Positions 1 to 64,000 of a stretch of DNA of 64,000 nt are shown in pieces. The position numbers and the translations under genes were made by a program. The DNA comes from Nitrospirota bacterium. GTDB lineage: Bacteria > Nitrospirota > UBA9217. Location of the stretch: the NCBI GenBank assembly GCA_963737155.1, contig CAVTRN010000002.1, forward strand, positions 544,001 to 608,000, in the 5' to 3' direction. Numbering within the stretch: position 1 is the first letter of the stretch; every line of letters begins with the position of its first letter. The notes under the pieces were generated by a model. The model had not been told where the DNA came from, ran no database searches, and saw only the letters and a program-made list of their open reading frames with translations.

Positions 1-1033
1 TACATGCAGCATACGTTGTGTGCCAGACAAGATTGCCGAACCGGTCAGTCTCGGAAACAGCAATCTCTTTTTCGTTTACATCTACACCAATACATCCGAT
101 TTCTTGCGGTTTCCCGGTAATTGTTTCTCTTTGGGGGATATCAACTGAAGAATACAGATACCAACCCTTCTCGCCACGGACAAACCGGTGGGTGATTGCC
201 TGGCCGCGCAGGAGTGCCTGCTCAATATATTCCTGCCCGTAAGGATATGTTACGGTAGGCACCATGATGTGTTTACCGTATTTTTTGGCAAGATAGTTTG
301 GGACCCGTATCCTGAGCGACCCGTCGATGCCAAGCGTGCAGGTCTGGTTGCCGGCCGTTTCATCCTTCGATCCCAGACAAAACGATGAAGAGCTTCGGGC
401 AGCCTTCCAGGCAGACAGCCAGTTATTGTGGGATTTATAATCGTTTTCAGAAAGGTTAAACTGCTTGTGGAAAAGTTTCTTTGTCCCAAAGCAAATCCTG
501 CTTCGGCCTTTGTCCAAATCGTATTTCAGCTTTTCCAGTTTCTGCACCGATGAATGGAGCGTCCGTTTTTTGTTGTGGACCGCAAAACGGAGAGACTTCA
601 CGCTGGTCGTTTTCTCATATTCGGACAATTCCGTGTCTTTGCGTATGTCAATGATACTGTTCTCTCTGGTTTTAATCCATTTTCTCGCAGATTTTATTTT
701 GTGCTCGAGCTTTTCAACCCGTAGTTTTAATACCTCAACCGCGGAGCTGATATTGCCGTCAAGATCGTAGCGGATAGCGTTAAACTGCCGGGCGGTGATA
801 CCATACCTGACAAGATACTCATTTTTGAATGAAATGGGTTTGTTGCCGGAACGAACGCTGTCTTTAAAGAGAGAGCGTTTGATGTGCCCGTATGAGTCGC
901 CGATATCGTCAAGAACATGATAAAGAGACTTCTTTGTGTCCAGGTAAGACATGTCAATCAGCAAAGTTTGAGCGGTAAAAGAAAGTGCTTCACTTTTGCC
1001 GCTCTTGCCCATTTTATCCTTATTACTTGCCAT
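1..1033 (-). CDS. tnpB: TnpB-like RNA-guided nuclease, 5' part (truncated by window edge)
   Basis: ATG at 1033 overlaps the end of tnpA as in copy 2. Translation MASNKDK... matches 55749-57437, including RuvC-I IGVD. Confidence 0.9.
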   Translation of the reverse strand, partial: MASNKDKMGKSGKSEALSFTAQTLLIDMSYLDTKKSLYHVLDDIGDSYGHIKRSLFKDSVRSGNKPISFKNEYLVRYGITARQFNAIRYDLDGNISSAVEVLKLRVEKLEHKIKSARKWIKTRENSIIDIRKDTELSEYEKTTSVKSLRFAVHNKKRTLHSSVQKLEKLKYDLDKGRSRICFGTKKLFHKQFNLSENDYKSHNNWLSAWKAARSSSSFCLGSKDETAGNQTCTLGIDGSLRIRVPNYLAKKYGKHIMVPTVTYPYGQEYIEQALLRGQAITHRFVRGEKGWYLYSSVDIPQRETITGKPQEIGCIGVDVNEKEIAVSETDRFGNLVWHTTYAAC

Positions 1034-1589
1034 TTTCCATGGCCTCCAGAGCTTTTTTTGCTTTATTGGCCGCTGACCGGCGTCCGTAGAGCCTTGCGCA
1101 AAACGATGTCAATACTTCAATCATGTCCAGCACCAGATCGTCCTTACGTTCGGTCTGGTCTACAATAATAAGTTGACGACCTTGAGCTCGAAGTGCCGAT
1201 TCTACATACTCAGATCCAAACCGCATAAGCCGGTCACGATGCAAGGCGACAATAATACTGATGTTGGAGTCGGCAAGCAGCTTCATGAGTTTTGGCCTGT
1301 GCCCATTAAGACCAGATCCAACCTCAGACACCGCTTTTGAAACTGACAACCCTATGGAAGCGGCATATACGGAAAGCCGCCCGAGCTGCCCGTCCAGGTC
1401 TTTCTTTTGGTCATGACTGGATACCCGGGCATAAAGAGCAACAGAACCTTGGGCAGTTTTCTGCTCTTTTATAATGATGGTTCCGGTAGGCATCTGCTCA
1501 GCCTCAACCGGCAGCTTGCCAGCCTTCCACCATTTCCATGCCGCTTGATAGGTTATACCTTGTTGCTTTGCCCATACGCTTAGCTTCAT
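1023..1589 (-). CDS. tnpA: IS607 transposase (MerR-like HTH + serine recombinase)
   Basis: N-terminal HTH, catalytic YARVSS, EVGSGLNGHRPKL, RDRLMRFG, SFCARLYGRRS. Confidence 0.95.
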   Translation of the reverse strand: MKLSVWAKQQGITYQAAWKWWKAGKLPVEAEQMPTGTIIIKEQKTAQGSVALYARVSSHDQKKDLDGQLGRLSVYAASIGLSVSKAVSEVGSGLNGHRPKLMKLLADSNISIIVALHRDRLMRFGSEYVESALRAQGRQLIIVDQTERKDDLVLDMIEVLTSFCARLYGRRSAANKAKKALEAMENGK

Positions 1590-1691
1590 AAATACATTAT
1601 ATCATATAAAATTATATTATACAATATAAATATTAACAGTATTCCACCCTTTTTAATCAACAGCAAGTGCAGAAAAGCTCAGGACATATAT

Positions 1692-1920
1692 ATGAGACAA
1701 AAATGGTGTCGCCGGACTTTCTGTCGGTATAAAAGACCATATGAACGGCTATGATACCGAAGTTATCGAGATGCACACCTTGCCCGGCGGCCAATGCACG
1801 GCGTGGGATAGAAAAGGATACCGTTTCGACTACTGCCTGCACTGGCTGGTAGGAACCGCAGAAGGGCCGTTCAATGATATCTGGAGGATCGTCATTCGCT
1901 TTAATCGACTTCTTTTGTAG
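1692..1920 (+). pseudogene. N-terminal fragment of an NAD(P)/FAD-dependent oxidoreductase (phytoene dehydrogenase-like)
   Basis: Manual translation GVAGLSVG..MNGYDTEVIEMHTLPGGQCTAWDRKGYRFDYCLHWLVG. It is out of frame with the ATG at 1692 and stops early. Confidence 0.75.
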
Positions 1921-2050
1921 CAGGGATTTGCGGGAAGCGCTGCATTTCGACACGAGATTCACGGCTGTGCTATTGACCTCGGTGATCTAGAGGAGTACAT
2001 TTAATAAGACCTCCGGAATAATGCTATTATGAATGGAGGGGGTGATAGCA

Positions 2051-2254
2051 ATGAGGTACAGCATGACGTGCAGTTGTGGTGATGAGATAACGGCTCGGGC
2101 AAGGACAAGAGATAAAGCTGTCAAGAAGATGAAGGCTTTGCTGAACGAAGATGCGGTATACGAACACATGGCACAGAAACACCTCGGAGATGCGGTACCC
2201 GCCATCGAACACGTTCACGAGGTTATAGAGCAAAATCTGAAAGATTCCGCCTGA
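2051..2254 (+). CDS. small CxC/His-rich putative metal-binding protein (DUF1059-like)
   Basis: GGAGGGGG RBS; MTCSCG and HMAQKH motifs. Confidence 0.6.
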   Translation: MRYSMTCSCGDEITARARTRDKAVKKMKALLNEDAVYEHMAQKHLGDAVPAIEHVHEVIEQNLKDSA

Positions 2255-2827
2255 AATCCAGTAATACGCGTCTTCCGTAATCTTGATATAAAGTCATCCC
2301 TGCCGTATCCACGGTGCGCTAGCCATTGCCTTATATGTTTCGCTTACAAGGTACCTTCACTCGCGCTTAGGCTAGCAGAAGGCAGGAAGAATGATCTTTT
2401 CTTCCATCCAAGTTGACACCCTTGCATGTTGAGGCCGAAGGATTCATGAATTTCCTCGATCCGTATTCACCTTTTAAAAAAGGTGGAAAGGCCAGCCTAT
2501 CATGTCTCGAATATTCCTTGTTGGCCTGATGGAATGAAGTACACCCTTTCCGTAATTGAACTTTGCAGTAGTTGCGACTTATCGAACCCGTACAGTTTAT
2601 GCCGAATTCGTGATAGCAATCCCAATAATCCTTGACTGACCAAAACTTTTTTGCGATAATAAAAACTACTCTGTGACTTGAGTTTTTCGGCTATACGAGT
2701 CAGGAGGGGTGTTCCTTTTGAAATCAACTGTCACGGGCATAAGCACGTGGGTATCTACATATGACGAACACTCACCCGCGATGCACGGCGGATATACACG
2801 GTGAGGAACGGATAAGGAGATACCCTC

Positions 2828-3760
2828 ATGCCGAAAGCGAAAATTCTTTACATCGAAGACAGTGAGGCTCAAGGAACAATCACAAAGAAATTCTTAGAGG
2901 ACGGCGGGTATGAGGTGACCTGGGTCCACGAAGGGATGTCTGCTTTTCGAGTAGCTAAGACACAACCTGTCGATGTCATATTGCTCGACCGCGTTTTGCC
3001 GGATATGGACGGAAGCAGGGTGTGCGGTTGGCTCAAGCAAAATGAGCGTACCAGGGGAATTCCGATTATTATGCTCACGGCCATGAATACCACAGCTCAG
3101 AAAGTCCAGGGATTAGAGGCTGGCGCCGACGATTATCTTGCCAAACCGTATGAGGAAATAGAGTTGAGCGCCCGGGTGTATGCCGCATTGAGGACGAAGA
3201 ACCTCAGAGAGGAGCTGAGCCGGAAGAACGACGAATTGCAAATGATGATCAAGAAAGTCGAGGCCCTGTCTATTACAGACGCGCTGACCGGGCTTTTCAA
3301 CAGAAGACGGTTTGAGGAGGCGCTGGATTCGGAATTTAACAAAGCCAGCAGATACAAGTTACCCCTCAGTTGCATGATGGTGGACATTGACCACTTCAAG
3401 GACGTAAATGACACCTATGGCCATCCCGTTGGAGACGCGGTCATCAAAGACATTGCGTTGATCCTTAAGCAAAGCGTCAGAGGCGTAGATATGTTATCCC
3501 GCTGGGGCGGAGAGGAGTTTATCGTGCTTGCCCCGATGACGCCAAAAGAAGACGTGATGTATCTAGCGCGTAGAATCTTAAAAACAGTAGCCGATCACGT
3601 CTTTGCGGGTATGGGCGACAAGAGAGTGACCATTAGTATCGGAATCGCCGATCTATCCAGCCCCGGCAGCGACGCAGCATGTAGATTGGTCCAAGCGGCC
3701 GATAATGCCTTGTACGCGGCAAAAGATAAAGGGAGGAACAGAATTGAAACGGCGGGGTAA
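2828..3760 (+). CDS. REC-GGDEF response regulator diguanylate cyclase (PleD/WspR-like)
   Basis: REC (IEDS, LLDRVLPD, YLAKP), DALTGLFNRR, DIDHFKDVNDTYGH, RWGGEEF; AAGGAG RBS. Confidence 0.95.
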   Translation: MPKAKILYIEDSEAQGTITKKFLEDGGYEVTWVHEGMSAFRVAKTQPVDVILLDRVLPDMDGSRVCGWLKQNERTRGIPIIMLTAMNTTAQKVQGLEAGADDYLAKPYEEIELSARVYAALRTKNLREELSRKNDELQMMIKKVEALSITDALTGLFNRRRFEEALDSEFNKASRYKLPLSCMMVDIDHFKDVNDTYGHPVGDAVIKDIALILKQSVRGVDMLSRWGGEEFIVLAPMTPKEDVMYLARRILKTVADHVFAGMGDKRVTISIGIADLSSPGSDAACRLVQAADNALYAAKDKGRNRIETAG

Positions 3761-3906
3761 GAAATGACCCCTGCAGCGGAGCAGCAAGGGCAACATGAGA
3801 ACTTAAAACCTATTTGCTCACGATGCTGATTTATAGTCCTGAACTCCGACACTATGCAAATTATGGCATATAAGACTGGGTATTTACGAACCACAATCAG
3901 ATCGAT

Positions 3907-4329
3907 TTACTGGGGGGGTGGAACTATAACCACTCTATTTCGGCGATTTTCTGACCGGCCTTGTATGCCTAAGCCTTTTTTCCTGAAGGCCATTGTGTAA
4001 ATCCACACATTGACGATGATAAGAACGATGGTCGATACGAAGACGAGCGTGGTTGAGACATCAGCATAAACAAGCTGCTCTGCGTAGTGGGCGATGAACG
4101 AACCCGGATAAACTTGCGCCGTGCCCTGTTTTTCTCTAAGCCAGACCTCAAGATGCGTGAGAGGGCAGTACCATCCGAATATCTGACTGGCAACTGCGAA
4201 GCCAAATCCCGCCCCCTGAATCAGCATAACTTCACCTTTTTTTCTACCCCAGTACGCACCGCCAATGAGAAAAAGTATCCAGAAAAGATGGACAACAACG
4301 ACGATGTCTGCAAGGACTCGGTAAAACAT
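3907..4329 (-). CDS. DUF2784 membrane protein
   Basis: LADIVVVVHLFWILF, GWYCPLTHLE, SFIAHY motifs; GGAGG RBS. Confidence 0.8.
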   Translation of the reverse strand: MFYRVLADIVVVVHLFWILFLIGGAYWGRKKGEVMLIQGAGFGFAVASQIFGWYCPLTHLEVWLREKQGTAQVYPGSFIAHYAEQLVYADVSTTLVFVSTIVLIIVNVWIYTMAFRKKGLGIQGRSENRRNRVVIVPPPQ

Positions 4330-4558
4330 AAAATGTTCACCCTCCTGATATCGTCTAGTCCCGCGTCTTTTCCCGATGCGAAGCGTCCTGAAATTAAGGG
4401 GGATACTATGTGTATATATCCTCTTATATATTTTGATTGAGAGTCAGCAGGCGGTTGTGAACTCATATACCCTTCGTTGAAAGCGTTTTCATAACTTACA
4501 ATGGAATCTTGTTGAAGCAAGTAGGAAACTGTGTCAAAAGCCGGTAGCGGCCTGATTC

Positions 4559-5689
4559 CTACTCTTCTCCCAGCTCCATTATCGCGGCCAAATAACCCAT
4601 GATGTCCTTGAGGGAGATAATGCCTACAAGCCGCTCGTTTTTCACTACCATGAGCCTGCTGTTCCCCGTTTTCCCCATCATTGAAAGGGTCTGCAAGGCG
4701 TCGGCGCCGGACTCGACGCTGTTTTCGACTGAGCACCGGTCGAGCCGCTCACCCACTGTGTTGCGGTCCCATTCTTCCTGTGGAATTATCTTTACCCGCT
4801 GGGTTGTAATGCACCCGAGGAGTTTGTCGCCCTCCACAACAGGAAACATCTTGAAGTGGTACCGGTAAATGTAGGCTTCCACCAGTACCTTGATGGTGAT
4901 CGACGGCGGCGTAGTAACGGGTTGCGGGTTCATAAACCGTTCGACGGTCTTGCCTGCCAGCGCGTTGTGAAACATGGTCTGCCGGTAGGACGACTCGGCA
5001 GCGGAGCGGAGGAACATGCCTATCATGAACTGCCAGAGACCACCGATAACGTTGCCGAGGAAAAGATTCGCAACGCCGATAAGCATGAGGAAGACGCCGA
5101 AGCCCGATCCGATTTGCGATGCGATGCGCGTTGCCTTGCGCAGGTTCTTTTTCCAGTGCCACAAGGCTGCTCGAAGCACACGGCCGCCGTCAAGCGGGAA
5201 CGCCGGAACCATATTGAAGAGCGCAAGGATCCAGTTAATAGATGCCAGATATGAGAGCACGCCATAAGTGTCGATAGTAGACGCAGCACCCTTCATCAAC
5301 AATGCCGCGGCATAAAACACCATCCCGAGAACGACGCTGGAGATTGGGCCAGCCACTGCCATGAAAAACTCGGTCTTCGGGCTATGGGGCTCATCTGCCA
5401 TTTCCGCCACGCCTCCGAAGATAAACAGAGTGATGCCTCGCATGGGAAGACCGAACCGCCGGGCGACGAGTGAGTGGCAGAACTCATGGAACAGGATCGA
5501 GAAAAACAGGCCCGCAGCTCCGGCGATGCCCATCCACCAGTATCTGGCAGGGGCAAGGCCCTGATAATAATGAGGGAACAGGCCGACGGATAGCGACCAG
5601 GTGACGAGAGCGGCGAGAATCAACCAGCTCAGGTCAACGCGAACCTCGAAGCCGAGAAAACGAAACAGCTTGATGCGTTTTCCGAACAC
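4559..5689 (-). CDS. site-2 protease (M50) with C-terminal CBS pair
   Basis: HEFCH zinc motif, FNMVPAFPLDGGR, two CBS domains; GTG start after GGAGG. Confidence 0.92.
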   Translation of the reverse strand: MFGKRIKLFRFLGFEVRVDLSWLILAALVTWSLSVGLFPHYYQGLAPARYWWMGIAGAAGLFFSILFHEFCHSLVARRFGLPMRGITLFIFGGVAEMADEPHSPKTEFFMAVAGPISSVVLGMVFYAAALLMKGAASTIDTYGVLSYLASINWILALFNMVPAFPLDGGRVLRAALWHWKKNLRKATRIASQIGSGFGVFLMLIGVANLFLGNVIGGLWQFMIGMFLRSAAESSYRQTMFHNALAGKTVERFMNPQPVTTPPSITIKVLVEAYIYRYHFKMFPVVEGDKLLGCITTQRVKIIPQEEWDRNTVGERLDRCSVENSVESGADALQTLSMMGKTGNSRLMVVKNERLVGIISLKDIMGYLAAIMELGEE

Positions 5690-6411
5690 TGCCACCTCCC
5701 GAGTTTGTCTGCTATTCCTTATTATTATAACTCCCTTCGTCGTCGAGAGCATTCATCCCTGCGAGTATTCATGGCGGATTTTTCCAACCACTGACCTTAC
5801 CACTATGAATGTTTCATACAATTTTTACAGAGTTTTTAACGGGCTGCGGTGACGCAATAATCGATGGAGAGCGCAACATTTGTGAACTTAGCGGGTACAC
5901 TGCTTTGAGTTGAAATCTGGAATGTTGATACGCAACCTGTCCATCCGAGATTATTACTTTCTTGGGCGCCTTTTTAACGCCCATCCGAATTTATTCAAAA
6001 TATTTAGAGCCACATTTCCCTCGGTGTCGAGGCTGGAATGCAACGCATTGATATGACGGAGTAATTAAAAAATCTTTTGGGTCGTAACCGGTAAGCGGTT
6101 TGTTCGGCTGGATGAGTTTAAAAGAAGCAAGATAAATAGGTGTACTTGAATACTATTGTTTGCATGGAACGTACAAAGACGGTTATGCCCTTACTGGACT
6201 TGGGGTATCATGAAGAAAGAAGGGGTACTTGTTCTCTGTCAGGACGCCATGGTGCTCCTTGGCAGAAAACGAACCCCGTGCTTGGGATTTGTTTAGTACC
6301 CCATCGATGAGGAAATGTTAAAACCCGCACTCTTCATCCCGATCGTTAATGAAACCCCAATCCTCGTAACCGTTGAGGAACTTCCTCGTCGTTACCGCTG
6401 GAAGCCCTAAA

Positions 6412-6714
6412 TTAAAAGCCGGAAGCCTTTGAAAAAACGGTGGCCTGGTCATTCAGGAAATAAATATCAGGCTTGTCGATGACACCTGCTTTCTCCATAG
6501 TCTCCCTTAACTCCGCAGATTCAGAAAACGCCTTTGCACGGCCGATGTCTTTGGCCTCAAATAGAAGAATCACCTCATTTGTATCGTTTGCGCTGCGGAA
6601 AAGATGCTTCTCGGTAAGACCCGCCTCGATCCGCTTTGGAAGATGGGCATCGTAAGCTCGCTTCCATACAGAATAATCCCTGACTTTATGTCGAACAAGC
6701 ACATATGTAAGCAT
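6412..6714 (-). CDS. small conserved protein (ABM/cyclase-like ferredoxin-type fold)
   Basis: VRHKVRDYSVWK...MEKAGVIDKPDIYF; GGAGG RBS. Confidence 0.65.
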   Translation of the reverse strand: MLTYVLVRHKVRDYSVWKRAYDAHLPKRIEAGLTEKHLFRSANDTNEVILLFEAKDIGRAKAFSESAELRETMEKAGVIDKPDIYFLNDQATVFSKASGF

Positions 6715-7116
6715 TGATAACCTCCAATACTGCCGTTTTTTTGCCTTCTTCTGATTCAGTCCTTAAAAGACAACTGCCTCAACTAGCATTTCATCAATCG
6801 TAATTATATGCCTACTATAAAAATACCGCATATCTATGCGCTGTCAATACCACTTAAGTTTTGAAAAACATTTACATTAGGTCCGACATTCGAACCACTA
6901 CATAGTCTCATTCGGTTTTAGGAAAAACATAAAGCACCTTATATATGGGTCGGGCATGAGGTTAGACCTCCCCATTAAAATTCTGTGAGTGGCATCGGTA
7001 TAACTCATGTGTTTGAATAATGCGACAGTTCTCATTCCGAAAGGGAGGAGAAACGGGGAACGCAAACCATACCTTTGTGAGATACAGGAGATGTCAACTC
7101 GACTAAATACATTAGA

Positions 7117-8319
7117 TTACTGCAACGTGAAGTAGAACGTCGCGCCCTTCCCCACTTCAGCTTCAGCCCAGATACTACCACCGTGTCGGTGAATGATACG
7201 TTGCACGGTGGCCAGTCCGATACCTAGACCCGGAAAATCAGCGGTCTTATGAAGTCGCTGAAACGCATTGAATAATTTATTCGCGTATGCCATGTCGAAT
7301 CCAGCTCCGTTATCTCGGACAAAATATACGTCTCTGCCTCGCTTTTGCGTGACGCCGAATTCGATTCGCGCCGTTTCACACCTTCCTGTATACTTCCAGG
7401 CATTGCCAAGAAGGTTTTCAATCACGATATGCAGCATGGCGGAATCTCCATTGACGATTAGTCCGTCTGTGATGACGAGCTCCACATAACGGCCGGGTTG
7501 ACTTTTTCTGAGTTCTTCAGCCGTGGCCTGCGCTAACTGGCTCATATTCACCGGCATATAATTTATCTCGGTGCGTGTTAGCCTCGACACATTGAGCAGA
7601 GCGTCGATGAGCTGCCCCATCTTATTAGTGGCCTCACGTATGCGGTTGAGATAATCTTTACCATTGGCATCTAGCTTGTCTGCATATTCTTCAAGGATTG
7701 CGTGGCTAAAACCTCCAATGCTTCTGAGCGGAGCCCTCAAATCATGAGATACCGCATATGCAAAGGATTCCAGCTCTTTGTTCGTGATTTCCAGCTGCGC
7801 AGTACGATCAATGACGCGCTGTTCGAGTTCTTTGTTAAACTGTCGGATGCTTTCATCCGAAATTTTTCGTGAATTTGCCGCTCCGATAAGCCCGGCGATC
7901 GCTAAATAGAGATCAAGAGTATCCTTTGCCAGAGAGGTGGATGACCGGTGCCCCACCATCATCACAGCGACTGGCCGGTTTTCGTGAAGTATGGGCAAGA
8001 ATGCTGTAGCGATCGGATTCTTAGGTGAAAATGTAAAGAACGTGAGAAAACCGCTTTCAAAAACATCCCTCGCCGCTGCGATCACTTCCGGCTCAGATAT
8101 CTTTGTCGATGCGCCTCTTTCGGAAAATGCCCAGTGATTGATCTCAACGTCTCGATCATTACGGTAATTTACAAAGGTTACGACGTCGGCCCCAAATAGG
8201 TTAATGAGGACCCTTCCCGCCTCTTCCCAGATATCTTGTCCGGATGTCAGGCCGGCAAAATATTGCGCGGCATTTATAAACGCTTTTAACTGCTCTTTAT
8301 GAGAAAGTGATTTTATCAT
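7117..8319 (-). CDS. cytoplasmic sensor histidine kinase with GAF-like N-terminus
   Basis: HisKA SHDLRAPLR, NLLGNAWKY, DNGAGF, FQRLH, GIGLATV; no TM segment apparent. Confidence 0.92.
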   Translation of the reverse strand: MIKSLSHKEQLKAFINAAQYFAGLTSGQDIWEEAGRVLINLFGADVVTFVNYRNDRDVEINHWAFSERGASTKISEPEVIAAARDVFESGFLTFFTFSPKNPIATAFLPILHENRPVAVMMVGHRSSTSLAKDTLDLYLAIAGLIGAANSRKISDESIRQFNKELEQRVIDRTAQLEITNKELESFAYAVSHDLRAPLRSIGGFSHAILEEYADKLDANGKDYLNRIREATNKMGQLIDALLNVSRLTRTEINYMPVNMSQLAQATAEELRKSQPGRYVELVITDGLIVNGDSAMLHIVIENLLGNAWKYTGRCETARIEFGVTQKRGRDVYFVRDNGAGFDMAYANKLFNAFQRLHKTADFPGLGIGLATVQRIIHRHGGSIWAEAEVGKGATFYFTLQ

Positions 8320-8322
8320 GGT

Positions 8323-9924
8323 CTATGCCAAAGCAATCGGTTGGAGATAGAGATGCTCAAGGAAGAGGGTGTCGAAATCGGAACAGTTGGATAAACTTAC
8401 AATCACTGTACGACTCCTTAATTCCCGTAAACGGTCTTCTGCCTTGGGTAAGAGGAGTAAGGCCTCGCACCCGGAGAGTGACGTGTTCCCTGCGGTTACT
8501 ATCAGCTGTTCGGATATAGACGGCAGAAGCCCAATCTCCTGTGCATTGACAACATTGAGATATTGGCCGAAAACGCCACCAATGAATATGCGTCGTAACT
8601 CATGATATCCCATGCCCGCTTTCGTTAAGAGAACCTTGACACCTACTCCGATGGCGGCTTTGGCACGCTGGAACATGTCGATGTCTTTTTTGGTTAGAAC
8701 GATCTCCGGGTTGCCACGGCAAAGGGGAAAGCCGTATTCGGGAACGGACGGTGCAAATTGACCTTTATTGTTCAAGGTCCTGTTCCTGACGAGGCAGGCA
8801 AGCAGGTCAACTAAGCCGGAACCGCACAGACCTCGAGATTCAGCGCCGCCAATGACTTCGAATGCGAGTTCTTCTGGTGCATCCGAAACATTAACCCGGC
8901 AGATTGCACCCGGGTCTGCAGGTATCCCACAGCTTATGCCGCACCCCTCGAAAGCGGGACCGCCGGCAGCAGATGTCGCCCAAAGATTGTTCCCATCCCA
9001 TAGGGCCATTTCCGAATTGGTACCGAAATCAACTAAAAGGGTTCCAGGCTCACCTTCCATCAGTCGAGTTGATACGATGCCGGATAGAAGGTCGGAACCG
9101 ACAAAGCCCGCCAGAGGCGGAATGACCTCGATAGCCGTTTCGGGTTTAATACCCCAACTTACGCCCCAGGAGGCCATATCCGCAGGGAGGCAGTCAATAG
9201 ATTCGGTCCAATAGCGTGGATCGAGCAGATTGAGATAGTTTTTCCCCGTCAAGAGAGCAATCATCGCAGTATTACCCACTAGGACAATACGCGCCACTTG
9301 ACGCAGGTCAATTCCTTCTCTATAACTGATATCATTTAACCCATCACCTATTGCTTGAATAACCTGGCGGCTCAGCTTTTCAGCCTGATCGATGGATTTT
9401 GCTGCAATCAAGCGTGTCAGGACATCGGACCCCGATGATGCTTGAGGATTCGGACCGCGGCGTCCCGACAAGCGGCGGCCAGTGACAAGATCCAATAACG
9501 TAATTGATATGTGGGTAGTTCCGAGATCAACAGCTACTCCGAGGGAGTGTCTGAACTGCGAATAGGGCGCCCGTGGCTTGCTTGGGGGAGATGCTGTGCC
9601 CGTTCCTTCGCTAAGGTAACGCCAGACGGATGGGGGCGCCGGGCTGAGAATCTCAATCTGAAGATCGTGAATAGCTTTAACTTGGCAGGCAAGCCGCACC
9701 CCCTGAGAAAGTAACACGGTGCCGAGGCTGGCCAGTTCATTCAGGGAAGGTTCGTCAACATGTCCGGCTGCGATTCTGATGCGGCACAGGCCGCAGGCTC
9801 CCGTGCCGTTACATCCGGCACGGACCCGAATGTCAGCTTCATCGAGGACATCACGGACAGAACGACCGGACACAAACGTTATGTGCCGATCTTTATCTGA
9901 TAGTTTTACGGTTAGAATCGGCAC
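8323..9924 (-). CDS. RACo/RamA-type ATP-dependent corrinoid reductive activator (2Fe-2S + ASKHA)
   Basis: CNGTGACGLC...RLACQ ferredoxin; AVDLGTT, GFVGSD, VDFGTNSEM, AAGGPAFEG, GLCGSG. Confidence 0.92.
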   Translation of the reverse strand: MPILTVKLSDKDRHITFVSGRSVRDVLDEADIRVRAGCNGTGACGLCRIRIAAGHVDEPSLNELASLGTVLLSQGVRLACQVKAIHDLQIEILSPAPPSVWRYLSEGTGTASPPSKPRAPYSQFRHSLGVAVDLGTTHISITLLDLVTGRRLSGRRGPNPQASSGSDVLTRLIAAKSIDQAEKLSRQVIQAIGDGLNDISYREGIDLRQVARIVLVGNTAMIALLTGKNYLNLLDPRYWTESIDCLPADMASWGVSWGIKPETAIEVIPPLAGFVGSDLLSGIVSTRLMEGEPGTLLVDFGTNSEMALWDGNNLWATSAAGGPAFEGCGISCGIPADPGAICRVNVSDAPEELAFEVIGGAESRGLCGSGLVDLLACLVRNRTLNNKGQFAPSVPEYGFPLCRGNPEIVLTKKDIDMFQRAKAAIGVGVKVLLTKAGMGYHELRRIFIGGVFGQYLNVVNAQEIGLLPSISEQLIVTAGNTSLSGCEALLLLPKAEDRLRELRSRTVIVSLSNCSDFDTLFLEHLYLQPIALA

Positions 9925-9928
9925 TAAA

Positions 9929-10942
9929 TTACCTCTTGGCGTGTGAGGCTGAGACCATCGCGCTTACGTTCTCAGGTTTGGATTCCGGCGGGATCTCACA
10001 ACCGGAAGAGAGAATAAAGCCGCCGCGTGTACTGAATAGTTCTAGCAATCTGGTCGATTCGTCAGCAATCTCGTGAGGCATCGCTTCGACAAAGGATAGT
10101 GATTTGATGTTGCCGTCGAGGCAGGTCCGCGGCAGAATTTGCTGAGCACTCAGCGGATCGATGCAATAATCGAAATTGGCGATTTCCACTCCGGCTTCAG
10201 GGTAATAAGGACAGATCGTGCCAGCCGGACCCGCAATGTGAATCCAGTTGGCGAGCGATCCCGCTGACTTGAATGCAGCAAATATTTTTTTGAGGCGGGG
10301 AAGTTCGAACTCGCGGAAAAACTGGGGGGGCACTACGGCTGGCGAGGCAGAAGGGTCGAATACCAATGGTACATGAGCCCCTGCTTCGATCTGCGTCAGG
10401 CCAAAAGTGATTGCTACTTCTCCGGCGAAGTCAAGAAATCGGCCAAACAAATCGGGATCGTCTACAGCAAGGAAGAGAGTCTTTTCCGGCCCCATCAGCT
10501 GCATTGCCAACGTCATCGGTCCTAACACACAGCCGACAATCAGGACCTCGTTTCCAAGTTTACTCCGCATAATCCGTGCTGCCTTGAGCATTTCCGTCAT
10601 ACGCCCACTCCGTTTGGGGTCCGGTATGGCCAGTTTACCCACTTCTTTGGCATTCTCAATGGCATATCGCTCGACACAAGGGTACATATCGTCGCGGTAG
10701 ATTAAGCGAGAACCTATTGCTTCGGTCTCCACGCTGGTATCCATGAGTGTAAAGACAGCATCGTAGCCATAGTGATCCAGTGCCCTCAACTGACAGCTCG
10801 CTAACAGCTCGCCGTCTCTGACATACTGTCTCAGAGGTACATTAGTAAGAACGGCGGCATGACCAAAAACTTGGGCAATCACCGGGACGCGGTCGGGTTT
10901 TCCAAAGCTCATTGCGGTCTGAATCCGTTCGATGCTGTTCAT
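9929..10942 (-). CDS. UroD/MtaA-CmuA family (MT2-type) corrinoid methyltransferase
   Basis: PDRVPV, EAIGS, GPMTLA, FDPSAS, GNI, GGFILSSGCEIPP...ENV. Confidence 0.88.
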   Translation of the reverse strand: MNSIERIQTAMSFGKPDRVPVIAQVFGHAAVLTNVPLRQYVRDGELLASCQLRALDHYGYDAVFTLMDTSVETEAIGSRLIYRDDMYPCVERYAIENAKEVGKLAIPDPKRSGRMTEMLKAARIMRSKLGNEVLIVGCVLGPMTLAMQLMGPEKTLFLAVDDPDLFGRFLDFAGEVAITFGLTQIEAGAHVPLVFDPSASPAVVPPQFFREFELPRLKKIFAAFKSAGSLANWIHIAGPAGTICPYYPEAGVEIANFDYCIDPLSAQQILPRTCLDGNIKSLSFVEAMPHEIADESTRLLELFSTRGGFILSSGCEIPPESKPENVSAMVSASHAKR

Positions 10943-11577
10943 CGAGTTTCCTTGGGTTGATGTTCAAGGTAGTGTAGGCCGTCAAAGACGGAATCCGCAA
11001 CAAAATCCACATTGAGAGCATTCGCGGAGGCCTGCTTCAATGCCGCGCCTCCCGCCAGCACCGTCACCTTTGCCAGTCCACGCGTTCGCGCTAGGGGAAT
11101 AACCTGCCTCACTAATGGTATGACGCTTGTTATGAGGCCGCTTATACAAATTACCGCTGCTTCTTCCCGTACGGCTGCTTCAACCAGCTTCTCGACCGGA
11201 CAATCCTTGCCGCAATCAACAACCCGGTATCCCTTGGCGATCATAATCGTCTTAACGATATTTTTCCCCAAGTCATGAACATCGCCCTCAAGGCTTGCCA
11301 ATACGATGGTTTCTCGTGTGGCTGATGGAGGTCCATCAGGATAAAGTGTCTTGATAACCCCCATCGCTGCCCGGCCGACAAGCATTATTTCAAGCAGGTT
11401 GAACTGCTCCACGGTGCATTTTGCATCAAGCCGCACCATGACAGACTCAATACCGTCGATAATGATCTGCTCATTGCTAATGCCAACATTTCGCAGTCTG
11501 GTTACCTCGGCTATAGCCCCTGTCTGATCCCCCTCCATCAAAGCATTAATAAGTTGGTCCATAGATTGTTTCTTCAT
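10939..11577 (-). CDS. cobalamin (corrinoid)-binding protein
   Basis: Helical cap plus EGDVHDLGKNIV (DxHxxG), ISGL, LAGGA; 4-nt overlap with the next gene. Confidence 0.93.
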   Translation of the reverse strand: MKKQSMDQLINALMEGDQTGAIAEVTRLRNVGISNEQIIIDGIESVMVRLDAKCTVEQFNLLEIMLVGRAAMGVIKTLYPDGPPSATRETIVLASLEGDVHDLGKNIVKTIMIAKGYRVVDCGKDCPVEKLVEAAVREEAAVICISGLITSVIPLVRQVIPLARTRGLAKVTVLAGGAALKQASANALNVDFVADSVFDGLHYLEHQPKETR

Positions 11578-11878
11578 AAGACATACCCTCTACCGTTTAC
11601 AGGATGAGAAATCACTGCCTTGAATTCATATAACAATTTAATGGCGGACGCATCATGATATCGCTCTGTAATTTCAATGTCAATGCAAAATCCGGCGGGG
11701 GATTAGGATATGAAATTTTCAGGGCATCTTTATAGTTCAGGGACTCGATCAAACTAGCAGGTATTACTTTCTTACTAGCATTTCCCCACTCAAGATGTGT
11801 ATTAAAAACATCTACATTCAAAAATAGACTTTGACAGGGAAGAAATTAAGTGGTACTCATTAGCAAATAATCAAAGAT

Positions 11879-11963
11879 ATTTCCCGACAAAGCTGACCTC
11901 TTCGCGAGAAGGGCGAAGAAAGCGGCGGGTCTTGAGATAAGATGGCCGAGCCGCCGAAGGAAA
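11879..11963 (+). ncRNA. c-di-GMP-I (GEMM-I) riboswitch aptamer
   Basis: CGACAAAGCTGA-CCTCTTC-GCGA-GAAGGG...AGAAAGC...GGGTCTT-loop-AAGATGGCCG..GCCG. GNRA-capped first stem, AAAGC junction and second stem as in GEMM-I; TTGACA lies at 11831. Confidence 0.72.
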
Positions 11964-11989
11964 AACCTTAGGCGAGCTCGGCTTTTTTT
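11945..11989 (+). terminator. intrinsic terminator (riboswitch expression platform)
   Basis: GCCGAGC-CGCC-g-AAGG/AAAAA/CCTT-a-GGCG-a-GCTCGGC followed by T7; the 5' arm overlaps the aptamer. Confidence 0.8.
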
Positions 11990-12271
11990 CTGCATCCCGG
12001 ATGCCGTCCGCTATATCTGGGGAAAAACGGGGTATTTGGCATGTATTCGATAATTACAATCTGGCAATCTGACAAACGGCACACGGGACATACAGCGCGA
12101 AGTAGAGCCTGGACAGCTACCTAAAGACAGGCGGTCTTGAATTCGTCGCTCTAATTTGTTTAAATCCAAGCATCGAAAATCTAGCTCAATCGAGTATTAT
12201 GTGGGTGTGGAATAAAGCGCCGAATAAAATTAAAGACTGATAATGTCGGCGACAAATTGGAGGTGCGGCGC

Positions 12272-13903
12272 GTGGAACAGAAGACGGTCCTTGTCGTCGA
12301 AGACAGCATTGCCGATGCAGAGCTGGTTAGGCGCATGCTGATGGCATCCGATGGTGAATTTGCTGTAAGTAGCGCTGTTAGGCTGTCGACGGCGTCTGGC
12401 CTTCTCGAATCGAAGTCGTTCGACGCCGTAATCATCGATTTGAACCTCCCCGATAGCACGGGGCTTGACACCCTTCGAAAGATTCAGGAAAAAGCCTCGC
12501 ATTCCGCTATTGTCGTTTTGGCCAGTTATGCTGATGAAAATGCAGGTGTGGACGCTGTGGAAGTAGGTGCACAGGACTATCTCGTAAAGGACCATTTGAA
12601 GTCTGATGTTATTCACCGCGTCGTCCGGTATGCTATCGGTCGTAAACAGGTACAAGTACGTTTGCAGAAGTCTGAGGAATTGAGCGAGGCCCGCAACAGG
12701 ATAAACGATCTGATAAGTTCAACGCTGGACTTCGAGGAAATACTGAACCGTGTCATCGGAGAAGCGGCAAAATCCATCGGCGCTGAGGCCGCGTTGATTG
12801 GCCGATATGATGAAGGCGGATTTACTGTCAGATGCAATTATGGTCCGCTTGTCGGATTAAAGGACTTAGTTCTGCCGCAGGAAGAATTCAGAGCCTTTGC
12901 TACCCTGGAGAAGAATGGGATACCGATCATATCCGTTGACGCGCAGACGGACGAGCGCATCAACTCAGAAGTGGCGAAAAGGTATGGTGTCCACGCGGCT
13001 TTATTCTTCCCCCTGTTTGTGAATGGTTCGGTTACGGGGGCATTGGCTTGTTTTAATCTTTCGGTCCGTTTCTTCGACGACATCGAGGTTGATTCGGCTA
13101 GAAAAATATCGGCTTCTCTTTCCCTCGCCCTTGAAAACGCCCAACTCTACAAAGAATGCAGGGTCGCAGAAGATAATCTGAGGAAAAAGTCGATAGAACT
13201 CGAGAAGAAATCGAGTGAACTTGAGTTAAGCAACAGGGAACTCGAACAGTTTGCATCCGTTGCATCCCATGATCTACAGGAACCCCTGATTTCGTTCGCG
13301 AGCGAAATCAAACTGAGCCTGATACGGTTAAAAGGCAAGGCAGACGAGGAAGCGCTCCGGTACCTGTCCAATGCTTTGACTAATGCGGTAAACATGCAAA
13401 AAATGGTTCGGAACCTACTTGCATATTCACACGTTGGCAGGCATCCATCCTTTGAGAGTACGGACCTCGAAAAAGTTCTCGAGCTTGCCATCAACAATCT
13501 CAGATATTTTATTGAAGAATCAGGGGCTGTCGTTACTCATGACCCTCTCCCCCGGCTCTTTGTCGATCCTATCCTTGTTTCTCGGCTTTTTCAAAACCTC
13601 GTGGGCAATGCCATCAAGTACCGGTCTGGGAGGCCGCCGGAAGTCCATATCACAGTTGATTATCGAGACGGTGAACACATCTTTTGTGTTAAAGACAACG
13701 GAATGGGAATGCCGGTAGATTACGCAGACACGGTATTTCAGCTATTTAGGAGAATCCCCGGAGTAAATCGGACGTTAGGCAGCGGCATAGGGCTGGCCAC
13801 ATGCAAGAAGATCGTAGAACTGCACGGCGGCAGGATCTGGGTGGAGTCGGCAGAGGGAAAGGGGTCCAGCTTCTTCTTCGTACTTCCTGCAGCCATGAAA
13901 TAG
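12272..13903 (+). CDS. REC-GAF-histidine kinase
   Basis: N-terminal REC (VEDS, IDLNLPD, DYLVK), GAF ending LALENAQLY, SHDLQEPL, NLVGNAIKY, GSGIGL; GTG start after GGAGG. Confidence 0.92.
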   Translation: MEQKTVLVVEDSIADAELVRRMLMASDGEFAVSSAVRLSTASGLLESKSFDAVIIDLNLPDSTGLDTLRKIQEKASHSAIVVLASYADENAGVDAVEVGAQDYLVKDHLKSDVIHRVVRYAIGRKQVQVRLQKSEELSEARNRINDLISSTLDFEEILNRVIGEAAKSIGAEAALIGRYDEGGFTVRCNYGPLVGLKDLVLPQEEFRAFATLEKNGIPIISVDAQTDERINSEVAKRYGVHAALFFPLFVNGSVTGALACFNLSVRFFDDIEVDSARKISASLSLALENAQLYKECRVAEDNLRKKSIELEKKSSELELSNRELEQFASVASHDLQEPLISFASEIKLSLIRLKGKADEEALRYLSNALTNAVNMQKMVRNLLAYSHVGRHPSFESTDLEKVLELAINNLRYFIEESGAVVTHDPLPRLFVDPILVSRLFQNLVGNAIKYRSGRPPEVHITVDYRDGEHIFCVKDNGMGMPVDYADTVFQLFRRIPGVNRTLGSGIGLATCKKIVELHGGRIWVESAEGKGSSFFFVLPAAMK

Positions 13904-14307
13904 CTTGCCCAAGAAAAAATACAGTTTCGATCAACAAACAGCTTTTATGGATTGAAGCTATCCTTGCAGGTCAAATTGTATTTATTTTGTCAGTTTGAAA
14001 TCATCCGAAGCCTGCCTGCTCATAACTGGAACTGCTCGGAAGTGCGTCTGACTGCGTTCGTATAATCCATGGCAGACAAGCTTGTAAAATACCAGCGTAG
14101 CGTTACATGGAATCCTGTTGGAAATTTGGTTTTCCATTCTTTTCTACTAATACTCTTGGTCCTCCGCTTCCTTTTGGCACAGTGTAACAGATTGGTTATC
14201 TCTAGGTGGAGCAGATTATGGGAGGATATAATTCGGGGCAATTTATATGAATTTTCCATACTTACGAATTGCCCTAATCGGATCCGCCTTGATTTTACGA
14301 CGAATCG

Positions 14308-14832
14308 TTACGCATCTCTTATTTTTTGCACTGCCATGATCGTTTTCATGGTCTCACGCATGAACGCCGGAAGGTCCGACGGCTGGCGCGAGGTCACGAG
14401 ATTTCCATCCACGACCACCTCTTTGTCCTCGTAAATCGCGCCTGACTCTTTCAACTCTTCTGCGACGGTCCGGTAACAGGTGGCATGTTTGCCCTTTAGC
14501 AGCCCCGCGGTAATAAGTGTCTGCGGTCCATGGCAAATAGCGGCAATGGGCTTGCCCTTCAGGAAGAAGTCCCGTGCAATCTCCACCGCTCTCGGTTCTT
14601 TTCGCACCACCTCGGGCGCCTTACCGCCTGGCAGTACCAGGATGTCATAGTCGTCGGGCTTTACCTCTATCAAGGTTTTCGTCACATTGACTTCGTAACC
14701 GTGCTTTCCCTTGATCGTTTCCTTCTTCATGGACGCAATGTCCACCTCGAGCCCTTCTTCCAGTAGCCGATAATAGGGAACAAGAAGTTCTGAATCCTCA
14801 AACCTGTCTGCGCTGATCAATAGTGCCTTCAT
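14308..14832 (-). CDS. pfpI: PfpI/DJ-1 family intracellular protease/deglycase
   Basis: FEDSELLVPYYRL, LVLPGG, AICHGPQ, VVVDGNLVTSRQPSDLPAF. Confidence 0.9.
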   Translation of the reverse strand: MKALLISADRFEDSELLVPYYRLLEEGLEVDIASMKKETIKGKHGYEVNVTKTLIEVKPDDYDILVLPGGKAPEVVRKEPRAVEIARDFFLKGKPIAAICHGPQTLITAGLLKGKHATCYRTVAEELKESGAIYEDKEVVVDGNLVTSRQPSDLPAFMRETMKTIMAVQKIRDA

Positions 14833-15106
14833 GGGATCACCTCTCTTATTTTCAATCTCAAATATTGCAACGGTTCGACATCCATTTCCCCGGAACGGAT
14901 TCCGCCGAGGCAAACTTAGTCAATCTACTTCATCTGAATTGAGAGGTGCAAATATGAACTATTCTACTAAAACATGTGCACCCGTCAACGGTGATAATTC
15001 CTCTTTTGATAAATCTATCTTCCCCGTCAAACAAATCTGGAATGCTGCTTCAGGGATTAGTATGAAGCCCCAAAGATGTTGAAATCCGTGAGACAGCCTG
15101 CATATG

Positions 15107-15553
15107 TTACTCCTCGTCGCGACTCTGTTTCAACGCTTCCTTTAACAATTGAATGCTTCCTGTGAGTCCTCGACTTTTGAGAATAGTCCTGAACTTGGAG
15201 AACCAGGAATAGGTGAACGTGAGTGGAGAAAGCAGGTTTTTTTCTAGTGCGTAATCGTATTCCCATACCAACACGTGCCTTGCTCCGAGTTCTTTAAGGA
15301 TATTCCGGGTCTTCCAACGGTCCCGATCCAGCGAGTAGACGTTAATCGCGCTCGGATTTCCGTTCCAGTATTTTGCTCCCTCAATTTCGCCGGCATCAAT
15401 AAAAGGCGTCAGTTTTCCGGCAAGGTCCTTGATCCGGTCCTCGTCATCGAAAACGATCCATTTGCCTCCGCTTCGCGACCACGTCGATTTGTCGATTTCA
15501 CGCTGTGTATCAGGCAGGAGCCGAGTCCAGATATCATTTTTAATTTGACGCAT
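15107..15553 (-). CDS. hypothetical protein, possibly DUF1917/eIF4E-like fold
   Basis: GKWIVF...AK...INVYS.D pattern. Confidence 0.5.
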   Translation of the reverse strand: MRQIKNDIWTRLLPDTQREIDKSTWSRSGGKWIVFDDEDRIKDLAGKLTPFIDAGEIEGAKYWNGNPSAINVYSLDRDRWKTRNILKELGARHVLVWEYDYALEKNLLSPLTFTYSWFSKFRTILKSRGLTGSIQLLKEALKQSRDEE

Positions 15554-15924
15554 AATCTTTCTCTTTCCGTATCATGGCTGAAAATTGAACCTTTTTCATC
15601 TTCTGACTGCTTCGGCTGGTTGCATACAACTAATGACAACTATTATAAATATATCATTTTCTATCCTATAAAGAACATATCCCTGTTCTGATAAAAATGT
15701 TTATTAAATGAAGATTTTGCCTCAACTAAAAAATTTGAGCCTCAAACGATATAGCTTACGGCTGTTCGAAGTTGAAATATAAACACGGCTGAGACGAAGC
15801 AATCCGGACATACGCTGCAGCATTATTATGAACCCTGAGAGATGCCGTTTTGGATATTATGCCAATTTTCTCAATTATCTAACTTTAGTTATTTAAGAAC
15901 TATGCGGAAGAGTAGATCGCGTTC

Positions 15925-17448
15925 CAGGTTATACTGTTTTTAGTTGAAATTGAAAAGAGTGGCTCCCCCGTGGCATAATCCACGGTAGAGAGAGAAAAAA
16001 GAAAGGAGCCACTCAATGAAGGATACCACAAGGAAGAGAAAAAAGGCAATACGAGGAATTGAAGAGGCATACGGAAGGCGGGAGATCATCGAACAGATGT
16101 ATTGTGTCTTCGCAAAAGGGAAACAGGGTTTTGATGAATGCATGAAGGAAATGGGCAGAATGATGGCAGAGACGATCATGTACATCGAGCGGGAGGAGAT
16201 TGCCGGCCCCGACTACCAGCCTAACAGTCCCGATCTGCGGAAGTGGGCTAGCCAGGGCGGTTCCGTCTATATCGGCGATCAGAAGATCCCGGTGACCCAC
16301 CCTCGGCTTCGAGGTCCGGCGGGTGAGATTGTACTGCAGAGCTATCAGAAGATGAAAAAACCGGAAGTCTTCGCAGAAGAATTGCTTGGAAAGGTGCTTC
16401 GGGGCATATCATGCCGGAAGTATGCGGAGACAGTTGTAGATACGGCACGAGCATTTGGAGTGTCCGCCAGCACGGTATCGAGCCATATCGTCGCGGCAAC
16501 AGCAAAACAGCTTCAGGAGTTTAAGGAACGGTCACTCACGTCATTCGTTCCCTTTGCGGTCTTTTTAGACACTGTTCACCGCGGCGGAGAGGCATTCATC
16601 GTGGCGCTGGGGCTTGATATTGCCGGAAAGAAGCAGACATTGGGGTTCTGGCAGGGGGCGACGGAGAACCATGAACTGTGTGAAGAGCTGTTTTCTGATA
16701 TAGAGCGGCGGGGTCTGATACTTTCACGACGAATCATCTGGGTTACCGATGGCGGCAAGGGCGTAATCAAGGCACTCCGGGATCGCTTCGGTAAGAAACT
16801 CATCCATCAGCGGTGCACGATCCACAAGGACCGGAATATACAGCATCATTTGCCGAAGAAATACCGGAAAGGCGCACACTGGAGGTTCCGGACAGCCCTG
16901 GAGCAGAATAATTACGCGGACGCTCGTCAGATGCTTCTGGACATGGAGAAATGGCTTCGGGGCATTAATGAGTCGGCGGCTGATTCGCTCATGGAAGCGA
17001 TAGAAGACATTCTCACCCTTCATCGATTGAAGGTCCCCGCTCTCTTGAGGAAGACGTTGCATTCTACCAATCCTATCGAGAGCATGTTTTCCACGGTGAG
17101 AAAAGCAGAAGGCAATATAAAGCGCTACCGCGACAGCAAGATGATGCAGCGCTGGCTCGCTTCTGTCCTCTTATATGCTGAACAAGGATTCAGAAAGATC
17201 AAGGGCCACGCCTTCATCGCGGACGTGATGAAACGGATCGAAGCGGAAGAATTAAATGACCTAACAGTCAAAGAGGCTGCGTAAAGGGGGATGGTTAGGT
17301 ATGGCTCGGCCTCAGAAAACTCACATATGGCGATCCTACGAATCCGATTTTATAAACAGCGATGATTTACACCGTTGAACCGATAAAAATACTTTAGCCG
17401 AAGGGAACGGGCCACTCAGATAATTTCAACTAAAAGCTTGACCTCGTC
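15925..17448 (+). mobile_element. IS256-family element
   Basis: Imperfect IRs with core TTTTAGTTGAAATT..GAGTGGC; 8-bp target duplication TCGCGTTC at 15917-15924 and 17449-17456. Confidence 0.92.
16016..17284 (+). CDS. IS256 (Mutator) DDE transposase
   Basis: VFLDTV, VTDGGKG, QRCTIHKDRN, STNPIESMF. Confidence 0.93.
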   Translation: MKDTTRKRKKAIRGIEEAYGRREIIEQMYCVFAKGKQGFDECMKEMGRMMAETIMYIEREEIAGPDYQPNSPDLRKWASQGGSVYIGDQKIPVTHPRLRGPAGEIVLQSYQKMKKPEVFAEELLGKVLRGISCRKYAETVVDTARAFGVSASTVSSHIVAATAKQLQEFKERSLTSFVPFAVFLDTVHRGGEAFIVALGLDIAGKKQTLGFWQGATENHELCEELFSDIERRGLILSRRIIWVTDGGKGVIKALRDRFGKKLIHQRCTIHKDRNIQHHLPKKYRKGAHWRFRTALEQNNYADARQMLLDMEKWLRGINESAADSLMEAIEDILTLHRLKVPALLRKTLHSTNPIESMFSTVRKAEGNIKRYRDSKMMQRWLASVLLYAEQGFRKIKGHAFIADVMKRIEAEELNDLTVKEAA

Positions 17449-17579
17449 TCGCGTTCTTTGGACAATATGTAAAGAACTCCGGCGGAATTACAGGGAGAAA
17501 ATAGATCACTCTGTGTGAAATAGGCTTGGGATAACAGAAGGGAACAAATATGCTGACAGAAGAAAAAATCAAAATGAGA

Positions 17580-18287
17580 TTAATGCCAATTAATTCCATT
17601 TGAACTTAAAAATCTCTGGGCTATTTTATGTCCCAATTTAGCAGCTATCTTGATATTTTGTATAAACATGTTGTAGTTCCCTAATATGTTATAAATAACC
17701 CCTCTATTATAGTATGCCTCGGCTTCTTTCGGATTTAGTTCGATAGCTTTATTGTAATCATCGATAGCCTGTTGATAATTTTTTAAATTGCCGTAAAGAG
17801 TTCCTCGATTATTATATGCATCCGCAAATTTCGGATTTAGTTCTATCGCTTTATTGTAATCATTGATAGACTGCTGATTGTCTCCTAAAGCGCTGTACGC
17901 ATTTCCACGGGTACTGTACGCCTCGGCATCTTTCGGATTTAGTTCTATTGCCTTGCTGTAATCATCGATTGCCTGCTGATGGTTTCCCAACGCTTCATAA
18001 GCATTTCCGCGATTATAGTATGCACCCGTAATATTCGGATTTAGTTTTATTGATTGGTTGAAATCAAAGATTGCCTGCTGAAGACTTCCTATGGTTTCAT
18101 AAGCATTCCCACGATAATAGTAAGCCAACGCATCCTTCGGATTCCGTTTTATCTCTTTGCTGTAATCTTTGATGGTATGCTGGATGCCTAATATGCTTTT
18201 ATTTTCCACACAAGCGATATTGATAAAAGACTGAGAGACTGTAAATATAATGACTGCCGCGACCAATTTCTGTTTATTGTTTGCCAT
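17580..18287 (-). CDS. TPR repeat protein with N-terminal signal/anchor
   Basis: About five 34-aa repeats AYYNRGNAY...AIDDYNKAIELNP; GGAGGG RBS. Confidence 0.9.
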   Translation of the reverse strand: MANNKQKLVAAVIIFTVSQSFINIACVENKSILGIQHTIKDYSKEIKRNPKDALAYYYRGNAYETIGSLQQAIFDFNQSIKLNPNITGAYYNRGNAYEALGNHQQAIDDYSKAIELNPKDAEAYSTRGNAYSALGDNQQSINDYNKAIELNPKFADAYNNRGTLYGNLKNYQQAIDDYNKAIELNPKEAEAYYNRGVIYNILGNYNMFIQNIKIAAKLGHKIAQRFLSSNGINWH

Positions 18288-18474
18288 GAGCTGTCCCTCC
18301 ATCTAGGGAACGATTATTCCTAGGTGCTGAGCGAAGTAAAAATAGATACTCAGCGGAACCGGTTCCAGATTTTGGTCCCGGCGATTTACCCAGTGTATGA
18401 TATAAAAGCGACTAGAAGCCATTCTCCGTTACGATAACCATATGAATTACTCATAGTCAATTTCGTTTTGGGGT

Positions 18475-18905
18475 TTATATCTCGACCATCCCGGCGGACC
18501 CGATCCTTCTGTCTGGAACCAGCTTAGCACCGGATCCTTGTGATCCTGGAGCGTTCGGGCTACCTTTTTCATGGACTCGATCCGAAATTATCTCATTCGA
18601 TTGATCCATGCGTCTAGAAACTCCTCCGCCCACACCGGCGACTGGCAGCTCCAAACAGTCTGACAGTCCTCGGTCAGCAAATGCAACTTCGTGGATCTCA
18701 GGTTGCTTCTGAGCATTCCTTCAACTTGATAACCTGGTTATCCGTAAGGTCTGGCTTATTCATCCGAAGCGGCCACCGGCTGTGCTTGATGCGTTCTTCC
18801 TATCTCGTTCCTTATACTTCCGAGCCCCTCGGTTCGAACAGCGTCAATTGCCTTATTGATGTTCTGCATGATGTGAAGCCGATCCACTACATGGATTGCC
18901 TGGCG
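18475..18905 (-). pseudogene. ISL3-family transposase relic
   Basis: Manual translation across frameshifts and a stop: QAIHVVDRLHIMQNINKAIDAVR / KHSRW..LTDNQVIKLKE / SPVWAEEFLDAW...*FRIESMKKVARTLQDH..VLSWF. Confidence 0.8.
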
Positions 18906-18925
18906 TGCTTTTTTGTTGCTCGTAG

Positions 18926-18958
18926 AAAAGAAAAACCCACTTGGTCAGAAGTGGGCTT
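18926..18958 (-). terminator. probable terminator of the HU gene
   Basis: Minus-strand AAGCCCACTT-ctgacc-AAGTGGGTTT followed by a T-rich tail. Confidence 0.6.
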
Positions 18959-18984
18959 GAAATAACAGAACGGAGAGGATGTGA

Positions 18985-19272
18985 TTACTTCGTGCCAAGA
19001 ATTGCATCTTTCGCGGCTTTGGCTACTCTAAACTTGACAACCTTTTTTGCCTTTATATTGATGGTTTCCCCCGTGGCGGGATTTCTGCCTATACGGGCTT
19101 TACGCTGAACTAGTACGAGTTTGCCTAGACCGGGAAGTGTGAAGGTATTCTTGGCTTCTTTGTAGGCTATTTCTGCTATGAAGTCCAGTATTTCAACTGC
19201 TGCCTTCTTGGTGATAGATGCCTTTTCCGCTAGCTTTGCTACCAACTGTGCTTTGGTCATTACCTTTGCCAT
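18985..19272 (-). CDS. hup: HU family DNA-binding protein
   Basis: MTKAQLV..., LPGLGKL, RKARIGRNPATGETINIKAKKVVKF; GGAGGG RBS. Confidence 0.95.
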   Translation of the reverse strand: MAKVMTKAQLVAKLAEKASITKKAAVEILDFIAEIAYKEAKNTFTLPGLGKLVLVQRKARIGRNPATGETINIKAKKVVKFRVAKAAKDAILGTK

Positions 19273-19400
19273 GGATGCCCCCTCCTGAGATATGGAATCG
19301 TGTTGCAATACTGTAACTATATCATATTTGTGAATGATGACAAGGCAATTTGAGTTAGTATTGGCAGCGGAAGGTGATACTTGTTGCAATTATCGAGGCG

Positions 19401-20000
19401 TTATATCATGGGTTGAATATTATTAGGGTTATTGTACTTGAACGAATTCACATCAGGTGCGACCCAATAATTATTGAGTTCCTCCGAAGGAAATGGTTTC
19501 AGTTACAAATAACACTGCCCCTCATCGTGTTTATTCGGGTTCAACCACAGCTTAAAATCATAATGGTAAAGGATAACTGGCATCCTCTTGTGGATTGGTT
19601 ACATCAGATCATAAGCAGAAGCCGTAATTATAGTTGAAGTTAGACCTTATTTCATTCAGGAGATTTCCAAATGTTATAGAGTCCTGCAAAAGCCGTCGGC
19701 TGTTTCGACTTGAGGTGGACGTAGTATGGTATCTCACCCTTTCCTGTCTAAGCCATTCATAGAAACCACGGTAGAATTGAGGTAATGGTCATTTATGAAA
19801 GAATCTTTATAGTTTCAGAACGAGTATTTATCATCGAGCATGCCGTTTGTCTCTCCTTTGCCCAAAATGGCAGGAATCCCCGTCTCCTTGAAAAAGGCGT
19901 TTCTGCCAAACGTCATTGATGACGATTGCAATGTGTTATGAAGGAGTCATTTTGTAACTCAAAAGCCACATTGTAACTCGAACGAACGTCGAAATTGGTA
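19401..20000 (-). pseudogene. SOS response-associated peptidase (SRAP/YedK) relic
   Basis: Fragments SYNVA, GFLPFWAK..MINTRSET, GFYEW, AFAGLYNIW, TIIT..PIHKRMPVIL..WL, VNS with many stops and frameshifts. Confidence 0.8.
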
Positions 20001-20136
20001 ATGCCATCTGGAAAATACGTATTGTATTCCTCGCCTTTGTGTTTGCAGACCCAATAGACCCAAGTGGAGCCTTCATGCCACAATATATTTATATGTCGTC
20101 CAGATGCATTTCCACCATAAGCGCGAATTGCTTCAT

Positions 20137-21771
20137 CCTAAAAAGAGCAGTTACCCTCAATCAGAGCCACTTATCCACACCATAACGGCAGAAGTTCAGG
20201 CGCCTGCAACGGTTTTCCACCCAGCAGTTTGAAAAATGCACGGCTCAAGATACGTCGCCACCGTTCACCTGGAGTCAACTGCTCCGCAGTTGTTTTCAGG
20301 ATGGCTAGAAAGCGGGATATCTCATCGAGAATGCGCTGAACTTTCCCAGAGCTTGCGTGCGCACTCGTGATGGTCATCATGGTCTGCCCTTGATGGCGTG
20401 TTTGTTTGCCAACCGCATGCAGAAGAAGTGGACGACTCGTAATTGCCTCCAAGTGTTTGTCCGGATGAGCAAGCCTCACGAAGAGCGACCACCAGTTGTA
20501 AACTAATGCTACGGTCCGCGCCATGAAGCCGCAGCGCTTAAGGTCCCGGGTCGTATATCCGCCCCACCCCCACTGATTCTTCAACTCGTCAAAAATATTC
20601 TCTGCATCCGCACGATCACGGTAGTGTTGGGCGATTGTGAGAATCTCGTCTTTGAGGGTGGTGGCTAGTACTGCATACTCATATCGCTTGGCAACTCCGG
20701 GCGCTTCCACAAACCCAAGTTCCATCTGATCCTTCTGCTGCAGGCTTATTGCTACGTCTCCCGTGAGCACTCGTCGAAGGATAATAACGCGACGAGATTT
20801 CTGCCATCCCATGAGTTGAAGGGATTCTTCCACACCCTCCCAGCCCTGTCCGGCATCTACCCAATCGTTACTATAGAATGCCTTCTCAATAAGCCTCCGC
20901 ACGTTCTTCGTGAGGCGTAGCTTCACGAGATAGGGCAATTCTTTTTCTTCTGCCTGACTCATGAAGCCGTCCGTGCCCCAGCCTGAATCCCCCCGGAAAA
21001 AGGCAGGCCAAAAGCGACGCGGGAGTCGTTCCAGAAGCTGCCATAACCCCGGGGTGCTGTAACACGTCGCTGTTTTGTTTCCGGCCTGCACCTCAACATC
21101 CAAAACAAGCCGGGTATTGGCCATCAGGTAACTGTGATAGGTGTGAGACGGCCTGCCGGGCTTATGCGGGTTGTAACCAATGACCGCGCCCTCTTGTTTT
21201 CCGTACAACGGTTTGACCGTCGTATCTCCGTCCATAATCCATGGCATGCACAGGAGGGATTCATAACATCGCCTCATGTGCTCAGTAAGCCATGAGATGC
21301 CGGCATGCTCATCCATCTGCTTAAATCCCCGCCGTACGGTGTCTTCGCTCACGACCTTCGTCATGCCGAGCAGTGCCGGGTTGACATTATCGCTTCGAAC
21401 GCTCGTCATGTGGGAATAACGATGGTGACCGGCTAGAACGGACAACAGGACCGTACCGAGAAGATCGCGTTTCTCGGGTGCGTTAGGACTCGTGTAGTGC
21501 AGTGGACAGTCTGCTACCCATGGTTCGTAGATTCCACCCGTCTTCAAAAAATCGATGAAGAACGCCAGCTGGCCCATTGGCGTAACGGCTGCTGTTGAAT
21601 CCCATTCAACATGCACTTTTCCTGCAAAGGTATCGACTGCAATTCTATCTGTTTTATCTGTAGGTGGAGATGAAATCGAGTCACCCATTGGGTGAGACCT
21701 CCTTGTTGAAAGAAGTATCATAGTATCCAATAGTTAACTCAGATTTGCAAGGCCCAACTGCCGTTTATAGG
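20137..21771 (-). mobile_element. IS1380-family element
   Basis: IRs CCTAAAAAGAGCAGTT / CCTATAAACGGCAGTT (13/16); 5-bp duplication TTCAT at 20132-20136 and 21772-21776. Confidence 0.88.
20171..21730 (-). CDS. IS1380-like DDE transposase
   Basis: MDGDTTVKPLYGKQEGA..GYNP, FRGDSGWG, YRDRADAENIFDELKNQWG. Confidence 0.9.
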   Translation of the reverse strand: MDTMILLSTRRSHPMGDSISSPPTDKTDRIAVDTFAGKVHVEWDSTAAVTPMGQLAFFIDFLKTGGIYEPWVADCPLHYTSPNAPEKRDLLGTVLLSVLAGHHRYSHMTSVRSDNVNPALLGMTKVVSEDTVRRGFKQMDEHAGISWLTEHMRRCYESLLCMPWIMDGDTTVKPLYGKQEGAVIGYNPHKPGRPSHTYHSYLMANTRLVLDVEVQAGNKTATCYSTPGLWQLLERLPRRFWPAFFRGDSGWGTDGFMSQAEEKELPYLVKLRLTKNVRRLIEKAFYSNDWVDAGQGWEGVEESLQLMGWQKSRRVIILRRVLTGDVAISLQQKDQMELGFVEAPGVAKRYEYAVLATTLKDEILTIAQHYRDRADAENIFDELKNQWGWGGYTTRDLKRCGFMARTVALVYNWWSLFVRLAHPDKHLEAITSRPLLLHAVGKQTRHQGQTMMTITSAHASSGKVQRILDEISRFLAILKTTAEQLTPGERWRRILSRAFFKLLGGKPLQAPELLPLWCG

Positions 21772-21896
21772 TTCATCGGTTTCACGAGACTCCAGCGAAG
21801 CTGCTCAACCCATCCCCGAACGACCTTGAGCGCCCATGTCTTTGAATTATCAATCCCAGTGTCGGAAAGGACTCCTTCATCAAATATGACTTAAAA

Positions 21897-22035
21897 TAAG
21901 TGAATTACCCCGCAGCAAGCTGCGGGGCATCGGAACTTGAAACCTTAAAAAAGCACAACAAAGAAGCTGAAGACTTATCCTGGCTTCGCCAGGATGTCCT
22001 TTTCATCCCAGCAGCAAGCTGCTGGGTATTTCAGG
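21897..22035. mobile_element. non-autonomous IS200/IS605-type palindromic MITE (PATE/REP-like)
   Basis: Two related hairpins, CCCCGCAGC-AA-GCTGCGGGG (21908-21927) and CCCAGCAGC-AA-GCTGCTGGG (22007-22026), enclose a third hairpin ATCCTGGC-TTC-GCCAGGAT. Ends are approximate. Confidence 0.6.
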
Positions 22036-22065
22036 ACTGTTTTATAAAGAACCAGAGTTCCTCGG

Positions 22066-22461
22066 TTAAGTATTGGATTCAAGAGTCGCTAGAGAAATAA
22101 GCTTTCCGACGGCCGCATGTATTTCCGTTGATGTGAACGGTTTTATCAAAAGACCCTCTGAGAGTTGGAGGGCTTCCTTCCACTCTTCTTCCTGACCCTT
22201 AGAGAAAACAGTAATAATAGGGATATTTTTAAAAGCTTCCTGCTCCTTAACCCTCTTGATGAATTCAAGACCGTTCATGTGAGGCATGTGCATATCAACA
22301 ATAAGTAGAGTTATGTCAGGATTCTGGGTGAGTTTATTCAGCCCTTCCTGTCCATTGAGTGCTGTTAGAACGGGACATTTATATCTCGTCAGTGTTATCT
22401 GATAAATATGATGAAGAACGGCTGAATCATCAACAACAAGGATCTTGCATAACCCATTCAA
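22066..22461 (-). CDS. single-domain response regulator (CheY-like)
   Basis: ILVVDDS, IVDMHMPHMNGLEF, LIKPF; TTG start after AAGGAG. Confidence 0.88.
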   Translation of the reverse strand: MNGLCKILVVDDSAVLHHIYQITLTRYKCPVLTALNGQEGLNKLTQNPDITLLIVDMHMPHMNGLEFIKRVKEQEAFKNIPIITVFSKGQEEEWKEALQLSEGLLIKPFTSTEIHAAVGKLISLATLESNT

Positions 22462-22940
22462 AATGATCTCCTTTTATGCCAGAGGAATAATGCCCTAATA
22501 TTGCAGAGTAGTGGTGGCATAATAAGTTTAATTTGATGTAATGTCAATGATTGTTCCTGTCCACTTAACGTTGCCTGCCTGGCAAATAATGTGATATATT
22601 TAAATATATTCCGAAGCGGGCTAAATTATGTCATTAAGAGAAGAAGTATCACGATTCCACAATGGAAACAATATTATGTCCTTACACACCTATCTATGCA
22701 AAAGAATCTAACACATGGAAATTTGTTATGGTACTGACTGAATTTCCCGGTGTGCTTTTTTGATGATAATGGACCTGCTGTTTTTTTAACTTGCAATTCC
22801 CTGTAGCTACAGGGTCACCGCATGGAGGGAAGAGTTTGAGAAACTGCAGGTTTCTCATGAGATAATCATCTTCCTTGTCTGGATTATGAACACAGAATGT
22901 TTTAATGAAACAGGTGCTGATTGTAAAAAAGGAGAGAGCC

Positions 22941-23147
22941 ATGAATTGCTGGGAGTTTAAGAGGTGCGACAATAAAGAAAATTGTCCAGCATTTCCCTTA
23001 AATGGGCAAAAGTGTGCCATTGTATTGGGCACATTATGTATTGGCGAAGTCCAAGATAGTTATAGTGATAAGCTTGAGCGTTGCTATAAATGTGATTATT
23101 TTAGAAGTGGCTTTCACGCAAAAACCAATATTGGTGAAGCTGGATGA
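22941..23147 (+). CDS. small Cys-rich two-CW-type protein
   Basis: MNCWEFKRC...CPA...C...GTLC.G.VQ..Y..K...CYKCDYF; AAGGAG RBS. Confidence 0.75.
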   Translation: MNCWEFKRCDNKENCPAFPLNGQKCAIVLGTLCIGEVQDSYSDKLERCYKCDYFRSGFHAKTNIGEAG

Positions 23148-23307
23148 TTGGGTGGGGAAAAAGTACCGAAAGTCGGATTTATTATAAATGGCATTCTTGG
23201 GAAAGGGCTTTACGAATACAGGTTGTACCTATTTTATATGTTGCGAAGAATGGCGACTACAAGAGTTTCAGGAAGATTCGTAGAAAAGTATGCGCCGCAT
23301 TATAAAA

Positions 23308-24225
23308 TCAGGTTCCCCGTTCTTCTTGCCTTACAGGCACCAGTAGCAGCGGAATAACGGAGCGCCGAGTCACATTCGGTGTGGCGCTTCCCGACCAGAA
23401 GGCATCCATGCCGGTCTTCCCGTGAGTTCCTAGAACGATCAGATCGGCCTCTGTTTCCTTCGCCGTGACAACAATGGTTGTGACGGGATCGCCGCGACGG
23501 ACATCGGCCCTTGCTGTTATGCCCATAGACAGTAATGCGGCAACGTGTCGGTGCAGGTACTCTTTCGCATCCAGCTCTGCCAGATCCAGCAATATATGTG
23601 TTGCCCCGGGCAGTATCTTTGCGGTGGCTGCTTCCTCGCCGGAAAGGGTGTTATATTTTTGAACCACCATAATCAAGCTCAACTCGGCTTCACAAATTTT
23701 TGCCAGACTTGCCGCTACGTTTAACCCCTTTTCGTGTTCAGGGTTACCGTCCAATGTCACCAACATCCTTTTACATATGAATGTGGGTGCCGCTCCGCTT
23801 ATAGATGGCGGTATGAGCAGGATGGGCGTTGTACCAAGCCCAACCACCTGTTGGGCGATTCTGCCAAACATAATGTCGCGCAGACCTCCACGACCATGGG
23901 TGCACATTACGATCAGGTCAGAGCCTAATTCCCTCTCATGTTCAGCAATACTTTGAGCTACGTTGTTCACCTTATTGCTGTGAATATGCCGTTCAACAGT
24001 TATTTCCGGTGGAAAAGCACGTGCAGCCACTTCATCAATGTATCTCTCGGCGTCGCCGAGGTTAGTCAGATGCCGTTCGCCGTGGATTTCCTGTGGCGCA
24101 TCGCGCTCAATGACATGGAGCAGGGAGACCCTGGCTTTCAAAGCCCTGGCAAAATAAATGGCAGCGGGCAGTGCCGCTTCCGCAAGGTGCGATCCGTCCA
24201 AGGGGACTAACAGATGTTTGAACAT
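23308..24225 (-). CDS. tandem universal stress protein
   Basis: HLLVPLDGS, DLIVMCTHGRGG, DLIVLGTHGKTG. Confidence 0.92.
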   Translation of the reverse strand: MFKHLLVPLDGSHLAEAALPAAIYFARALKARVSLLHVIERDAPQEIHGERHLTNLGDAERYIDEVAARAFPPEITVERHIHSNKVNNVAQSIAEHERELGSDLIVMCTHGRGGLRDIMFGRIAQQVVGLGTTPILLIPPSISGAAPTFICKRMLVTLDGNPEHEKGLNVAASLAKICEAELSLIMVVQKYNTLSGEEAATAKILPGATHILLDLAELDAKEYLHRHVAALLSMGITARADVRRGDPVTTIVVTAKETEADLIVLGTHGKTGMDAFWSGSATPNVTRRSVIPLLLVPVRQEERGT

Positions 24226-24226
24226 A

Positions 24227-25537
24227 TTATAACCCCGTTATAAATACCTGATAAACCAGGTAAACGTTTAAGGCTAAAATCAAAGCCACCACAATACTTG
24301 TGAGCGCCGTTGTAGCAGGGTGGTTGACCAATATTCCCATCAGGTTTTTGCGTCTGGTGAACACGATCAGTGGAACAATCGCGAATGGAAGTCCGAAGCT
24401 TAGCACTACCTGGCTAACGACCAGGGTGCGGGTTGGGTCCAGACCGATGAAGATAACTACCAGGGATGGAATAATTGTAACCAGACGGCGAACCCAGACG
24501 GGAATTCGCCGTTGCAAAAATCCCTGCATCATAACCTGGCCCGCCATTGTCCCGACAGCAGAGGAAGACAGGCCGGAAGTCAGAAGTGAAATGGCAAAGA
24601 TCCAGCTTGATGCCGTGCCCAGCAGTGGTTCCAGGGTGCGATGAGCTGTCTCGAGACTTGCAACCTGGGTTAGTCCATGTTTGAAGAACGTTGAGGCTGC
24701 CATGATCAGCATCCCCATGTTGACCAAGCTTGCTACCCCCATAGCAACGACCACATCCACTATTCCATAATGGTACAGGCGCCGTAATTGGTTCGAATCC
24801 TTGGCTACAATGCGGCCTTGAGTGAGTGCAGAATGCAGATAGATGGCGTGTGGCATGACCGTTGCGCCCACTATCCCGGTCGCCAGCAATATGCTCTCTG
24901 TTCCGGAAAATTGTGGAACGACTGAGTGGTATAGCACATCGCCCCAGTTCGGCTTGTCCAGGATGGTTTCGATCAGGTAACTGACAGTTACAACGCCTGC
25001 CAAAGCTGTAATGACCGCCTCGACCGGACGGAAGCCGTAACGCTCTAGACCGAGGATGAGGAAAGTGGTGGCGGCGGTTATGAGACCGGCCAGCCAGAGG
25101 GGGGTGCCAAATAGGAGATTAAAGCCGACGGCCGCGCCTATGAACTCGGCCAGGTCGGTCGCAATCGCCACAATCTCCATCAATACCCACATCGTAATAA
25201 CGACAGGGCGTGAAAAATGATTGCGGCAATGTTCGGCCAGATTAAGTCCCGTGGCGATGCCGAGCTTGGCCGACAGAGCCTGGAGCAGCATTGCCATCAG
25301 GTTACTGGCAACGATGACCCATAGCAGGGTGTATCCGAATTTGGCGCCACCCTGGATGTTGGTGGCGAAGTTGCCAGGATCGATATAAGCGACACTGGCG
25401 ATGAAGGCAGGTCCCAGAAAAGGGAGAAGGCGGGATAAGCGTCCCTTCTGGCTACGATCAGCCAGAACATCCATAGCAGTATCGATCGTCCCTTGATCGC
25501 CGATTTTCTTGCGTTGAGTCTTATCGGATTCATCCAT
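24227..25537 (-). CDS. mntH: Nramp family Mn2+/Fe2+ transporter
   Basis: AYIDPGNFATN, GATVMPHAIYLHS, SQVVLS. Confidence 0.95.
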   Translation of the reverse strand: MDESDKTQRKKIGDQGTIDTAMDVLADRSQKGRLSRLLPFLGPAFIASVAYIDPGNFATNIQGGAKFGYTLLWVIVASNLMAMLLQALSAKLGIATGLNLAEHCRNHFSRPVVITMWVLMEIVAIATDLAEFIGAAVGFNLLFGTPLWLAGLITAATTFLILGLERYGFRPVEAVITALAGVVTVSYLIETILDKPNWGDVLYHSVVPQFSGTESILLATGIVGATVMPHAIYLHSALTQGRIVAKDSNQLRRLYHYGIVDVVVAMGVASLVNMGMLIMAASTFFKHGLTQVASLETAHRTLEPLLGTASSWIFAISLLTSGLSSSAVGTMAGQVMMQGFLQRRIPVWVRRLVTIIPSLVVIFIGLDPTRTLVVSQVVLSFGLPFAIVPLIVFTRRKNLMGILVNHPATTALTSIVVALILALNVYLVYQVFITGL

Positions 25538-26044
25538 AAGGGCTCTTATGTGTTTTCGTGAATGCGTATACTACGCGTTTCATTCATGACGTTTCAGACG
25601 GCTAGTTACGAAATTGACTGGATTATCAATCGATGCGACGATGTTCTGGAAACCAATCGATAGTTAATAAATTTAAGTATACACGAGTCGCATTTGAAAG
25701 AAAATCCGGGGTGTTTTTTTACAGTTTTTTTGAGTGAGAATTACGAAATGAAACTTGCACTCCACTAGTTATCAATCGATCGCATCTTTCAGTTTTGTCA
25801 TTATCCTGGTCCTCTGGGCTCCAGCTATCGTTTGCAACGCCAATAAATTGACGATGGCAAAGAATGACACCTGTATCATGTAGTCAATGCAGCGATATGT
25901 GGCGCGCTGATTTTCCCCAAATTATTGAACCAAACAGAGTGTAGAGTATTAGAGTGAGTTTAGAGCTAAAGAAGGGACAGGATAAAATACCTACAAGTAC
26001 GCTCGAATATTTTTTTCCGTACGGGTGAGCATTACCATTAAATA

Positions 26045-27667
26045 GAGTCTGTATTTTAATGCAAAAAACGCATTGCGCGAGTGCGACCGAGGACGCCGTA
26101 AGATGTGGTAATTCCCCCGCATTCGCGTTTATAGCCTCGCCGTTTGAGGTAGTTTCGTAATAACATAGCCATAATGCTAATTTTGAACGCACTGGTGCTA
26201 TAAGGGTTGATTGATGATTGAGTTTTCGTTACTATCGGGCCGTTTGAATCTTGGTGATCAGCAGTCCAGTCATAACCCGAATATTATACGCAATTGCACT
26301 CCAGTAAATCTTCGCGTTGAAGTGTGGTCGTGTCTTCCATTCGCAGCGAAACATATCGAACCCTCTTTTGAAATTCGATATGACAGCCTCGATGCCGCTC
26401 CGCCACTTCTTAAGACGCGTTTCCAGGTTCAGGCTGCTCGTCAAATTCTTGAGCGATCCAACGATCTTGTTGAATACGATATTGACGACCCCTTTATCTT
26501 TCGCCAGTTGCTGGTTCAAGAGAGACGCATAGCCGCCGTCCGTCGTCATATCGCGCGGCACGATGCCATAGTTTTCCTTGATTCGATCAATCACGCTGCC
26601 GTATTCCTGAGTGTCGCTGGGGTTGCCATCAAGAATCTTGCAGTCGATAATCAGCATGCTCGCACCTGTCGCCAGATTGATCTTATGCCCGAACGTCGCT
26701 TCACGTTTGCCTTTTACGATGATATCGGTATGATCCTCAAAGATCGAAAACAGCTTGTCCTCGTTCGGCACTTTCTCTCCAGGATCTCGTGGCGATGCGT
26801 CATGCTGTAAACCCTCTCCGCCTTCGGGAGAAGATTCTTGATTTCGGTCGCAAGAGCCAAAGCCGCATCATCTGCGTACCGAAGCGAAGGCAACACAACA
26901 AGCGCGGCCTCAGCCTGATTAATGCTGGTTCGAAGCAATTTCAACTGTTTTTCAAAGGTTTCTTTGCGCTTCTCGCCCGGCTTCGTGTTGTTGATCTTGC
27001 CGAAATGCTTCTTGGCCTGCTTCTTGTACCGCCGCCCCGTGATCACTCCACCGGTCTCTTCAGCGAGTTTTACGAGCAGCCGGTCAAAGGTCTTGATGCA
27101 GTCCCACATCAGCGAATTGTTCGTCGGATAATGGACGTTTGTCTCGATTGCCGTGGAATCGGTTCGCGCCTTGCTGAAATCATCAAGTCCTTCCGCTTGG
27201 GCAATCTTGTTGATTGCGATCATCACTTGCTCAAGCGTTTCCGCTTTGATCATCGAGATGTACTTCTGCCAGACCGAGAAGGATATGGGGGACCTGCCGT
27301 TAAGTTTGAGAAACAGCACGCAGATGCGAGAATCGTGTTGGGCGTACTCCAACTCCCGATATGTCAGCGTCTTCATCTCCTTATACAACGCGCCGCGCAG
27401 AATTTGCTCGATTGTGGGGGTGTCCTTTCTGCCAAGACTTTTTCCCGTGCTGCCCTTGAAGTCCCGTTTGACAAGCTCGTAAATTTCGGGATGCAACGAC
27501 AAAATCGTGTCGATAACCGCGAATTCCGTGTTGACTGCCCAGTGCGGATTCTCAAGCGTGAGTGTCAATTCGTTCAAAAGCTTCATCGTTTCCCCCTTGC
27601 TGATTTTGTTACGCCACTATACTTTTATCGTGCAGAATCAGCAAGTTAAATGATTAAATACAGACTC
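26045..27667 (-). mobile_element. ISNCY/IS5-like element
   Basis: Perfect 12-bp IR GAGTCTGTATTT; 6-bp duplication TAAATA at 26039-26044 and 27668-27673. Confidence 0.85.
26232..27586 (-). pseudogene. frameshifted DDE transposase (ISNCY/IS5-like)
   Basis: RTDSTAIETNVHYPT in the first ORF; KLFSIFEDHT, FGHK, DGGY, RSGIEAVIS in the second. One base is missing near 26780 (expected IL-GEKVPNEDK). Confidence 0.85.
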
Positions 27668-29406
27668 TAAATAGTTATAGCCATTTCGTTGGAGTAATTA
27701 CTTTCTTGTCCTGCTGTGTCCACATCCGAGAGGACAAAATAATACGTTCCGTGCGTTAGGTTTAATGTTTCGGTAATTGTCGTGAGTCCGGGATTTGGAA
27801 TGCTTACGACTTGTGTATAAACGCCTGATGCAGTTCCGTAATATATCTTATATGTTTGTATATCAGCCACCGGATTCAGCGGAGTTCCATCTGAATACGT
27901 CGTCGGGGCGTCCCAGGTAAGCGTTACAACGGCCGGTGCCTTAACTGTCAGTGATGCAGTCCCTGAAGTGCCTCCGAAGGAAGCAGAAATGACAGTCGAT
28001 CCGGTAGCTACGGCAGTGGCAAGCCCATTCGAGCCCGCTGCGTTGCTGACTGTTGCAACACCCGCGTTAGAGGTACTCCAGGTTGCCACGGCGGTCAGGT
28101 TCTGCGTCGTGCTGTTTGAGTACGTACCGGTAGCCGTAAATTGCTGCGTCGATCCCGTCGGGAGAGAAGAAGCAAGAGGCGTTATGGCAATTGAAACCAA
28201 TGTTTCCATAGATACAGTCAACTTGGTTGATCCTGATATACTCCCTGACGTAGCCGTGATCGTTACCATGCCTGGGGCTACCGCAGTGGCCAATCCTTTT
28301 GAACCTGCAGCGTTGCTGATGGCTGCGACAGATGTCGTCGATGAAACCCACGTCACGGACGTTGTCAGGTTTTGCGTCGAATTGTCGGAATACGTCCCTG
28401 TGGCAGTGAATTGCTGGGTGGTCCGGAGCGCGATGCTTGGATTGGCCGGCGTTATCGCCAGGGAAACGAGCGTTGCCGATGTTACGGTCAGCGTAGTAGA
28501 TCCTGACGTCGAACCCGATGTTGCCGTGATCGTTGTCGAGCCTGCGGCTATCGGTGTGGCCAGGCCTATTGAACCGGCTGTATTACTGATATTTGCTACA
28601 GACGTCGCCGACGAAGTCCAGGCTACTGACGTCGTCAGATTCTGTGTGGTGTTGTCGGAAAATATTCCAGTTGCTACGAACTGATAAGTCATTCCCAGTG
28701 CAATGCTCGGATTGGTGGGTGTTATTTCCAGGGAAACAAGCGTTGCCGGCGTTACCGTCAGCGTAGTAGATCCCGACATCGAACCCGATGCTGCCGTGAT
28801 CGTTGTCGAGCCCGCGGCTACCGGGGTGGCCAGTCCTATTGAACCGGCTGTATTACTGATATTTGCTATAGACGTCGCCGACGAAGTCCAGGCTACTGAC
28901 GTCGTCAGATTCTGTGTGGTGTTGTCAGAAAATATTCCTGTTGCTATGAACTGATAAGTCATTCCCCGTGCAATGCTCGGGTTGGTGGGCGTTATTTCCA
29001 GGGAAACAAGCGTTGCCGGTGTTACTGTCAGCGTAGTAGATCCTGACGTCGAACCCGATGTCGCCGTGATTATCGTAGAGCCGATGGCTGCTGCAGTAGC
29101 CACTCCCAGTGAACCCGCCGTATTGCTGATTCCTGCGACAGATGGTGACGATGAACTCCAGACTACCATCGATGTCAGGTCCTGGGTGGTGCTATCGGAA
29201 AATGTTCCCGTTGCAATGAACTGCTGAGATGTGCCCTTCGCTATGCTCGGGTTTGCAGGGGTGACTGCAAGGGACACGAGCGTTGCATTCACAGATACAC
29301 TTTGCACAGAAGACGAAACTGCGCCACCTCCTCCACATCCACCCAAGCTTATAAAAACACACAGAGATAGCAGCAAAATTTCAAATTTGTTGTGTCTACT
29401 AAACAT
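27667..29406 (-). CDS. surface lipoprotein with five Big_2 (Lig-like Ig) repeats and a C-terminal FN3-like domain
   Basis: Lipobox LGGC, 90-aa repeats LVSL.ITP..QF.ATG.SD..Q.LT..V.W.SS, then LTWDAP..YKIYYG..YYFV..ES.YSNE. Confidence 0.88.
   Translation of the reverse strand: MFSRHNKFEILLLSLCVFISLGGCGGGGAVSSSVQSVSVNATLVSLAVTPANPSIAKGTSQQFIATGTFSDSTTQDLTSMVVWSSSSPSVAGISNTAGSLGVATAAAIGSTIITATSGSTSGSTTLTVTPATLVSLEITPTNPSIARGMTYQFIATGIFSDNTTQNLTTSVAWTSSATSIANISNTAGSIGLATPVAAGSTTITAASGSMSGSTTLTVTPATLVSLEITPTNPSIALGMTYQFVATGIFSDNTTQNLTTSVAWTSSATSVANISNTAGSIGLATPIAAGSTTITATSGSTSGSTTLTVTSATLVSLAITPANPSIALRTTQQFTATGTYSDNSTQNLTTSVTWVSSTTSVAAISNAAGSKGLATAVAPGMVTITATSGSISGSTKLTVSMETLVSIAITPLASSLPTGSTQQFTATGTYSNSTTQNLTAVATWSTSNAGVATVSNAAGSNGLATAVATGSTVISASFGGTSGTASLTVKAPAVVTLTWDAPTTYSDGTPLNPVADIQTYKIYYGTASGVYTQVVSIPNPGLTTITETLNLTHGTYYFVLSDVDTAGQESNYSNEMAITI
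27940..29290. repeat. five tandem 270-bp units
   Basis: Equivalent positions at 28188, 28458, 28728, 28998 and 29268; the two units covering about 28480-29020 are nearly identical. Confidence 0.9.
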
Positions 29407-30795
29407 GTGATTTTCCTGTTATACGCAGAATTCAGGTTGAAAGTTTACAAGTTTTCATGGATGGTATCTGCAACAGATGCAGGGATGAGCCGATACGCAT
29501 GCTTCAACTACAGTGCTACACATGATCTGAAATTATGTCTATTGCGTTTGCACCTACAATCCTGTAATTTGAAAAAGTGAAACAATCATTAGATACTTCT
29601 TGAAGTTCGCGACAGTTACTTCTTTCCATTCTCCATAACTATTTTTTTGGCAAACGTAATTTCAGGGCCTTTTCTTGTTTGAAACTGGTGTAAATATGTG
29701 GACAAAAGTTTAACGTTGTGATACACATAAACCAATTATGCGTTCAAATCCTAAAGCCTTCTTCTACGCCTTAGTTCAAACCGCTATTGTTTCATGCAAA
29801 GGTGGTGGGTAAATCTTCTGAATGGATGGGTTGATTATATGAAATAATTACTTAATGTCAAGAAATTTTATGAACATTTTAAGGGATGTTAACTATAAGG
29901 ACATAGGTTACAAGATTGTAACGGGCCAAAACGTCAAGATATCTGTTTCTGATGCACCTCGTTACTCTTTGCTCATCGTTTCAGCCATGATCATGTCTTT
30001 CGCATTTTCATGAATAGAGGTAACTACCAAATAGTACAAGAAGGCTCTTCGTTTTTGTATTCTCCTACCTGTACCGTATAACAAAAACACAATGTCGATG
30101 TTTTCCAACAGAATATTTGATAAAATGTTGCAGAATCCAGCTATAAAAATGATTAAAGTACTCTTAGCGCTTTTAAGAGATAAACGGGTTTTCATGACAC
30201 CGTGACTTTTGGATCTCTGGAGGGATAGACGAAGCAAAAATTCTGAAGTGGTTGTGGTGGAAGGAGGGCCATTTTTCAATGTTGGAACAATGTGGTTTGC
30301 AAGATTCAGCTTGGTCTACTTCCACCACCCTTTGACCTAAATAAAGTACGTTGAGCAAAAGGCTCGAAGAACAAAAGAGATTAGGTAAAGGGATTACGAG
30401 GGTGAAGCAACACCGCAACCATACAACGTTAACAGAATATCTTGGGAAAAAACTTGAAATATTTTATAGAAGAGCATGAAAATTGAGTTGCAAAAAATGG
30501 GAACTCAACTTAAGGAAATAGCGAGGACTAAAAACTTCAAGCTGAATTATTCATTTTCTTTTTGATCCTGGTCCTCCGAGCTCCACCTGCTATCCTGGAA
30601 AATTCATATTTTATGACGATTTCAAGGAAATCTAGATGTATCTTGCATCGAGATTTTGTTCCTGTTTTGTCTGGATCAGTTTGTGGGGAACCCTCACAAC
30701 ACAAAAAAACTAAATCTTCACCCCGTAAAATAACCGTGGACAGGTCAGGAAACGCTATTTTCACTCACCTACGAGGTATTGCCTAAAGTCTGGTA

Positions 30796-33132
30796 TCACT
30801 TTTTTCTGCTATTGAGCGAATCATTAAGCACTGAATTCAATGTTCTCCGCAGATCTTCTATATTGTAGGGTTTCTTAAGGAAGGAACGGAAACCCTGCTT
30901 ACGATAATTCGACAAGGCCGCGTCATCAGAATAGCCGCTCGATACGATAGCGTTAACATCCGGATCGAGCTCGATCAATTTTTGCAGAGTCTCCATTCCG
31001 CCCATCCCTCCCCGGATGGTCAAGTCCAGGATAACAGCGTCAAAGGGAAGACTGGCTTCACGTGCGGCCCAATAGGCCGCAAGCGCGGATTCGCCTGTTT
31101 CCGCAACGGCGACATCATGACCCAATGCGGTAAGCAATTCTCCCGCAACCTCTCTGATCATTTCCTCGTCATCCATGATCAGAATCCTGCCCTTCCTTAT
31201 CGTTGCAGGGCTTGCCGAGCCTATCGGTTCTTCCACCTCTGAACTAGTCAAGGGAAGATAGATAAAGACGGTGGTCCCTTTACCGACTTCGGATTGTATG
31301 CGGACCAGGCCCTCGTGGTTTTTGATGATTGAATAAGCAGTGGCGAGCCCCAGTCCGCTCCCTTTCTCCTTGGTAGTGTAGTAAGGATCGAATATCCTCG
31401 TAAGATTATCTGCCGGAATTCCCATGCCTTGGTCACGGATCGATATTTCCACGAGGTTGCCCTGCAAGTCGGCCGGTGGTACAATCGCTGCAGCAGGCAT
31501 GTTCCGGACCGATACCCGGATCATACCGCCCAGTGGCATCGCCTGAGCGGCGTTTAGCACGATGTTCTGTATCACTTGGCCAATTTGTCCCTCATCTGCT
31601 TCGACTGTACGGGGGTTGCCATCCATAGCTATCTCGTATTTAATGCGAGAGCCACTTAGAGCGAATGCCACCGAGTTCTCAATCAATGGCCGGAGGGCAA
31701 AAACCTTCTTCACCGGCTTCCCCCCCTTGGAAAAGGTGAGGAGCTGAGAAGTGAGATTGACCGACTGATGCAATGCTTTTTCTGCCTGCGTGAGCATGTC
31801 GAGCGACTTTTCTTTCTGATCAAGGGTGAGTTTGGCCATGGAGATAAATCCGAAAATACCCTGAAGGAGATTGTTGAAGTCATGAGCGATGCCGCCGGCG
31901 AGCGTGCCGATAGACTCAAGCTTCTGTGTCTTGAGTCTTTCATCCTCAAAGAGGCGTTGATCTGTGATGTCCCATAGGATACCATTGATCCTTGCGGGAA
32001 ATCCCTTGTCATTACGAACCAGTCTGCCGCGGGCTGCGATATAATGGACGCTTCCGTCAAGCCAGATAATGCGATACGACGACTCGTAAAGAATATCCTG
32101 CTCAATAGTCCGAGCGAGCGCTGCCTTGATCTTCTCGCGATCTTCAGGATGTACCGCTTGGTAGAATTCTTCCGCAGCGCCGGTGAACGTCGTCGCATCG
32201 ATCCCAAGCAGTTGACATGTCAAATCGTCGAAATAGTGCTTTTTTTGATCGATATCGAAGCGCCATACGCCCATATGTGCGGACTGCAATGCGAGGTCAA
32301 GTCGTGACTGGTTCTCGCGCAGCGCTTCCTCCGCTTGCTTCCGTATACTGATGTTCGTGATCACGCCGATCAGGCCGAGTTCGTTGCCGTGAACGTCGTG
32401 GAAGCGCTGGCCTGTAAGATGCCCCCAGAACTGGGTGCCGGACTTCTGCCAGAAGAGATGTTCGATGTCTACGGAAGAGATCTCGCTCGCCAGCAGGGCC
32501 AGCATCTTCTGCCGGCCACTCGCCTGCTCCGATGGATGTACATGATCGAGGTATTCGCTTCCGACAATTTCCTCTATCGGACAGCCGAACATTTCGGCCA
32601 TGTGCCTGTTAGCGTGGGCAATCCGACCGGACCTGTCTACCAGAAAGATCGCAACGTTCGCCGTGTCCATGATCTGCTGCATCATGGCTCCACGTTCGGT
32701 GATCTCCTCTTCGGCCCGCTTGCGCTGACCGATTTCTACTATCAATGCCGCATTGACTTCCTTTATTTCTGTTGTTCGGTCCTCAACACGCTGTTCCAAT
32801 TCTCGAAATGATAGAGACAGCGCTTCCTCGGCCTGTTTGCGCTTTATGACGATGAATGAAATCCACCACAGCACGAGTATTCCCACGGCGCGGTTGACAG
32901 CGGCTCTTGCAAGATTCCCTCCGGGAGGAGAAAAAAAGTAACTAGCTATGATAAGCAGTGTAGCTAAGAACGTGAGCAGGGGGACATGGCTACGCTTCAA
33001 AGGAGGGGTGGCAACGAAGAAGGGTATAAAGTAGAGCAGCCAACTAGCATAACCAACAGGCGTTTGAACATCGAAGATCAGGATTACTATCGTTAGCGCG
33101 ATTGCAATCGTGAAATCTCTTTTTCTATTCAT
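30796..33132 (-). CDS. membrane hybrid histidine kinase TM-PAS-PAS-HisKA-HATPase-REC (CckA-like)
   Basis: AGGIAHDFNNLL, NIVLNAAQAM, FDPYYTTK..GSGLGL, C-terminal REC MDDE..LDLTIRGG..KPY. Confidence 0.93.
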   Translation of the reverse strand: MNRKRDFTIAIALTIVILIFDVQTPVGYASWLLYFIPFFVATPPLKRSHVPLLTFLATLLIIASYFFSPPGGNLARAAVNRAVGILVLWWISFIVIKRKQAEEALSLSFRELEQRVEDRTTEIKEVNAALIVEIGQRKRAEEEITERGAMMQQIMDTANVAIFLVDRSGRIAHANRHMAEMFGCPIEEIVGSEYLDHVHPSEQASGRQKMLALLASEISSVDIEHLFWQKSGTQFWGHLTGQRFHDVHGNELGLIGVITNISIRKQAEEALRENQSRLDLALQSAHMGVWRFDIDQKKHYFDDLTCQLLGIDATTFTGAAEEFYQAVHPEDREKIKAALARTIEQDILYESSYRIIWLDGSVHYIAARGRLVRNDKGFPARINGILWDITDQRLFEDERLKTQKLESIGTLAGGIAHDFNNLLQGIFGFISMAKLTLDQKEKSLDMLTQAEKALHQSVNLTSQLLTFSKGGKPVKKVFALRPLIENSVAFALSGSRIKYEIAMDGNPRTVEADEGQIGQVIQNIVLNAAQAMPLGGMIRVSVRNMPAAAIVPPADLQGNLVEISIRDQGMGIPADNLTRIFDPYYTTKEKGSGLGLATAYSIIKNHEGLVRIQSEVGKGTTVFIYLPLTSSEVEEPIGSASPATIRKGRILIMDDEEMIREVAGELLTALGHDVAVAETGESALAAYWAAREASLPFDAVILDLTIRGGMGGMETLQKLIELDPDVNAIVSSGYSDDAALSNYRKQGFRSFLKKPYNIEDLRRTLNSVLNDSLNSRKK

Positions 33133-33388
33133 TTGTGTGACTCCAGAGAAGTCAGCAACGCAACTTCATTGAAAAATAATACAACTATTAGTTACTTTAT
33201 GAAACATGTATGTCAAAGATATGATTTACATATAAATATCCCGAAAATAATAGCAGTTGAAACTTGCGCATTACACTAACTTTAAATAAAACTAATGACT
33301 AATTTATTCATTCTGAATGAGGGTTTGATAACAAGTTCCGAGACGGCTGCAACTTATTCAATAATAAAAAGCATGTATCATCCGCACT

Positions 33389-34024
33389 CTAGTCTTCAAT
33401 ATTATTCTTCGGTATCTTTTCAATCTTGGAGTCCGAATATCGCTTCATGAGCTTTGAGTGGCAAGCCGGGCATATGCCGTGCGTAAACTCAGTGCCTGTC
33501 AGCTCCGTGATATAGGTTTCGACCTTCTTCCAATACCCTTTATCGTCGCGGATCTTTTTACACCAAGCACATATGGGAAGCAGCCCCTGCAGGGTCTTTA
33601 TTTCCTTCAGGGTATTTTCAAGCCGAGTTAGCAGCTTCTGCCGTTCGATGGCATAGCGAATGACCCGGACTATATTTATGCTGTTGACATGACTTTTGAC
33701 GAGATAGTCCTGCGCGCCCTGTTGCATCGCTTCGAGGGCTACTGCTTCATCGTCCAGCCCCGTTAGAACGATAATTGGAGCGTCCGGACATGCAGAATGG
33801 ACCTTGGTGAACGTGTCCAGCCCCCAGCTATCGGGCAGCCCGAGGTCCGACAGGACAACATCGTACCTCATTCCTCCAAGGTGCTTGAGTGCGGACGAAA
33901 GTCTATTTGCCACCTCAACCTCGATATGCATGTTGTGGCCTGAGGTCAGGAACTTGCGCATGAGTACGGCATCATCGTCGTTGTCTTCGATCAGCAATAC
34001 CCATATATGGTCGTCAGAGTTCAT
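33389..34024 (-). CDS. response regulator with Cys/His-rich C-terminal domain
   Basis: REC (IEDNDDD, SDLGLPD, DYLVK) followed by LPICAWCKKIRD..W..THGICPAC. Confidence 0.88.
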   Translation of the reverse strand: MNSDDHIWVLLIEDNDDDAVLMRKFLTSGHNMHIEVEVANRLSSALKHLGGMRYDVVLSDLGLPDSWGLDTFTKVHSACPDAPIIVLTGLDDEAVALEAMQQGAQDYLVKSHVNSINIVRVIRYAIERQKLLTRLENTLKEIKTLQGLLPICAWCKKIRDDKGYWKKVETYITELTGTEFTHGICPACHSKLMKRYSDSKIEKIPKNNIED

Positions 34025-34247
34025 CGGCCCCCCGCTATAGTGCCTTGCTAGTTTTTTTGCACCGATATATTATGGGATAATTTTAACGAATACAGTTTGA
34101 TAATTCAAGTGTTTCAGAGAATGGAAACTTGAATTGCTTCAGAAAATACAAATGATTATATTATGAAACAAATCATTACATATTTCAGCCGGATTTGTGG
34201 GGGGCTGATATGCTTTCAAAAAATGCATTTCGACAATCCAGAGGTTT

Positions 34248-34925
34248 TCACCAAATGAACGGTAACAAGCGATACTTCACCGTATGTTGATATTCTGGAT
34301 AGCCCGCAAGGTTTCTCAATAGGTATTTCTCCTCATCAAGTAGTCGCCATACGATCACAAGCGTAATCGGAATGATGGTAAATAAGCCCCACCACGAGCC
34401 AAGAGCAAGGGGCACTCCTGAAAGCATGACAAGGGCTCCGATGTACATCGGATGGCGTACGAGCGCGTATGGTCCAGTTGATATGACTATCTGTCCAGGA
34501 CTGACCTCAATAATTGCTGATGTATAAGTGTTTTTTTTGAACACGAAAAATATGATGATCAGACCGAGCGCGACGAGTATATCGCCTATTGCAACTGCAT
34601 ACAATGGTACCGTAGACCATTTGAAGCGATGATCAATTGCGGGGACCACAATCACCGTAAGAAACGCGATCGCTGCAAGAAATTGGATGATTTTTTGATT
34701 CTTCTCTTTCTCGGCGGCCGGACCCGAATTAATTCGCCGCTCCAAGAGCTTTGGATCTTTTCTCATAAGGTAGATGGTAATAGAGAATACCGACACGAAA
34801 AATATTGCCAGAAAAATCCATGCTTGCCAGTAATCAAGATTCCACGCCGGCAGGAAAAGTAAAGCGGCAAGAAGGACGAAAAGGCGCAGGAGTCCACTGA
34901 TTGCTTTTTTATTCAGTTCTATCAT
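34248..34925 (-). CDS. isoprenylcysteine carboxyl methyltransferase/PEMT family membrane protein
   Basis: TGPYALVRHPMY, EEKYL...GYPEY...VKYRLLPFIW. Confidence 0.88.
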   Translation of the reverse strand: MIELNKKAISGLLRLFVLLAALLFLPAWNLDYWQAWIFLAIFFVSVFSITIYLMRKDPKLLERRINSGPAAEKEKNQKIIQFLAAIAFLTVIVVPAIDHRFKWSTVPLYAVAIGDILVALGLIIIFFVFKKNTYTSAIIEVSPGQIVISTGPYALVRHPMYIGALVMLSGVPLALGSWWGLFTIIPITLVIVWRLLDEEKYLLRNLAGYPEYQHTVKYRLLPFIW

Positions 34926-35111
34926 CCATTTATATTAACATTTTCTATTTTAAGAAGCATTCAATGTTAATTTCCATGATTTCCTTGACATAAAATCGGG
35001 GAGGAAGTAATCCGTTAACGGATGCACAATAACATATATAAGTGCCAGATTAATAATATGACGAAAAAACGAAACTCTCAAATTCATGGGTATTGGCCTT
35101 GATGACCGAAC

Positions 35112-35501
35112 TTAAAAAAAGAGCATCCCGTCGTATTCCAGAGCATAAATGATCAAATGTATTCCGCCGGCGATCTCTGTTCCATCGATCAGAATATCTT
35201 TTGTCAGATTCCTGTTCTTCGCCACCTGCTCGCATAACTGAAACTTGACCCCTGCCTCGAGGGCCTCCGCAAGGCGCTGTTCAAAGGTAGGGACACCGGG
35301 TGGCAGTATCCCTTCTTCCTTGATTATCTCTTTGACGACTGCATCCGCTCCATCCTGTACGCAATAGACTACGGTATCGCAGCCCGAATGCTGGGCAAGA
35401 GTGGCAAACATAAGCGCTGATTTCACTTTGCCTACATCACGAACCCCAGTAGATAGCTGCACTGCAAATTTTTTTCTTTCCTTTTTATCAGCCTTATCCA
35501 T
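35112..35501 (-). CDS. DsrE family protein
   Basis: YCVQDGA, AGVKFQLCEQ, size about 130 aa. Confidence 0.75.
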   Translation of the reverse strand: MDKADKKERKKFAVQLSTGVRDVGKVKSALMFATLAQHSGCDTVVYCVQDGADAVVKEIIKEEGILPPGVPTFEQRLAEALEAGVKFQLCEQVAKNRNLTKDILIDGTEIAGGIHLIIYALEYDGMLFF

Positions 35502-35756
35502 GACGCCTTCCTCCTTCTACCACGTACAGCTATCTACACGTACCGGTAGAATAAGGGCAAACAAAGAAAACCCCTCACTTCTAGATTTTATCCTCAATAT
35601 TCATGATACTACGGATGGTAAATTTTATCCAGCAGAGAGAATCTCTACGGACACACATGGTTTATTTGCGAGGCGGCGTTAATGAATTCAATAGGAGACT
35701 ATATGAGTTTATAAGAATAGCAACCGCAAAAGTTAACGGAACGATACAAACATGCG

Positions 35757-36422
35757 TTAAAGATCCTTAAATGTAACTGCTTCCCGAATTGACCTTCTGG
35801 GACTTCGAAACTTGTTTTGGGGATGTTCGGTATCCGCATACCCGAGCGCAATCCCTATTATGATCGATAGGTCATTCGGGATTTTCAATTCCTTCCTGAT
35901 CAGGTCAGGATGGGCAACAAGGGTTACAGCCGGGGCTGAATCAAGGCCGAAGTGACGCGCCGACAGCATGAGGCTTTGGGAAAAAAGGCCCAGGTCGAAG
36001 ATCGACCAGGGAGTAAGTGAGCGGTCCATGCAAATATATGCGACCACCGGGGCATTGAAGAAATGATAGTTCATGCCCGATAGGTCCTTCAGTACAGTTT
36101 TATCCAGACAGACCTTCTCAAGGGTCATCATGCGTTCGGCCCGTAAGTCCTCCATCCGCTTCTGAAGATCCGGCGGCCATTGCTTCGGTGCGGCTAGATC
36201 GGGGTTGCGCGCCACGCAGTTTTTTAGGTTCGCAATGTAGGCCTCGCGCAGCCTACTTAAGGCTTCGCCGCCGACTACGTAGATTTCCCACGGCTGGGTA
36301 TTGGCCCAAGAAGGCGCCTTGAGCGCCGCTTCTATGACCTTTTCGAGCGTGTTACGATCGATGGGGGAAGGTTTGAAAGCGCGGACAGTAAATCGTGTGT
36401 TTAAAGCATCAATGACATCCAT
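35757..36422 (-). CDS. nitroreductase
   Basis: RFTVRAF, APSWANTQPW, GIALGY. Confidence 0.92.
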   Translation of the reverse strand: MDVIDALNTRFTVRAFKPSPIDRNTLEKVIEAALKAPSWANTQPWEIYVVGGEALSRLREAYIANLKNCVARNPDLAAPKQWPPDLQKRMEDLRAERMMTLEKVCLDKTVLKDLSGMNYHFFNAPVVAYICMDRSLTPWSIFDLGLFSQSLMLSARHFGLDSAPAVTLVAHPDLIRKELKIPNDLSIIIGIALGYADTEHPQNKFRSPRRSIREAVTFKDL

Positions 36423-36497
36423 GAAAGAGCCCTCCTATTCCCGTATTTGCAGATGGATCGGATCAAGACTCTCATACACAAAATGCATTAAGATTGA

Positions 36498-37127
36498 CTA
36501 ACGTCCAATACTATCCACTATTTCTGCCGAACTTTTTACGATAGCTGCCTTCTCAAGATTTTTCAACGATCGATCATGGGCATCTTTGTCCATAGAAGAC
36601 ACGCAATCGGAAACAACCACTGGGTAGAATCCTCTATTTGAGGCATCACGGGCAGATGACTCGATTCCAGCCTCGGTTGCAATGCCCGTGAATATTAGCG
36701 TCGTTATATGTCTGTTTCGCATCATATTCTCGAAATTTGTTCCTATGAAAATGCTTGCCGTCGGTTTATCCAGAAGCAGATCTCCTTTCGCCGGTTTTAC
36801 GGCATCAGGTATCTCTCTTTCCCGTGAGCCTGGCGGCATGAAATTAGGCAGCTTGTCCACCTCCTTGACATTAAAGCGTCGCATCATATTGTAAATGCTC
36901 CAAGAAGACTGAAATTCCCTTGGTGCAGGGGTTATCAGGGTATATGCAACAGGTAATTTCTTTCTCAATATCTCCACAAAACGTTTCAAATTGTCTATGA
37001 ACTCTTCTTGATTGAATATTCGGTCTACAAGGCCATTTTGGACATCCCAGACAATGAGGCACGAATGACGGGGATCGACTATTTCTGTCAAGTCTTCATA
37101 TACGGTAATACCATTTGCATAAATCAT
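36498..37127 (-). CDS. isochorismatase-like hydrolase
   Basis: WDVQN, KPTASIF, TGIATEAGIESSARDA (no Cys at the usual catalytic position, as in YecD-like members). Confidence 0.85.
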   Translation of the reverse strand: MIYANGITVYEDLTEIVDPRHSCLIVWDVQNGLVDRIFNQEEFIDNLKRFVEILRKKLPVAYTLITPAPREFQSSWSIYNMMRRFNVKEVDKLPNFMPPGSREREIPDAVKPAKGDLLLDKPTASIFIGTNFENMMRNRHITTLIFTGIATEAGIESSARDASNRGFYPVVVSDCVSSMDKDAHDRSLKNLEKAAIVKSSAEIVDSIGR

Positions 37128-37192
37128 TACTGGCTCCTTTCTAAAAATAAATCTCATGACGTCATGGTGGTCTGCGATTATCAATGAGAACA

Positions 37193-37937
37193 TCAGCTCA
37201 ATCTTTTTCTTACTTTTTCCCAGCTTCGTGTGATGAGAAAGCTTTCTTCCATATTCTCTAGCATATGCATGAATTTGTTTATTGGCACCGCAAATGTAAG
37301 TGTTTCCTTGAGAACATATGGTCTGGCCAATACATCAAACATTCCGATTATAGCTCGAGGTCTGCCCGAAGCTTTTTCCAGGTAGGGATACTGAATAATT
37401 GAACCACATCCGGCGGAAAAGGGACAATACACGCCATTTGGTTCAGTTTCTCATAGTTTGCAAGAGTAAAGAGGCCGGAAAACACATCGGGATTCGCAAA
37501 AAAGACAACAACGTCCGGATTGTCTGATTCCTCATCATGTCGAACCTTTTGAAAACAATAGTACGTGCAGGAGCCACAAATTTCGCTTCTATCCTTACCA
37601 TCTCTCTGACGATCTCTGGCGTCTTCTTGTAACGCTCGCCTTCGAGCTTTTCGGGAATGTCACACGACAGGATATATTCGACTTGAGGGTTTATTTTGTC
37701 TGTAAACCCGGAATATCGCTTGCCCCCATGGCAGCCGATCGAGTCAGATTCAAAACGGAGCGACGCTCCGTTTCTTACTTTGGCTAATACGCCGATCATG
37801 GACGTATGGGCTGATGGGGCTGGCACGCGTTCAGCATCATCTGTCTGATCAGTGTGGTAAAAAGTCAGCGGAAGGTCAGCTGCGTTGAAATATCGGTACC
37901 ATAGTTCGATGAACTTTGTCGTCAATTCATTTTCCAT
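37193..37937 (-). pseudogene. DUF169 family protein with two frameshifts
   Basis: GCHGGKRYSGF, EGERYKKTPE, IVFKR | EESDNPDVVVFFANPDVFSGLFTLANY | PFSAGCGSIIQYPYLE..IGMFD..ARP in three frames. Confidence 0.8.
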
Positions 37938-38021
37938 GACATCGACCTCCTTTTCGACGTCGTAACCAAGAAGTATGTGACGCAAGTGATGATATTTTAA
38001 GTGAAGTGATCGTGCTGCTCG

Positions 38022-38810
38022 CTATGCGCCGATGCCTTTCGAGGCAGGTACGCCGTCGGCTTTATCGAGAGACCATTCCGTTGCAGTGAGGCGCCTACCC
38101 GTGATTTTTCGTCCCTCCTCGGATGCAAGAAAGACAGCAACGGGAACGATGATCTCGGGCTTGAGCAGGCGCAAGCGGATATCGGCGGAAATGCCGGATG
38201 GGATCATGCCGGTTTCGGTAGCGCCGCCCGGAAGGATCTCGTTCACGGTTATGCCTGTGTCTTCCAGGTCCTGGGCCCAGATGATTGTCTCGGACTCAAG
38301 GGCTGCTTTCGACGGGCCGTAAGGCGAGAATCCTCTGCGTTTCATGGTCTCGTAGTTCATGGTCATATTGATAATCGTTCCGCTTTTTTGGCGCAGAAGG
38401 TGTGGTACCGTCGCGCGGGCCATGAAGAATGGACCGTTTATGTTCGTATCTATTACCATCTTCCATGTCTCGGGGTCTGTTTCCCAGAAGCGAGTCGGCG
38501 CGGACATGAAGGTAGGGGAAACGTATTTCATGCCCCGGCCGGCGTTGTTCACGAGCACGTCAATACGGCCGAATAGGGAGATTGTTTCGCTTATGACGCC
38601 TTCACAGTCGCGGTACTTGGTAACATCCGCCAGGAGAGCAAGAGCTTTGTTCTTTCCCCAGGAATCAACAAAGGAATCGATTTCCCTCCTTTCGCGCGCT
38701 GCGGTCACCACGACGCGGCAGCCCTCCTGCACGTATCCCTCGGCAATGGCCTTGCCGATGCCACGGCCACCGCCGGTTACTATCGCTACTTTCCCATCCA
38801 ATTTCCCCAT
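38022..38810 (-). CDS. SDR family oxidoreductase
   Basis: TGGGRGIG, NNAG, YGPSK. Confidence 0.93.
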   Translation of the reverse strand: MGKLDGKVAIVTGGGRGIGKAIAEGYVQEGCRVVVTAARERREIDSFVDSWGKNKALALLADVTKYRDCEGVISETISLFGRIDVLVNNAGRGMKYVSPTFMSAPTRFWETDPETWKMVIDTNINGPFFMARATVPHLLRQKSGTIINMTMNYETMKRRGFSPYGPSKAALESETIIWAQDLEDTGITVNEILPGGATETGMIPSGISADIRLRLLKPEIIVPVAVFLASEEGRKITGRRLTATEWSLDKADGVPASKGIGA

Positions 38811-38933
38811 AATCAGCCCTCATTTACTTTAACAAGATTATCGCTTTTTTCGCATACTCCATTCGTACAAAACTTGCAAAGAAATGATTCCCACATTGAC
38901 TACAAACGGATCATGGACCGACCTTTTGGAAGA

Positions 38934-39472
38934 TCAGAAGTGGTAAACATTCTCGCTGATGACAGCGGTTTCAGCGGCAGAATAGAGATTCCTATCCTCC
39001 TGTGATGATCCGGTTGATGATCCGGCCAGACGGGCAAGATCGGCGAAATAGATCGGGTGCATGGGTGCATCTTTCACGAAAGGCTGACGACTGGCCATCG
39101 CACGGACGTCTTCAGCAAGGACTGGTTTCAACGCCTGGGTCCTGGCATCATAGAGCTAGAGATCATATGCCATTGCGGCAACGATGTAGATATTGTGAAA
39201 GCTCATTGCCGGGGAGCGGCCCGCCTTCGCTGGTCTGGCCGATTTTCTCCAAAAGCCGCCCTCAGGAGATTTGAGAGTATTTGGGGAGTAAGCTTATCAC
39301 TGCTGAATGACGGCGAAGAATCAGTTCTTCAGCACCTGCATGAGCGGTCGCTCGCCTTCAGTTTATGGCTTCATCAGGACCATGGGTTTGACACCTCCGC
39401 AGCAGGGACTGCGGCGTAAAGGAGCTTGAGGGCTGCCAGTGATGCAATGATGGAATATGTGGTATGTTTCAT
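38934..39472 (-). pseudogene. SagB/ThcOx-like nitroreductase-fold relic
   Basis: Signal-like start, LMQVLK, FSSDKLTPQILSNLLRAAFGENRP, LYDA, QPFVKDAP, AVISENVY with several stops and frameshifts. Confidence 0.7.
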
Positions 39473-40180
39473 GATTGCGCTCCCCGGATTTGTTGAAATC
39501 GAATATGTTGAGCGATGAATACCGATAAGCATCGGGATTAAATTGTGAACTTATTCGTTTGATTGTGCCATTTTACCTCAGGGTTAATGAAGGGGCAGGA
39601 ATTATTTAAAAAGATAGCGCTTCATCACGCATATGTCAAGCTTGATAATGATAAGGGTAGGCTTGGCAGATTTTGGGTTGAAAGATTATGAGTTACAACG
39701 AATGGAAATCTCAACTGCATCAGGAGGGTATGTTTGGCTAAAAACTTCAAAAGGAATTATTCACTTGATGGGCGATTCTTGTTATCAGGGCTTCGCTTGT
39801 CAGCGTGATAAAAATAAACGAAAAGGATGTAATCATCGTAATTATCGTAATAGTGGAATGCCTATTGCTAGTGCGATTAAAAAGGAATCCATTCATTAAG
39901 CGAAGTGTTGCGATTTCCTTTTTATTTGATTTTCACGGTGATAATGGGCATTGATTCGAGTGCACGAGATGCGTAGAGACCGACGGAATCATTTTGGAAA
40001 TTTAAAAAGATATAGACTGAATGTGATATTGTATGAATGGGGACGGGGAAAGACATCCTTGTACGAAAAGGGGATTTATCCACGGGAGAGAATAAACTGC
40101 AAGATTGGAGCTGCTGCTGATGCTGCATATAAAGCTTGGCAAGCCTTTAAAATGTTGATAGGTGATATATGGATGATAAA

Positions 40181-40836
40181 ATGAGAATCATTGAACTTGG
40201 TTTTGTCAAGGCCTTCTTGGTTAGGGCAACGGATGGTTTTGTTTTAATCGATATTGTTTCAGTCTGCAGTGGGGAAAATTAGAAGTTGAATTAATATCTA
40301 CCGGTTGCCCCCCAGATAAATTAAAGCTCGTTGTTATAACACATGGAGACCTTGACCACACAGGAAATTGTGCTAAACTAAGGAAAAGTACAAAGTGAAA
40401 GTAGCCATGCAACAGGTTGATGCCTTTATGGTTGAGGAAGGCATTTTTTAAAGCGCAAAAATAAGAACGTTATTCGGTAAAATTATTATCTTATTTTCAA
40501 GGTTGTGGAATCGAAAGACGGGATTTAACAAATTTAAACCGGATATATTCTTAACAGGTGGGCAAAGTTTAGCAGGATATAGTCTTAATGCAAAAATTAT
40601 CCATCTACCCGGACACACAAAAGGTTCAATGAAATATGAGCCGAGGAGGGCGATTTATTTGCCGGGGATACACGGGTTAACACGAGAAAACCGGATATCG
40701 CCATATTTGTAGATGATTTTCAAGAACTTAACGATAGAATAAGTAAGTTGAAAAAAAGAATATTAAAATGGTTTATCCTGGTCGCGGTAAACCGGTTCTG
40801 TTAGAAAAACCAGCAGATGAATTAAAAAACAATTAA
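40181..40836 (+). pseudogene. MBL-fold metallo-hydrolase relic
   Basis: Fragments FVLID, VITHGDLDHTGN, HLPGHTKGS, VYPGRGKP in different frames. Confidence 0.8.
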
Positions 40837-40925
40837 TACTGACTAGACAAGATGGTTAGCGATTAATGGAAAGGAATGGGCAAAGGGCCGTTTTTGGATT
40901 AAAAATCAAATAAGGAGGTAACAGA

Positions 40926-41606
40926 ATGAAAAAGTTGTTTTTGGGGACAATCTTGTTGGCGCTGGCAATAGTTGTACCTATTTCCACAATGGCACAGGTA
41001 AATATAAATGTAGGTGTTGGTATTCCTCTGCCGCCTCCCATCGTATCTTCGGCACCCCCGGATGTAGTAGCGATGCCTGATACGAATGATGTATATGTCG
41101 CTCCTGATGTAAGTGCTGATTTGTTTTTCTGGAACGGTTGGTGGTGGCGTCCTTGGGAAGGTCGTTGGTATCGCTCACATTATTATGACCGAGGCTGGAG
41201 TTTTTATAATCAGGTTCCCAGTTTTTATTTCGATGTAAACCCGACTTGGAGAACATACTACAGAGACCATAATTGGGACGGACACCCATGGAACTACGAA
41301 AGGATTAATAACCAACGTCTTCAGCAGAACTGGAAAAGCTGGCATTCTAATCAATATTGGAGAAAGCAAGGAAACTGGGGTGTCAAAGGCTATCAGCCTC
41401 GACCACAACAGCAGAGGCAGGATCTACGAAGTCAAAGACAAAAGGAATATCAGCAGAGGCCTGAAGTTCAACGACACCAACAGGAGATGCAACAGAGACA
41501 GAAACAACCGAAACAACCGAAACAACCGAAACAACCGAAACAAGGACAACGCCATGGTCAGGCTCCTCAGAAAAAGCAACATGAGGGGGAATCAGAACAT
41601 AGATAG
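40926..41606 (+). CDS. exported Trp/Tyr-rich protein with Gln-rich low-complexity tail
   Basis: AAGGAGG RBS, signal peptide, VNINVGVGIPLPPP, FFWNGWWWRPW. Confidence 0.8.
   Translation: MKKLFLGTILLALAIVVPISTMAQVNINVGVGIPLPPPIVSSAPPDVVAMPDTNDVYVAPDVSADLFFWNGWWWRPWEGRWYRSHYYDRGWSFYNQVPSFYFDVNPTWRTYYRDHNWDGHPWNYERINNQRLQQNWKSWHSNQYWRKQGNWGVKGYQPRPQQQRQDLRSQRQKEYQQRPEVQRHQQEMQQRQKQPKQPKQPKQPKQGQRHGQAPQKKQHEGESEHR
41502..41543 (+). repeat. 9-bp tandem repeat (AAACAACCG)x4 plus a partial unit, encoding KQP
   Basis: Read directly from the sequence. Confidence 0.95.
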
Positions 41607-41849
41607 GAGCCAGACAGGACGAGAGTCATTTATGCTTAATAAGTGGATTATCGCGTCTCTAGGGTCTGTGTGTCCAGATTTTATAAGAAGGAATGGATAA
41701 TAATGCAAGGGAAAGAATCTACAGACTGCCTAAAACATTATGAGTTCAGCCAGAGATAGAAAGAAAAGAAGGACGCCCACTTATAAAATTGGTCGAAAAG
41801 CACTCATGACGTGAAAATGTTGGTTCAAATCAGGCTCTGTCACCAAATC

Positions 41850-41885
41850 AAGGACTTACGGTATTCCGTAAGTCCTTTTTTTCTT
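41850..41885 (+). terminator. intrinsic terminator
   Basis: AAGGACTTACGG-TATT-CCGTAAGTCCTT followed by a T run. Confidence 0.8.
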
Positions 41886-42066
41886 CTTAAAAAGAGGCAA
41901 CCTGTATGCGAAATGTAAACTGTCAGAAACACCTGCGAAGGCAGACTAATGCGAGTGTCATTTGGAAAAACTGTATGATTCAAGTTATTAAGTGTGTCGA
42001 TATTTAGCTTGGACAGGGTGGTTGACGTTCCTTGTCATGTAGTAGCAAAACTACGTAGAGGCAGTT

Positions 42067-42222
42067 ATGATCAAAGTCGGTCTAAGTGAAGCCATTATGC
42101 ACTTTTCCAAACATGTCAAAATGGTAAGGCAGGGGCTGGAGATCATCGTGACCGAGCGCGGCACTCCAATTGCTGTAATCAAACCGCTTAGGCGGAGGAG
42201 CACCATTTCACTTTCGGTGTGA
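42067..42222 (+). CDS. Phd/YefM family antitoxin, 51 aa, probably truncated (absent from the ORF track)
   Basis: MIKVGLSEAIMHFSKHVKMVRQGLEIIVTERGTPIAVIKP; AGAGG RBS. Confidence 0.75.
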   Translation: MIKVGLSEAIMHFSKHVKMVRQGLEIIVTERGTPIAVIKPLRRRSTISLSV

Positions 42223-42243
42223 GCCGACTCTTCAGGATCAGGC

Positions 42244-42777
42244 TTACTTAAAGATCGCAGCGCCTGCCTTACAGGCCATTTCGTCCTCGGAGCCCGTGCC
42301 GCCGGAACATCCAATCGCGCCGACGATCTTGCCTCCCTCCACAAGTGGGATGCCGCCACGTGAAGCGATGACACCATCTAACGTTAATATATAGTTAAAA
42401 TTGTTGAGCTGAATGCCATTCTCGAATGCTTTTGTTTCGCGACGAAAGTTCACCGCGGTATGCGCCTTGTGCTGCGCGATTTGGATCGAGGCAAGTTGTG
42501 CCCCGTCCATACGCTGGAAAGCGACGAGATTGTCGCCTGAGTCCACCACGGCAATGTTCAACTTCCAATCATGTTTCTTCGCTTCGGCCACTGTCGCGCT
42601 GATAGCCGCCTCGGCGCGTTCGAGCAAAATTGGCGTTCCGTAAGGTATATCGTAAGGCATCTTTTCCGGTACGACATCAAGAGGGTTCGGCGACGCAGAC
42701 TGTTGCGCGCGAACAGGGTTGACTCCGAGCAACGCTGTGCAGAGAATGGCAATGGTCAAGATGGTTTTTGTGAACAT
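42244..42777 (-). CDS. exported GlcG/HbpS family heme-binding protein
   Basis: NIAVVDSG..LVAFQRMDGA, KAHTA, GGIPL...IVGAIGCSGG. Confidence 0.9.
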   Translation of the reverse strand: MFTKTILTIAILCTALLGVNPVRAQQSASPNPLDVVPEKMPYDIPYGTPILLERAEAAISATVAEAKKHDWKLNIAVVDSGDNLVAFQRMDGAQLASIQIAQHKAHTAVNFRRETKAFENGIQLNNFNYILTLDGVIASRGGIPLVEGGKIVGAIGCSGGTGSEDEMACKAGAAIFK

Positions 42778-43433
42778 TTTTGAGTTCCTCCTTGAAAAAA
42801 TTTACTATGGGCTTTGTTTTATAAAAACATTTAAAAGCGCAGAAGCCGATCCGGATAATAGATCATTTCTATAAGCATGATTATTTATGAAGAGGAAGTC
42901 AAGCAGAGGAATGGGTATTATTATATCAACCTTAAGTATTATAAAGGTGGGATGGGATCGGATTGCGCTCATACGCAGTTCCTAAGACCCTGGGAATTCC
43001 GCAGGGATGGCCTTATGTATTCAGGCAAAAGAAGATATTTGGTAATTACCGCTTGATTCAGCGGTACAAAATTATGTCTTTTATAAACCTTCTATAATAT
43101 TATTTTTCGATTACAAGACTTTTTAGAAATTTGCAACTTTTCCAAATATTTTGTCATTTTATATAAGCGCTCTTCATGCCGAAAGGAAGAAAAACTGGGA
43201 CAAACCAGCCACCATGAGGGATTTACTCGCCCTAATCCGCTAGACACCATTAGCACATTCAATAGTTGTCACCACCTGCTCATTACACGCTCCATTCGAT
43301 ATCGTTGAAACGTCGAATCGACATTTTACAGTTTACGACAAACATATTCTATGTTAACATAGTCATCTTGCATGTCACTCAACCCATTTATGCATGGTGA
43401 CTTATAATAAGACCAACCCCCGATGATCCATGA

Positions 43434-43597
43434 TCAAAAATTCGGCAGTTGAAAATCGAACTAATCTTTTAAAAGAAATGTATCATCGCAAGTTATGGCA
43501 ACAGCATGGCAGCTTAAATTCTTGCCCAATAGGTTAATGAAAAATTGAAGCATCTAATTGATTTGCTGAATCCATCATGTCAGCTGCCGTTTTTAGG
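43434..43597. mobile_element. probable 164-bp MITE with IS1380-like ends
   Basis: Ends TCAAAAATTCGGCAGTTG and CAGCTGCCGTTTTTAGG resemble the IRs at 20137/21771; ATGA flanks both sides. Confidence 0.5.
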
Positions 43598-43685
43598 ATG
43601 ATACGACACGTCAGAACCCCTTTTGAAGCAGGACCCAGTTTCGATCATGTCAGGTTGAAGAATAAAACTTCAACTGACGCGGAGC

Positions 43686-44729
43686 ATGAAAATGACATAC
43701 AGAAATAAAAAAAATTCTCGAAATCATCAACATGCTCTACAGGCGGCGATTCTTATCGCCGTTCTTTCAATTCTCGGTTCTTTTGCCGCTTGTACTCATA
43801 CAGACAAAAAATCCGCTACTCTCCCTGGAAAAATCACTTTTGCCTATACTGTCCTGCCCGATGCTGCTCTCGTTCAAGTTGCCCAACAGGAGGGTTATTT
43901 CCAGCAGGAAGGATTGGATGTGACTCCGCAAGTGCATCAAATAGGGAAAGCAGCTCTCGAAGCTTTGATGGAGGGAAAGGCAGATTTTGCAACTGTCGCA
44001 GAAACACCTGTCGTGTTCACAATCCTGAAAGGAGAGAAGATCTCCATAATCGCGACCATCAATACGTCCAATAAAAATATGGCCATTGTTGCGAGAAAGG
44101 ACAAGGGTATTCATTCACCGCGCGACCTGAAGGGCAAGAAGATTGCGACAACCTTCGGTACTATTGGCGATTTTTTTATGGACACTATGCTGATGACGAA
44201 CGGCATATCAAGGAAAGATATGAAAGCGGTCAACCTGGCCCCCGAAATAATGCAGGATGCCTTGGTCAAGGGTGATGTTGACGCCATCTCAACATGGAAC
44301 CCCATCTTGATCCGTACACAAAAAGAACTGGGTGATAAAGGCATCACGTTTTACGGAGAAGATATTTATACGCAGACCTACAATGTGGTTGCAACGCAGG
44401 CATACATCGACAGGAACCCTGGTACGGTCAACAAAATACTCCTCGCGCTTATCAAAGCTGAGGAATTCGTAAGACAAAAACCGTTAGAAGCACAAAAGAT
44501 CGTTGCTGATGTCAGCCGGACGGACAGAGCCTTAATCGGTGATACATGGGACGTCAATCACCTCAGTGTGGCGCTGGACCAGTCATTGTTGCTTGCAATG
44601 GAAGACGAATCACGATGGGCGATAAAGAGCGGTTTAGTCACCAGGACAAGGATCCCAAATTACCTTGATTATATTTACTTCGACGGGCTTGACTCTGTCA
44701 AACCAAAAGCAGTAAGAATACTGCGGTAA
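43686..44729 (+). CDS. SsuA/NrtA/THI5-like periplasmic substrate-binding lipoprotein
   Basis: Lipobox-like FAAC, GYFQQEGLDV, DLKGKKIA, GDVDAISTWNP. Confidence 0.88.
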   Translation: MKMTYRNKKNSRNHQHALQAAILIAVLSILGSFAACTHTDKKSATLPGKITFAYTVLPDAALVQVAQQEGYFQQEGLDVTPQVHQIGKAALEALMEGKADFATVAETPVVFTILKGEKISIIATINTSNKNMAIVARKDKGIHSPRDLKGKKIATTFGTIGDFFMDTMLMTNGISRKDMKAVNLAPEIMQDALVKGDVDAISTWNPILIRTQKELGDKGITFYGEDIYTQTYNVVATQAYIDRNPGTVNKILLALIKAEEFVRQKPLEAQKIVADVSRTDRALIGDTWDVNHLSVALDQSLLLAMEDESRWAIKSGLVTRTRIPNYLDYIYFDGLDSVKPKAVRILR

Positions 44730-44744
44730 GGCGGACGAGGACTT

Positions 44745-46982
44745 ATGCAGGTTAAGAAAAGACTGCAAATAAACGTTGCGGTTTCAGTTATAGCGGCTGG
44801 CGTCATTATTGCCATGCTGGCGACAGCGGCGCATCACGTCCTTTACGCGGTCGAAACATCAAATATTGCCGACGAAATTGTCAGCAGCGTATATCAGCGG
44901 AGTGAGTTTAGAAACGAATATATGCGGTCTACGAACGAAAGGGCGCGCGTGCAATGGTTTGCCAAGCATGAGCAGATTGATTTGCTGCTCAAATCCGCTT
45001 CGGAAAAATTCAGTGATGCGGAAGACAAATCAATTCTGGAGCGAATGACCAAAGACCAGGAGCCCAGTGGGAAGCTCTTCTCGAGAATCATAGAAAACAG
45101 AGAAAAGCCCCAATTGAACCCCGTCCTTTCCCGGGAGATTGAAGACACACTGTCCAGCCAGCTGACCATGAAAAGAGATAATGCGATATTGAATGCGCGC
45201 AAATTGCAGGAATCAGCGAGCAGGCAATTATTGTTATCCCTCCAGACGTCCGGCTGGGGAATTCTCTGCGTGATTATTGCCCTGACCGCGGTAGCCATAG
45301 TCAATTCCTGGTCCATGGGCCGGGTTATATCCAAACGCATCACCGCGCTGCGCAACGGTACCGCAATCATTGGCGAAGGGAACCTCGACCAGCGAATCGA
45401 TGTCACGGGCGATGATGAGTTTGCCGAGCTGTCGGAAGCGTTCAATGCGATGACCGCCAAATTGAGCGGGTCTTACCTCGAGCTTGAAAAAGAGATCGAC
45501 GAGCGCGTAAAAGTTGGTCAGGAACTGCAGCGAATGGCCACACTTCTGGAAGAGACCCAATCCATAGCTCAAGTAGGCGGATGGGAAGTGGATCTGGAAA
45601 GGAATACGCTCTACTGGACGAGTGAAACCTACCGGATCCATGAAACGTCGCCCTCGGAGTACACACCCACTGTCGAAACGGCCATAGCTTTCTACGCTCC
45701 GGAGAGCGTTCCGACCATCAGCTCCGCAGTCAGTGAGGCGATCGAACAAGGCAAGGAATTCCATTTAGAGCTACAGCTGATTACTGCAAAGGGCCGGTTG
45801 ATCTGGGTAGAAACCGTGGGTAAGGTAATCCGCAGGGATGGGCGTGTCGTCAAAGTCCTTGGGGTCTTTCAGGACATCACCGACCGCAAAGGGGCAGAGG
45901 CACTCCGTCAATCAAGCGCCTATCATCGGAGCCTGCTCGAGGCGAGCCTTGACCCACTGGTAACTATCGACGCGAACGGAAAGATCACCGACGTAAACGC
46001 CGCAACCGAGAAAGTGACGGGCCGCTCCCGCGAAGCGCTTGTTGGTACCGATTTTTCCCATTACTTCTCGGAACCGGAAAAGGCTCAGGCCGGGTACCGG
46101 CGGGTTTTCCAGGAAGGCCAGGTCACAGACTACGCGCTCGATATCAGGCAAAAGGACGGCCATCTGACGCCAGTCCTGTACAATGCCTCGTTATATCGTG
46201 ATGGAACCGGGAAAGTCGTCGGTGTATTTGCCGCGGCGCGAGACATTACGGAACGTAAGAAAGCCGAGGATGAAATCAGGAAACTGAACATGGAGCTTGA
46301 AACCCGTGTTATCGAGCGCACAGCCGAGCTCGAAGCCTTCGCCTACTCCGTATCTCACGATCTGAGATCGCCGCTCCGGAGCATCGAAGGGTTCAGCCTT
46401 GCGCTTCTTGAGGATTATGGCGGCAAGTTGGATGACATGGGCAAGGACTACCTGAACCGCGTTCGGAACGCAACCATGCGCATGGGGCATCTCATCGACG
46501 ACTTGCTGAAGCTGTCGCGCGTTACTCGCATCGAAATGAACCGTGAACAGGTGGACCTGAGCATGGTCGCCCGAAGGATCGCGGATGATCTGAAGAATCG
46601 CCATCCTGAAAGGCCGGCACAATTCAATATCGCAGAAGGTTTGACCGCATACTGCGATGCGGGGCTCCTGACCATAGCAATGGAAAACATGCTTTCGAAC
46701 TCATGGAAATTCAGCAAGAGAGCCGCTTGTACGGTGATAGAATTCGGGGCCATGGAAAAAAACGGATCACGCGCCTTTTTTATACAGGACAACGGCATTG
46801 GGTTCGACATGACCTACGCGAACAAGTTGTTCAATCCCTTCCAGCGGCTGCATAAGACGGAGGAATTCCCCGGCACCGGCATCGGCCTGGCCACGGTCAA
46901 GCGCATCATAAACCGCCACGGCGGACAGGTGTGGATAGAAGCCAAGGAAGACAAGGGCACAACGGTGTATTTTACGCTATAA
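44745..46982 (+). CDS. membrane histidine kinase TM-HAMP-PAS-PAS-HisKA-HATPase
   Basis: Two TMs, HAMP DEFAELSEAFNAM, SHDLRSPLR, FQRLH, GTGIGL. Confidence 0.93.
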   Translation: MQVKKRLQINVAVSVIAAGVIIAMLATAAHHVLYAVETSNIADEIVSSVYQRSEFRNEYMRSTNERARVQWFAKHEQIDLLLKSASEKFSDAEDKSILERMTKDQEPSGKLFSRIIENREKPQLNPVLSREIEDTLSSQLTMKRDNAILNARKLQESASRQLLLSLQTSGWGILCVIIALTAVAIVNSWSMGRVISKRITALRNGTAIIGEGNLDQRIDVTGDDEFAELSEAFNAMTAKLSGSYLELEKEIDERVKVGQELQRMATLLEETQSIAQVGGWEVDLERNTLYWTSETYRIHETSPSEYTPTVETAIAFYAPESVPTISSAVSEAIEQGKEFHLELQLITAKGRLIWVETVGKVIRRDGRVVKVLGVFQDITDRKGAEALRQSSAYHRSLLEASLDPLVTIDANGKITDVNAATEKVTGRSREALVGTDFSHYFSEPEKAQAGYRRVFQEGQVTDYALDIRQKDGHLTPVLYNASLYRDGTGKVVGVFAAARDITERKKAEDEIRKLNMELETRVIERTAELEAFAYSVSHDLRSPLRSIEGFSLALLEDYGGKLDDMGKDYLNRVRNATMRMGHLIDDLLKLSRVTRIEMNREQVDLSMVARRIADDLKNRHPERPAQFNIAEGLTAYCDAGLLTIAMENMLSNSWKFSKRAACTVIEFGAMEKNGSRAFFIQDNGIGFDMTYANKLFNPFQRLHKTEEFPGTGIGLATVKRIINRHGGQVWIEAKEDKGTTVYFTL

Positions 46983-47060
46983 ACCAGTCCCGGGTATAGC
47001 GTTTGAAATTGACTCGAAAATTTAAACTTTGAACGAGAAATTAGTATTTAAGGAGGCTTC

Positions 47061-47492
47061 ATGAAAACGAAAATTATTCTGCTGGTCGACGACAATCCTG
47101 ATGATGTGCAACTTACGCTCAGGGCGCTCAAAAAGAGTAATATCCTGAACGAGGTCGTTGTGGCACAGGATGGAGTGGAGGCCCTGGAGTTCCTCTTCGG
47201 GACCGGAAAATACGCGGGCCGTGACACGAAAATAATGCCCCAAGTAGTGCTGCTGGACCTCAAGATGCCCCGCATGGACGGCCTCGAAGTCTTGCAGCGT
47301 ATTCGCGAAGACGAGCGAACGAAGTTCCAGCCGGTCGTTATCATGACGACATCGAGTGAGGATCGAGACCGGGTAGAGAGCTATCATCTCGGCGCGAACA
47401 GTTATGTTAGAAAACCCCTGGATTTCCACCAATTTGCGGAAGGAGTGCGCCAGCTCGGCATTTACTGGTTGGTATTGAATGAAGCGCCATAA
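47061..47492 (+). CDS. single-domain response regulator (Rcp1-like)
   Basis: LVDDNPDD, LLDLKMPRMDG, MTTSSEDRD, GANSYVRKP, LGIYWL. Confidence 0.93.
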   Translation: MKTKIILLVDDNPDDVQLTLRALKKSNILNEVVVAQDGVEALEFLFGTGKYAGRDTKIMPQVVLLDLKMPRMDGLEVLQRIREDERTKFQPVVIMTTSSEDRDRVESYHLGANSYVRKPLDFHQFAEGVRQLGIYWLVLNEAP

Positions 47493-47824
47493 TTTAAAAA
47501 TACTTAAGAGCTCTTGGTTTAGAGAGTGAAGACGAACATTGTTAAACAGGCGGGGGCGGCGTGCTGCGTCATGCGGGACGATGTGGTCTTTCAGCCGGAG
47601 ACAATATTCGAATAAGAAATATTATTGATCATAACATGGCTGGAGGCGCATGGCGCCGACGAGATCGGGGTCTTATTATTTCAATGAGCTTTCCGCAGAG
47701 AATCGTCACACCCGCGACCTCCCCTCAGGGCAGAGGATAAAGATCCTGCATGCGCACGATTAATCAGGTGGTGAATCTGCGTTGACTGGAAGGAACTGAA
47801 TAGGACGGATGCAGCGTAGAGCGG

Positions 47825-48958
47825 CTATAGCGTAAAAAAGAAGGTGGCCCCTATATCCAGCACCCCCTCGGCCCAGATGCGGCCCCCGTGCCGGTGAATG
47901 ATGCGCCGCACTGTGGCCAGACCGATGCCGTGTCCGGGAAACCGGGACTCTTCGTGGAGTCGCTGAAAGGGTTTGAAAAGCTTGCTCACATAGGCCATGT
48001 CAAATCCGGCTCCGTTGTCACGGACGAAATAGACAGGGTTGCCCGTCGGTCTCTGCACCCCAAAATCGATCCTCGCCTTACTGCGGGCAGCGGTGAATTT
48101 TACCGAGTTCCCCATGAGGTTCTCCAAAACGATCTGGAGCAACCTGCTGTCTCCTACGACGCGGATATCGGGCATAATGACGAACTCAATGTCGCGGTCC
48201 GGAAAGGACTTCACGAACTCATCGGCAAGAGCGTCTGCCAGCGCGCTGAGATCAACAGCTTCGCGTTTCATCTCGGTCTTCGCCACCTTCGATAGGGCCA
48301 GCAGATCGTCGATGAGCTGGGTCATCCGGATGCCCGCAGAATGGATGCGTTCGAGGTAGTTCCTGCTCTCCTCGTCGAGGTGCGCAGCATGGTCGCTCAT
48401 AAGGGCCTCACTGAAGCCGCACATGCTCCTGAGCGGAGCCTTCAGATCGTGCGAAACCGAGTAACTAAAAGACTCCAGTTCCTGGTTCGCAACTTCCAGT
48501 TGGGCCGCGCGGCGCTGGAGCGCCTCTTCGGCGTTCTTGAGCTTGGTTATGTCTTCCAGGATGAGCAGGCTGAATTCCTGGTCCCCGTGTCGGAGGGGGC
48601 TCGCGGTCACCATCATATGGACCTCGCCTGTCCCGCCATCGTGAATCAGCACCAGCTTCGCGGTCTCCCGTTGCACTGAGCCTCCCTGAAAACACCTGTT
48701 GACAGAGTTCCTGATCACACAATGCTTGCATGCAGGGGCTCCTCCACACCCTTCGGGCGTTTCAGTCGAATGAAGGCAATGCAGCGTATCACCGCCCCGC
48801 TTCAAAATGACCATATCCTTGTTGGCGCCCAAGAGTTTTAACGCGGCGGCGTTCAGGTGATGGATCCGCATATCGTGATCCACAATGAAGATGAATGAGG
48901 GAATCGTGTCTAGGAGGTTGTGGAAAAAATCTTCTTTATGTAACAGTTCCTTGGTCAT
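47825..48958 (-). CDS. cytoplasmic PAS histidine kinase with Cys cluster
   Basis: PAS with C-x9-C-x5-C-x2-C, SHDLKAPLR, FQRLH, GHGIGL; start uncertain (49030 possible). Confidence 0.9.
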   Translation of the reverse strand: MTKELLHKEDFFHNLLDTIPSFIFIVDHDMRIHHLNAAALKLLGANKDMVILKRGGDTLHCLHSTETPEGCGGAPACKHCVIRNSVNRCFQGGSVQRETAKLVLIHDGGTGEVHMMVTASPLRHGDQEFSLLILEDITKLKNAEEALQRRAAQLEVANQELESFSYSVSHDLKAPLRSMCGFSEALMSDHAAHLDEESRNYLERIHSAGIRMTQLIDDLLALSKVAKTEMKREAVDLSALADALADEFVKSFPDRDIEFVIMPDIRVVGDSRLLQIVLENLMGNSVKFTAARSKARIDFGVQRPTGNPVYFVRDNGAGFDMAYVSKLFKPFQRLHEESRFPGHGIGLATVRRIIHRHGGRIWAEGVLDIGATFFFTL

Positions 48959-49401
48959 GATATTGGCGTACTGGTAAGATAGGCCATGGTTCAACGGTTT
49001 AAAAATACAACATTCGGCAATTCTTTGCAAGAGGTATGTCGGCCCTTGAAATTACGGTTGTTGAATTCACTATAGGATAAAAGAGGACAGACGATATAAC
49101 GCTGATAAGTTACATGATTGTTAAATTTGGCCATCTCAGCTGGAAGGCTTCGGGAGTATTCTTGAAATAATAATAAACTGCATTTTTCAAGAAGCGACCC
49201 CAAATAGTTTCTTGAACAAACTGAATGTGCTATTCGCTGATGTTAACAGTTGCGGAAATTCCACTTGATGTGATTCAAAGAATAGCATCTTCACCAGCCA
49301 CAGTAGCGCCCGACACATGTTAAAACAACGACATTAAGCGTTTATTTAAAATAAGTCAGGTGTTACTCGTATTTGGCTGGAGGGGTCTGGCTAGAAAGTT
49401 T

Positions 49402-49992
49402 TTACCTTTTCCTGCAAACCAAATCGCCTTTGCCAATCGGAACGATTAAAGCGTCAACTCGTTCGTCTTGCAATGCACGATCGAGCATGGGCCTCAATAT
49501 TGCACGATGACTGTTCGCATTATCAGCAATAAGAATGCCACCTTGCACCATACTCGGTATCAAGGTATCGTAGCAACGGTCATAGATTTCTTTCTCGGCG
49601 TCCAGAAAGCAGAAAGCGACGTTTTTACAGCTCGGCAGATGATCCAGAGCATCACCGTGAACAAACTCGACAACATCATTAACGCCGGCCGCGTCGAAGG
49701 TTTGCCGCGCAATCTCGGCCTTTTCCGCCAATATCTCGTAAGTCGTAATTTTCCTGTAGACAGCCCGGCAAGCCAGAGCAAGCCAAAGCGTGGAGTATCC
49801 CGCACTTGTTCCAATTTCGATGTAACGGCCAACAGGTGCCGATGCCGCCATGATAGCAATGAATTTCCCTACCTCGGGTGGAATCTGGCGAAGTCGCTGC
49901 ATTTGAGGTGTTCCGTCAGCACGGTCGCTGGCGTCGATCTGCTCTAATTCGCGCATCCGTGAAGACATTGCCTGTGGCATATTGTGGAACAT
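49402..49992 (-). CDS. class I SAM-dependent O-methyltransferase
   Basis: [23 protein letters not shown]. Confidence 0.9.
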
Positions 49993-50489
49993 GACACTCC
50001 GTCCTTTCTGTAGTGCTTATATGGATCCGGTTTTCCTGGCGAATCCGATCAACAGATTGTTTAAAAATCGAAGTGAAACATTGTATGTTATTAATAGTTG
50101 CAACTATAACACAATTAGGGAAGAACAAGAATGAACGATACAGCCAGAAATGTTCGGTCTTCCCTTCTTGGGCTTCTATCGATGCTACTACAGAATGGCA
50201 GACGAATTATCGAAGATGCAGATTACTTGAAATACCATGCACAGATCAGTAGTTCACACGCGAGGGGAAGCGGCGCCTGCGTTGAACCGCTAGTTAGGAT
50301 ACTTGAAAACTTGATCGCTTTAGGGCTAAGTGTGGGAACTCCCCGATAGGTTGATATTTGCTTTTTTCGCATTAAACGGGATAATTCCAGATTATCCAAG
50401 GCTTTTGGCCTTAACTATTGGAGTTTATTCTTTTCCTTCTATGCTATATTTTGATGCTTACCACAGACGTTCCGGAAGGACCTAAAAAT

Positions 50490-50768
50490 TTACTTATGGC
50501 TATTGGCGATACATTCATTGTATTGGGTCGACTGACGATAATATTCTGAACAGCCTTCGTTGAATGACGGATAACGGTTTTCGCATTTTCCACCATTTAA
50601 TCGTGCCCAATCGAACCCCACATCACGACCGCTGCCATCATTATATGGGTTGTGGGGAATGATGCAGTCTTCTATGCTCTGTTTTTTTGTAGTTATTTTT
50701 GATGTTCCTGTATAACAACCAGATAACAGTATAGATATGATCGAAATTAAAAGTATCTTGCATTTCAT
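50490..50768 (-). CDS. small Cys-rich lipoprotein
   Basis: Lipobox LSGC, GFDWA..C....SFNEGC; GGAGGGG RBS. Confidence 0.7.
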   Translation of the reverse strand: MKCKILLISIISILLSGCYTGTSKITTKKQSIEDCIIPHNPYNDGSGRDVGFDWARLNGGKCENRYPSFNEGCSEYYRQSTQYNECIANSHK

Positions 50769-51518
50769 AATGATTTTCCCCTCCCAGGTATTTGGATCTT
50801 AACCTAACATTACGTGGAAAATAATGAATCCCATCTTGCCCCGCGCCATGACTCACTCCACCAGAATACTACAGCAAGATTGTCAAACCGATTGTTTAAA
50901 AGCGGCTGCTTGAGGGGTATGTGCGGGAACCTCTAATATGTCGATATCTCCAATGAAGCGAGCGTACAACAACTATTCGTAAAATGCAAGGGATAATGAA
51001 CGTCAGTGTTCTGGTGGCAGAGGACAGGATGTCAGCTTGAATTATTATTTAAACCGTTGATCTTTAAGCAATGAGGTAAAAGGCGATCTCGGCAGGATTT
51101 AGTACAGTTCAACAGTGATAGGGACACAATGGGCACAATTAGGGCCCTAGGCAACCTAGGGTCTTGGTGTGTTCCGGAGAAGTCTGCCAGGGATGTTATC
51201 CTCCGTCTCTTTTGGCGTCTATCATCCTGCTTGTTATAATCAATATTAAACACGGCAATTTCTCCTTTCAGTTAAAAGATTTTATCAGCCGCGGCTACTC
51301 ATTCGACGTACTGAGGAACAAAATGCTATTTCGCGGCATTGTTGCGGGCAAGGATAATCATAGGTGGAGTGCTTGCTTTTCTCTTTTTATCTTCAGCAGG
51401 CTATCATTTGTGGTTGCAGAGCATTGCAGGTTATGACTTGCAGAATGCTTGACATATATGTCATAATTGTCATGTATCCTTTTGTGGTAACCATTTTATC
51501 GACTAAGTATTCTGCGAG

Positions 51519-52175
51519 GTGTCTATGTCATTACCAATAGCATTTAGTAGTATGTTAGCGTTAATTTTGTTTTTTACCGCACCTGTGCGGGCTGCAGACA
51601 GAATGGTAATTACGGAATTTTCTTCCATTGGCGTTGGAGTCCCAGTAGGGTGGGAACTCAAAGAGAAATCGGGCAAGGCAGACTTTGCCGTGGTGAAGGA
51701 CGGTGATATTATGGCAGCCCGTTTCCGGAGTGCGAACTCATCCTTTTCGCTTCAGAAAGAAGTGAAGATAGATCTGAAGCAGTTCCCGATTTTCACATGG
51801 AAATGGAAGGTAACAAAACTGCCCGCTCATGGAGACTTAAGGAATTCCAAAACAGATGACCAGGCAGCGCAGCTTTTTCTCGCATTCTCAAAAAACAAAG
51901 CGATTGCATACATCTGGGACACCACAGCCCCCCAGGGACTCATAGAGAATACCTCTCCGGTACCGTTAATGACGGTCAAGGTGGTCGTGCTACGATCAGG
52001 TCCCGCGGACGAGAGAAAATGGATTACTGAGAGCCGTAACGTGTACGAGGATTATAAGAAACTTTACGGTTCCGAACCACCGATGGTGAGCGGTATCAGG
52101 CTCCAGATAAACTCCCAGCACACGAAGACATCGGCCGAGAGTTATTTTGCCGATGTCGTGATTAAGAAACAATGA
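51519..52175 (+). CDS. DUF3047 exported protein
   Basis: WKWKV, DDQAAQL, AYIWD, WITESRNVYEDYKKLYG. Confidence 0.82.
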   Translation: MSMSLPIAFSSMLALILFFTAPVRAADRMVITEFSSIGVGVPVGWELKEKSGKADFAVVKDGDIMAARFRSANSSFSLQKEVKIDLKQFPIFTWKWKVTKLPAHGDLRNSKTDDQAAQLFLAFSKNKAIAYIWDTTAPQGLIENTSPVPLMTVKVVVLRSGPADERKWITESRNVYEDYKKLYGSEPPMVSGIRLQINSQHTKTSAESYFADVVIKKQ

Positions 52176-52285
52176 CAAAGTCGAGATCCGCCGCAGAAAT
52201 GCTGAAGCAGAGAGTCAGGATTCAAAAATAAAAATATTTTCAGGGTGTCGTGTGTGACATTGCAGTGAAACTTATGTGATTACCA

Positions 52286-52311
52286 GTTATCAGAATGAGT
52301 ATTCTGATAAC
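52286..52311. terminator. 11-bp hairpin between convergent genes
   Basis: GTTATCAGAAT-GAGT-ATTCTGATAAC; AT-rich and without a T tail, so it could instead be an operator. Confidence 0.35.
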
Positions 52312-52452
52312 CGTCCAAACCATTACACCATTTCATGGACAAGGATACCGATGAGGTTGCTCGCGTCGGGGAAGGTTCTCATGCATCAAGCCCATATTTG
52401 GTCCCTACTATCATTCCTCATTCCGCAGTCATCATTCTGGACGAACACTGTT

Positions 52453-53145
52453 TCAGAGCCCCATGCCGGCCAGTTCCTCGCGGGTGATCAAACCTTTTTC
52501 AATAAGGAGAGCGATGAGTGCGTCAAGTTGCACCTTGTTATCTTTTATCTCCAGGTCCAATGTATTTTCATTGGATAGCGAGGGAGAGGCCACATCACTT
52601 GGTTCAATTTTCGGCGTATTCAGATCGTTTCCATGGAGAATTTCCATGTTCACGCCAGAGCCAGGATTTTGTAGATGATATGGCGAGCCCGTTGATAGTT
52701 TGCGGGCAAAGTCCTCGTGATCATAATATTTCCTGATGGCGTCACTGATCTCGGACTCCAGGGCAAGGGCAGGTTTTATATTCAGACCCGTAATGAATCG
52801 GATCCCATCTATGGACTCGATGTCGAGGGGGTCTGACATAACAAGCACGAGTGTGCCCTTATCCTTTCGTGCGGGCAACACCCGGTATTTCTTCGCAACT
52901 TCAGGCTTAATGAGTTTAATGACGCTCTCGGGGATCTCGGGATCGAAAGGATTGACGTACGGAACCCTCAGTATTTCGGAAAGAACCCGTGCAAGGTCTT
53001 CCTCCTTGATAAATTCCATCTCAATCAGGATGGAGCCTAGTTTCCCTCCCCAATTTCGCTGGCGTGAAAGTGCCGACTGAAGCTGAAGGTCATCGATGAG
53101 TCCTGCTTCCTTCAGGATGACCCCGAGTTTCCTGATCTCGACCAT
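52453..53145 (-). CDS. stand-alone MshEN / GspE-PilB N-terminal domain protein
   Basis: RKLGVILKEAGLI...LQSALSRQ and KLGSILIEM..., VMSDPLD; no ATPase domain. Confidence 0.85.
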   Translation of the reverse strand: MVEIRKLGVILKEAGLIDDLQLQSALSRQRNWGGKLGSILIEMEFIKEEDLARVLSEILRVPYVNPFDPEIPESVIKLIKPEVAKKYRVLPARKDKGTLVLVMSDPLDIESIDGIRFITGLNIKPALALESEISDAIRKYYDHEDFARKLSTGSPYHLQNPGSGVNMEILHGNDLNTPKIEPSDVASPSLSNENTLDLEIKDNKVQLDALIALLIEKGLITREELAGMGL

Positions 53146-54234
53146 AGCGTCGACCTCCCATCATGAGAATGTGTTCTCGAACCGACTTTATATTATTGTC
53201 CCCGCATGCATATTATTTATTGAAAGCGTTCCATATCTTAAAACATGTTCTCATCCAGTTCTTCTGCATTCAAGCTGCCATAGCACGTGTAAGGGCAAAC
53301 GGTGAAGAAGTATATTCCCCTTCAGTGTGAGAATTTTGACGCACTATTTGACGATGGTTAGAATTATTTTGTTCCTCTCTAAAAATAATATAATATTTAA
53401 ACTGCAGATTGGATGTGGGGATAGTAAATAACTAGCTAAAGCCGCATCCAAATATTCCAAAATAACGCCTTTATTACCTTACAATCCGTACTGAAAACTC
53501 TGGGGTGCTTCCGTTAGCATTTACGATCGTAGGTGTTGAGGAAATGATTAGATGAGAGAGACGTCGGCAGAGAATGATCTGTTTTCCCGAGGGGAACCCA
53601 ACGTTCACGTGCTGTTATGTGGCCGTATTCGTCCGCTTCCATCGCGTGGTCTGGACAAATATAAAAGGGTAAATCGCCTCGCTATTATATTAGCAAGCAG
53701 GACACTTGCCCATGCTGTGATTCGGAGGGGGCAAAAACATCCAGTTCCCCTTTATCCAAGTTGATAGCAGCAGATGTTATGTGAATAAGGAACATGAGCC
53801 AATCCGATTATTCTTGATAAGCTATAATTATATGACCAAGATTAGCAAAAATTGATATACTTTGCAAGATAATAAATAAGTATATATGCAGTAACGCGGC
53901 GAGAATATGTACTTTTAACAGTATTTGCTAAAAATTCCCGGACATGGCAAGAATCATGATATATCTGGTCCATTAGCCCGGAGGACCGTAGCGGGGATCA
54001 TGATTCGTGCTGCTTCCACCATAAGCTAGTCCTGCCCAGCTTCCTTTTTTAGAGGCCTATCGTGAATTATAACAGAAGCGGGAAAGGGGGGAAGCAATAA
54101 CTTGATTGGAATAAGTGGCTGTGATAATGTATCATTTATTTTCAAAAAGTTGGGGAGCCAGATTGAGAAGCATTGATGAGCAAAGGTAAGCGTCAAATAA
54201 CAGATTATCTTAGAACGCAATGTGGGGAACCAAA

Positions 54235-54852
54235 ATGGATTATGTTACGAATAACATATTGAATACGATGTCAGGTTTTACCTTTATCTTAGGTATAGTC
54301 GAGTGTTTTTTTGGATATAGAATGTTAAAAATAATATTGGGCGTTACGGGCTTTATTGTTGGTGGTTGGCTGTGTGCAGGGCTTCTTTATGAAATCGTGG
54401 GAAGGCATCCCGTGATGGCGTTAATAGCGGGACTAGTTGGCGGAGCGATTGGAAGCTCATTGATGATTGGTCTTTTTTTCCTGGGATTATTTATCTTAGG
54501 CACAGCGCTTGGATTATTAGTTGGCGGAGCTATGAGCGCATGTATATTTGGTTCGGCTGATCCAATAATTATAGTTCCGCTTGCAATTGTTGGTGGTATT
54601 GCAACGATAATTTTGTCAAAAAGTATGATCATCATTTCGACATCTTTTACCGGTGCGTATTTAATTGTATTCTCAGTCGGCAATTTTATAGGTATGCCAA
54701 ACATAATATCCCTATTCCGGCGAACTAATGGATTGAGAGAATATGGTGGTCAATTCTTTATCATGTTATTGTTTTGTTTTCTCGTAGGGATTACCGGGAT
54801 ATTTGTTCAGTATAAACATAAATATACGGCAACGTCAGCAGGGACAGGATGA
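54235..54852 (+). CDS. DUF4203/TMEM198-like membrane protein
   Basis: CFFGYRM, Gly-rich TMs, TSFTGAYL, GIFVQ. Confidence 0.8.
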   Translation: MDYVTNNILNTMSGFTFILGIVECFFGYRMLKIILGVTGFIVGGWLCAGLLYEIVGRHPVMALIAGLVGGAIGSSLMIGLFFLGLFILGTALGLLVGGAMSACIFGSADPIIIVPLAIVGGIATIILSKSMIIISTSFTGAYLIVFSVGNFIGMPNIISLFRRTNGLREYGGQFFIMLLFCFLVGITGIFVQYKHKYTATSAGTG

Positions 54853-55192
54853 TCGGAAGAAACTCAAGCGCGACCGATATAGTCTCTTATCGCTATAAAT
54901 TACCTCGTTAAACTTTGGCTCCGAGAATCGATTTAGAAAAAAGTCTTTCTATCTCCAAATGTATTTCCCTTGATACAACGGTCTTATAAACATGCCCTTT
55001 GCGAGTCGGTAGGCTTACTGGGACACCCCTTCTTTTTCCTTCGCGATATTACTTAATCAAGCCATGCAGCAAGCTGTGAATCCTAAGCATCAAAGAAAAA
55101 AATATTACAACGGGTGAGCGTTTCTATCGAGAGGGTGGAATACTGTTAATATTTATATTGTATAATATAATTTTATATGATATAATGTATTT

Positions 55193-55759
55193 ATGAAGCT
55201 AAGCGTATGGGCAAAGCAACAAGGTATAACCTATCAAGCGGCATGGAAATGGTGGAAGGCTGGCAAGCTGCCGGTTGAGGCTGAGCAGATGCCTACCGGA
55301 ACCATCATTATAAAAGAGCAGAAAACTGCCCAAGGTTCTGTTGCTCTTTATGCCCGGGTATCCAGTCATGACCAAAAGAAAGACCTGGACGGGCAGCTCG
55401 GGCGGCTTTCCGTATATGCCGCTTCCAAAGGGTTGTCAGTTTCAAAAGCGGTGTCTGAGGTTGGATCTGGTCTTAATGGGCACAGGCCAAAACTCATGAA
55501 GCTGCTTGCCGACTCCAACGTCAGTATTATTGTCGCCTTGCATCGTGACCGGCTTATGCGGTTTGGATCTGAGTATGTAGAATCGGCACTTCGAGCTCAA
55601 GGTCGTCAACTTATTATTGTAGACCAGACCGAGCTAAAGGACGATCTGGTGCAGGACATGATTGAAGTATTGACATCGTTTTGCGCAAGGCTCTACGGAC
55701 GCCGGTCAGCGGCCAATAAAGCAAAAAAAGCTCTGGAGGCCATGGAAAATGGCAAGTAA
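55193..55759 (+). CDS. tnpA: IS607 transposase (serine recombinase)
   Basis: YARVSS and other motifs as in copy 1; four residues differ. Confidence 0.95.
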   Translation: MKLSVWAKQQGITYQAAWKWWKAGKLPVEAEQMPTGTIIIKEQKTAQGSVALYARVSSHDQKKDLDGQLGRLSVYAASKGLSVSKAVSEVGSGLNGHRPKLMKLLADSNVSIIVALHRDRLMRFGSEYVESALRAQGRQLIIVDQTELKDDLVQDMIEVLTSFCARLYGRRSAANKAKKALEAMENGK

Positions 55760-57437
55760 TAAGGATAAAATGGGCAAGAGCGGCAAAAGTGAAGCACTTT
55801 CTTTTACCGCTCAAACTTTGCTGGTTGACATGTCTTACCTGGACACAAAGAAGTCTCTTTATCATGTTCTTGACGATATCGGCGACTCATACGGGCACAT
55901 CAAACGCTCTCTCTTTAAAGACAGCGTTCGTTCCGGCAACAAACCCATTTCATTCAAAAATGAGTATCTTGTCAGGTATGGTATCACCGCCCGGCAGTTT
56001 AACGCTATCCGCTACGATCTTGACGGCAATATCAGCTCCGCGGTTGAGGTATTAAAACTACGGGTTGAAAAGCTCGAGCACAAAATAAAATCTGCGAGAA
56101 AATGGATTAAAACCAGAGAGAACCGTATCATTGACATACGCAAAGACAAAAAATTGTCCGAATATGAAAAAACGACCAGCGTGGATTCTCTCCGTTTTGC
56201 GGTCCACAACAAAAAACGGAAGCTCCATTCATCGGAGCAGAAACTGGAAAAGCTGAAATACGATTTGGACAAAGGCCGAATCAGGATTTGCTTTGGGACA
56301 AAGAAACTTTTCCACAAGCAGTTTAACCTTTCTGAAAACGGTTATAAATCCCACAATAACTGGCTGTCTGCCTGGAAGGCTGCCCGAAGCTCTTCGTCGT
56401 TTTGTCTGGGATCGAAGGATGAAACGGCCGGCAACCAGACCTGCACGCTTGGCATCGACGGGTCGCTCAGGATACGGGTCCCAAACTATCTTGCCAAAAA
56501 ATACGGTAAACACATCATGGTGCCTACCGTAACATATCCTTACGGGCAGGAATATATTGAGCAGGCACTCCTGCGCAGCCAGGCAATCACCCACCGTTTT
56601 GTCCGTGGCGAGAAAGGTTGGTATCTGTATTCATCGGTTGATATCCCCCAAAGAGAAACAGTTACCGGGAAACCGCAAGAAATCGGATGTATTGGCGTAG
56701 ATGCAAACGAAAAAGAGATTGCTGTTTCCGAGACTGACCGGTTCGGCAATTTTGTCTGGCACACAACGTATCCTGCATGTATAAAAAACAGAACCACGGA
56801 ACAGACCGTGGCAACTTACGGTGATATCTGCGTCGGCATTATCGACCGGTCAATTAAAACCGGGAAACCCGTCGCTCATGAAACTCTTGACTTCGAAAAG
56901 AAGAAAGCATCTCTTAAGGAACAGGGAGTAACGTATGCGCGGATGCTGTCCGGGTTCGCCTATTCCATCTTTTTAAACATGCTTGACCGCAGAGCATTTA
57001 AGGCAGGCGTCGGTGTGCTCTCCGTGAATCCTGCTTACACATCCGTTATCGGCAGAAACAATTATATGTCTTTTCATGGCATCTCGCCGCATGAAGCAGC
57101 GGCGCTTGCTATCGCGAGAAGAGTTCAAGGATATCCCGAGTCTCCCATACCAGGCAGAACCGCCTCCCCTCTACCTGTAAGGAATCGAGAGGAGCACATC
57201 TGGAAGTTTTGGAGCAAGATGAAGACTCGGGGAGGTTGTGGAAATCATCACAGTCTCTACCAACGACGGTCCTTACAGGACTCCCCAGGCTGCGCTGAAA
57301 TGCAGAAGAAGCCATCATCCCGTCGACAGCGCAATTCTCCGGGCCACCTGCCAGCAGCAGTCTTGCTGAAAAGGCGCCAGAAGCAATCCCGATCAGCAAA
57401 CAACGGGACTTGGGCGAATCAGGGCGGGAATCCCTGA
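55749..57437 (+). CDS. tnpB: large TnpB-related RNA-guided nuclease
   Basis: RuvC-I IGVDANE, RuvC-II AHETLDF, VNPAYTSVIG, RuvC-III region HEAAALAIARR; overlaps tnpA. Confidence 0.9.
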   Translation: MASNKDKMGKSGKSEALSFTAQTLLVDMSYLDTKKSLYHVLDDIGDSYGHIKRSLFKDSVRSGNKPISFKNEYLVRYGITARQFNAIRYDLDGNISSAVEVLKLRVEKLEHKIKSARKWIKTRENRIIDIRKDKKLSEYEKTTSVDSLRFAVHNKKRKLHSSEQKLEKLKYDLDKGRIRICFGTKKLFHKQFNLSENGYKSHNNWLSAWKAARSSSSFCLGSKDETAGNQTCTLGIDGSLRIRVPNYLAKKYGKHIMVPTVTYPYGQEYIEQALLRSQAITHRFVRGEKGWYLYSSVDIPQRETVTGKPQEIGCIGVDANEKEIAVSETDRFGNFVWHTTYPACIKNRTTEQTVATYGDICVGIIDRSIKTGKPVAHETLDFEKKKASLKEQGVTYARMLSGFAYSIFLNMLDRRAFKAGVGVLSVNPAYTSVIGRNNYMSFHGISPHEAAALAIARRVQGYPESPIPGRTASPLPVRNREEHIWKFWSKMKTRGGCGNHHSLYQRRSLQDSPGCAEMQKKPSSRRQRNSPGHLPAAVLLKRRQKQSRSANNGTWANQGGNP

Positions 57438-57530
57438 CGTTAACCGGCAGCAGCACTGTTCGGCTGCCGTCATAGTTATGAGAAATAAAATACTATGTTT
57501 TTAGGAACGGTGATAGAGAATTCCAGCCCC
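57280..57530 (+). ncRNA. putative omegaRNA (reRNA) scaffold plus flanking guide; 5' end unknown
   Basis: Located over the tnpB 3' end up to the right end; hairpins such as CGGCAGC..GCTGCCG (57446-57469) and TCAGGG..CCCTGA. Inferred from TnpB biology. Confidence 0.5.
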
Positions 57531-57681
57531 GCAATAACTATGGCCCAGATGTATTCAATGGTGACATCGGCATAATAAGGCGGATTGATTCAGAAAACTA
57601 CTTCTGCTTGATTCAATTAGGCAACCAGATGATTGAGACGCCTGAAGTGATTGCGGGTTATTCAAATAGCATTTTTTCAGG

Positions 57682-59439
57682 TCAGTAGGCGTAGTAGGGT
57701 CCTGTGCCCAGTTTGGATTCTTGCCCTTCAATTCCCACATAAATGCTTTGTCCGAAATAGAACGGAAGCCCCCAGTCGAAAAAATTCGCAGATGGAGGTA
57801 CAGGACCGCCGATATTAGAGAACACCTTGTTGGACGAATTTATGAGACTGTCAAAATTGCCAATTTGAAAGGAAACATTGTTGATCGGTGTTCCCAAATA
57901 CCCTGTATTCTCAGCGGATAGGGTTATCGTGGACGCGGGACAGAACCAACTCGGATTATCTCCGCATAGCGGAATCTGGCTAGATGGCGCGGTGAAAAAC
58001 AGGCCGTTTGAGCCGCTATCTATAACGCCGCCATAGGATACGCCGTTAAAGATAGTCAAGATTTCCCCATAATTTTGGCTGGTACTATTTACATCGTCAA
58101 CGCTAAACATCGTAGCCCCGCTGGACGCATTATTTGTACGTGTGTCTATCCCGAGTACAAGGTTGCCATTGACTGAGAGTGATCCGCTTGATGGAACGGT
58201 CGGCAGCTGGACAATCACACCGTTGTTATCTGTAGGGAGGCTCACTACGGGATTGGAAACTTGATTGGCAAGCGGTACTGTAGTAGGATTGCAAACTGTC
58301 CCACTGCATGTGTAATAGATTCCGACCGCATTGCTGCTTACGCATATCGGACCGCAGTCCTGGCCAAAGAGGCCGACGCCGAGGATGCCGCTAAATCCCG
58401 CATCTGCCGGGCTTTGGTCAGGGGTGCCGCATGACGCAGGGTTGCCGAACGTAGCATCAATGACTTGAATTGGGACATTAATTGCAGGCTCATTCCCCAG
58501 GACCACACCCGCCAATTCTACCGGTCCCCAATCGGACGAGCCGTCTGCGAACAGAGCGCAGTTAGTAAGCGAACCGCTACCGCTTGCTATCGTTTGCAGA
58601 GGTACAGTCAACACTTGTTTGAAGATCCGCAGCCCGTAGCTTCCGGTATCCAGAAGAATGTCGTTAATAGTCTGACAGGCGGTAGTGGACCCAGGTGTGC
58701 AGATCGTAACGCTGACGCAGGGTTTGTTAATATATCCGGCGGAAGTGCTGGCTGAGCAGAGTGAGCCGTTCACGGTGATGGGCATCACATTAATGACGGG
58801 AGCTGTTTCGCTGATTACAGTCAGCGTAGTAGTTCCTGGTACGTTTTCTGACGTGGCTGTAATCGTCGTGGCGCCTGTGGAAACCGAAGTAGCCAGGCCG
58901 TTGGAGCCGGCAGTATTGCTTATCGTCGCAACTGACGTGGACGCTGAACTCCACAGCACTGACCCTGTCACGTTTTGCGTCGTATTGTCGGAGAAGGTTC
59001 CTGTGGCTGTAAATTGCTGTGTTGTACCGAGGACAATGCTCGGATTGGTCGGCGTAACCGAAATGGATACAATTGTCGCCCCGGTAATGGTCAAAGTTGT
59101 GGAGCCCAAAATCCCGCCTGAAGCGGCTGTTATGGTGGTAGAACCCGTCCCGACAGATGTGGCCAGGCCATTGGAGCCGGCCGTATTGCTTATCGTAGCA
59201 ACTAACGCCGACGTTGAACTCCACGTCACTGACTCTGTTAAGTTGTGTGTTGTATTGTCGGAGAAGGTTCCTGTAGCTGTAAACTGCTGCATCGTACTGA
59301 GGGCAATAATCGGATTGATCGGCGTCACAGAAATGGATACAAGCGTTGGTGCAGGTGCGCTCGACCCTCCGCCCGAACCCCCGCAACCAGCCAGCAGTAT
59401 AATGGTCAGCAAAAAAAACGGAACTCTATTTGATATCAC
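57682..59439 (-). CDS. lipoprotein with two Big_2 repeats and a DUF3443 (pepsin-like) domain
   Basis: Lipobox LAGC, two 90-aa repeats, NKPCVSVTIC.PGS..CQTI, LLDTGSYG, IDSGSNG, FDWGLPFYFG. Confidence 0.85.
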   Translation of the reverse strand: MISNRVPFFLLTIILLAGCGGSGGGSSAPAPTLVSISVTPINPIIALSTMQQFTATGTFSDNTTHNLTESVTWSSTSALVATISNTAGSNGLATSVGTGSTTITAASGGILGSTTLTITGATIVSISVTPTNPSIVLGTTQQFTATGTFSDNTTQNVTGSVLWSSASTSVATISNTAGSNGLATSVSTGATTITATSENVPGTTTLTVISETAPVINVMPITVNGSLCSASTSAGYINKPCVSVTICTPGSTTACQTINDILLDTGSYGLRIFKQVLTVPLQTIASGSGSLTNCALFADGSSDWGPVELAGVVLGNEPAINVPIQVIDATFGNPASCGTPDQSPADAGFSGILGVGLFGQDCGPICVSSNAVGIYYTCSGTVCNPTTVPLANQVSNPVVSLPTDNNGVIVQLPTVPSSGSLSVNGNLVLGIDTRTNNASSGATMFSVDDVNSTSQNYGEILTIFNGVSYGGVIDSGSNGLFFTAPSSQIPLCGDNPSWFCPASTITLSAENTGYLGTPINNVSFQIGNFDSLINSSNKVFSNIGGPVPPSANFFDWGLPFYFGQSIYVGIEGQESKLGTGPYYAY

Positions 59440-59790
59440 CTATCATAACTCCTTGAAGGATCGATGCAGGCGTATAAACGCGGCCTTGCAGGTTTTGCAT
59501 AATATCCTCATTTTTCCACGACAACGTGGGCAGTTTTAACTTGTTGGGTCCTGTGGCCCATGCGGGGTATCCGACGCTGCTCTTCCCGGTGTTCATTTAG
59601 CGTAGGAACCGAGCAACTGCGTCGGACAGGGAAAATAAAACTAATTCGTGTAAATCCGAATACGTTGCCCGATGCGGGAAAATATTCTCTAAATAGTGAC
59701 TGCATCGGGCTCAAATTGCTGATCATTGTAGCTTCGACGGGTCATCGTTGTAGCGCTCCGCGTGGCCGATCGCGGCAAGACCATAAAGTT
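59426..59790 (-). pseudogene. DUF2844 relic
   Basis: REYFPASGNVFG | PTQLLGSYA | QVKTAHVVVEK*G | MQNLQGRVYTPASILQGVMIGDIK*, directly upstream of DUF3443. Confidence 0.7.
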
Positions 59791-59974
59791 GAGATAAGTT
59801 GCTCTATCCCTTGATAGCGGCAAATGCATGATACCCTGGTATATACCAGGCTTTCTCCGAAACCACCGGGTTTCTGCGCTAAACTCTTAATATAAGCTCT
59901 TGAAGGGCGTTTAACGTTTATCTCGGAGGAGTAGTGTCGCAAGCTACGCTTGTTGTTATCCCGCTAATTCCCGG

Positions 59975-61408
59975 CTAAGCCCCGGTTACGCCGGTACTTT
60001 GGCCTTTGCTTCTGGCGAGCGATGTTACGGCCGCTATTCCAGTCAGAGCGCCTCCCGTCACATAAGCGTATTTCAATCCTGTCAGGAAGGTGTCTGAATC
60101 CGCGCTGAGGAGAGACGCCTTTTGCAGGACAGAAGGCGAGGCGTAAGCAGACAGGATAGTACCTCCAGTGGCAATCCCCATCACCATCCCGACGGTCCGG
60201 ACTGTAGCGAGAATTCCGGAAGCTATCCCGAGGTGTTGCTTCGGGGCGCTCCCCATCACGGCACTGTTATTGGGGGATTGAAAAATGCCGGTACCCAGCC
60301 CGAAGACGGCCATTCTCCAGACAACATCCGTCGGGCCAGCAATGGCAGGCAATCGACTCATGAGAAACAGCGACAACGCGCACAGACCCGCGCCGATAAA
60401 GGCGAGCATGCTTGTGCCAATCCGGTCGGAAAGCGCACCGCTGAACGGCGCGACCGCCATGACGGCGATCGGGAACGACGTCATGATGAGGCCCATCCGG
60501 TTCACCTCAAAGTGCAGTACCCGCTGAAGGTAGAATGGCGTGAGAAAAACCATGATATACTGCGCCATATAAGTGAGGAGCGCGCTTATATTCGCCAAGG
60601 AGAATGTTACGCTCCGGAAAAGGCCGAGGTTGAGCATGGGCTCAGAAACGCGGCTCTCTTGCTTGATGAAAGCGGTAACAGCCACGATCGATGCAAGCAG
60701 CAGTAAAAACGTCATAAAGTTTGAAAGAGGGTTTTGAAAACGGTTGACCAACAGAAGAATGAAGAGCAGGGAAAGGCAGCCGAGGAACACTCCCGGCGTG
60801 TCAATTTTGGCGGCCCTTCCTTTGACGTTCGGGATAATGCGGCTCCCCCAGAATAGGGCAGCAATCCCGATCGGGATGTTGACCAGGAACACGAAGCGCC
60901 ATCCCAAAAGAGACGTAAGAAAGCCGCCGAGCGAGGGGCCTATTGCCAGCCCGGCCGAGATGCTTATCGCGTTGATGCCCAGGGCTTTGCCCCGTTCCCG
61001 GGGCGGGAAGGCGGCGGTTATGATGGCGAATGGCATGGACATCAACATTCCGGCGGCGAGTCCCTGGAGGGCACGGAATATGATAAGCCAATATATGGAT
61101 GGGGACAAGCCGCACAATGTGGAAGTAACGATGAAGCCAGCAAGGCCAGTCAGATAGATCTTCCTATACCCGAGGATATCGCCCAGCCGGCCGTAGAACA
61201 TGAGGAGACTGCCAATGGTGAGGAGATAGATCATCGGCACCCATTGAGCCACGGAAACCCCCACGCCGAAGTTTTGCGTGATCGTCGGAAGGACTACGTT
61301 AACGATGCTGGCGTCGATCGGCCCCATAATGGTGCCGACCATGACCGCGGCTACGATCGAGTAGCGTTTTGAATAATCTATGCCGGCTGAGTTTTCATTC
61401 ATTGACAT
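59975..61408 (-). CDS. DHA2-type (14-TM) MFS efflux transporter
   Basis: IDASIVNV, GRLGDILGYRK, RALQGL, GPSLGG..GWRFVFLVNIPIG; start uncertain by a few codons. Confidence 0.92.
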   Translation of the reverse strand: MSMNENSAGIDYSKRYSIVAAVMVGTIMGPIDASIVNVVLPTITQNFGVGVSVAQWVPMIYLLTIGSLLMFYGRLGDILGYRKIYLTGLAGFIVTSTLCGLSPSIYWLIIFRALQGLAAGMLMSMPFAIITAAFPPRERGKALGINAISISAGLAIGPSLGGFLTSLLGWRFVFLVNIPIGIAALFWGSRIIPNVKGRAAKIDTPGVFLGCLSLLFILLLVNRFQNPLSNFMTFLLLLASIVAVTAFIKQESRVSEPMLNLGLFRSVTFSLANISALLTYMAQYIMVFLTPFYLQRVLHFEVNRMGLIMTSFPIAVMAVAPFSGALSDRIGTSMLAFIGAGLCALSLFLMSRLPAIAGPTDVVWRMAVFGLGTGIFQSPNNSAVMGSAPKQHLGIASGILATVRTVGMVMGIATGGTILSAYASPSVLQKASLLSADSDTFLTGLKYAYVTGGALTGIAAVTSLARSKGQSTGVTGA

Positions 61409-61514
61409 TGGCAATATCGACGAAAATCATTACACATATTATGGGCTAAAAAGCACCAACTTTCAATAAAAAAAGGACGGGCTATCGTCGGGAAGTGCGG
61501 ATTTGGAATCATAC

Positions 61515-61770
61515 TCAGTCGTTCTGATTGCGGCAACGTATCGCAGGTCTCGACACTGTTCCCCGCAGTTAACGCCGCAACTGGCGATAAACTTGTCGGG
61601 GATGACAAATCCAACATAGTCCAAGGGCACCTCCATTGTCAAGCGCGAGCATATGTCCAAGCATATATCGGTCTGACGCTCCCGCGCTTTCGGTACGGCA
61701 TACTGTTTTAGCAGCCGGTCCGGAGTTTCTCCGGTCTCTTCCGGCAATATCAGTTTGATATTCTAATGTC
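61515..61770 (-). pseudogene. hpt: hypoxanthine phosphoribosyltransferase C-terminal relic
   Basis: VPLDYVGFVIPDKFIASCGVNCGEQCRDLRYV resembles the Hpt motif DYVGF.IPD.FVVGYGLDY.E.YR.L. Confidence 0.6.
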
Positions 61771-61841
61771 AGGACTTGATCCATTTATTTTTTTGTGATA
61801 TAAAGCCAAGTGCGGTGTTTCATAATTAAAGAGGAGGGGAT

Positions 61842-62090
61842 ATGGTAAAAAAATTCGTAATTGCTTTGATTGTTGTATTTCTTATGGGCGGTGCAGCAGG
61901 TAGTTGGGCAGCGTCGCATTGGCGGCATTGGGAGGCTGCCCTTGATGATTTGCGGCATGCAAAGATGGAGTTGGAAAAGAGTGAACACAATTTTGGAGGA
62001 CACAGAGACAAAGCTCTTGAGCACGTGCAGAAAGCTATTGAGGAAACTCGAATGGGTGTAGAGTACAACGAAAGAGAGCATCGTTATTAG
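61842..62090 (+). CDS. small exported helical protein
   Basis: Strong RBS, signal peptide, AL..L..A..EL...HNFGGHR.KAL. Confidence 0.75.
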   Translation: MVKKFVIALIVVFLMGGAAGSWAASHWRHWEAALDDLRHAKMELEKSEHNFGGHRDKALEHVQKAIEETRMGVEYNEREHRY

Positions 62091-62097
62091 CGAATAT

Positions 62098-62131
62098 GCA
62101 TCGGGACGGTTCAGACGAGCCGTCCCGATGC
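62098..62131. terminator. GC-rich hairpin between convergent genes
   Basis: GCATCGGGACGGTTC-AGAC-GAGCCGTCCCGATGC. Confidence 0.6.
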
Positions 62132-62213
62132 TTGTACTCAAGAAAACCCCCTATAGTCTGCGGCAGTTGTATCATTTGGGAATTGCGCTTTTCATGTCCT
62201 AATTCTTGCCAAT

Positions 62214-62597
62214 TTATTTTTTATCCACGCTGAGCGGTCCGGAACCGAAGTACGCGATCATGAGAGCGGCACCGAGCATTGAGAGGTTCTTCATGAAGTT
62301 CGCCATCTGCATCTGCGCCTGCATCGGGTCGGTATAGGTCCAGAAATTGTGAATCATGAATGTAACCGGCAAAAGAAAGATTATGATGAGCAACGCGCCG
62401 TACTTCGCTTTATACCCGAGCAGGATACTCAGCCCGCCTAAAAAAGCGATTATTCCCGATAAGGGAACTGCGATCGAGGCCATAGGCACACCTTTGCTGG
62501 CAGCGTAACCAATTGCCCCGGCAGTAAAATGATTTGGTCCAGACATTATGAATATAGCTACATACAGGATCCTTCCCAAGAGAACAATGTATTTCAT
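62214..62597 (-). CDS. DoxX family membrane protein
   Basis: LLGRIL, HNFW, FMKNLSMLG, GSGPLSVD. Confidence 0.9.
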   Translation of the reverse strand: MKYIVLLGRILYVAIFIMSGPNHFTAGAIGYAASKGVPMASIAVPLSGIIAFLGGLSILLGYKAKYGALLIIIFLLPVTFMIHNFWTYTDPMQAQMQMANFMKNLSMLGAALMIAYFGSGPLSVDKK

Positions 62598-62967
62598 AGT
62601 GTTCCTCCTCTGTTTAAATACACGTACCTTAACTATATCACAGAAGTATTGAGCCTACTGAATAAATCCGTTGCAACAGGATTTGTACTTGGCAGCATTG
62701 GTCATCACGCGCGCCAGGAGGTGCTTGATAGCCTACAATTATAAGCTCTTTAGTACAGCTGCAGCTTTTGGGTCTGTTCACATTCCAGAACGATTTTGCA
62801 TACCCAGATGAAAACGAAAGAGCTTTTTTCTGAAGTCTGCACAGAATAAACTGAGCAATATCTGACGATGCGGTTTCGAAGTGAGGTTTTATATCGCTTG
62901 CTTTTTTGATATGGTATACTATTTTTAGATTATCGGCGGCACTTCCTTCCTCAAAAACGGATGATGC

Positions 62968-64000
62968 ATGACAATAAAGTCCAAACAGCAGGAAAGTAAA
63001 AAGCGGAGACAGTCAGAGGCACCTAAGGCTCAAGATGAGTGTCAAAAGCAGGCCGAGTCTCATAAGGATGTCGCTGGACCAGCAGGTATCCATTCGGCCA
63101 TCCCTGTGGTCGGCATTGGCGGGTCGGCCGGATCTCTGGAGGCTTTTAAGACCTTTTTCACGAATATGCCTGTTGACAGCGGGGCCGCTTTTGTCGTTAT
63201 TCAGCATTTGGCTCCGACGCACGAGAGTCTGCTGGCGGAACTCCTGGCCCAGCATACGCGAATGAGGGTTACGCAAGCCTGCAATGCATCTCCTATTGAA
63301 CCTAACTGCGTCTATGTCATCCCGCCCAATCAGTACCTGAACATCCGTGAGGGAGTTCTGTATTTAGTCGAGCCAGCTAAAAGCGAGAGAATCCGGATGC
63401 CCATTGACTTTTTCTTCCGCTCATTGGCGGAGGACCGGCGGGAAAGGGCGATCTGCATTCTCTTCTCCGGGGCCGGGTCGGACGGGACTCTGGGGGTTCG
63501 AGTGATTCGTGGTGCCGGAGGGCTAGCCATTGCGCAGGATCCGCAGACAGCTCAATTCAGCGACATGCCTCGCAGCGCGGTTGAAACAGGTCTGGTGGAT
63601 TTTGTCCTTCCGCCGGAACGAATACCCGAAGCTCTACTGGACTACCTGCGGAATCCTTATGTCAAGGGTGGAGAACCGGCGGCTGTCCTTGAGGCCGAAG
63701 GAAAACCCGGAGACTATCAGGACATTCTGTCCCTTGTGCTGGCCCAAAAGGGCCACGATTTCAAATTCTACAAGAAAAGTACCATCGTGAGACGCATCGA
63801 ACGCCGCATGGGATTGCACCGGATCCCGGATTTGGCTGGGTATTATAACCTTCTTCGGCAGGATACTGATGAGGTAAACCAGTTATTCAAGGATTTGCTT
63901 ATCAACGTCACATCGTTCTTCCGGGATGCAGAGGTGTTCGAGGAATTCAGTCAGAAGGCTATTGCTCCGCTGGTTCGGGCCAAGAAGACCAACGAGCCAC
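62968..64000 (+). CDS. CheB/CheR fusion protein, 5' part (truncated by window end)
   Basis: VVGIGGSAG, IQHL, MPIDFFFRSLAED, GAGSDG, then GHDFKFYKKSTIVRRIERRM, LLINVTSFFRD. Confidence 0.9.
   Translation, partial: MTIKSKQQESKKRRQSEAPKAQDECQKQAESHKDVAGPAGIHSAIPVVGIGGSAGSLEAFKTFFTNMPVDSGAAFVVIQHLAPTHESLLAELLAQHTRMRVTQACNASPIEPNCVYVIPPNQYLNIREGVLYLVEPAKSERIRMPIDFFFRSLAEDRRERAICILFSGAGSDGTLGVRVIRGAGGLAIAQDPQTAQFSDMPRSAVETGLVDFVLPPERIPEALLDYLRNPYVKGGEPAAVLEAEGKPGDYQDILSLVLAQKGHDFKFYKKSTIVRRIERRMGLHRIPDLAGYYNLLRQDTDEVNQLFKDLLINVTSFFRDAEVFEEFSQKAIAPLVRAKKTNEP

Follow-up and report, generated by a model that had tools for sequence, protein, structure and literature searches.

A conserved corrinoid protein and methyltransferase cassette with a dedicated GAF domain is a probable signalling input module

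Gene organization of the locus

We analysed a 64,000-nt stretch of contig CAVTRN010000002.1 of a Nitrospirota bacterium (GCA_963737155.1), and the window refers to this whole stretch. The cassette is located at positions 7117..11577 on the minus strand and comprises four ORFs, which encode a corrinoid protein of 212 amino acids (10939-11577), a UroD-fold, MtaA/CmuA-like methyltransferase of 337 amino acids assigned by Pfam, alignment and tree (9929-10942), a short RACo-type corrinoid reductive activator of 533 amino acids with a GTG start (8323-9924), and a soluble histidine kinase of 400 amino acids (7117-8319). Along the operon the genes are separated by a 4-nt overlap, a 4-nt gap and a 3-nt gap, and the ORF check reproduced the coordinates and spacing of the four co-oriented genes given in the preliminary description. 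A candidate promoter, recognized by consensus match (TTGACA-17-TATCAT, 11 of 12 positions), is found at 11655..11683 on the minus strand, 78 nt upstream of the corrinoid protein gene, the first of the operon, and is the top-scoring of seven sigma70-like sites in the region, where 7.7 are expected by chance. A search for RNA runs covering the operon listed none. No Rfam family matched at the gathering threshold anywhere in the window, and none of the NCBIfam matches listed for the four proteins was over its cut-off.

Features of the encoded proteins

The corrinoid protein is formed by a four-helix cap and a Rossmann B12 domain, detected by Pfam as B12-binding and a weak B12-binding_2 cap, and its model superposes on 1BMT and 3EZX with TM values of 0.80-0.83. 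The DxHxxG His-on motif is intact (His101), and the His is conserved in 46/46 loci and 120/120 homologues. Two features of MtaC/MttC-type proteins are missing, since the TIGR02370 score is below the cut-off (95 vs 215 bits) and the aromatic cap residue is replaced: Cys54, whose codon lies at 11416..11418 on the minus strand, aligns with the Phe that methionine synthase and MttC have in the cap. In MetH, this Phe protects the methyl group against photolysis. Cys54 is present in all 46 cassette loci compared with 0/64 aligned ordinary corrinoid proteins, and together with Asn60 it constitutes a cap motif specific to the cassette family, ordinary controls having mostly Phe or Tyr there.

When we compared the methyltransferase profile with PDB entries, the top match was MtaA (4AY7, E 2e-35), and the protein was nearer MtaA than HemE. 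The cassette methyltransferases form their own clade (support 100/98), and the identity with CmuA and the other UroD methyltransferases tested is 22-28%. This protein had been described as an MtaA-type MT2; the fold was confirmed, but the MT2 active site was not, since the His-x-Cys ... Cys zinc motif is replaced by His235-x-Ala237 ... Asp258 ... Cys315. The scores were also below the cut-offs of the MT2 models TIGR01463 (160 vs 235 bits) and NF040654 (112 vs 400 bits), and canonical MT2 identity was therefore rejected. Residue 237 is Ala in 43 and Thr in two of the 45 locus proteins, and Ala in 119 and Ser in one of 120 homologues, while the equivalent residue is Cys in MtaA 4AY7 and in the four other UroD methyltransferases of the genome. 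L023 is not part of the methyltransferase alignment. D68, E72, E74, H190, D258 and E316 are invariant in 120/120 homologues. Since His235 is replaced by Asn in 5/45 and Cys315 by Tyr in 1/45 locus proteins, it may be that this protein acts as a scaffold and has no catalytic activity. On the other hand, because His-x-Cys is lost and UroD-fold enzymes can act as MT1, as described for CdmB, a zinc-free MT1 for chloromethane (PMC13222342), the apparent "MT2 without MT1" may instead be an "MT1 without MT2".

The activator contains a [2Fe-2S] domain, a middle domain and an ASKHA C-terminal domain (Fer2, Raco_middle and RACo_C_ter, all above cut-off), and the alignment shows that the four Fe-S Cys residues and the nucleotide motifs DxGTT / DxGTNxE are retained. 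It lacks the RACo_linker domain, which three other RACo genes in this genome encode, and it scores 285 vs 800 bits with the AcsV model.

The kinase is composed of a GAF domain specific to the cassette (about residues 1-160; 7840..8319, minus strand), followed by HisKA with the phospho-acceptor His192 and HATPase_c. Pfam gave a GAF_3 match below the cut-off (residues 27-148), and the AlphaFold2 model (pLDDT 89) had GAF domains as its best Foldseek matches, led by the Nlh1 GAF (E 4e-8, 16% identity); ESM Atlas returned generic GAF clusters only (0.96). The H, N, G1 and G2 boxes are retained, as in class I histidine kinases, and no hydrophobic 19-mer exceeds 1.36, consistent with the soluble kinase with GAF-like input proposed before. 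AQY and ESGFL are conserved surface-type motifs of the GAF domain. No conserved Cys column exists across 150 GAF proteins, and heme or bilin binding through Cys was rejected on this ground.

Conservation of the cassette

We compared the cassette across bacteria of several phyla and some methanogens, where the genes for a corrinoid protein, a single UroD-fold methyltransferase and, in most cases, RACo precede that of a GAF-led protein in fixed order. This conserved order rules out chance adjacency. The GAF protein follows in 29/29 genome loci and in 4/4 metagenome loci long enough to judge, the metagenome scan with the corrinoid alignment having yielded 6 cassette loci within the best 80 of 594 matches. 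Two partial corrinoid matches, L041 and L042, were excluded from the comparison. In the reverse search, all 15 new GAF matches at E<1e-20 were immediately preceded by a cassette gene or by what remains of one, and 0/74 ordinary corrinoid loci carried the GAF. Three weaker matches (E 9e-9 to 9e-7) stand outside this count: L146, with a cassette-like methyltransferase upstream, L147, at a contig end, and L151, with no cassette gene.

The proteins behind the shared N-terminal GAF are of several kinds. The 26 readable genome loci contain 17 kinases, 5 GGDEF proteins, 3 HD-GYP proteins and 1 broken gene, L061 has a PP2C phosphatase, and a DNA-binding output is found in only 1/150 GAF proteins. When we calculated Spearman correlations over 17 loci, ignoring kinship, the identity of the GAF domain correlated with that of the corrinoid protein at 0.92 and of the methyltransferase at 0.94, compared with 0.46 for the kinase core of the same protein. 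This comparison shows that the GAF domain is passed on together with the corrinoid protein and the methyltransferase, with the output behind the GAF exchanged, as far as can be judged from the sequences.

The methyltransferase is retained more strictly (33/33 loci) than RACo, which is missing in L022, L024 and L061. In L137-L140 it has been cut down to its ferredoxin domain and fused as ferredoxin-GAF-kinase, the ATPase being gone; this fusion, seen in four genomes and two database proteins, keeps all four Cys residues. Two further genomes carry a full RACo fused to the GAF protein, as RACo-GAF-GGDEF (L034) and RACo-GAF-hybrid kinase (L036). Based on these gene contents, the RACo ATPase is a dispensable part of the cassette, and an obligatory role is ruled out by L137-L140 and the RACo-free loci. 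The earlier idea that RACo resets the corrinoid protein thus fails as a universal feature.

Across 47 loci (533 kb), we detected neither AcsE, MtrH, AcsD, DUF1638 nor a second UroD homologue, and no neighbour gene common to the hosts among those scanned names a substrate. The check suggested beforehand, a tally of the gene behind the trio, thus came out in favour of a B12-linked signalling operon, and the proposal of such an operon is well supported by the shared GAF in varied outputs and the missing second methyltransferase.

Methyl-transfer background of the host genomes

The stated absence of an MT1 or THF methyltransferase from the window is in line with the Nitrospirota genome as a whole, in which neither MttB nor MtaB is matched and the genes for AcsE-type and MtrH proteins are on another contig than the cassette. 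Those AcsE and MtrH proteins could serve as MT2 in trans. Besides the cassette, the same genome contains two clusters for methyl transfer and genes of the Wood-Ljungdahl pathway, and arguments against a metabolic role must therefore come from other genomes. A CdhD match is present in 22 of 33 host genomes. Of the 11 without one, 10 have no RACo match other than that of the cassette, and in 9 the cassette methyltransferase is the sole URO-D match besides the presumed HemE. Genomes that lack other methyl-transfer genes are for the most part MAGs whose completeness is not stated. The cassette is also intact in proteobacteria lacking matches to CdhD, MttB, MtaB, MtrH and stand-alone pterin-binding methyltransferases (four or five genomes each).

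Comparison with known systems

A kinase, a corrinoid protein, an MtaA/CmuA-type methyltransferase and RACo are also clustered in the mec cassette, which serves the anaerobic use of dichloromethane and where the available text describes the MecA kinase, MecB corrinoid protein, MecC/E/F/I methyltransferases and MecH RACo, as well as a reduced mecABC trio in two Dehalobacter genomes; its authors considered another role of MecA possible because of its high abundance (bioRxiv 10.1101/2021.08.30.458270). As described there, mec is catabolic and has a PocR domain in MecA, the cognate regulator MecD and four methyltransferases including an MtrH-type MT2. In contrast, our cassette has one methyltransferase, a private GAF, five output kinds and RACo/ferredoxin fusions. 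Judged against that description, mec identity was rejected, since the domain is GAF rather than PocR and the 47 loci lack MtrH and any second methyltransferase.

Type 1 mlp clusters share the UroD-fold methyltransferase, the corrinoid protein, Ram/RACE and the lack of a THF methyltransferase, and they are described as having at least Mlp2 and Mlp3, His-Cys-Cys zinc sites, S/Se neighbours and no conserved synteny (Kountz and Balskus, PMC10418091). The words GAF, signal, sensor and diguanylate are absent from the available text on these clusters (PMC10418091). Our cassette differs in its single His-Ala-Cys enzyme, fixed order and constant signalling gene, and type 1 mlp identity was rejected because each of the 47 loci has one UroD-fold gene and the His-Cys-Cys zinc sphere is missing. 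MtaA/MtaC of methylotrophic methanogens, CmuA and CdmBCA have the same fold and partners (PMC13222342), whereas the cassette has lost HxC, which CmuA is described as keeping, and has no MT2 or MT1 partner.

Among signalling systems, the MsmS/RdmS sensor kinases of Methanosarcina acetivorans resemble the cassette in linking GAF/PAS domains to corrinoid methyl-sulfide metabolism, and they are described as heme- or thiol-based regulators of methyltransferase genes (PMC6944256). The cassette GAF, in contrast, has no conserved Cys, and its input seems to come from the corrinoid protein. The B12 light sensors CarH, AerR and photocobilins also use a cap and B12 domain in signalling, in some cases coupled to a GGDEF, kinase or SpoIIE output, and bind adenosylcobalamin via GxxW/EH (PMC11796333, PMC8717448); as described there, they lack a methyltransferase and RACo. 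CarH-type identity was rejected since our cap has DxKC and EI in place of GxxW and EH, and the CarH model scored 23 vs 400 bits.

Proposed function and alternatives

Based on these observations, we suggest that the cassette is very probably a signalling input module, and the comparison suggests that B12 chemistry serves the cells in sensing and not in metabolism. The particular chemistry that we favour, in which methyl transfer stops at a half reaction and the GAF domain reads the resulting state of the cobalt, is about evenly balanced. RACo, or another reductant acting via the ferredoxin domain, would poise the bound cobamide as Co(I); this cannot be universal because RACo is missing in L022, L024 and L061, and its ATPase in L137-L140. 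The single methyltransferase would run in the MT1 direction, transferring a methyl or small alkyl group to cobalt from an environmental donor such as a methyl halide or an O-methyl or S-methyl compound. Alkyl-Co(III) would then build up, as no MT2 is present to take the alkyl off, the cap, whose Cys54 would face the cobalt from above, would shift, and the GAF domain would sense the cap or cobalt state by protein contact and switch the kinase, cyclase, phosphodiesterase or phosphatase. Of the earlier claim of a kinase reading the state of the cobalt, the signalling link stands, and the reading itself is what we infer. In two runs whose controls did not fold, the predicted complex of methyltransferase, corrinoid protein and partner GAF scored 0.00.

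Here, we need to consider that the cassette may sense redox state or oxidants, which we regard as an unlikely alternative. Depending on low-potential electron supply or exposure to O2/NO, the cobalt would pass through Co(I), Co(II) and a form ligated by Cys54, the methyltransferase-like protein would be a scaffold, and the ferredoxin domain a relay read by the GAF. The retention of the [2Fe-2S] domain in the fusions that have lost the rest of RACo, and the degenerate zinc site, are consistent with this, as is the position of Cys54, since the cap lies over the upper face of cobalamin (PMC6257451) and a redox-labile upper-face Cys-Co bond has been described in MMADHC (bioRxiv 10.1101/2023.07.25.550549). 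However, the strict retention of the methyltransferase and its invariant acidic and His residues goes beyond the needs of a scaffold, and the three RACo-free loci have no fused ferredoxin either.

Less probable still is a common methyl-transfer unit for metabolism or detoxification that brings along its own regulator. The GAF would bind a small-molecule substrate directly, as proposed for MecA, and the second methyltransferase would be encoded elsewhere. Kinases in corrinoid clusters have precedents in mecA (bioRxiv 10.1101/2021.08.30.458270) and MsmS/RdmS (PMC6944256), and the CdhD matches in two thirds of the hosts, the AcsE and MtrH genes, and the near-complete genome G126, which keeps the GAF kinase with just a corrinoid-gene fragment upstream, also fit such a unit. 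On the contrary, c-di-GMP cyclases, phosphodiesterases and PP2C are improbable regulators of a catabolic operon, DNA-binding output is nearly lacking, the signalling protein is fused to RACo or ferredoxin in some loci, and the cassette persists in the proteobacteria described above.

It is rather improbable that the GAF reports cobamide supply by distinguishing apo from holo corrinoid protein, the UroD-fold protein and RACo serving to load the cofactor. The UroD fold of HemE binds tetrapyrroles and the B12 motif is intact, but the methyltransferase is nearer MtaA, B12 transport or synthesis genes do not recur among the scanned neighbours, and the outputs are not transcription factors of B12 genes. 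Least probable is a self-resetting methylcobalamin photoreceptor, in which light would split CH3-Co, RACo re-reduce and the methyltransferase re-methylate the cobalt, the lost cap Phe raising light sensitivity: the model is similar in fold to the B12 domains of CarH and photocobilins, and the purple sulfur bacteria L030 and L157 are carriers, yet MetH and MtmC caps fit equally (TM about 0.8), the CarH signature as described (PMC11796333) is replaced, with Cys for Trp and no cap His, and the carriers, which include sulfate-reducer-type bacteria, phototrophs and methanogens, are mostly non-phototrophs.

Implications

Our literature search found no description of this cassette, and we lean slightly towards a new sensory class in bacteria and methanogenic archaea, in which a corrinoid protein with a cysteine above the cobalt takes on an alkylation or redox state that is set by the methyltransferase, reset by RACo or ferredoxin, and relayed by a dedicated GAF adaptor to kinases, c-di-GMP enzymes or phosphatases. 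The idea is directly testable with four soluble proteins, cobalt states readable by colour, changes at cap Cys54 and Ala237, and a cultured carrier, Ca. Thiodictyon syntrophicum Cad16, whose plasmid bears the cassette (THSYN_RS29480-29495) with a diguanylate cyclase output. For MAG annotation, cassette genes labelled uroporphyrinogen decarboxylase or methylamine corrinoid protein should not be taken as a sign of methylotrophy. If our proposal is true, corrinoid methyl-transfer chemistry itself would be the receptor, sensing by a covalent organometallic reaction as distinct from B12 light sensing, and plausible stimuli in anoxic soils, sediments and lakes would be methyl halides, methylated sulfur, O-methyl compounds or reducing power.

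Gene content of the window operon

Re-reading of the window sequence bore out the order and junctions of the four minus-strand ORFs (7117..11577) named in the preliminary description. Pfam identified a B12-binding corrinoid protein (10939..11577), a URO-D protein (9929..10942), RACo without the linker domain (8323..9924) and a HisKA/HATPase kinase (7117..8319); three of the original names were retained, and MT2 was dropped for the second gene, in which His-x-Cys is replaced. None of the four proteins reached an NCBIfam cut-off among the families listed. The kinase, a soluble protein, has kept its catalytic boxes; its GAF match in Pfam was weak, and its residues 1-165 are predicted to adopt a GAF fold (AlphaFold2 model and Foldseek). 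A good match to a sigma70-like site lies 78 nt upstream of the operon, where such sites are no commoner than chance.

A 100-aa ORF (6412-6714, minus strand; no Pfam match), 402 nt downstream of the kinase, has its own promoter-like site (6847-6820) and is probably outside the cassette. A c-di-GMP-I-GGC-like riboswitch (11883-11959, plus strand; E 3.5e-10; 48.3 bits against a gathering score of 59) lies in the leader of a divergent REC-GAF-kinase gene (12257-13903), and letter changes in its first stem may alter ligand specificity. ORFs judged by eye to be insertion-sequence-like lie at 1023-1589, 16016-17284, 20171-21730, 26232-27586 and 55193-57437.

The genome of the window (G000) is 100% complete, and the nearest cassette relatives of the window copy carry the Nitrospirota label. 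The checks suggested earlier found Wood-Ljungdahl genes, AcsE included, and no MttB or MtaB match in the whole genome. The dedicated GAF domain is single-copy there. Two more methyltransferase/corrinoid/RACo clusters encode proteins just 23-31% identical to those of the window cassette. One (L001, 7117-19232; G000:C1 ~907-919 kb) holds two UroD methyltransferases, MtrH, a corrinoid protein, RACo, a CCG-domain protein, and PLP and TPP enzymes. The other (L003, 2869-17851; G000:C2 ~691-706 kb) holds a PAS kinase, a LuxR regulator, two UroD methyltransferases, a CobW-type GTPase, a CbbQ/NorQ AAA protein, a corrinoid protein, RACo and DUF1638. A further RACo-like ORF (L006, 7602-9245) had no detected ferredoxin domain.

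Conservation of the cassette

When we searched species genomes with the window corrinoid protein, 35 loci were obtained, 33 with full-length matches, labelled Nitrospirota, Anaerolineae, Desulfobacterota, Fermentibacteria, and Alpha-, Beta- and Gammaproteobacteria. The methyltransferase gene came next in 33/33. Four contigs end early, and a protein with the dedicated GAF was encoded downstream in all 29 assessable loci, with RACo in between in 27. The neighbourhood tally proposed earlier gave 17 histidine kinases, which belong to several classes, together with 5 GGDEF and 3 HD-GYP proteins, each with the dedicated GAF, and 1 broken gene among 26 readable fourth genes. RACo is fused to GAF-GGDEF in L034 and to GAF-kinase-REC-Hpt in L036. 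Metagenomes yielded six further cassettes, with the GAF in 4/4 of sufficient length; one is corrinoid-methyltransferase-GAF-SpoIIE without RACo. The GAF was absent from the other 74 metagenome loci (0/74), which hold ordinary corrinoid or MetH-like genes, many on short contigs. Because some loci have lost RACo, we regard the corrinoid protein, the methyltransferase and the GAF as the core. In L141 (G118), a full-length RACo (1843-3711) lies directly upstream of the cassette.

The dedicated GAF is rare and patchy, with matches in 13/301 genomes of the phylum of G000 (itself counted) and in 4/351, 2/301 and 5/301 genomes of three other groups. A cassette gene or remnant stood directly upstream in 15/15 new matches at E<1e-20, a count that omits G000, loci already in the profile (two apparent duplicates among them) and three weak matches; the upstream genes counted were RACo, the methyltransferase together with the ferredoxin domain of RACo, or, in G126, a corrinoid-gene fragment. 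In four genomes of the genus of G000 the RACo ATPase is lost, and its [2Fe-2S] domain, with all Cys kept, is fused to the GAF kinase. This ferredoxin-GAF-histidine kinase architecture occurs in L137-L140 (G242, G087, G151, G194), of which L137 is frameshifted, and in database proteins P0224 and P0323.

In the near-complete genome G126, the cassette (L136; G126:C2, 3181-5975) is deleted to a 77-aa corrinoid fragment, the 795-aa GAF kinase is still open, and the flanking genes resemble those of L142, which bears a full cassette. L146 (G453), possibly a divergent subtype, encodes a methyltransferase that is more distant (43% identity), bears an Asn-x-Thr motif and is sister to the cassette clade; the next gene downstream is for a kinase whose GAF match is weak and partial. 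L008, L017, L026, L055, L137, L148 and L039 show frameshifts or stops in cassette genes (GAF kinase, RACo or methyltransferase) and, in one case, a Cys315Tyr change; the cause may be decay or assembly error.

Exchange of the output domain

The GAF profile matched 469 representatives (50% identity) across all proteins. In 147 of the best 150 the GAF begins within 25 residues of the N-terminus, and phmmer sorted these 150 into 101 kinases, 11 GGDEF, 4 HD-GYP, 4 SpoIIE, 1 GGDEF+HD and 1 DNA-binding protein, leaving 28 without assignment, many of them fragments; a rescan of 15 unassigned proteins found kinase domains in five and other outputs in none. Bearers include Methanoregula, Methanosphaerula palustris, Thermoleophilia, Sulfuricella and Thauera. 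M. palustris also has a cassette-type methyltransferase, encoded on a contig equal in length to that with the GAF gene, and its GAF protein is 78% identical over 316 residues to that of the intact cassette L059, which suggests that the archaeal genes may be adjacent as in the cassette. A whole cassette with diguanylate cyclase output is carried by plasmid pTs417 of cultured Ca. Thiodictyon syntrophicum Cad16.

Between loci, GAF identities correlated with those of the corrinoid protein (0.86) and methyltransferase (0.85) over 27 loci, and at 0.92 and 0.94 over 17 kinase loci, crude measures not independent of kinship; the correlation with the kinase core attached to the GAF was lower (0.46). 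The window kinase core shares 57% identity with two paralogues inside the window, and with those of eight Nitrospirota-like orthologous loci 43-47% in six, and 63% and 18% in the others. Related soluble kinases, in which the window is rich (44745-46982, 47825-49030), could be donors of the core. In these comparisons the output domain is the part of the cassette that is exchanged.

Altered methyltransferase and corrinoid protein

The PDB entry nearest to the cassette methyltransferase is MtaA, and the enzyme forms a separate clade in the tree. It has His/Asn-x-Ala/Thr in place of His-x-Cys, with Asp258 invariant and Cys315 near-invariant. According to Kountz and Balskus (the mlp paper; PMC10418091), His-Cys-Cys marks S-methyltransferases, and O-methyltransferases substitute one or both Cys; CdmB is a zinc-free UroD-fold MT1 for chloromethane (PMC13222342). 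Based on the loss of His-x-Cys, this rule and the CdmB analogy, a thiol-methylating MT2 role is unlikely.

The corrinoid protein retains His101. Cys54 was present in 46/46 cassette loci, 119/120 homologues and 0/64 aligned control corrinoid proteins, and could serve as cobalt ligand or methyl acceptor. It aligned with the cap Phe of MttC and of T. thermophilus MetH; we take the latter to be E. coli Phe708, which contacts the methyl group. The upper face of cobalamin lies under the cap, which swings off when a methyltransferase domain docks (PMC6257451). Cys54 and the retained ferredoxin would suit sensing of redox state or oxidants through a Cys-cobalt switch; we consider this unlikely.

Search for a partner methyltransferase

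With AcsE, MtrH, AcsD, DUF1638 and UroD as the queries, 533 kb from 47 cassette loci gave no homologue beyond the single UroD-fold gene of the cassette itself. A CdhD match was present in 22/33 host genomes and absent from 11/33; in 10 of these 11 the cassette RACo is the sole RACo match, and in nine the cassette methyltransferase is the sole URO-D match beside the presumed HemE. In proteobacterial hosts (four or five genomes per query), MttB, MtaB and over-cut-off MtrH were not found, and the only two pterin-binding genes were of DHPS size and MetH size. Because the hosts are mostly MAGs, these absences are only suggestive of a missing partner. An ordinary metabolic unit whose regulator binds the substrate would suit the presence of CdhD in many hosts; we regard it as improbable.

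Proposed mechanism

We infer that the single methyltransferase would alkylate Co(I) of the corrinoid protein in an MT1-type, dead-end reaction, and that the GAF would sense the resulting state, the corrinoid protein being its presumed contact. We give this mechanism, which is plausible and testable, about an even chance. Sensing of cobamide supply is very improbable, and sensing of light marginally more so.

The cassette resembles the mecABC trio. It lacks the hallmarks of an MtaA-type MT2, a type 1 mlp cluster, a mec cassette and a CarH-type photoreceptor. No published account of it was found in the literature searched, which was mainly open-access; the preliminary description likewise knew of no characterised example. 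Non-type-1 clusters, under 5% in the mlp paper (PMC10418091), might include such loci. The cassette is real, conserved and apparently undescribed; it very probably serves in signalling, in the manner of a sensor whose front end is enzymatic.
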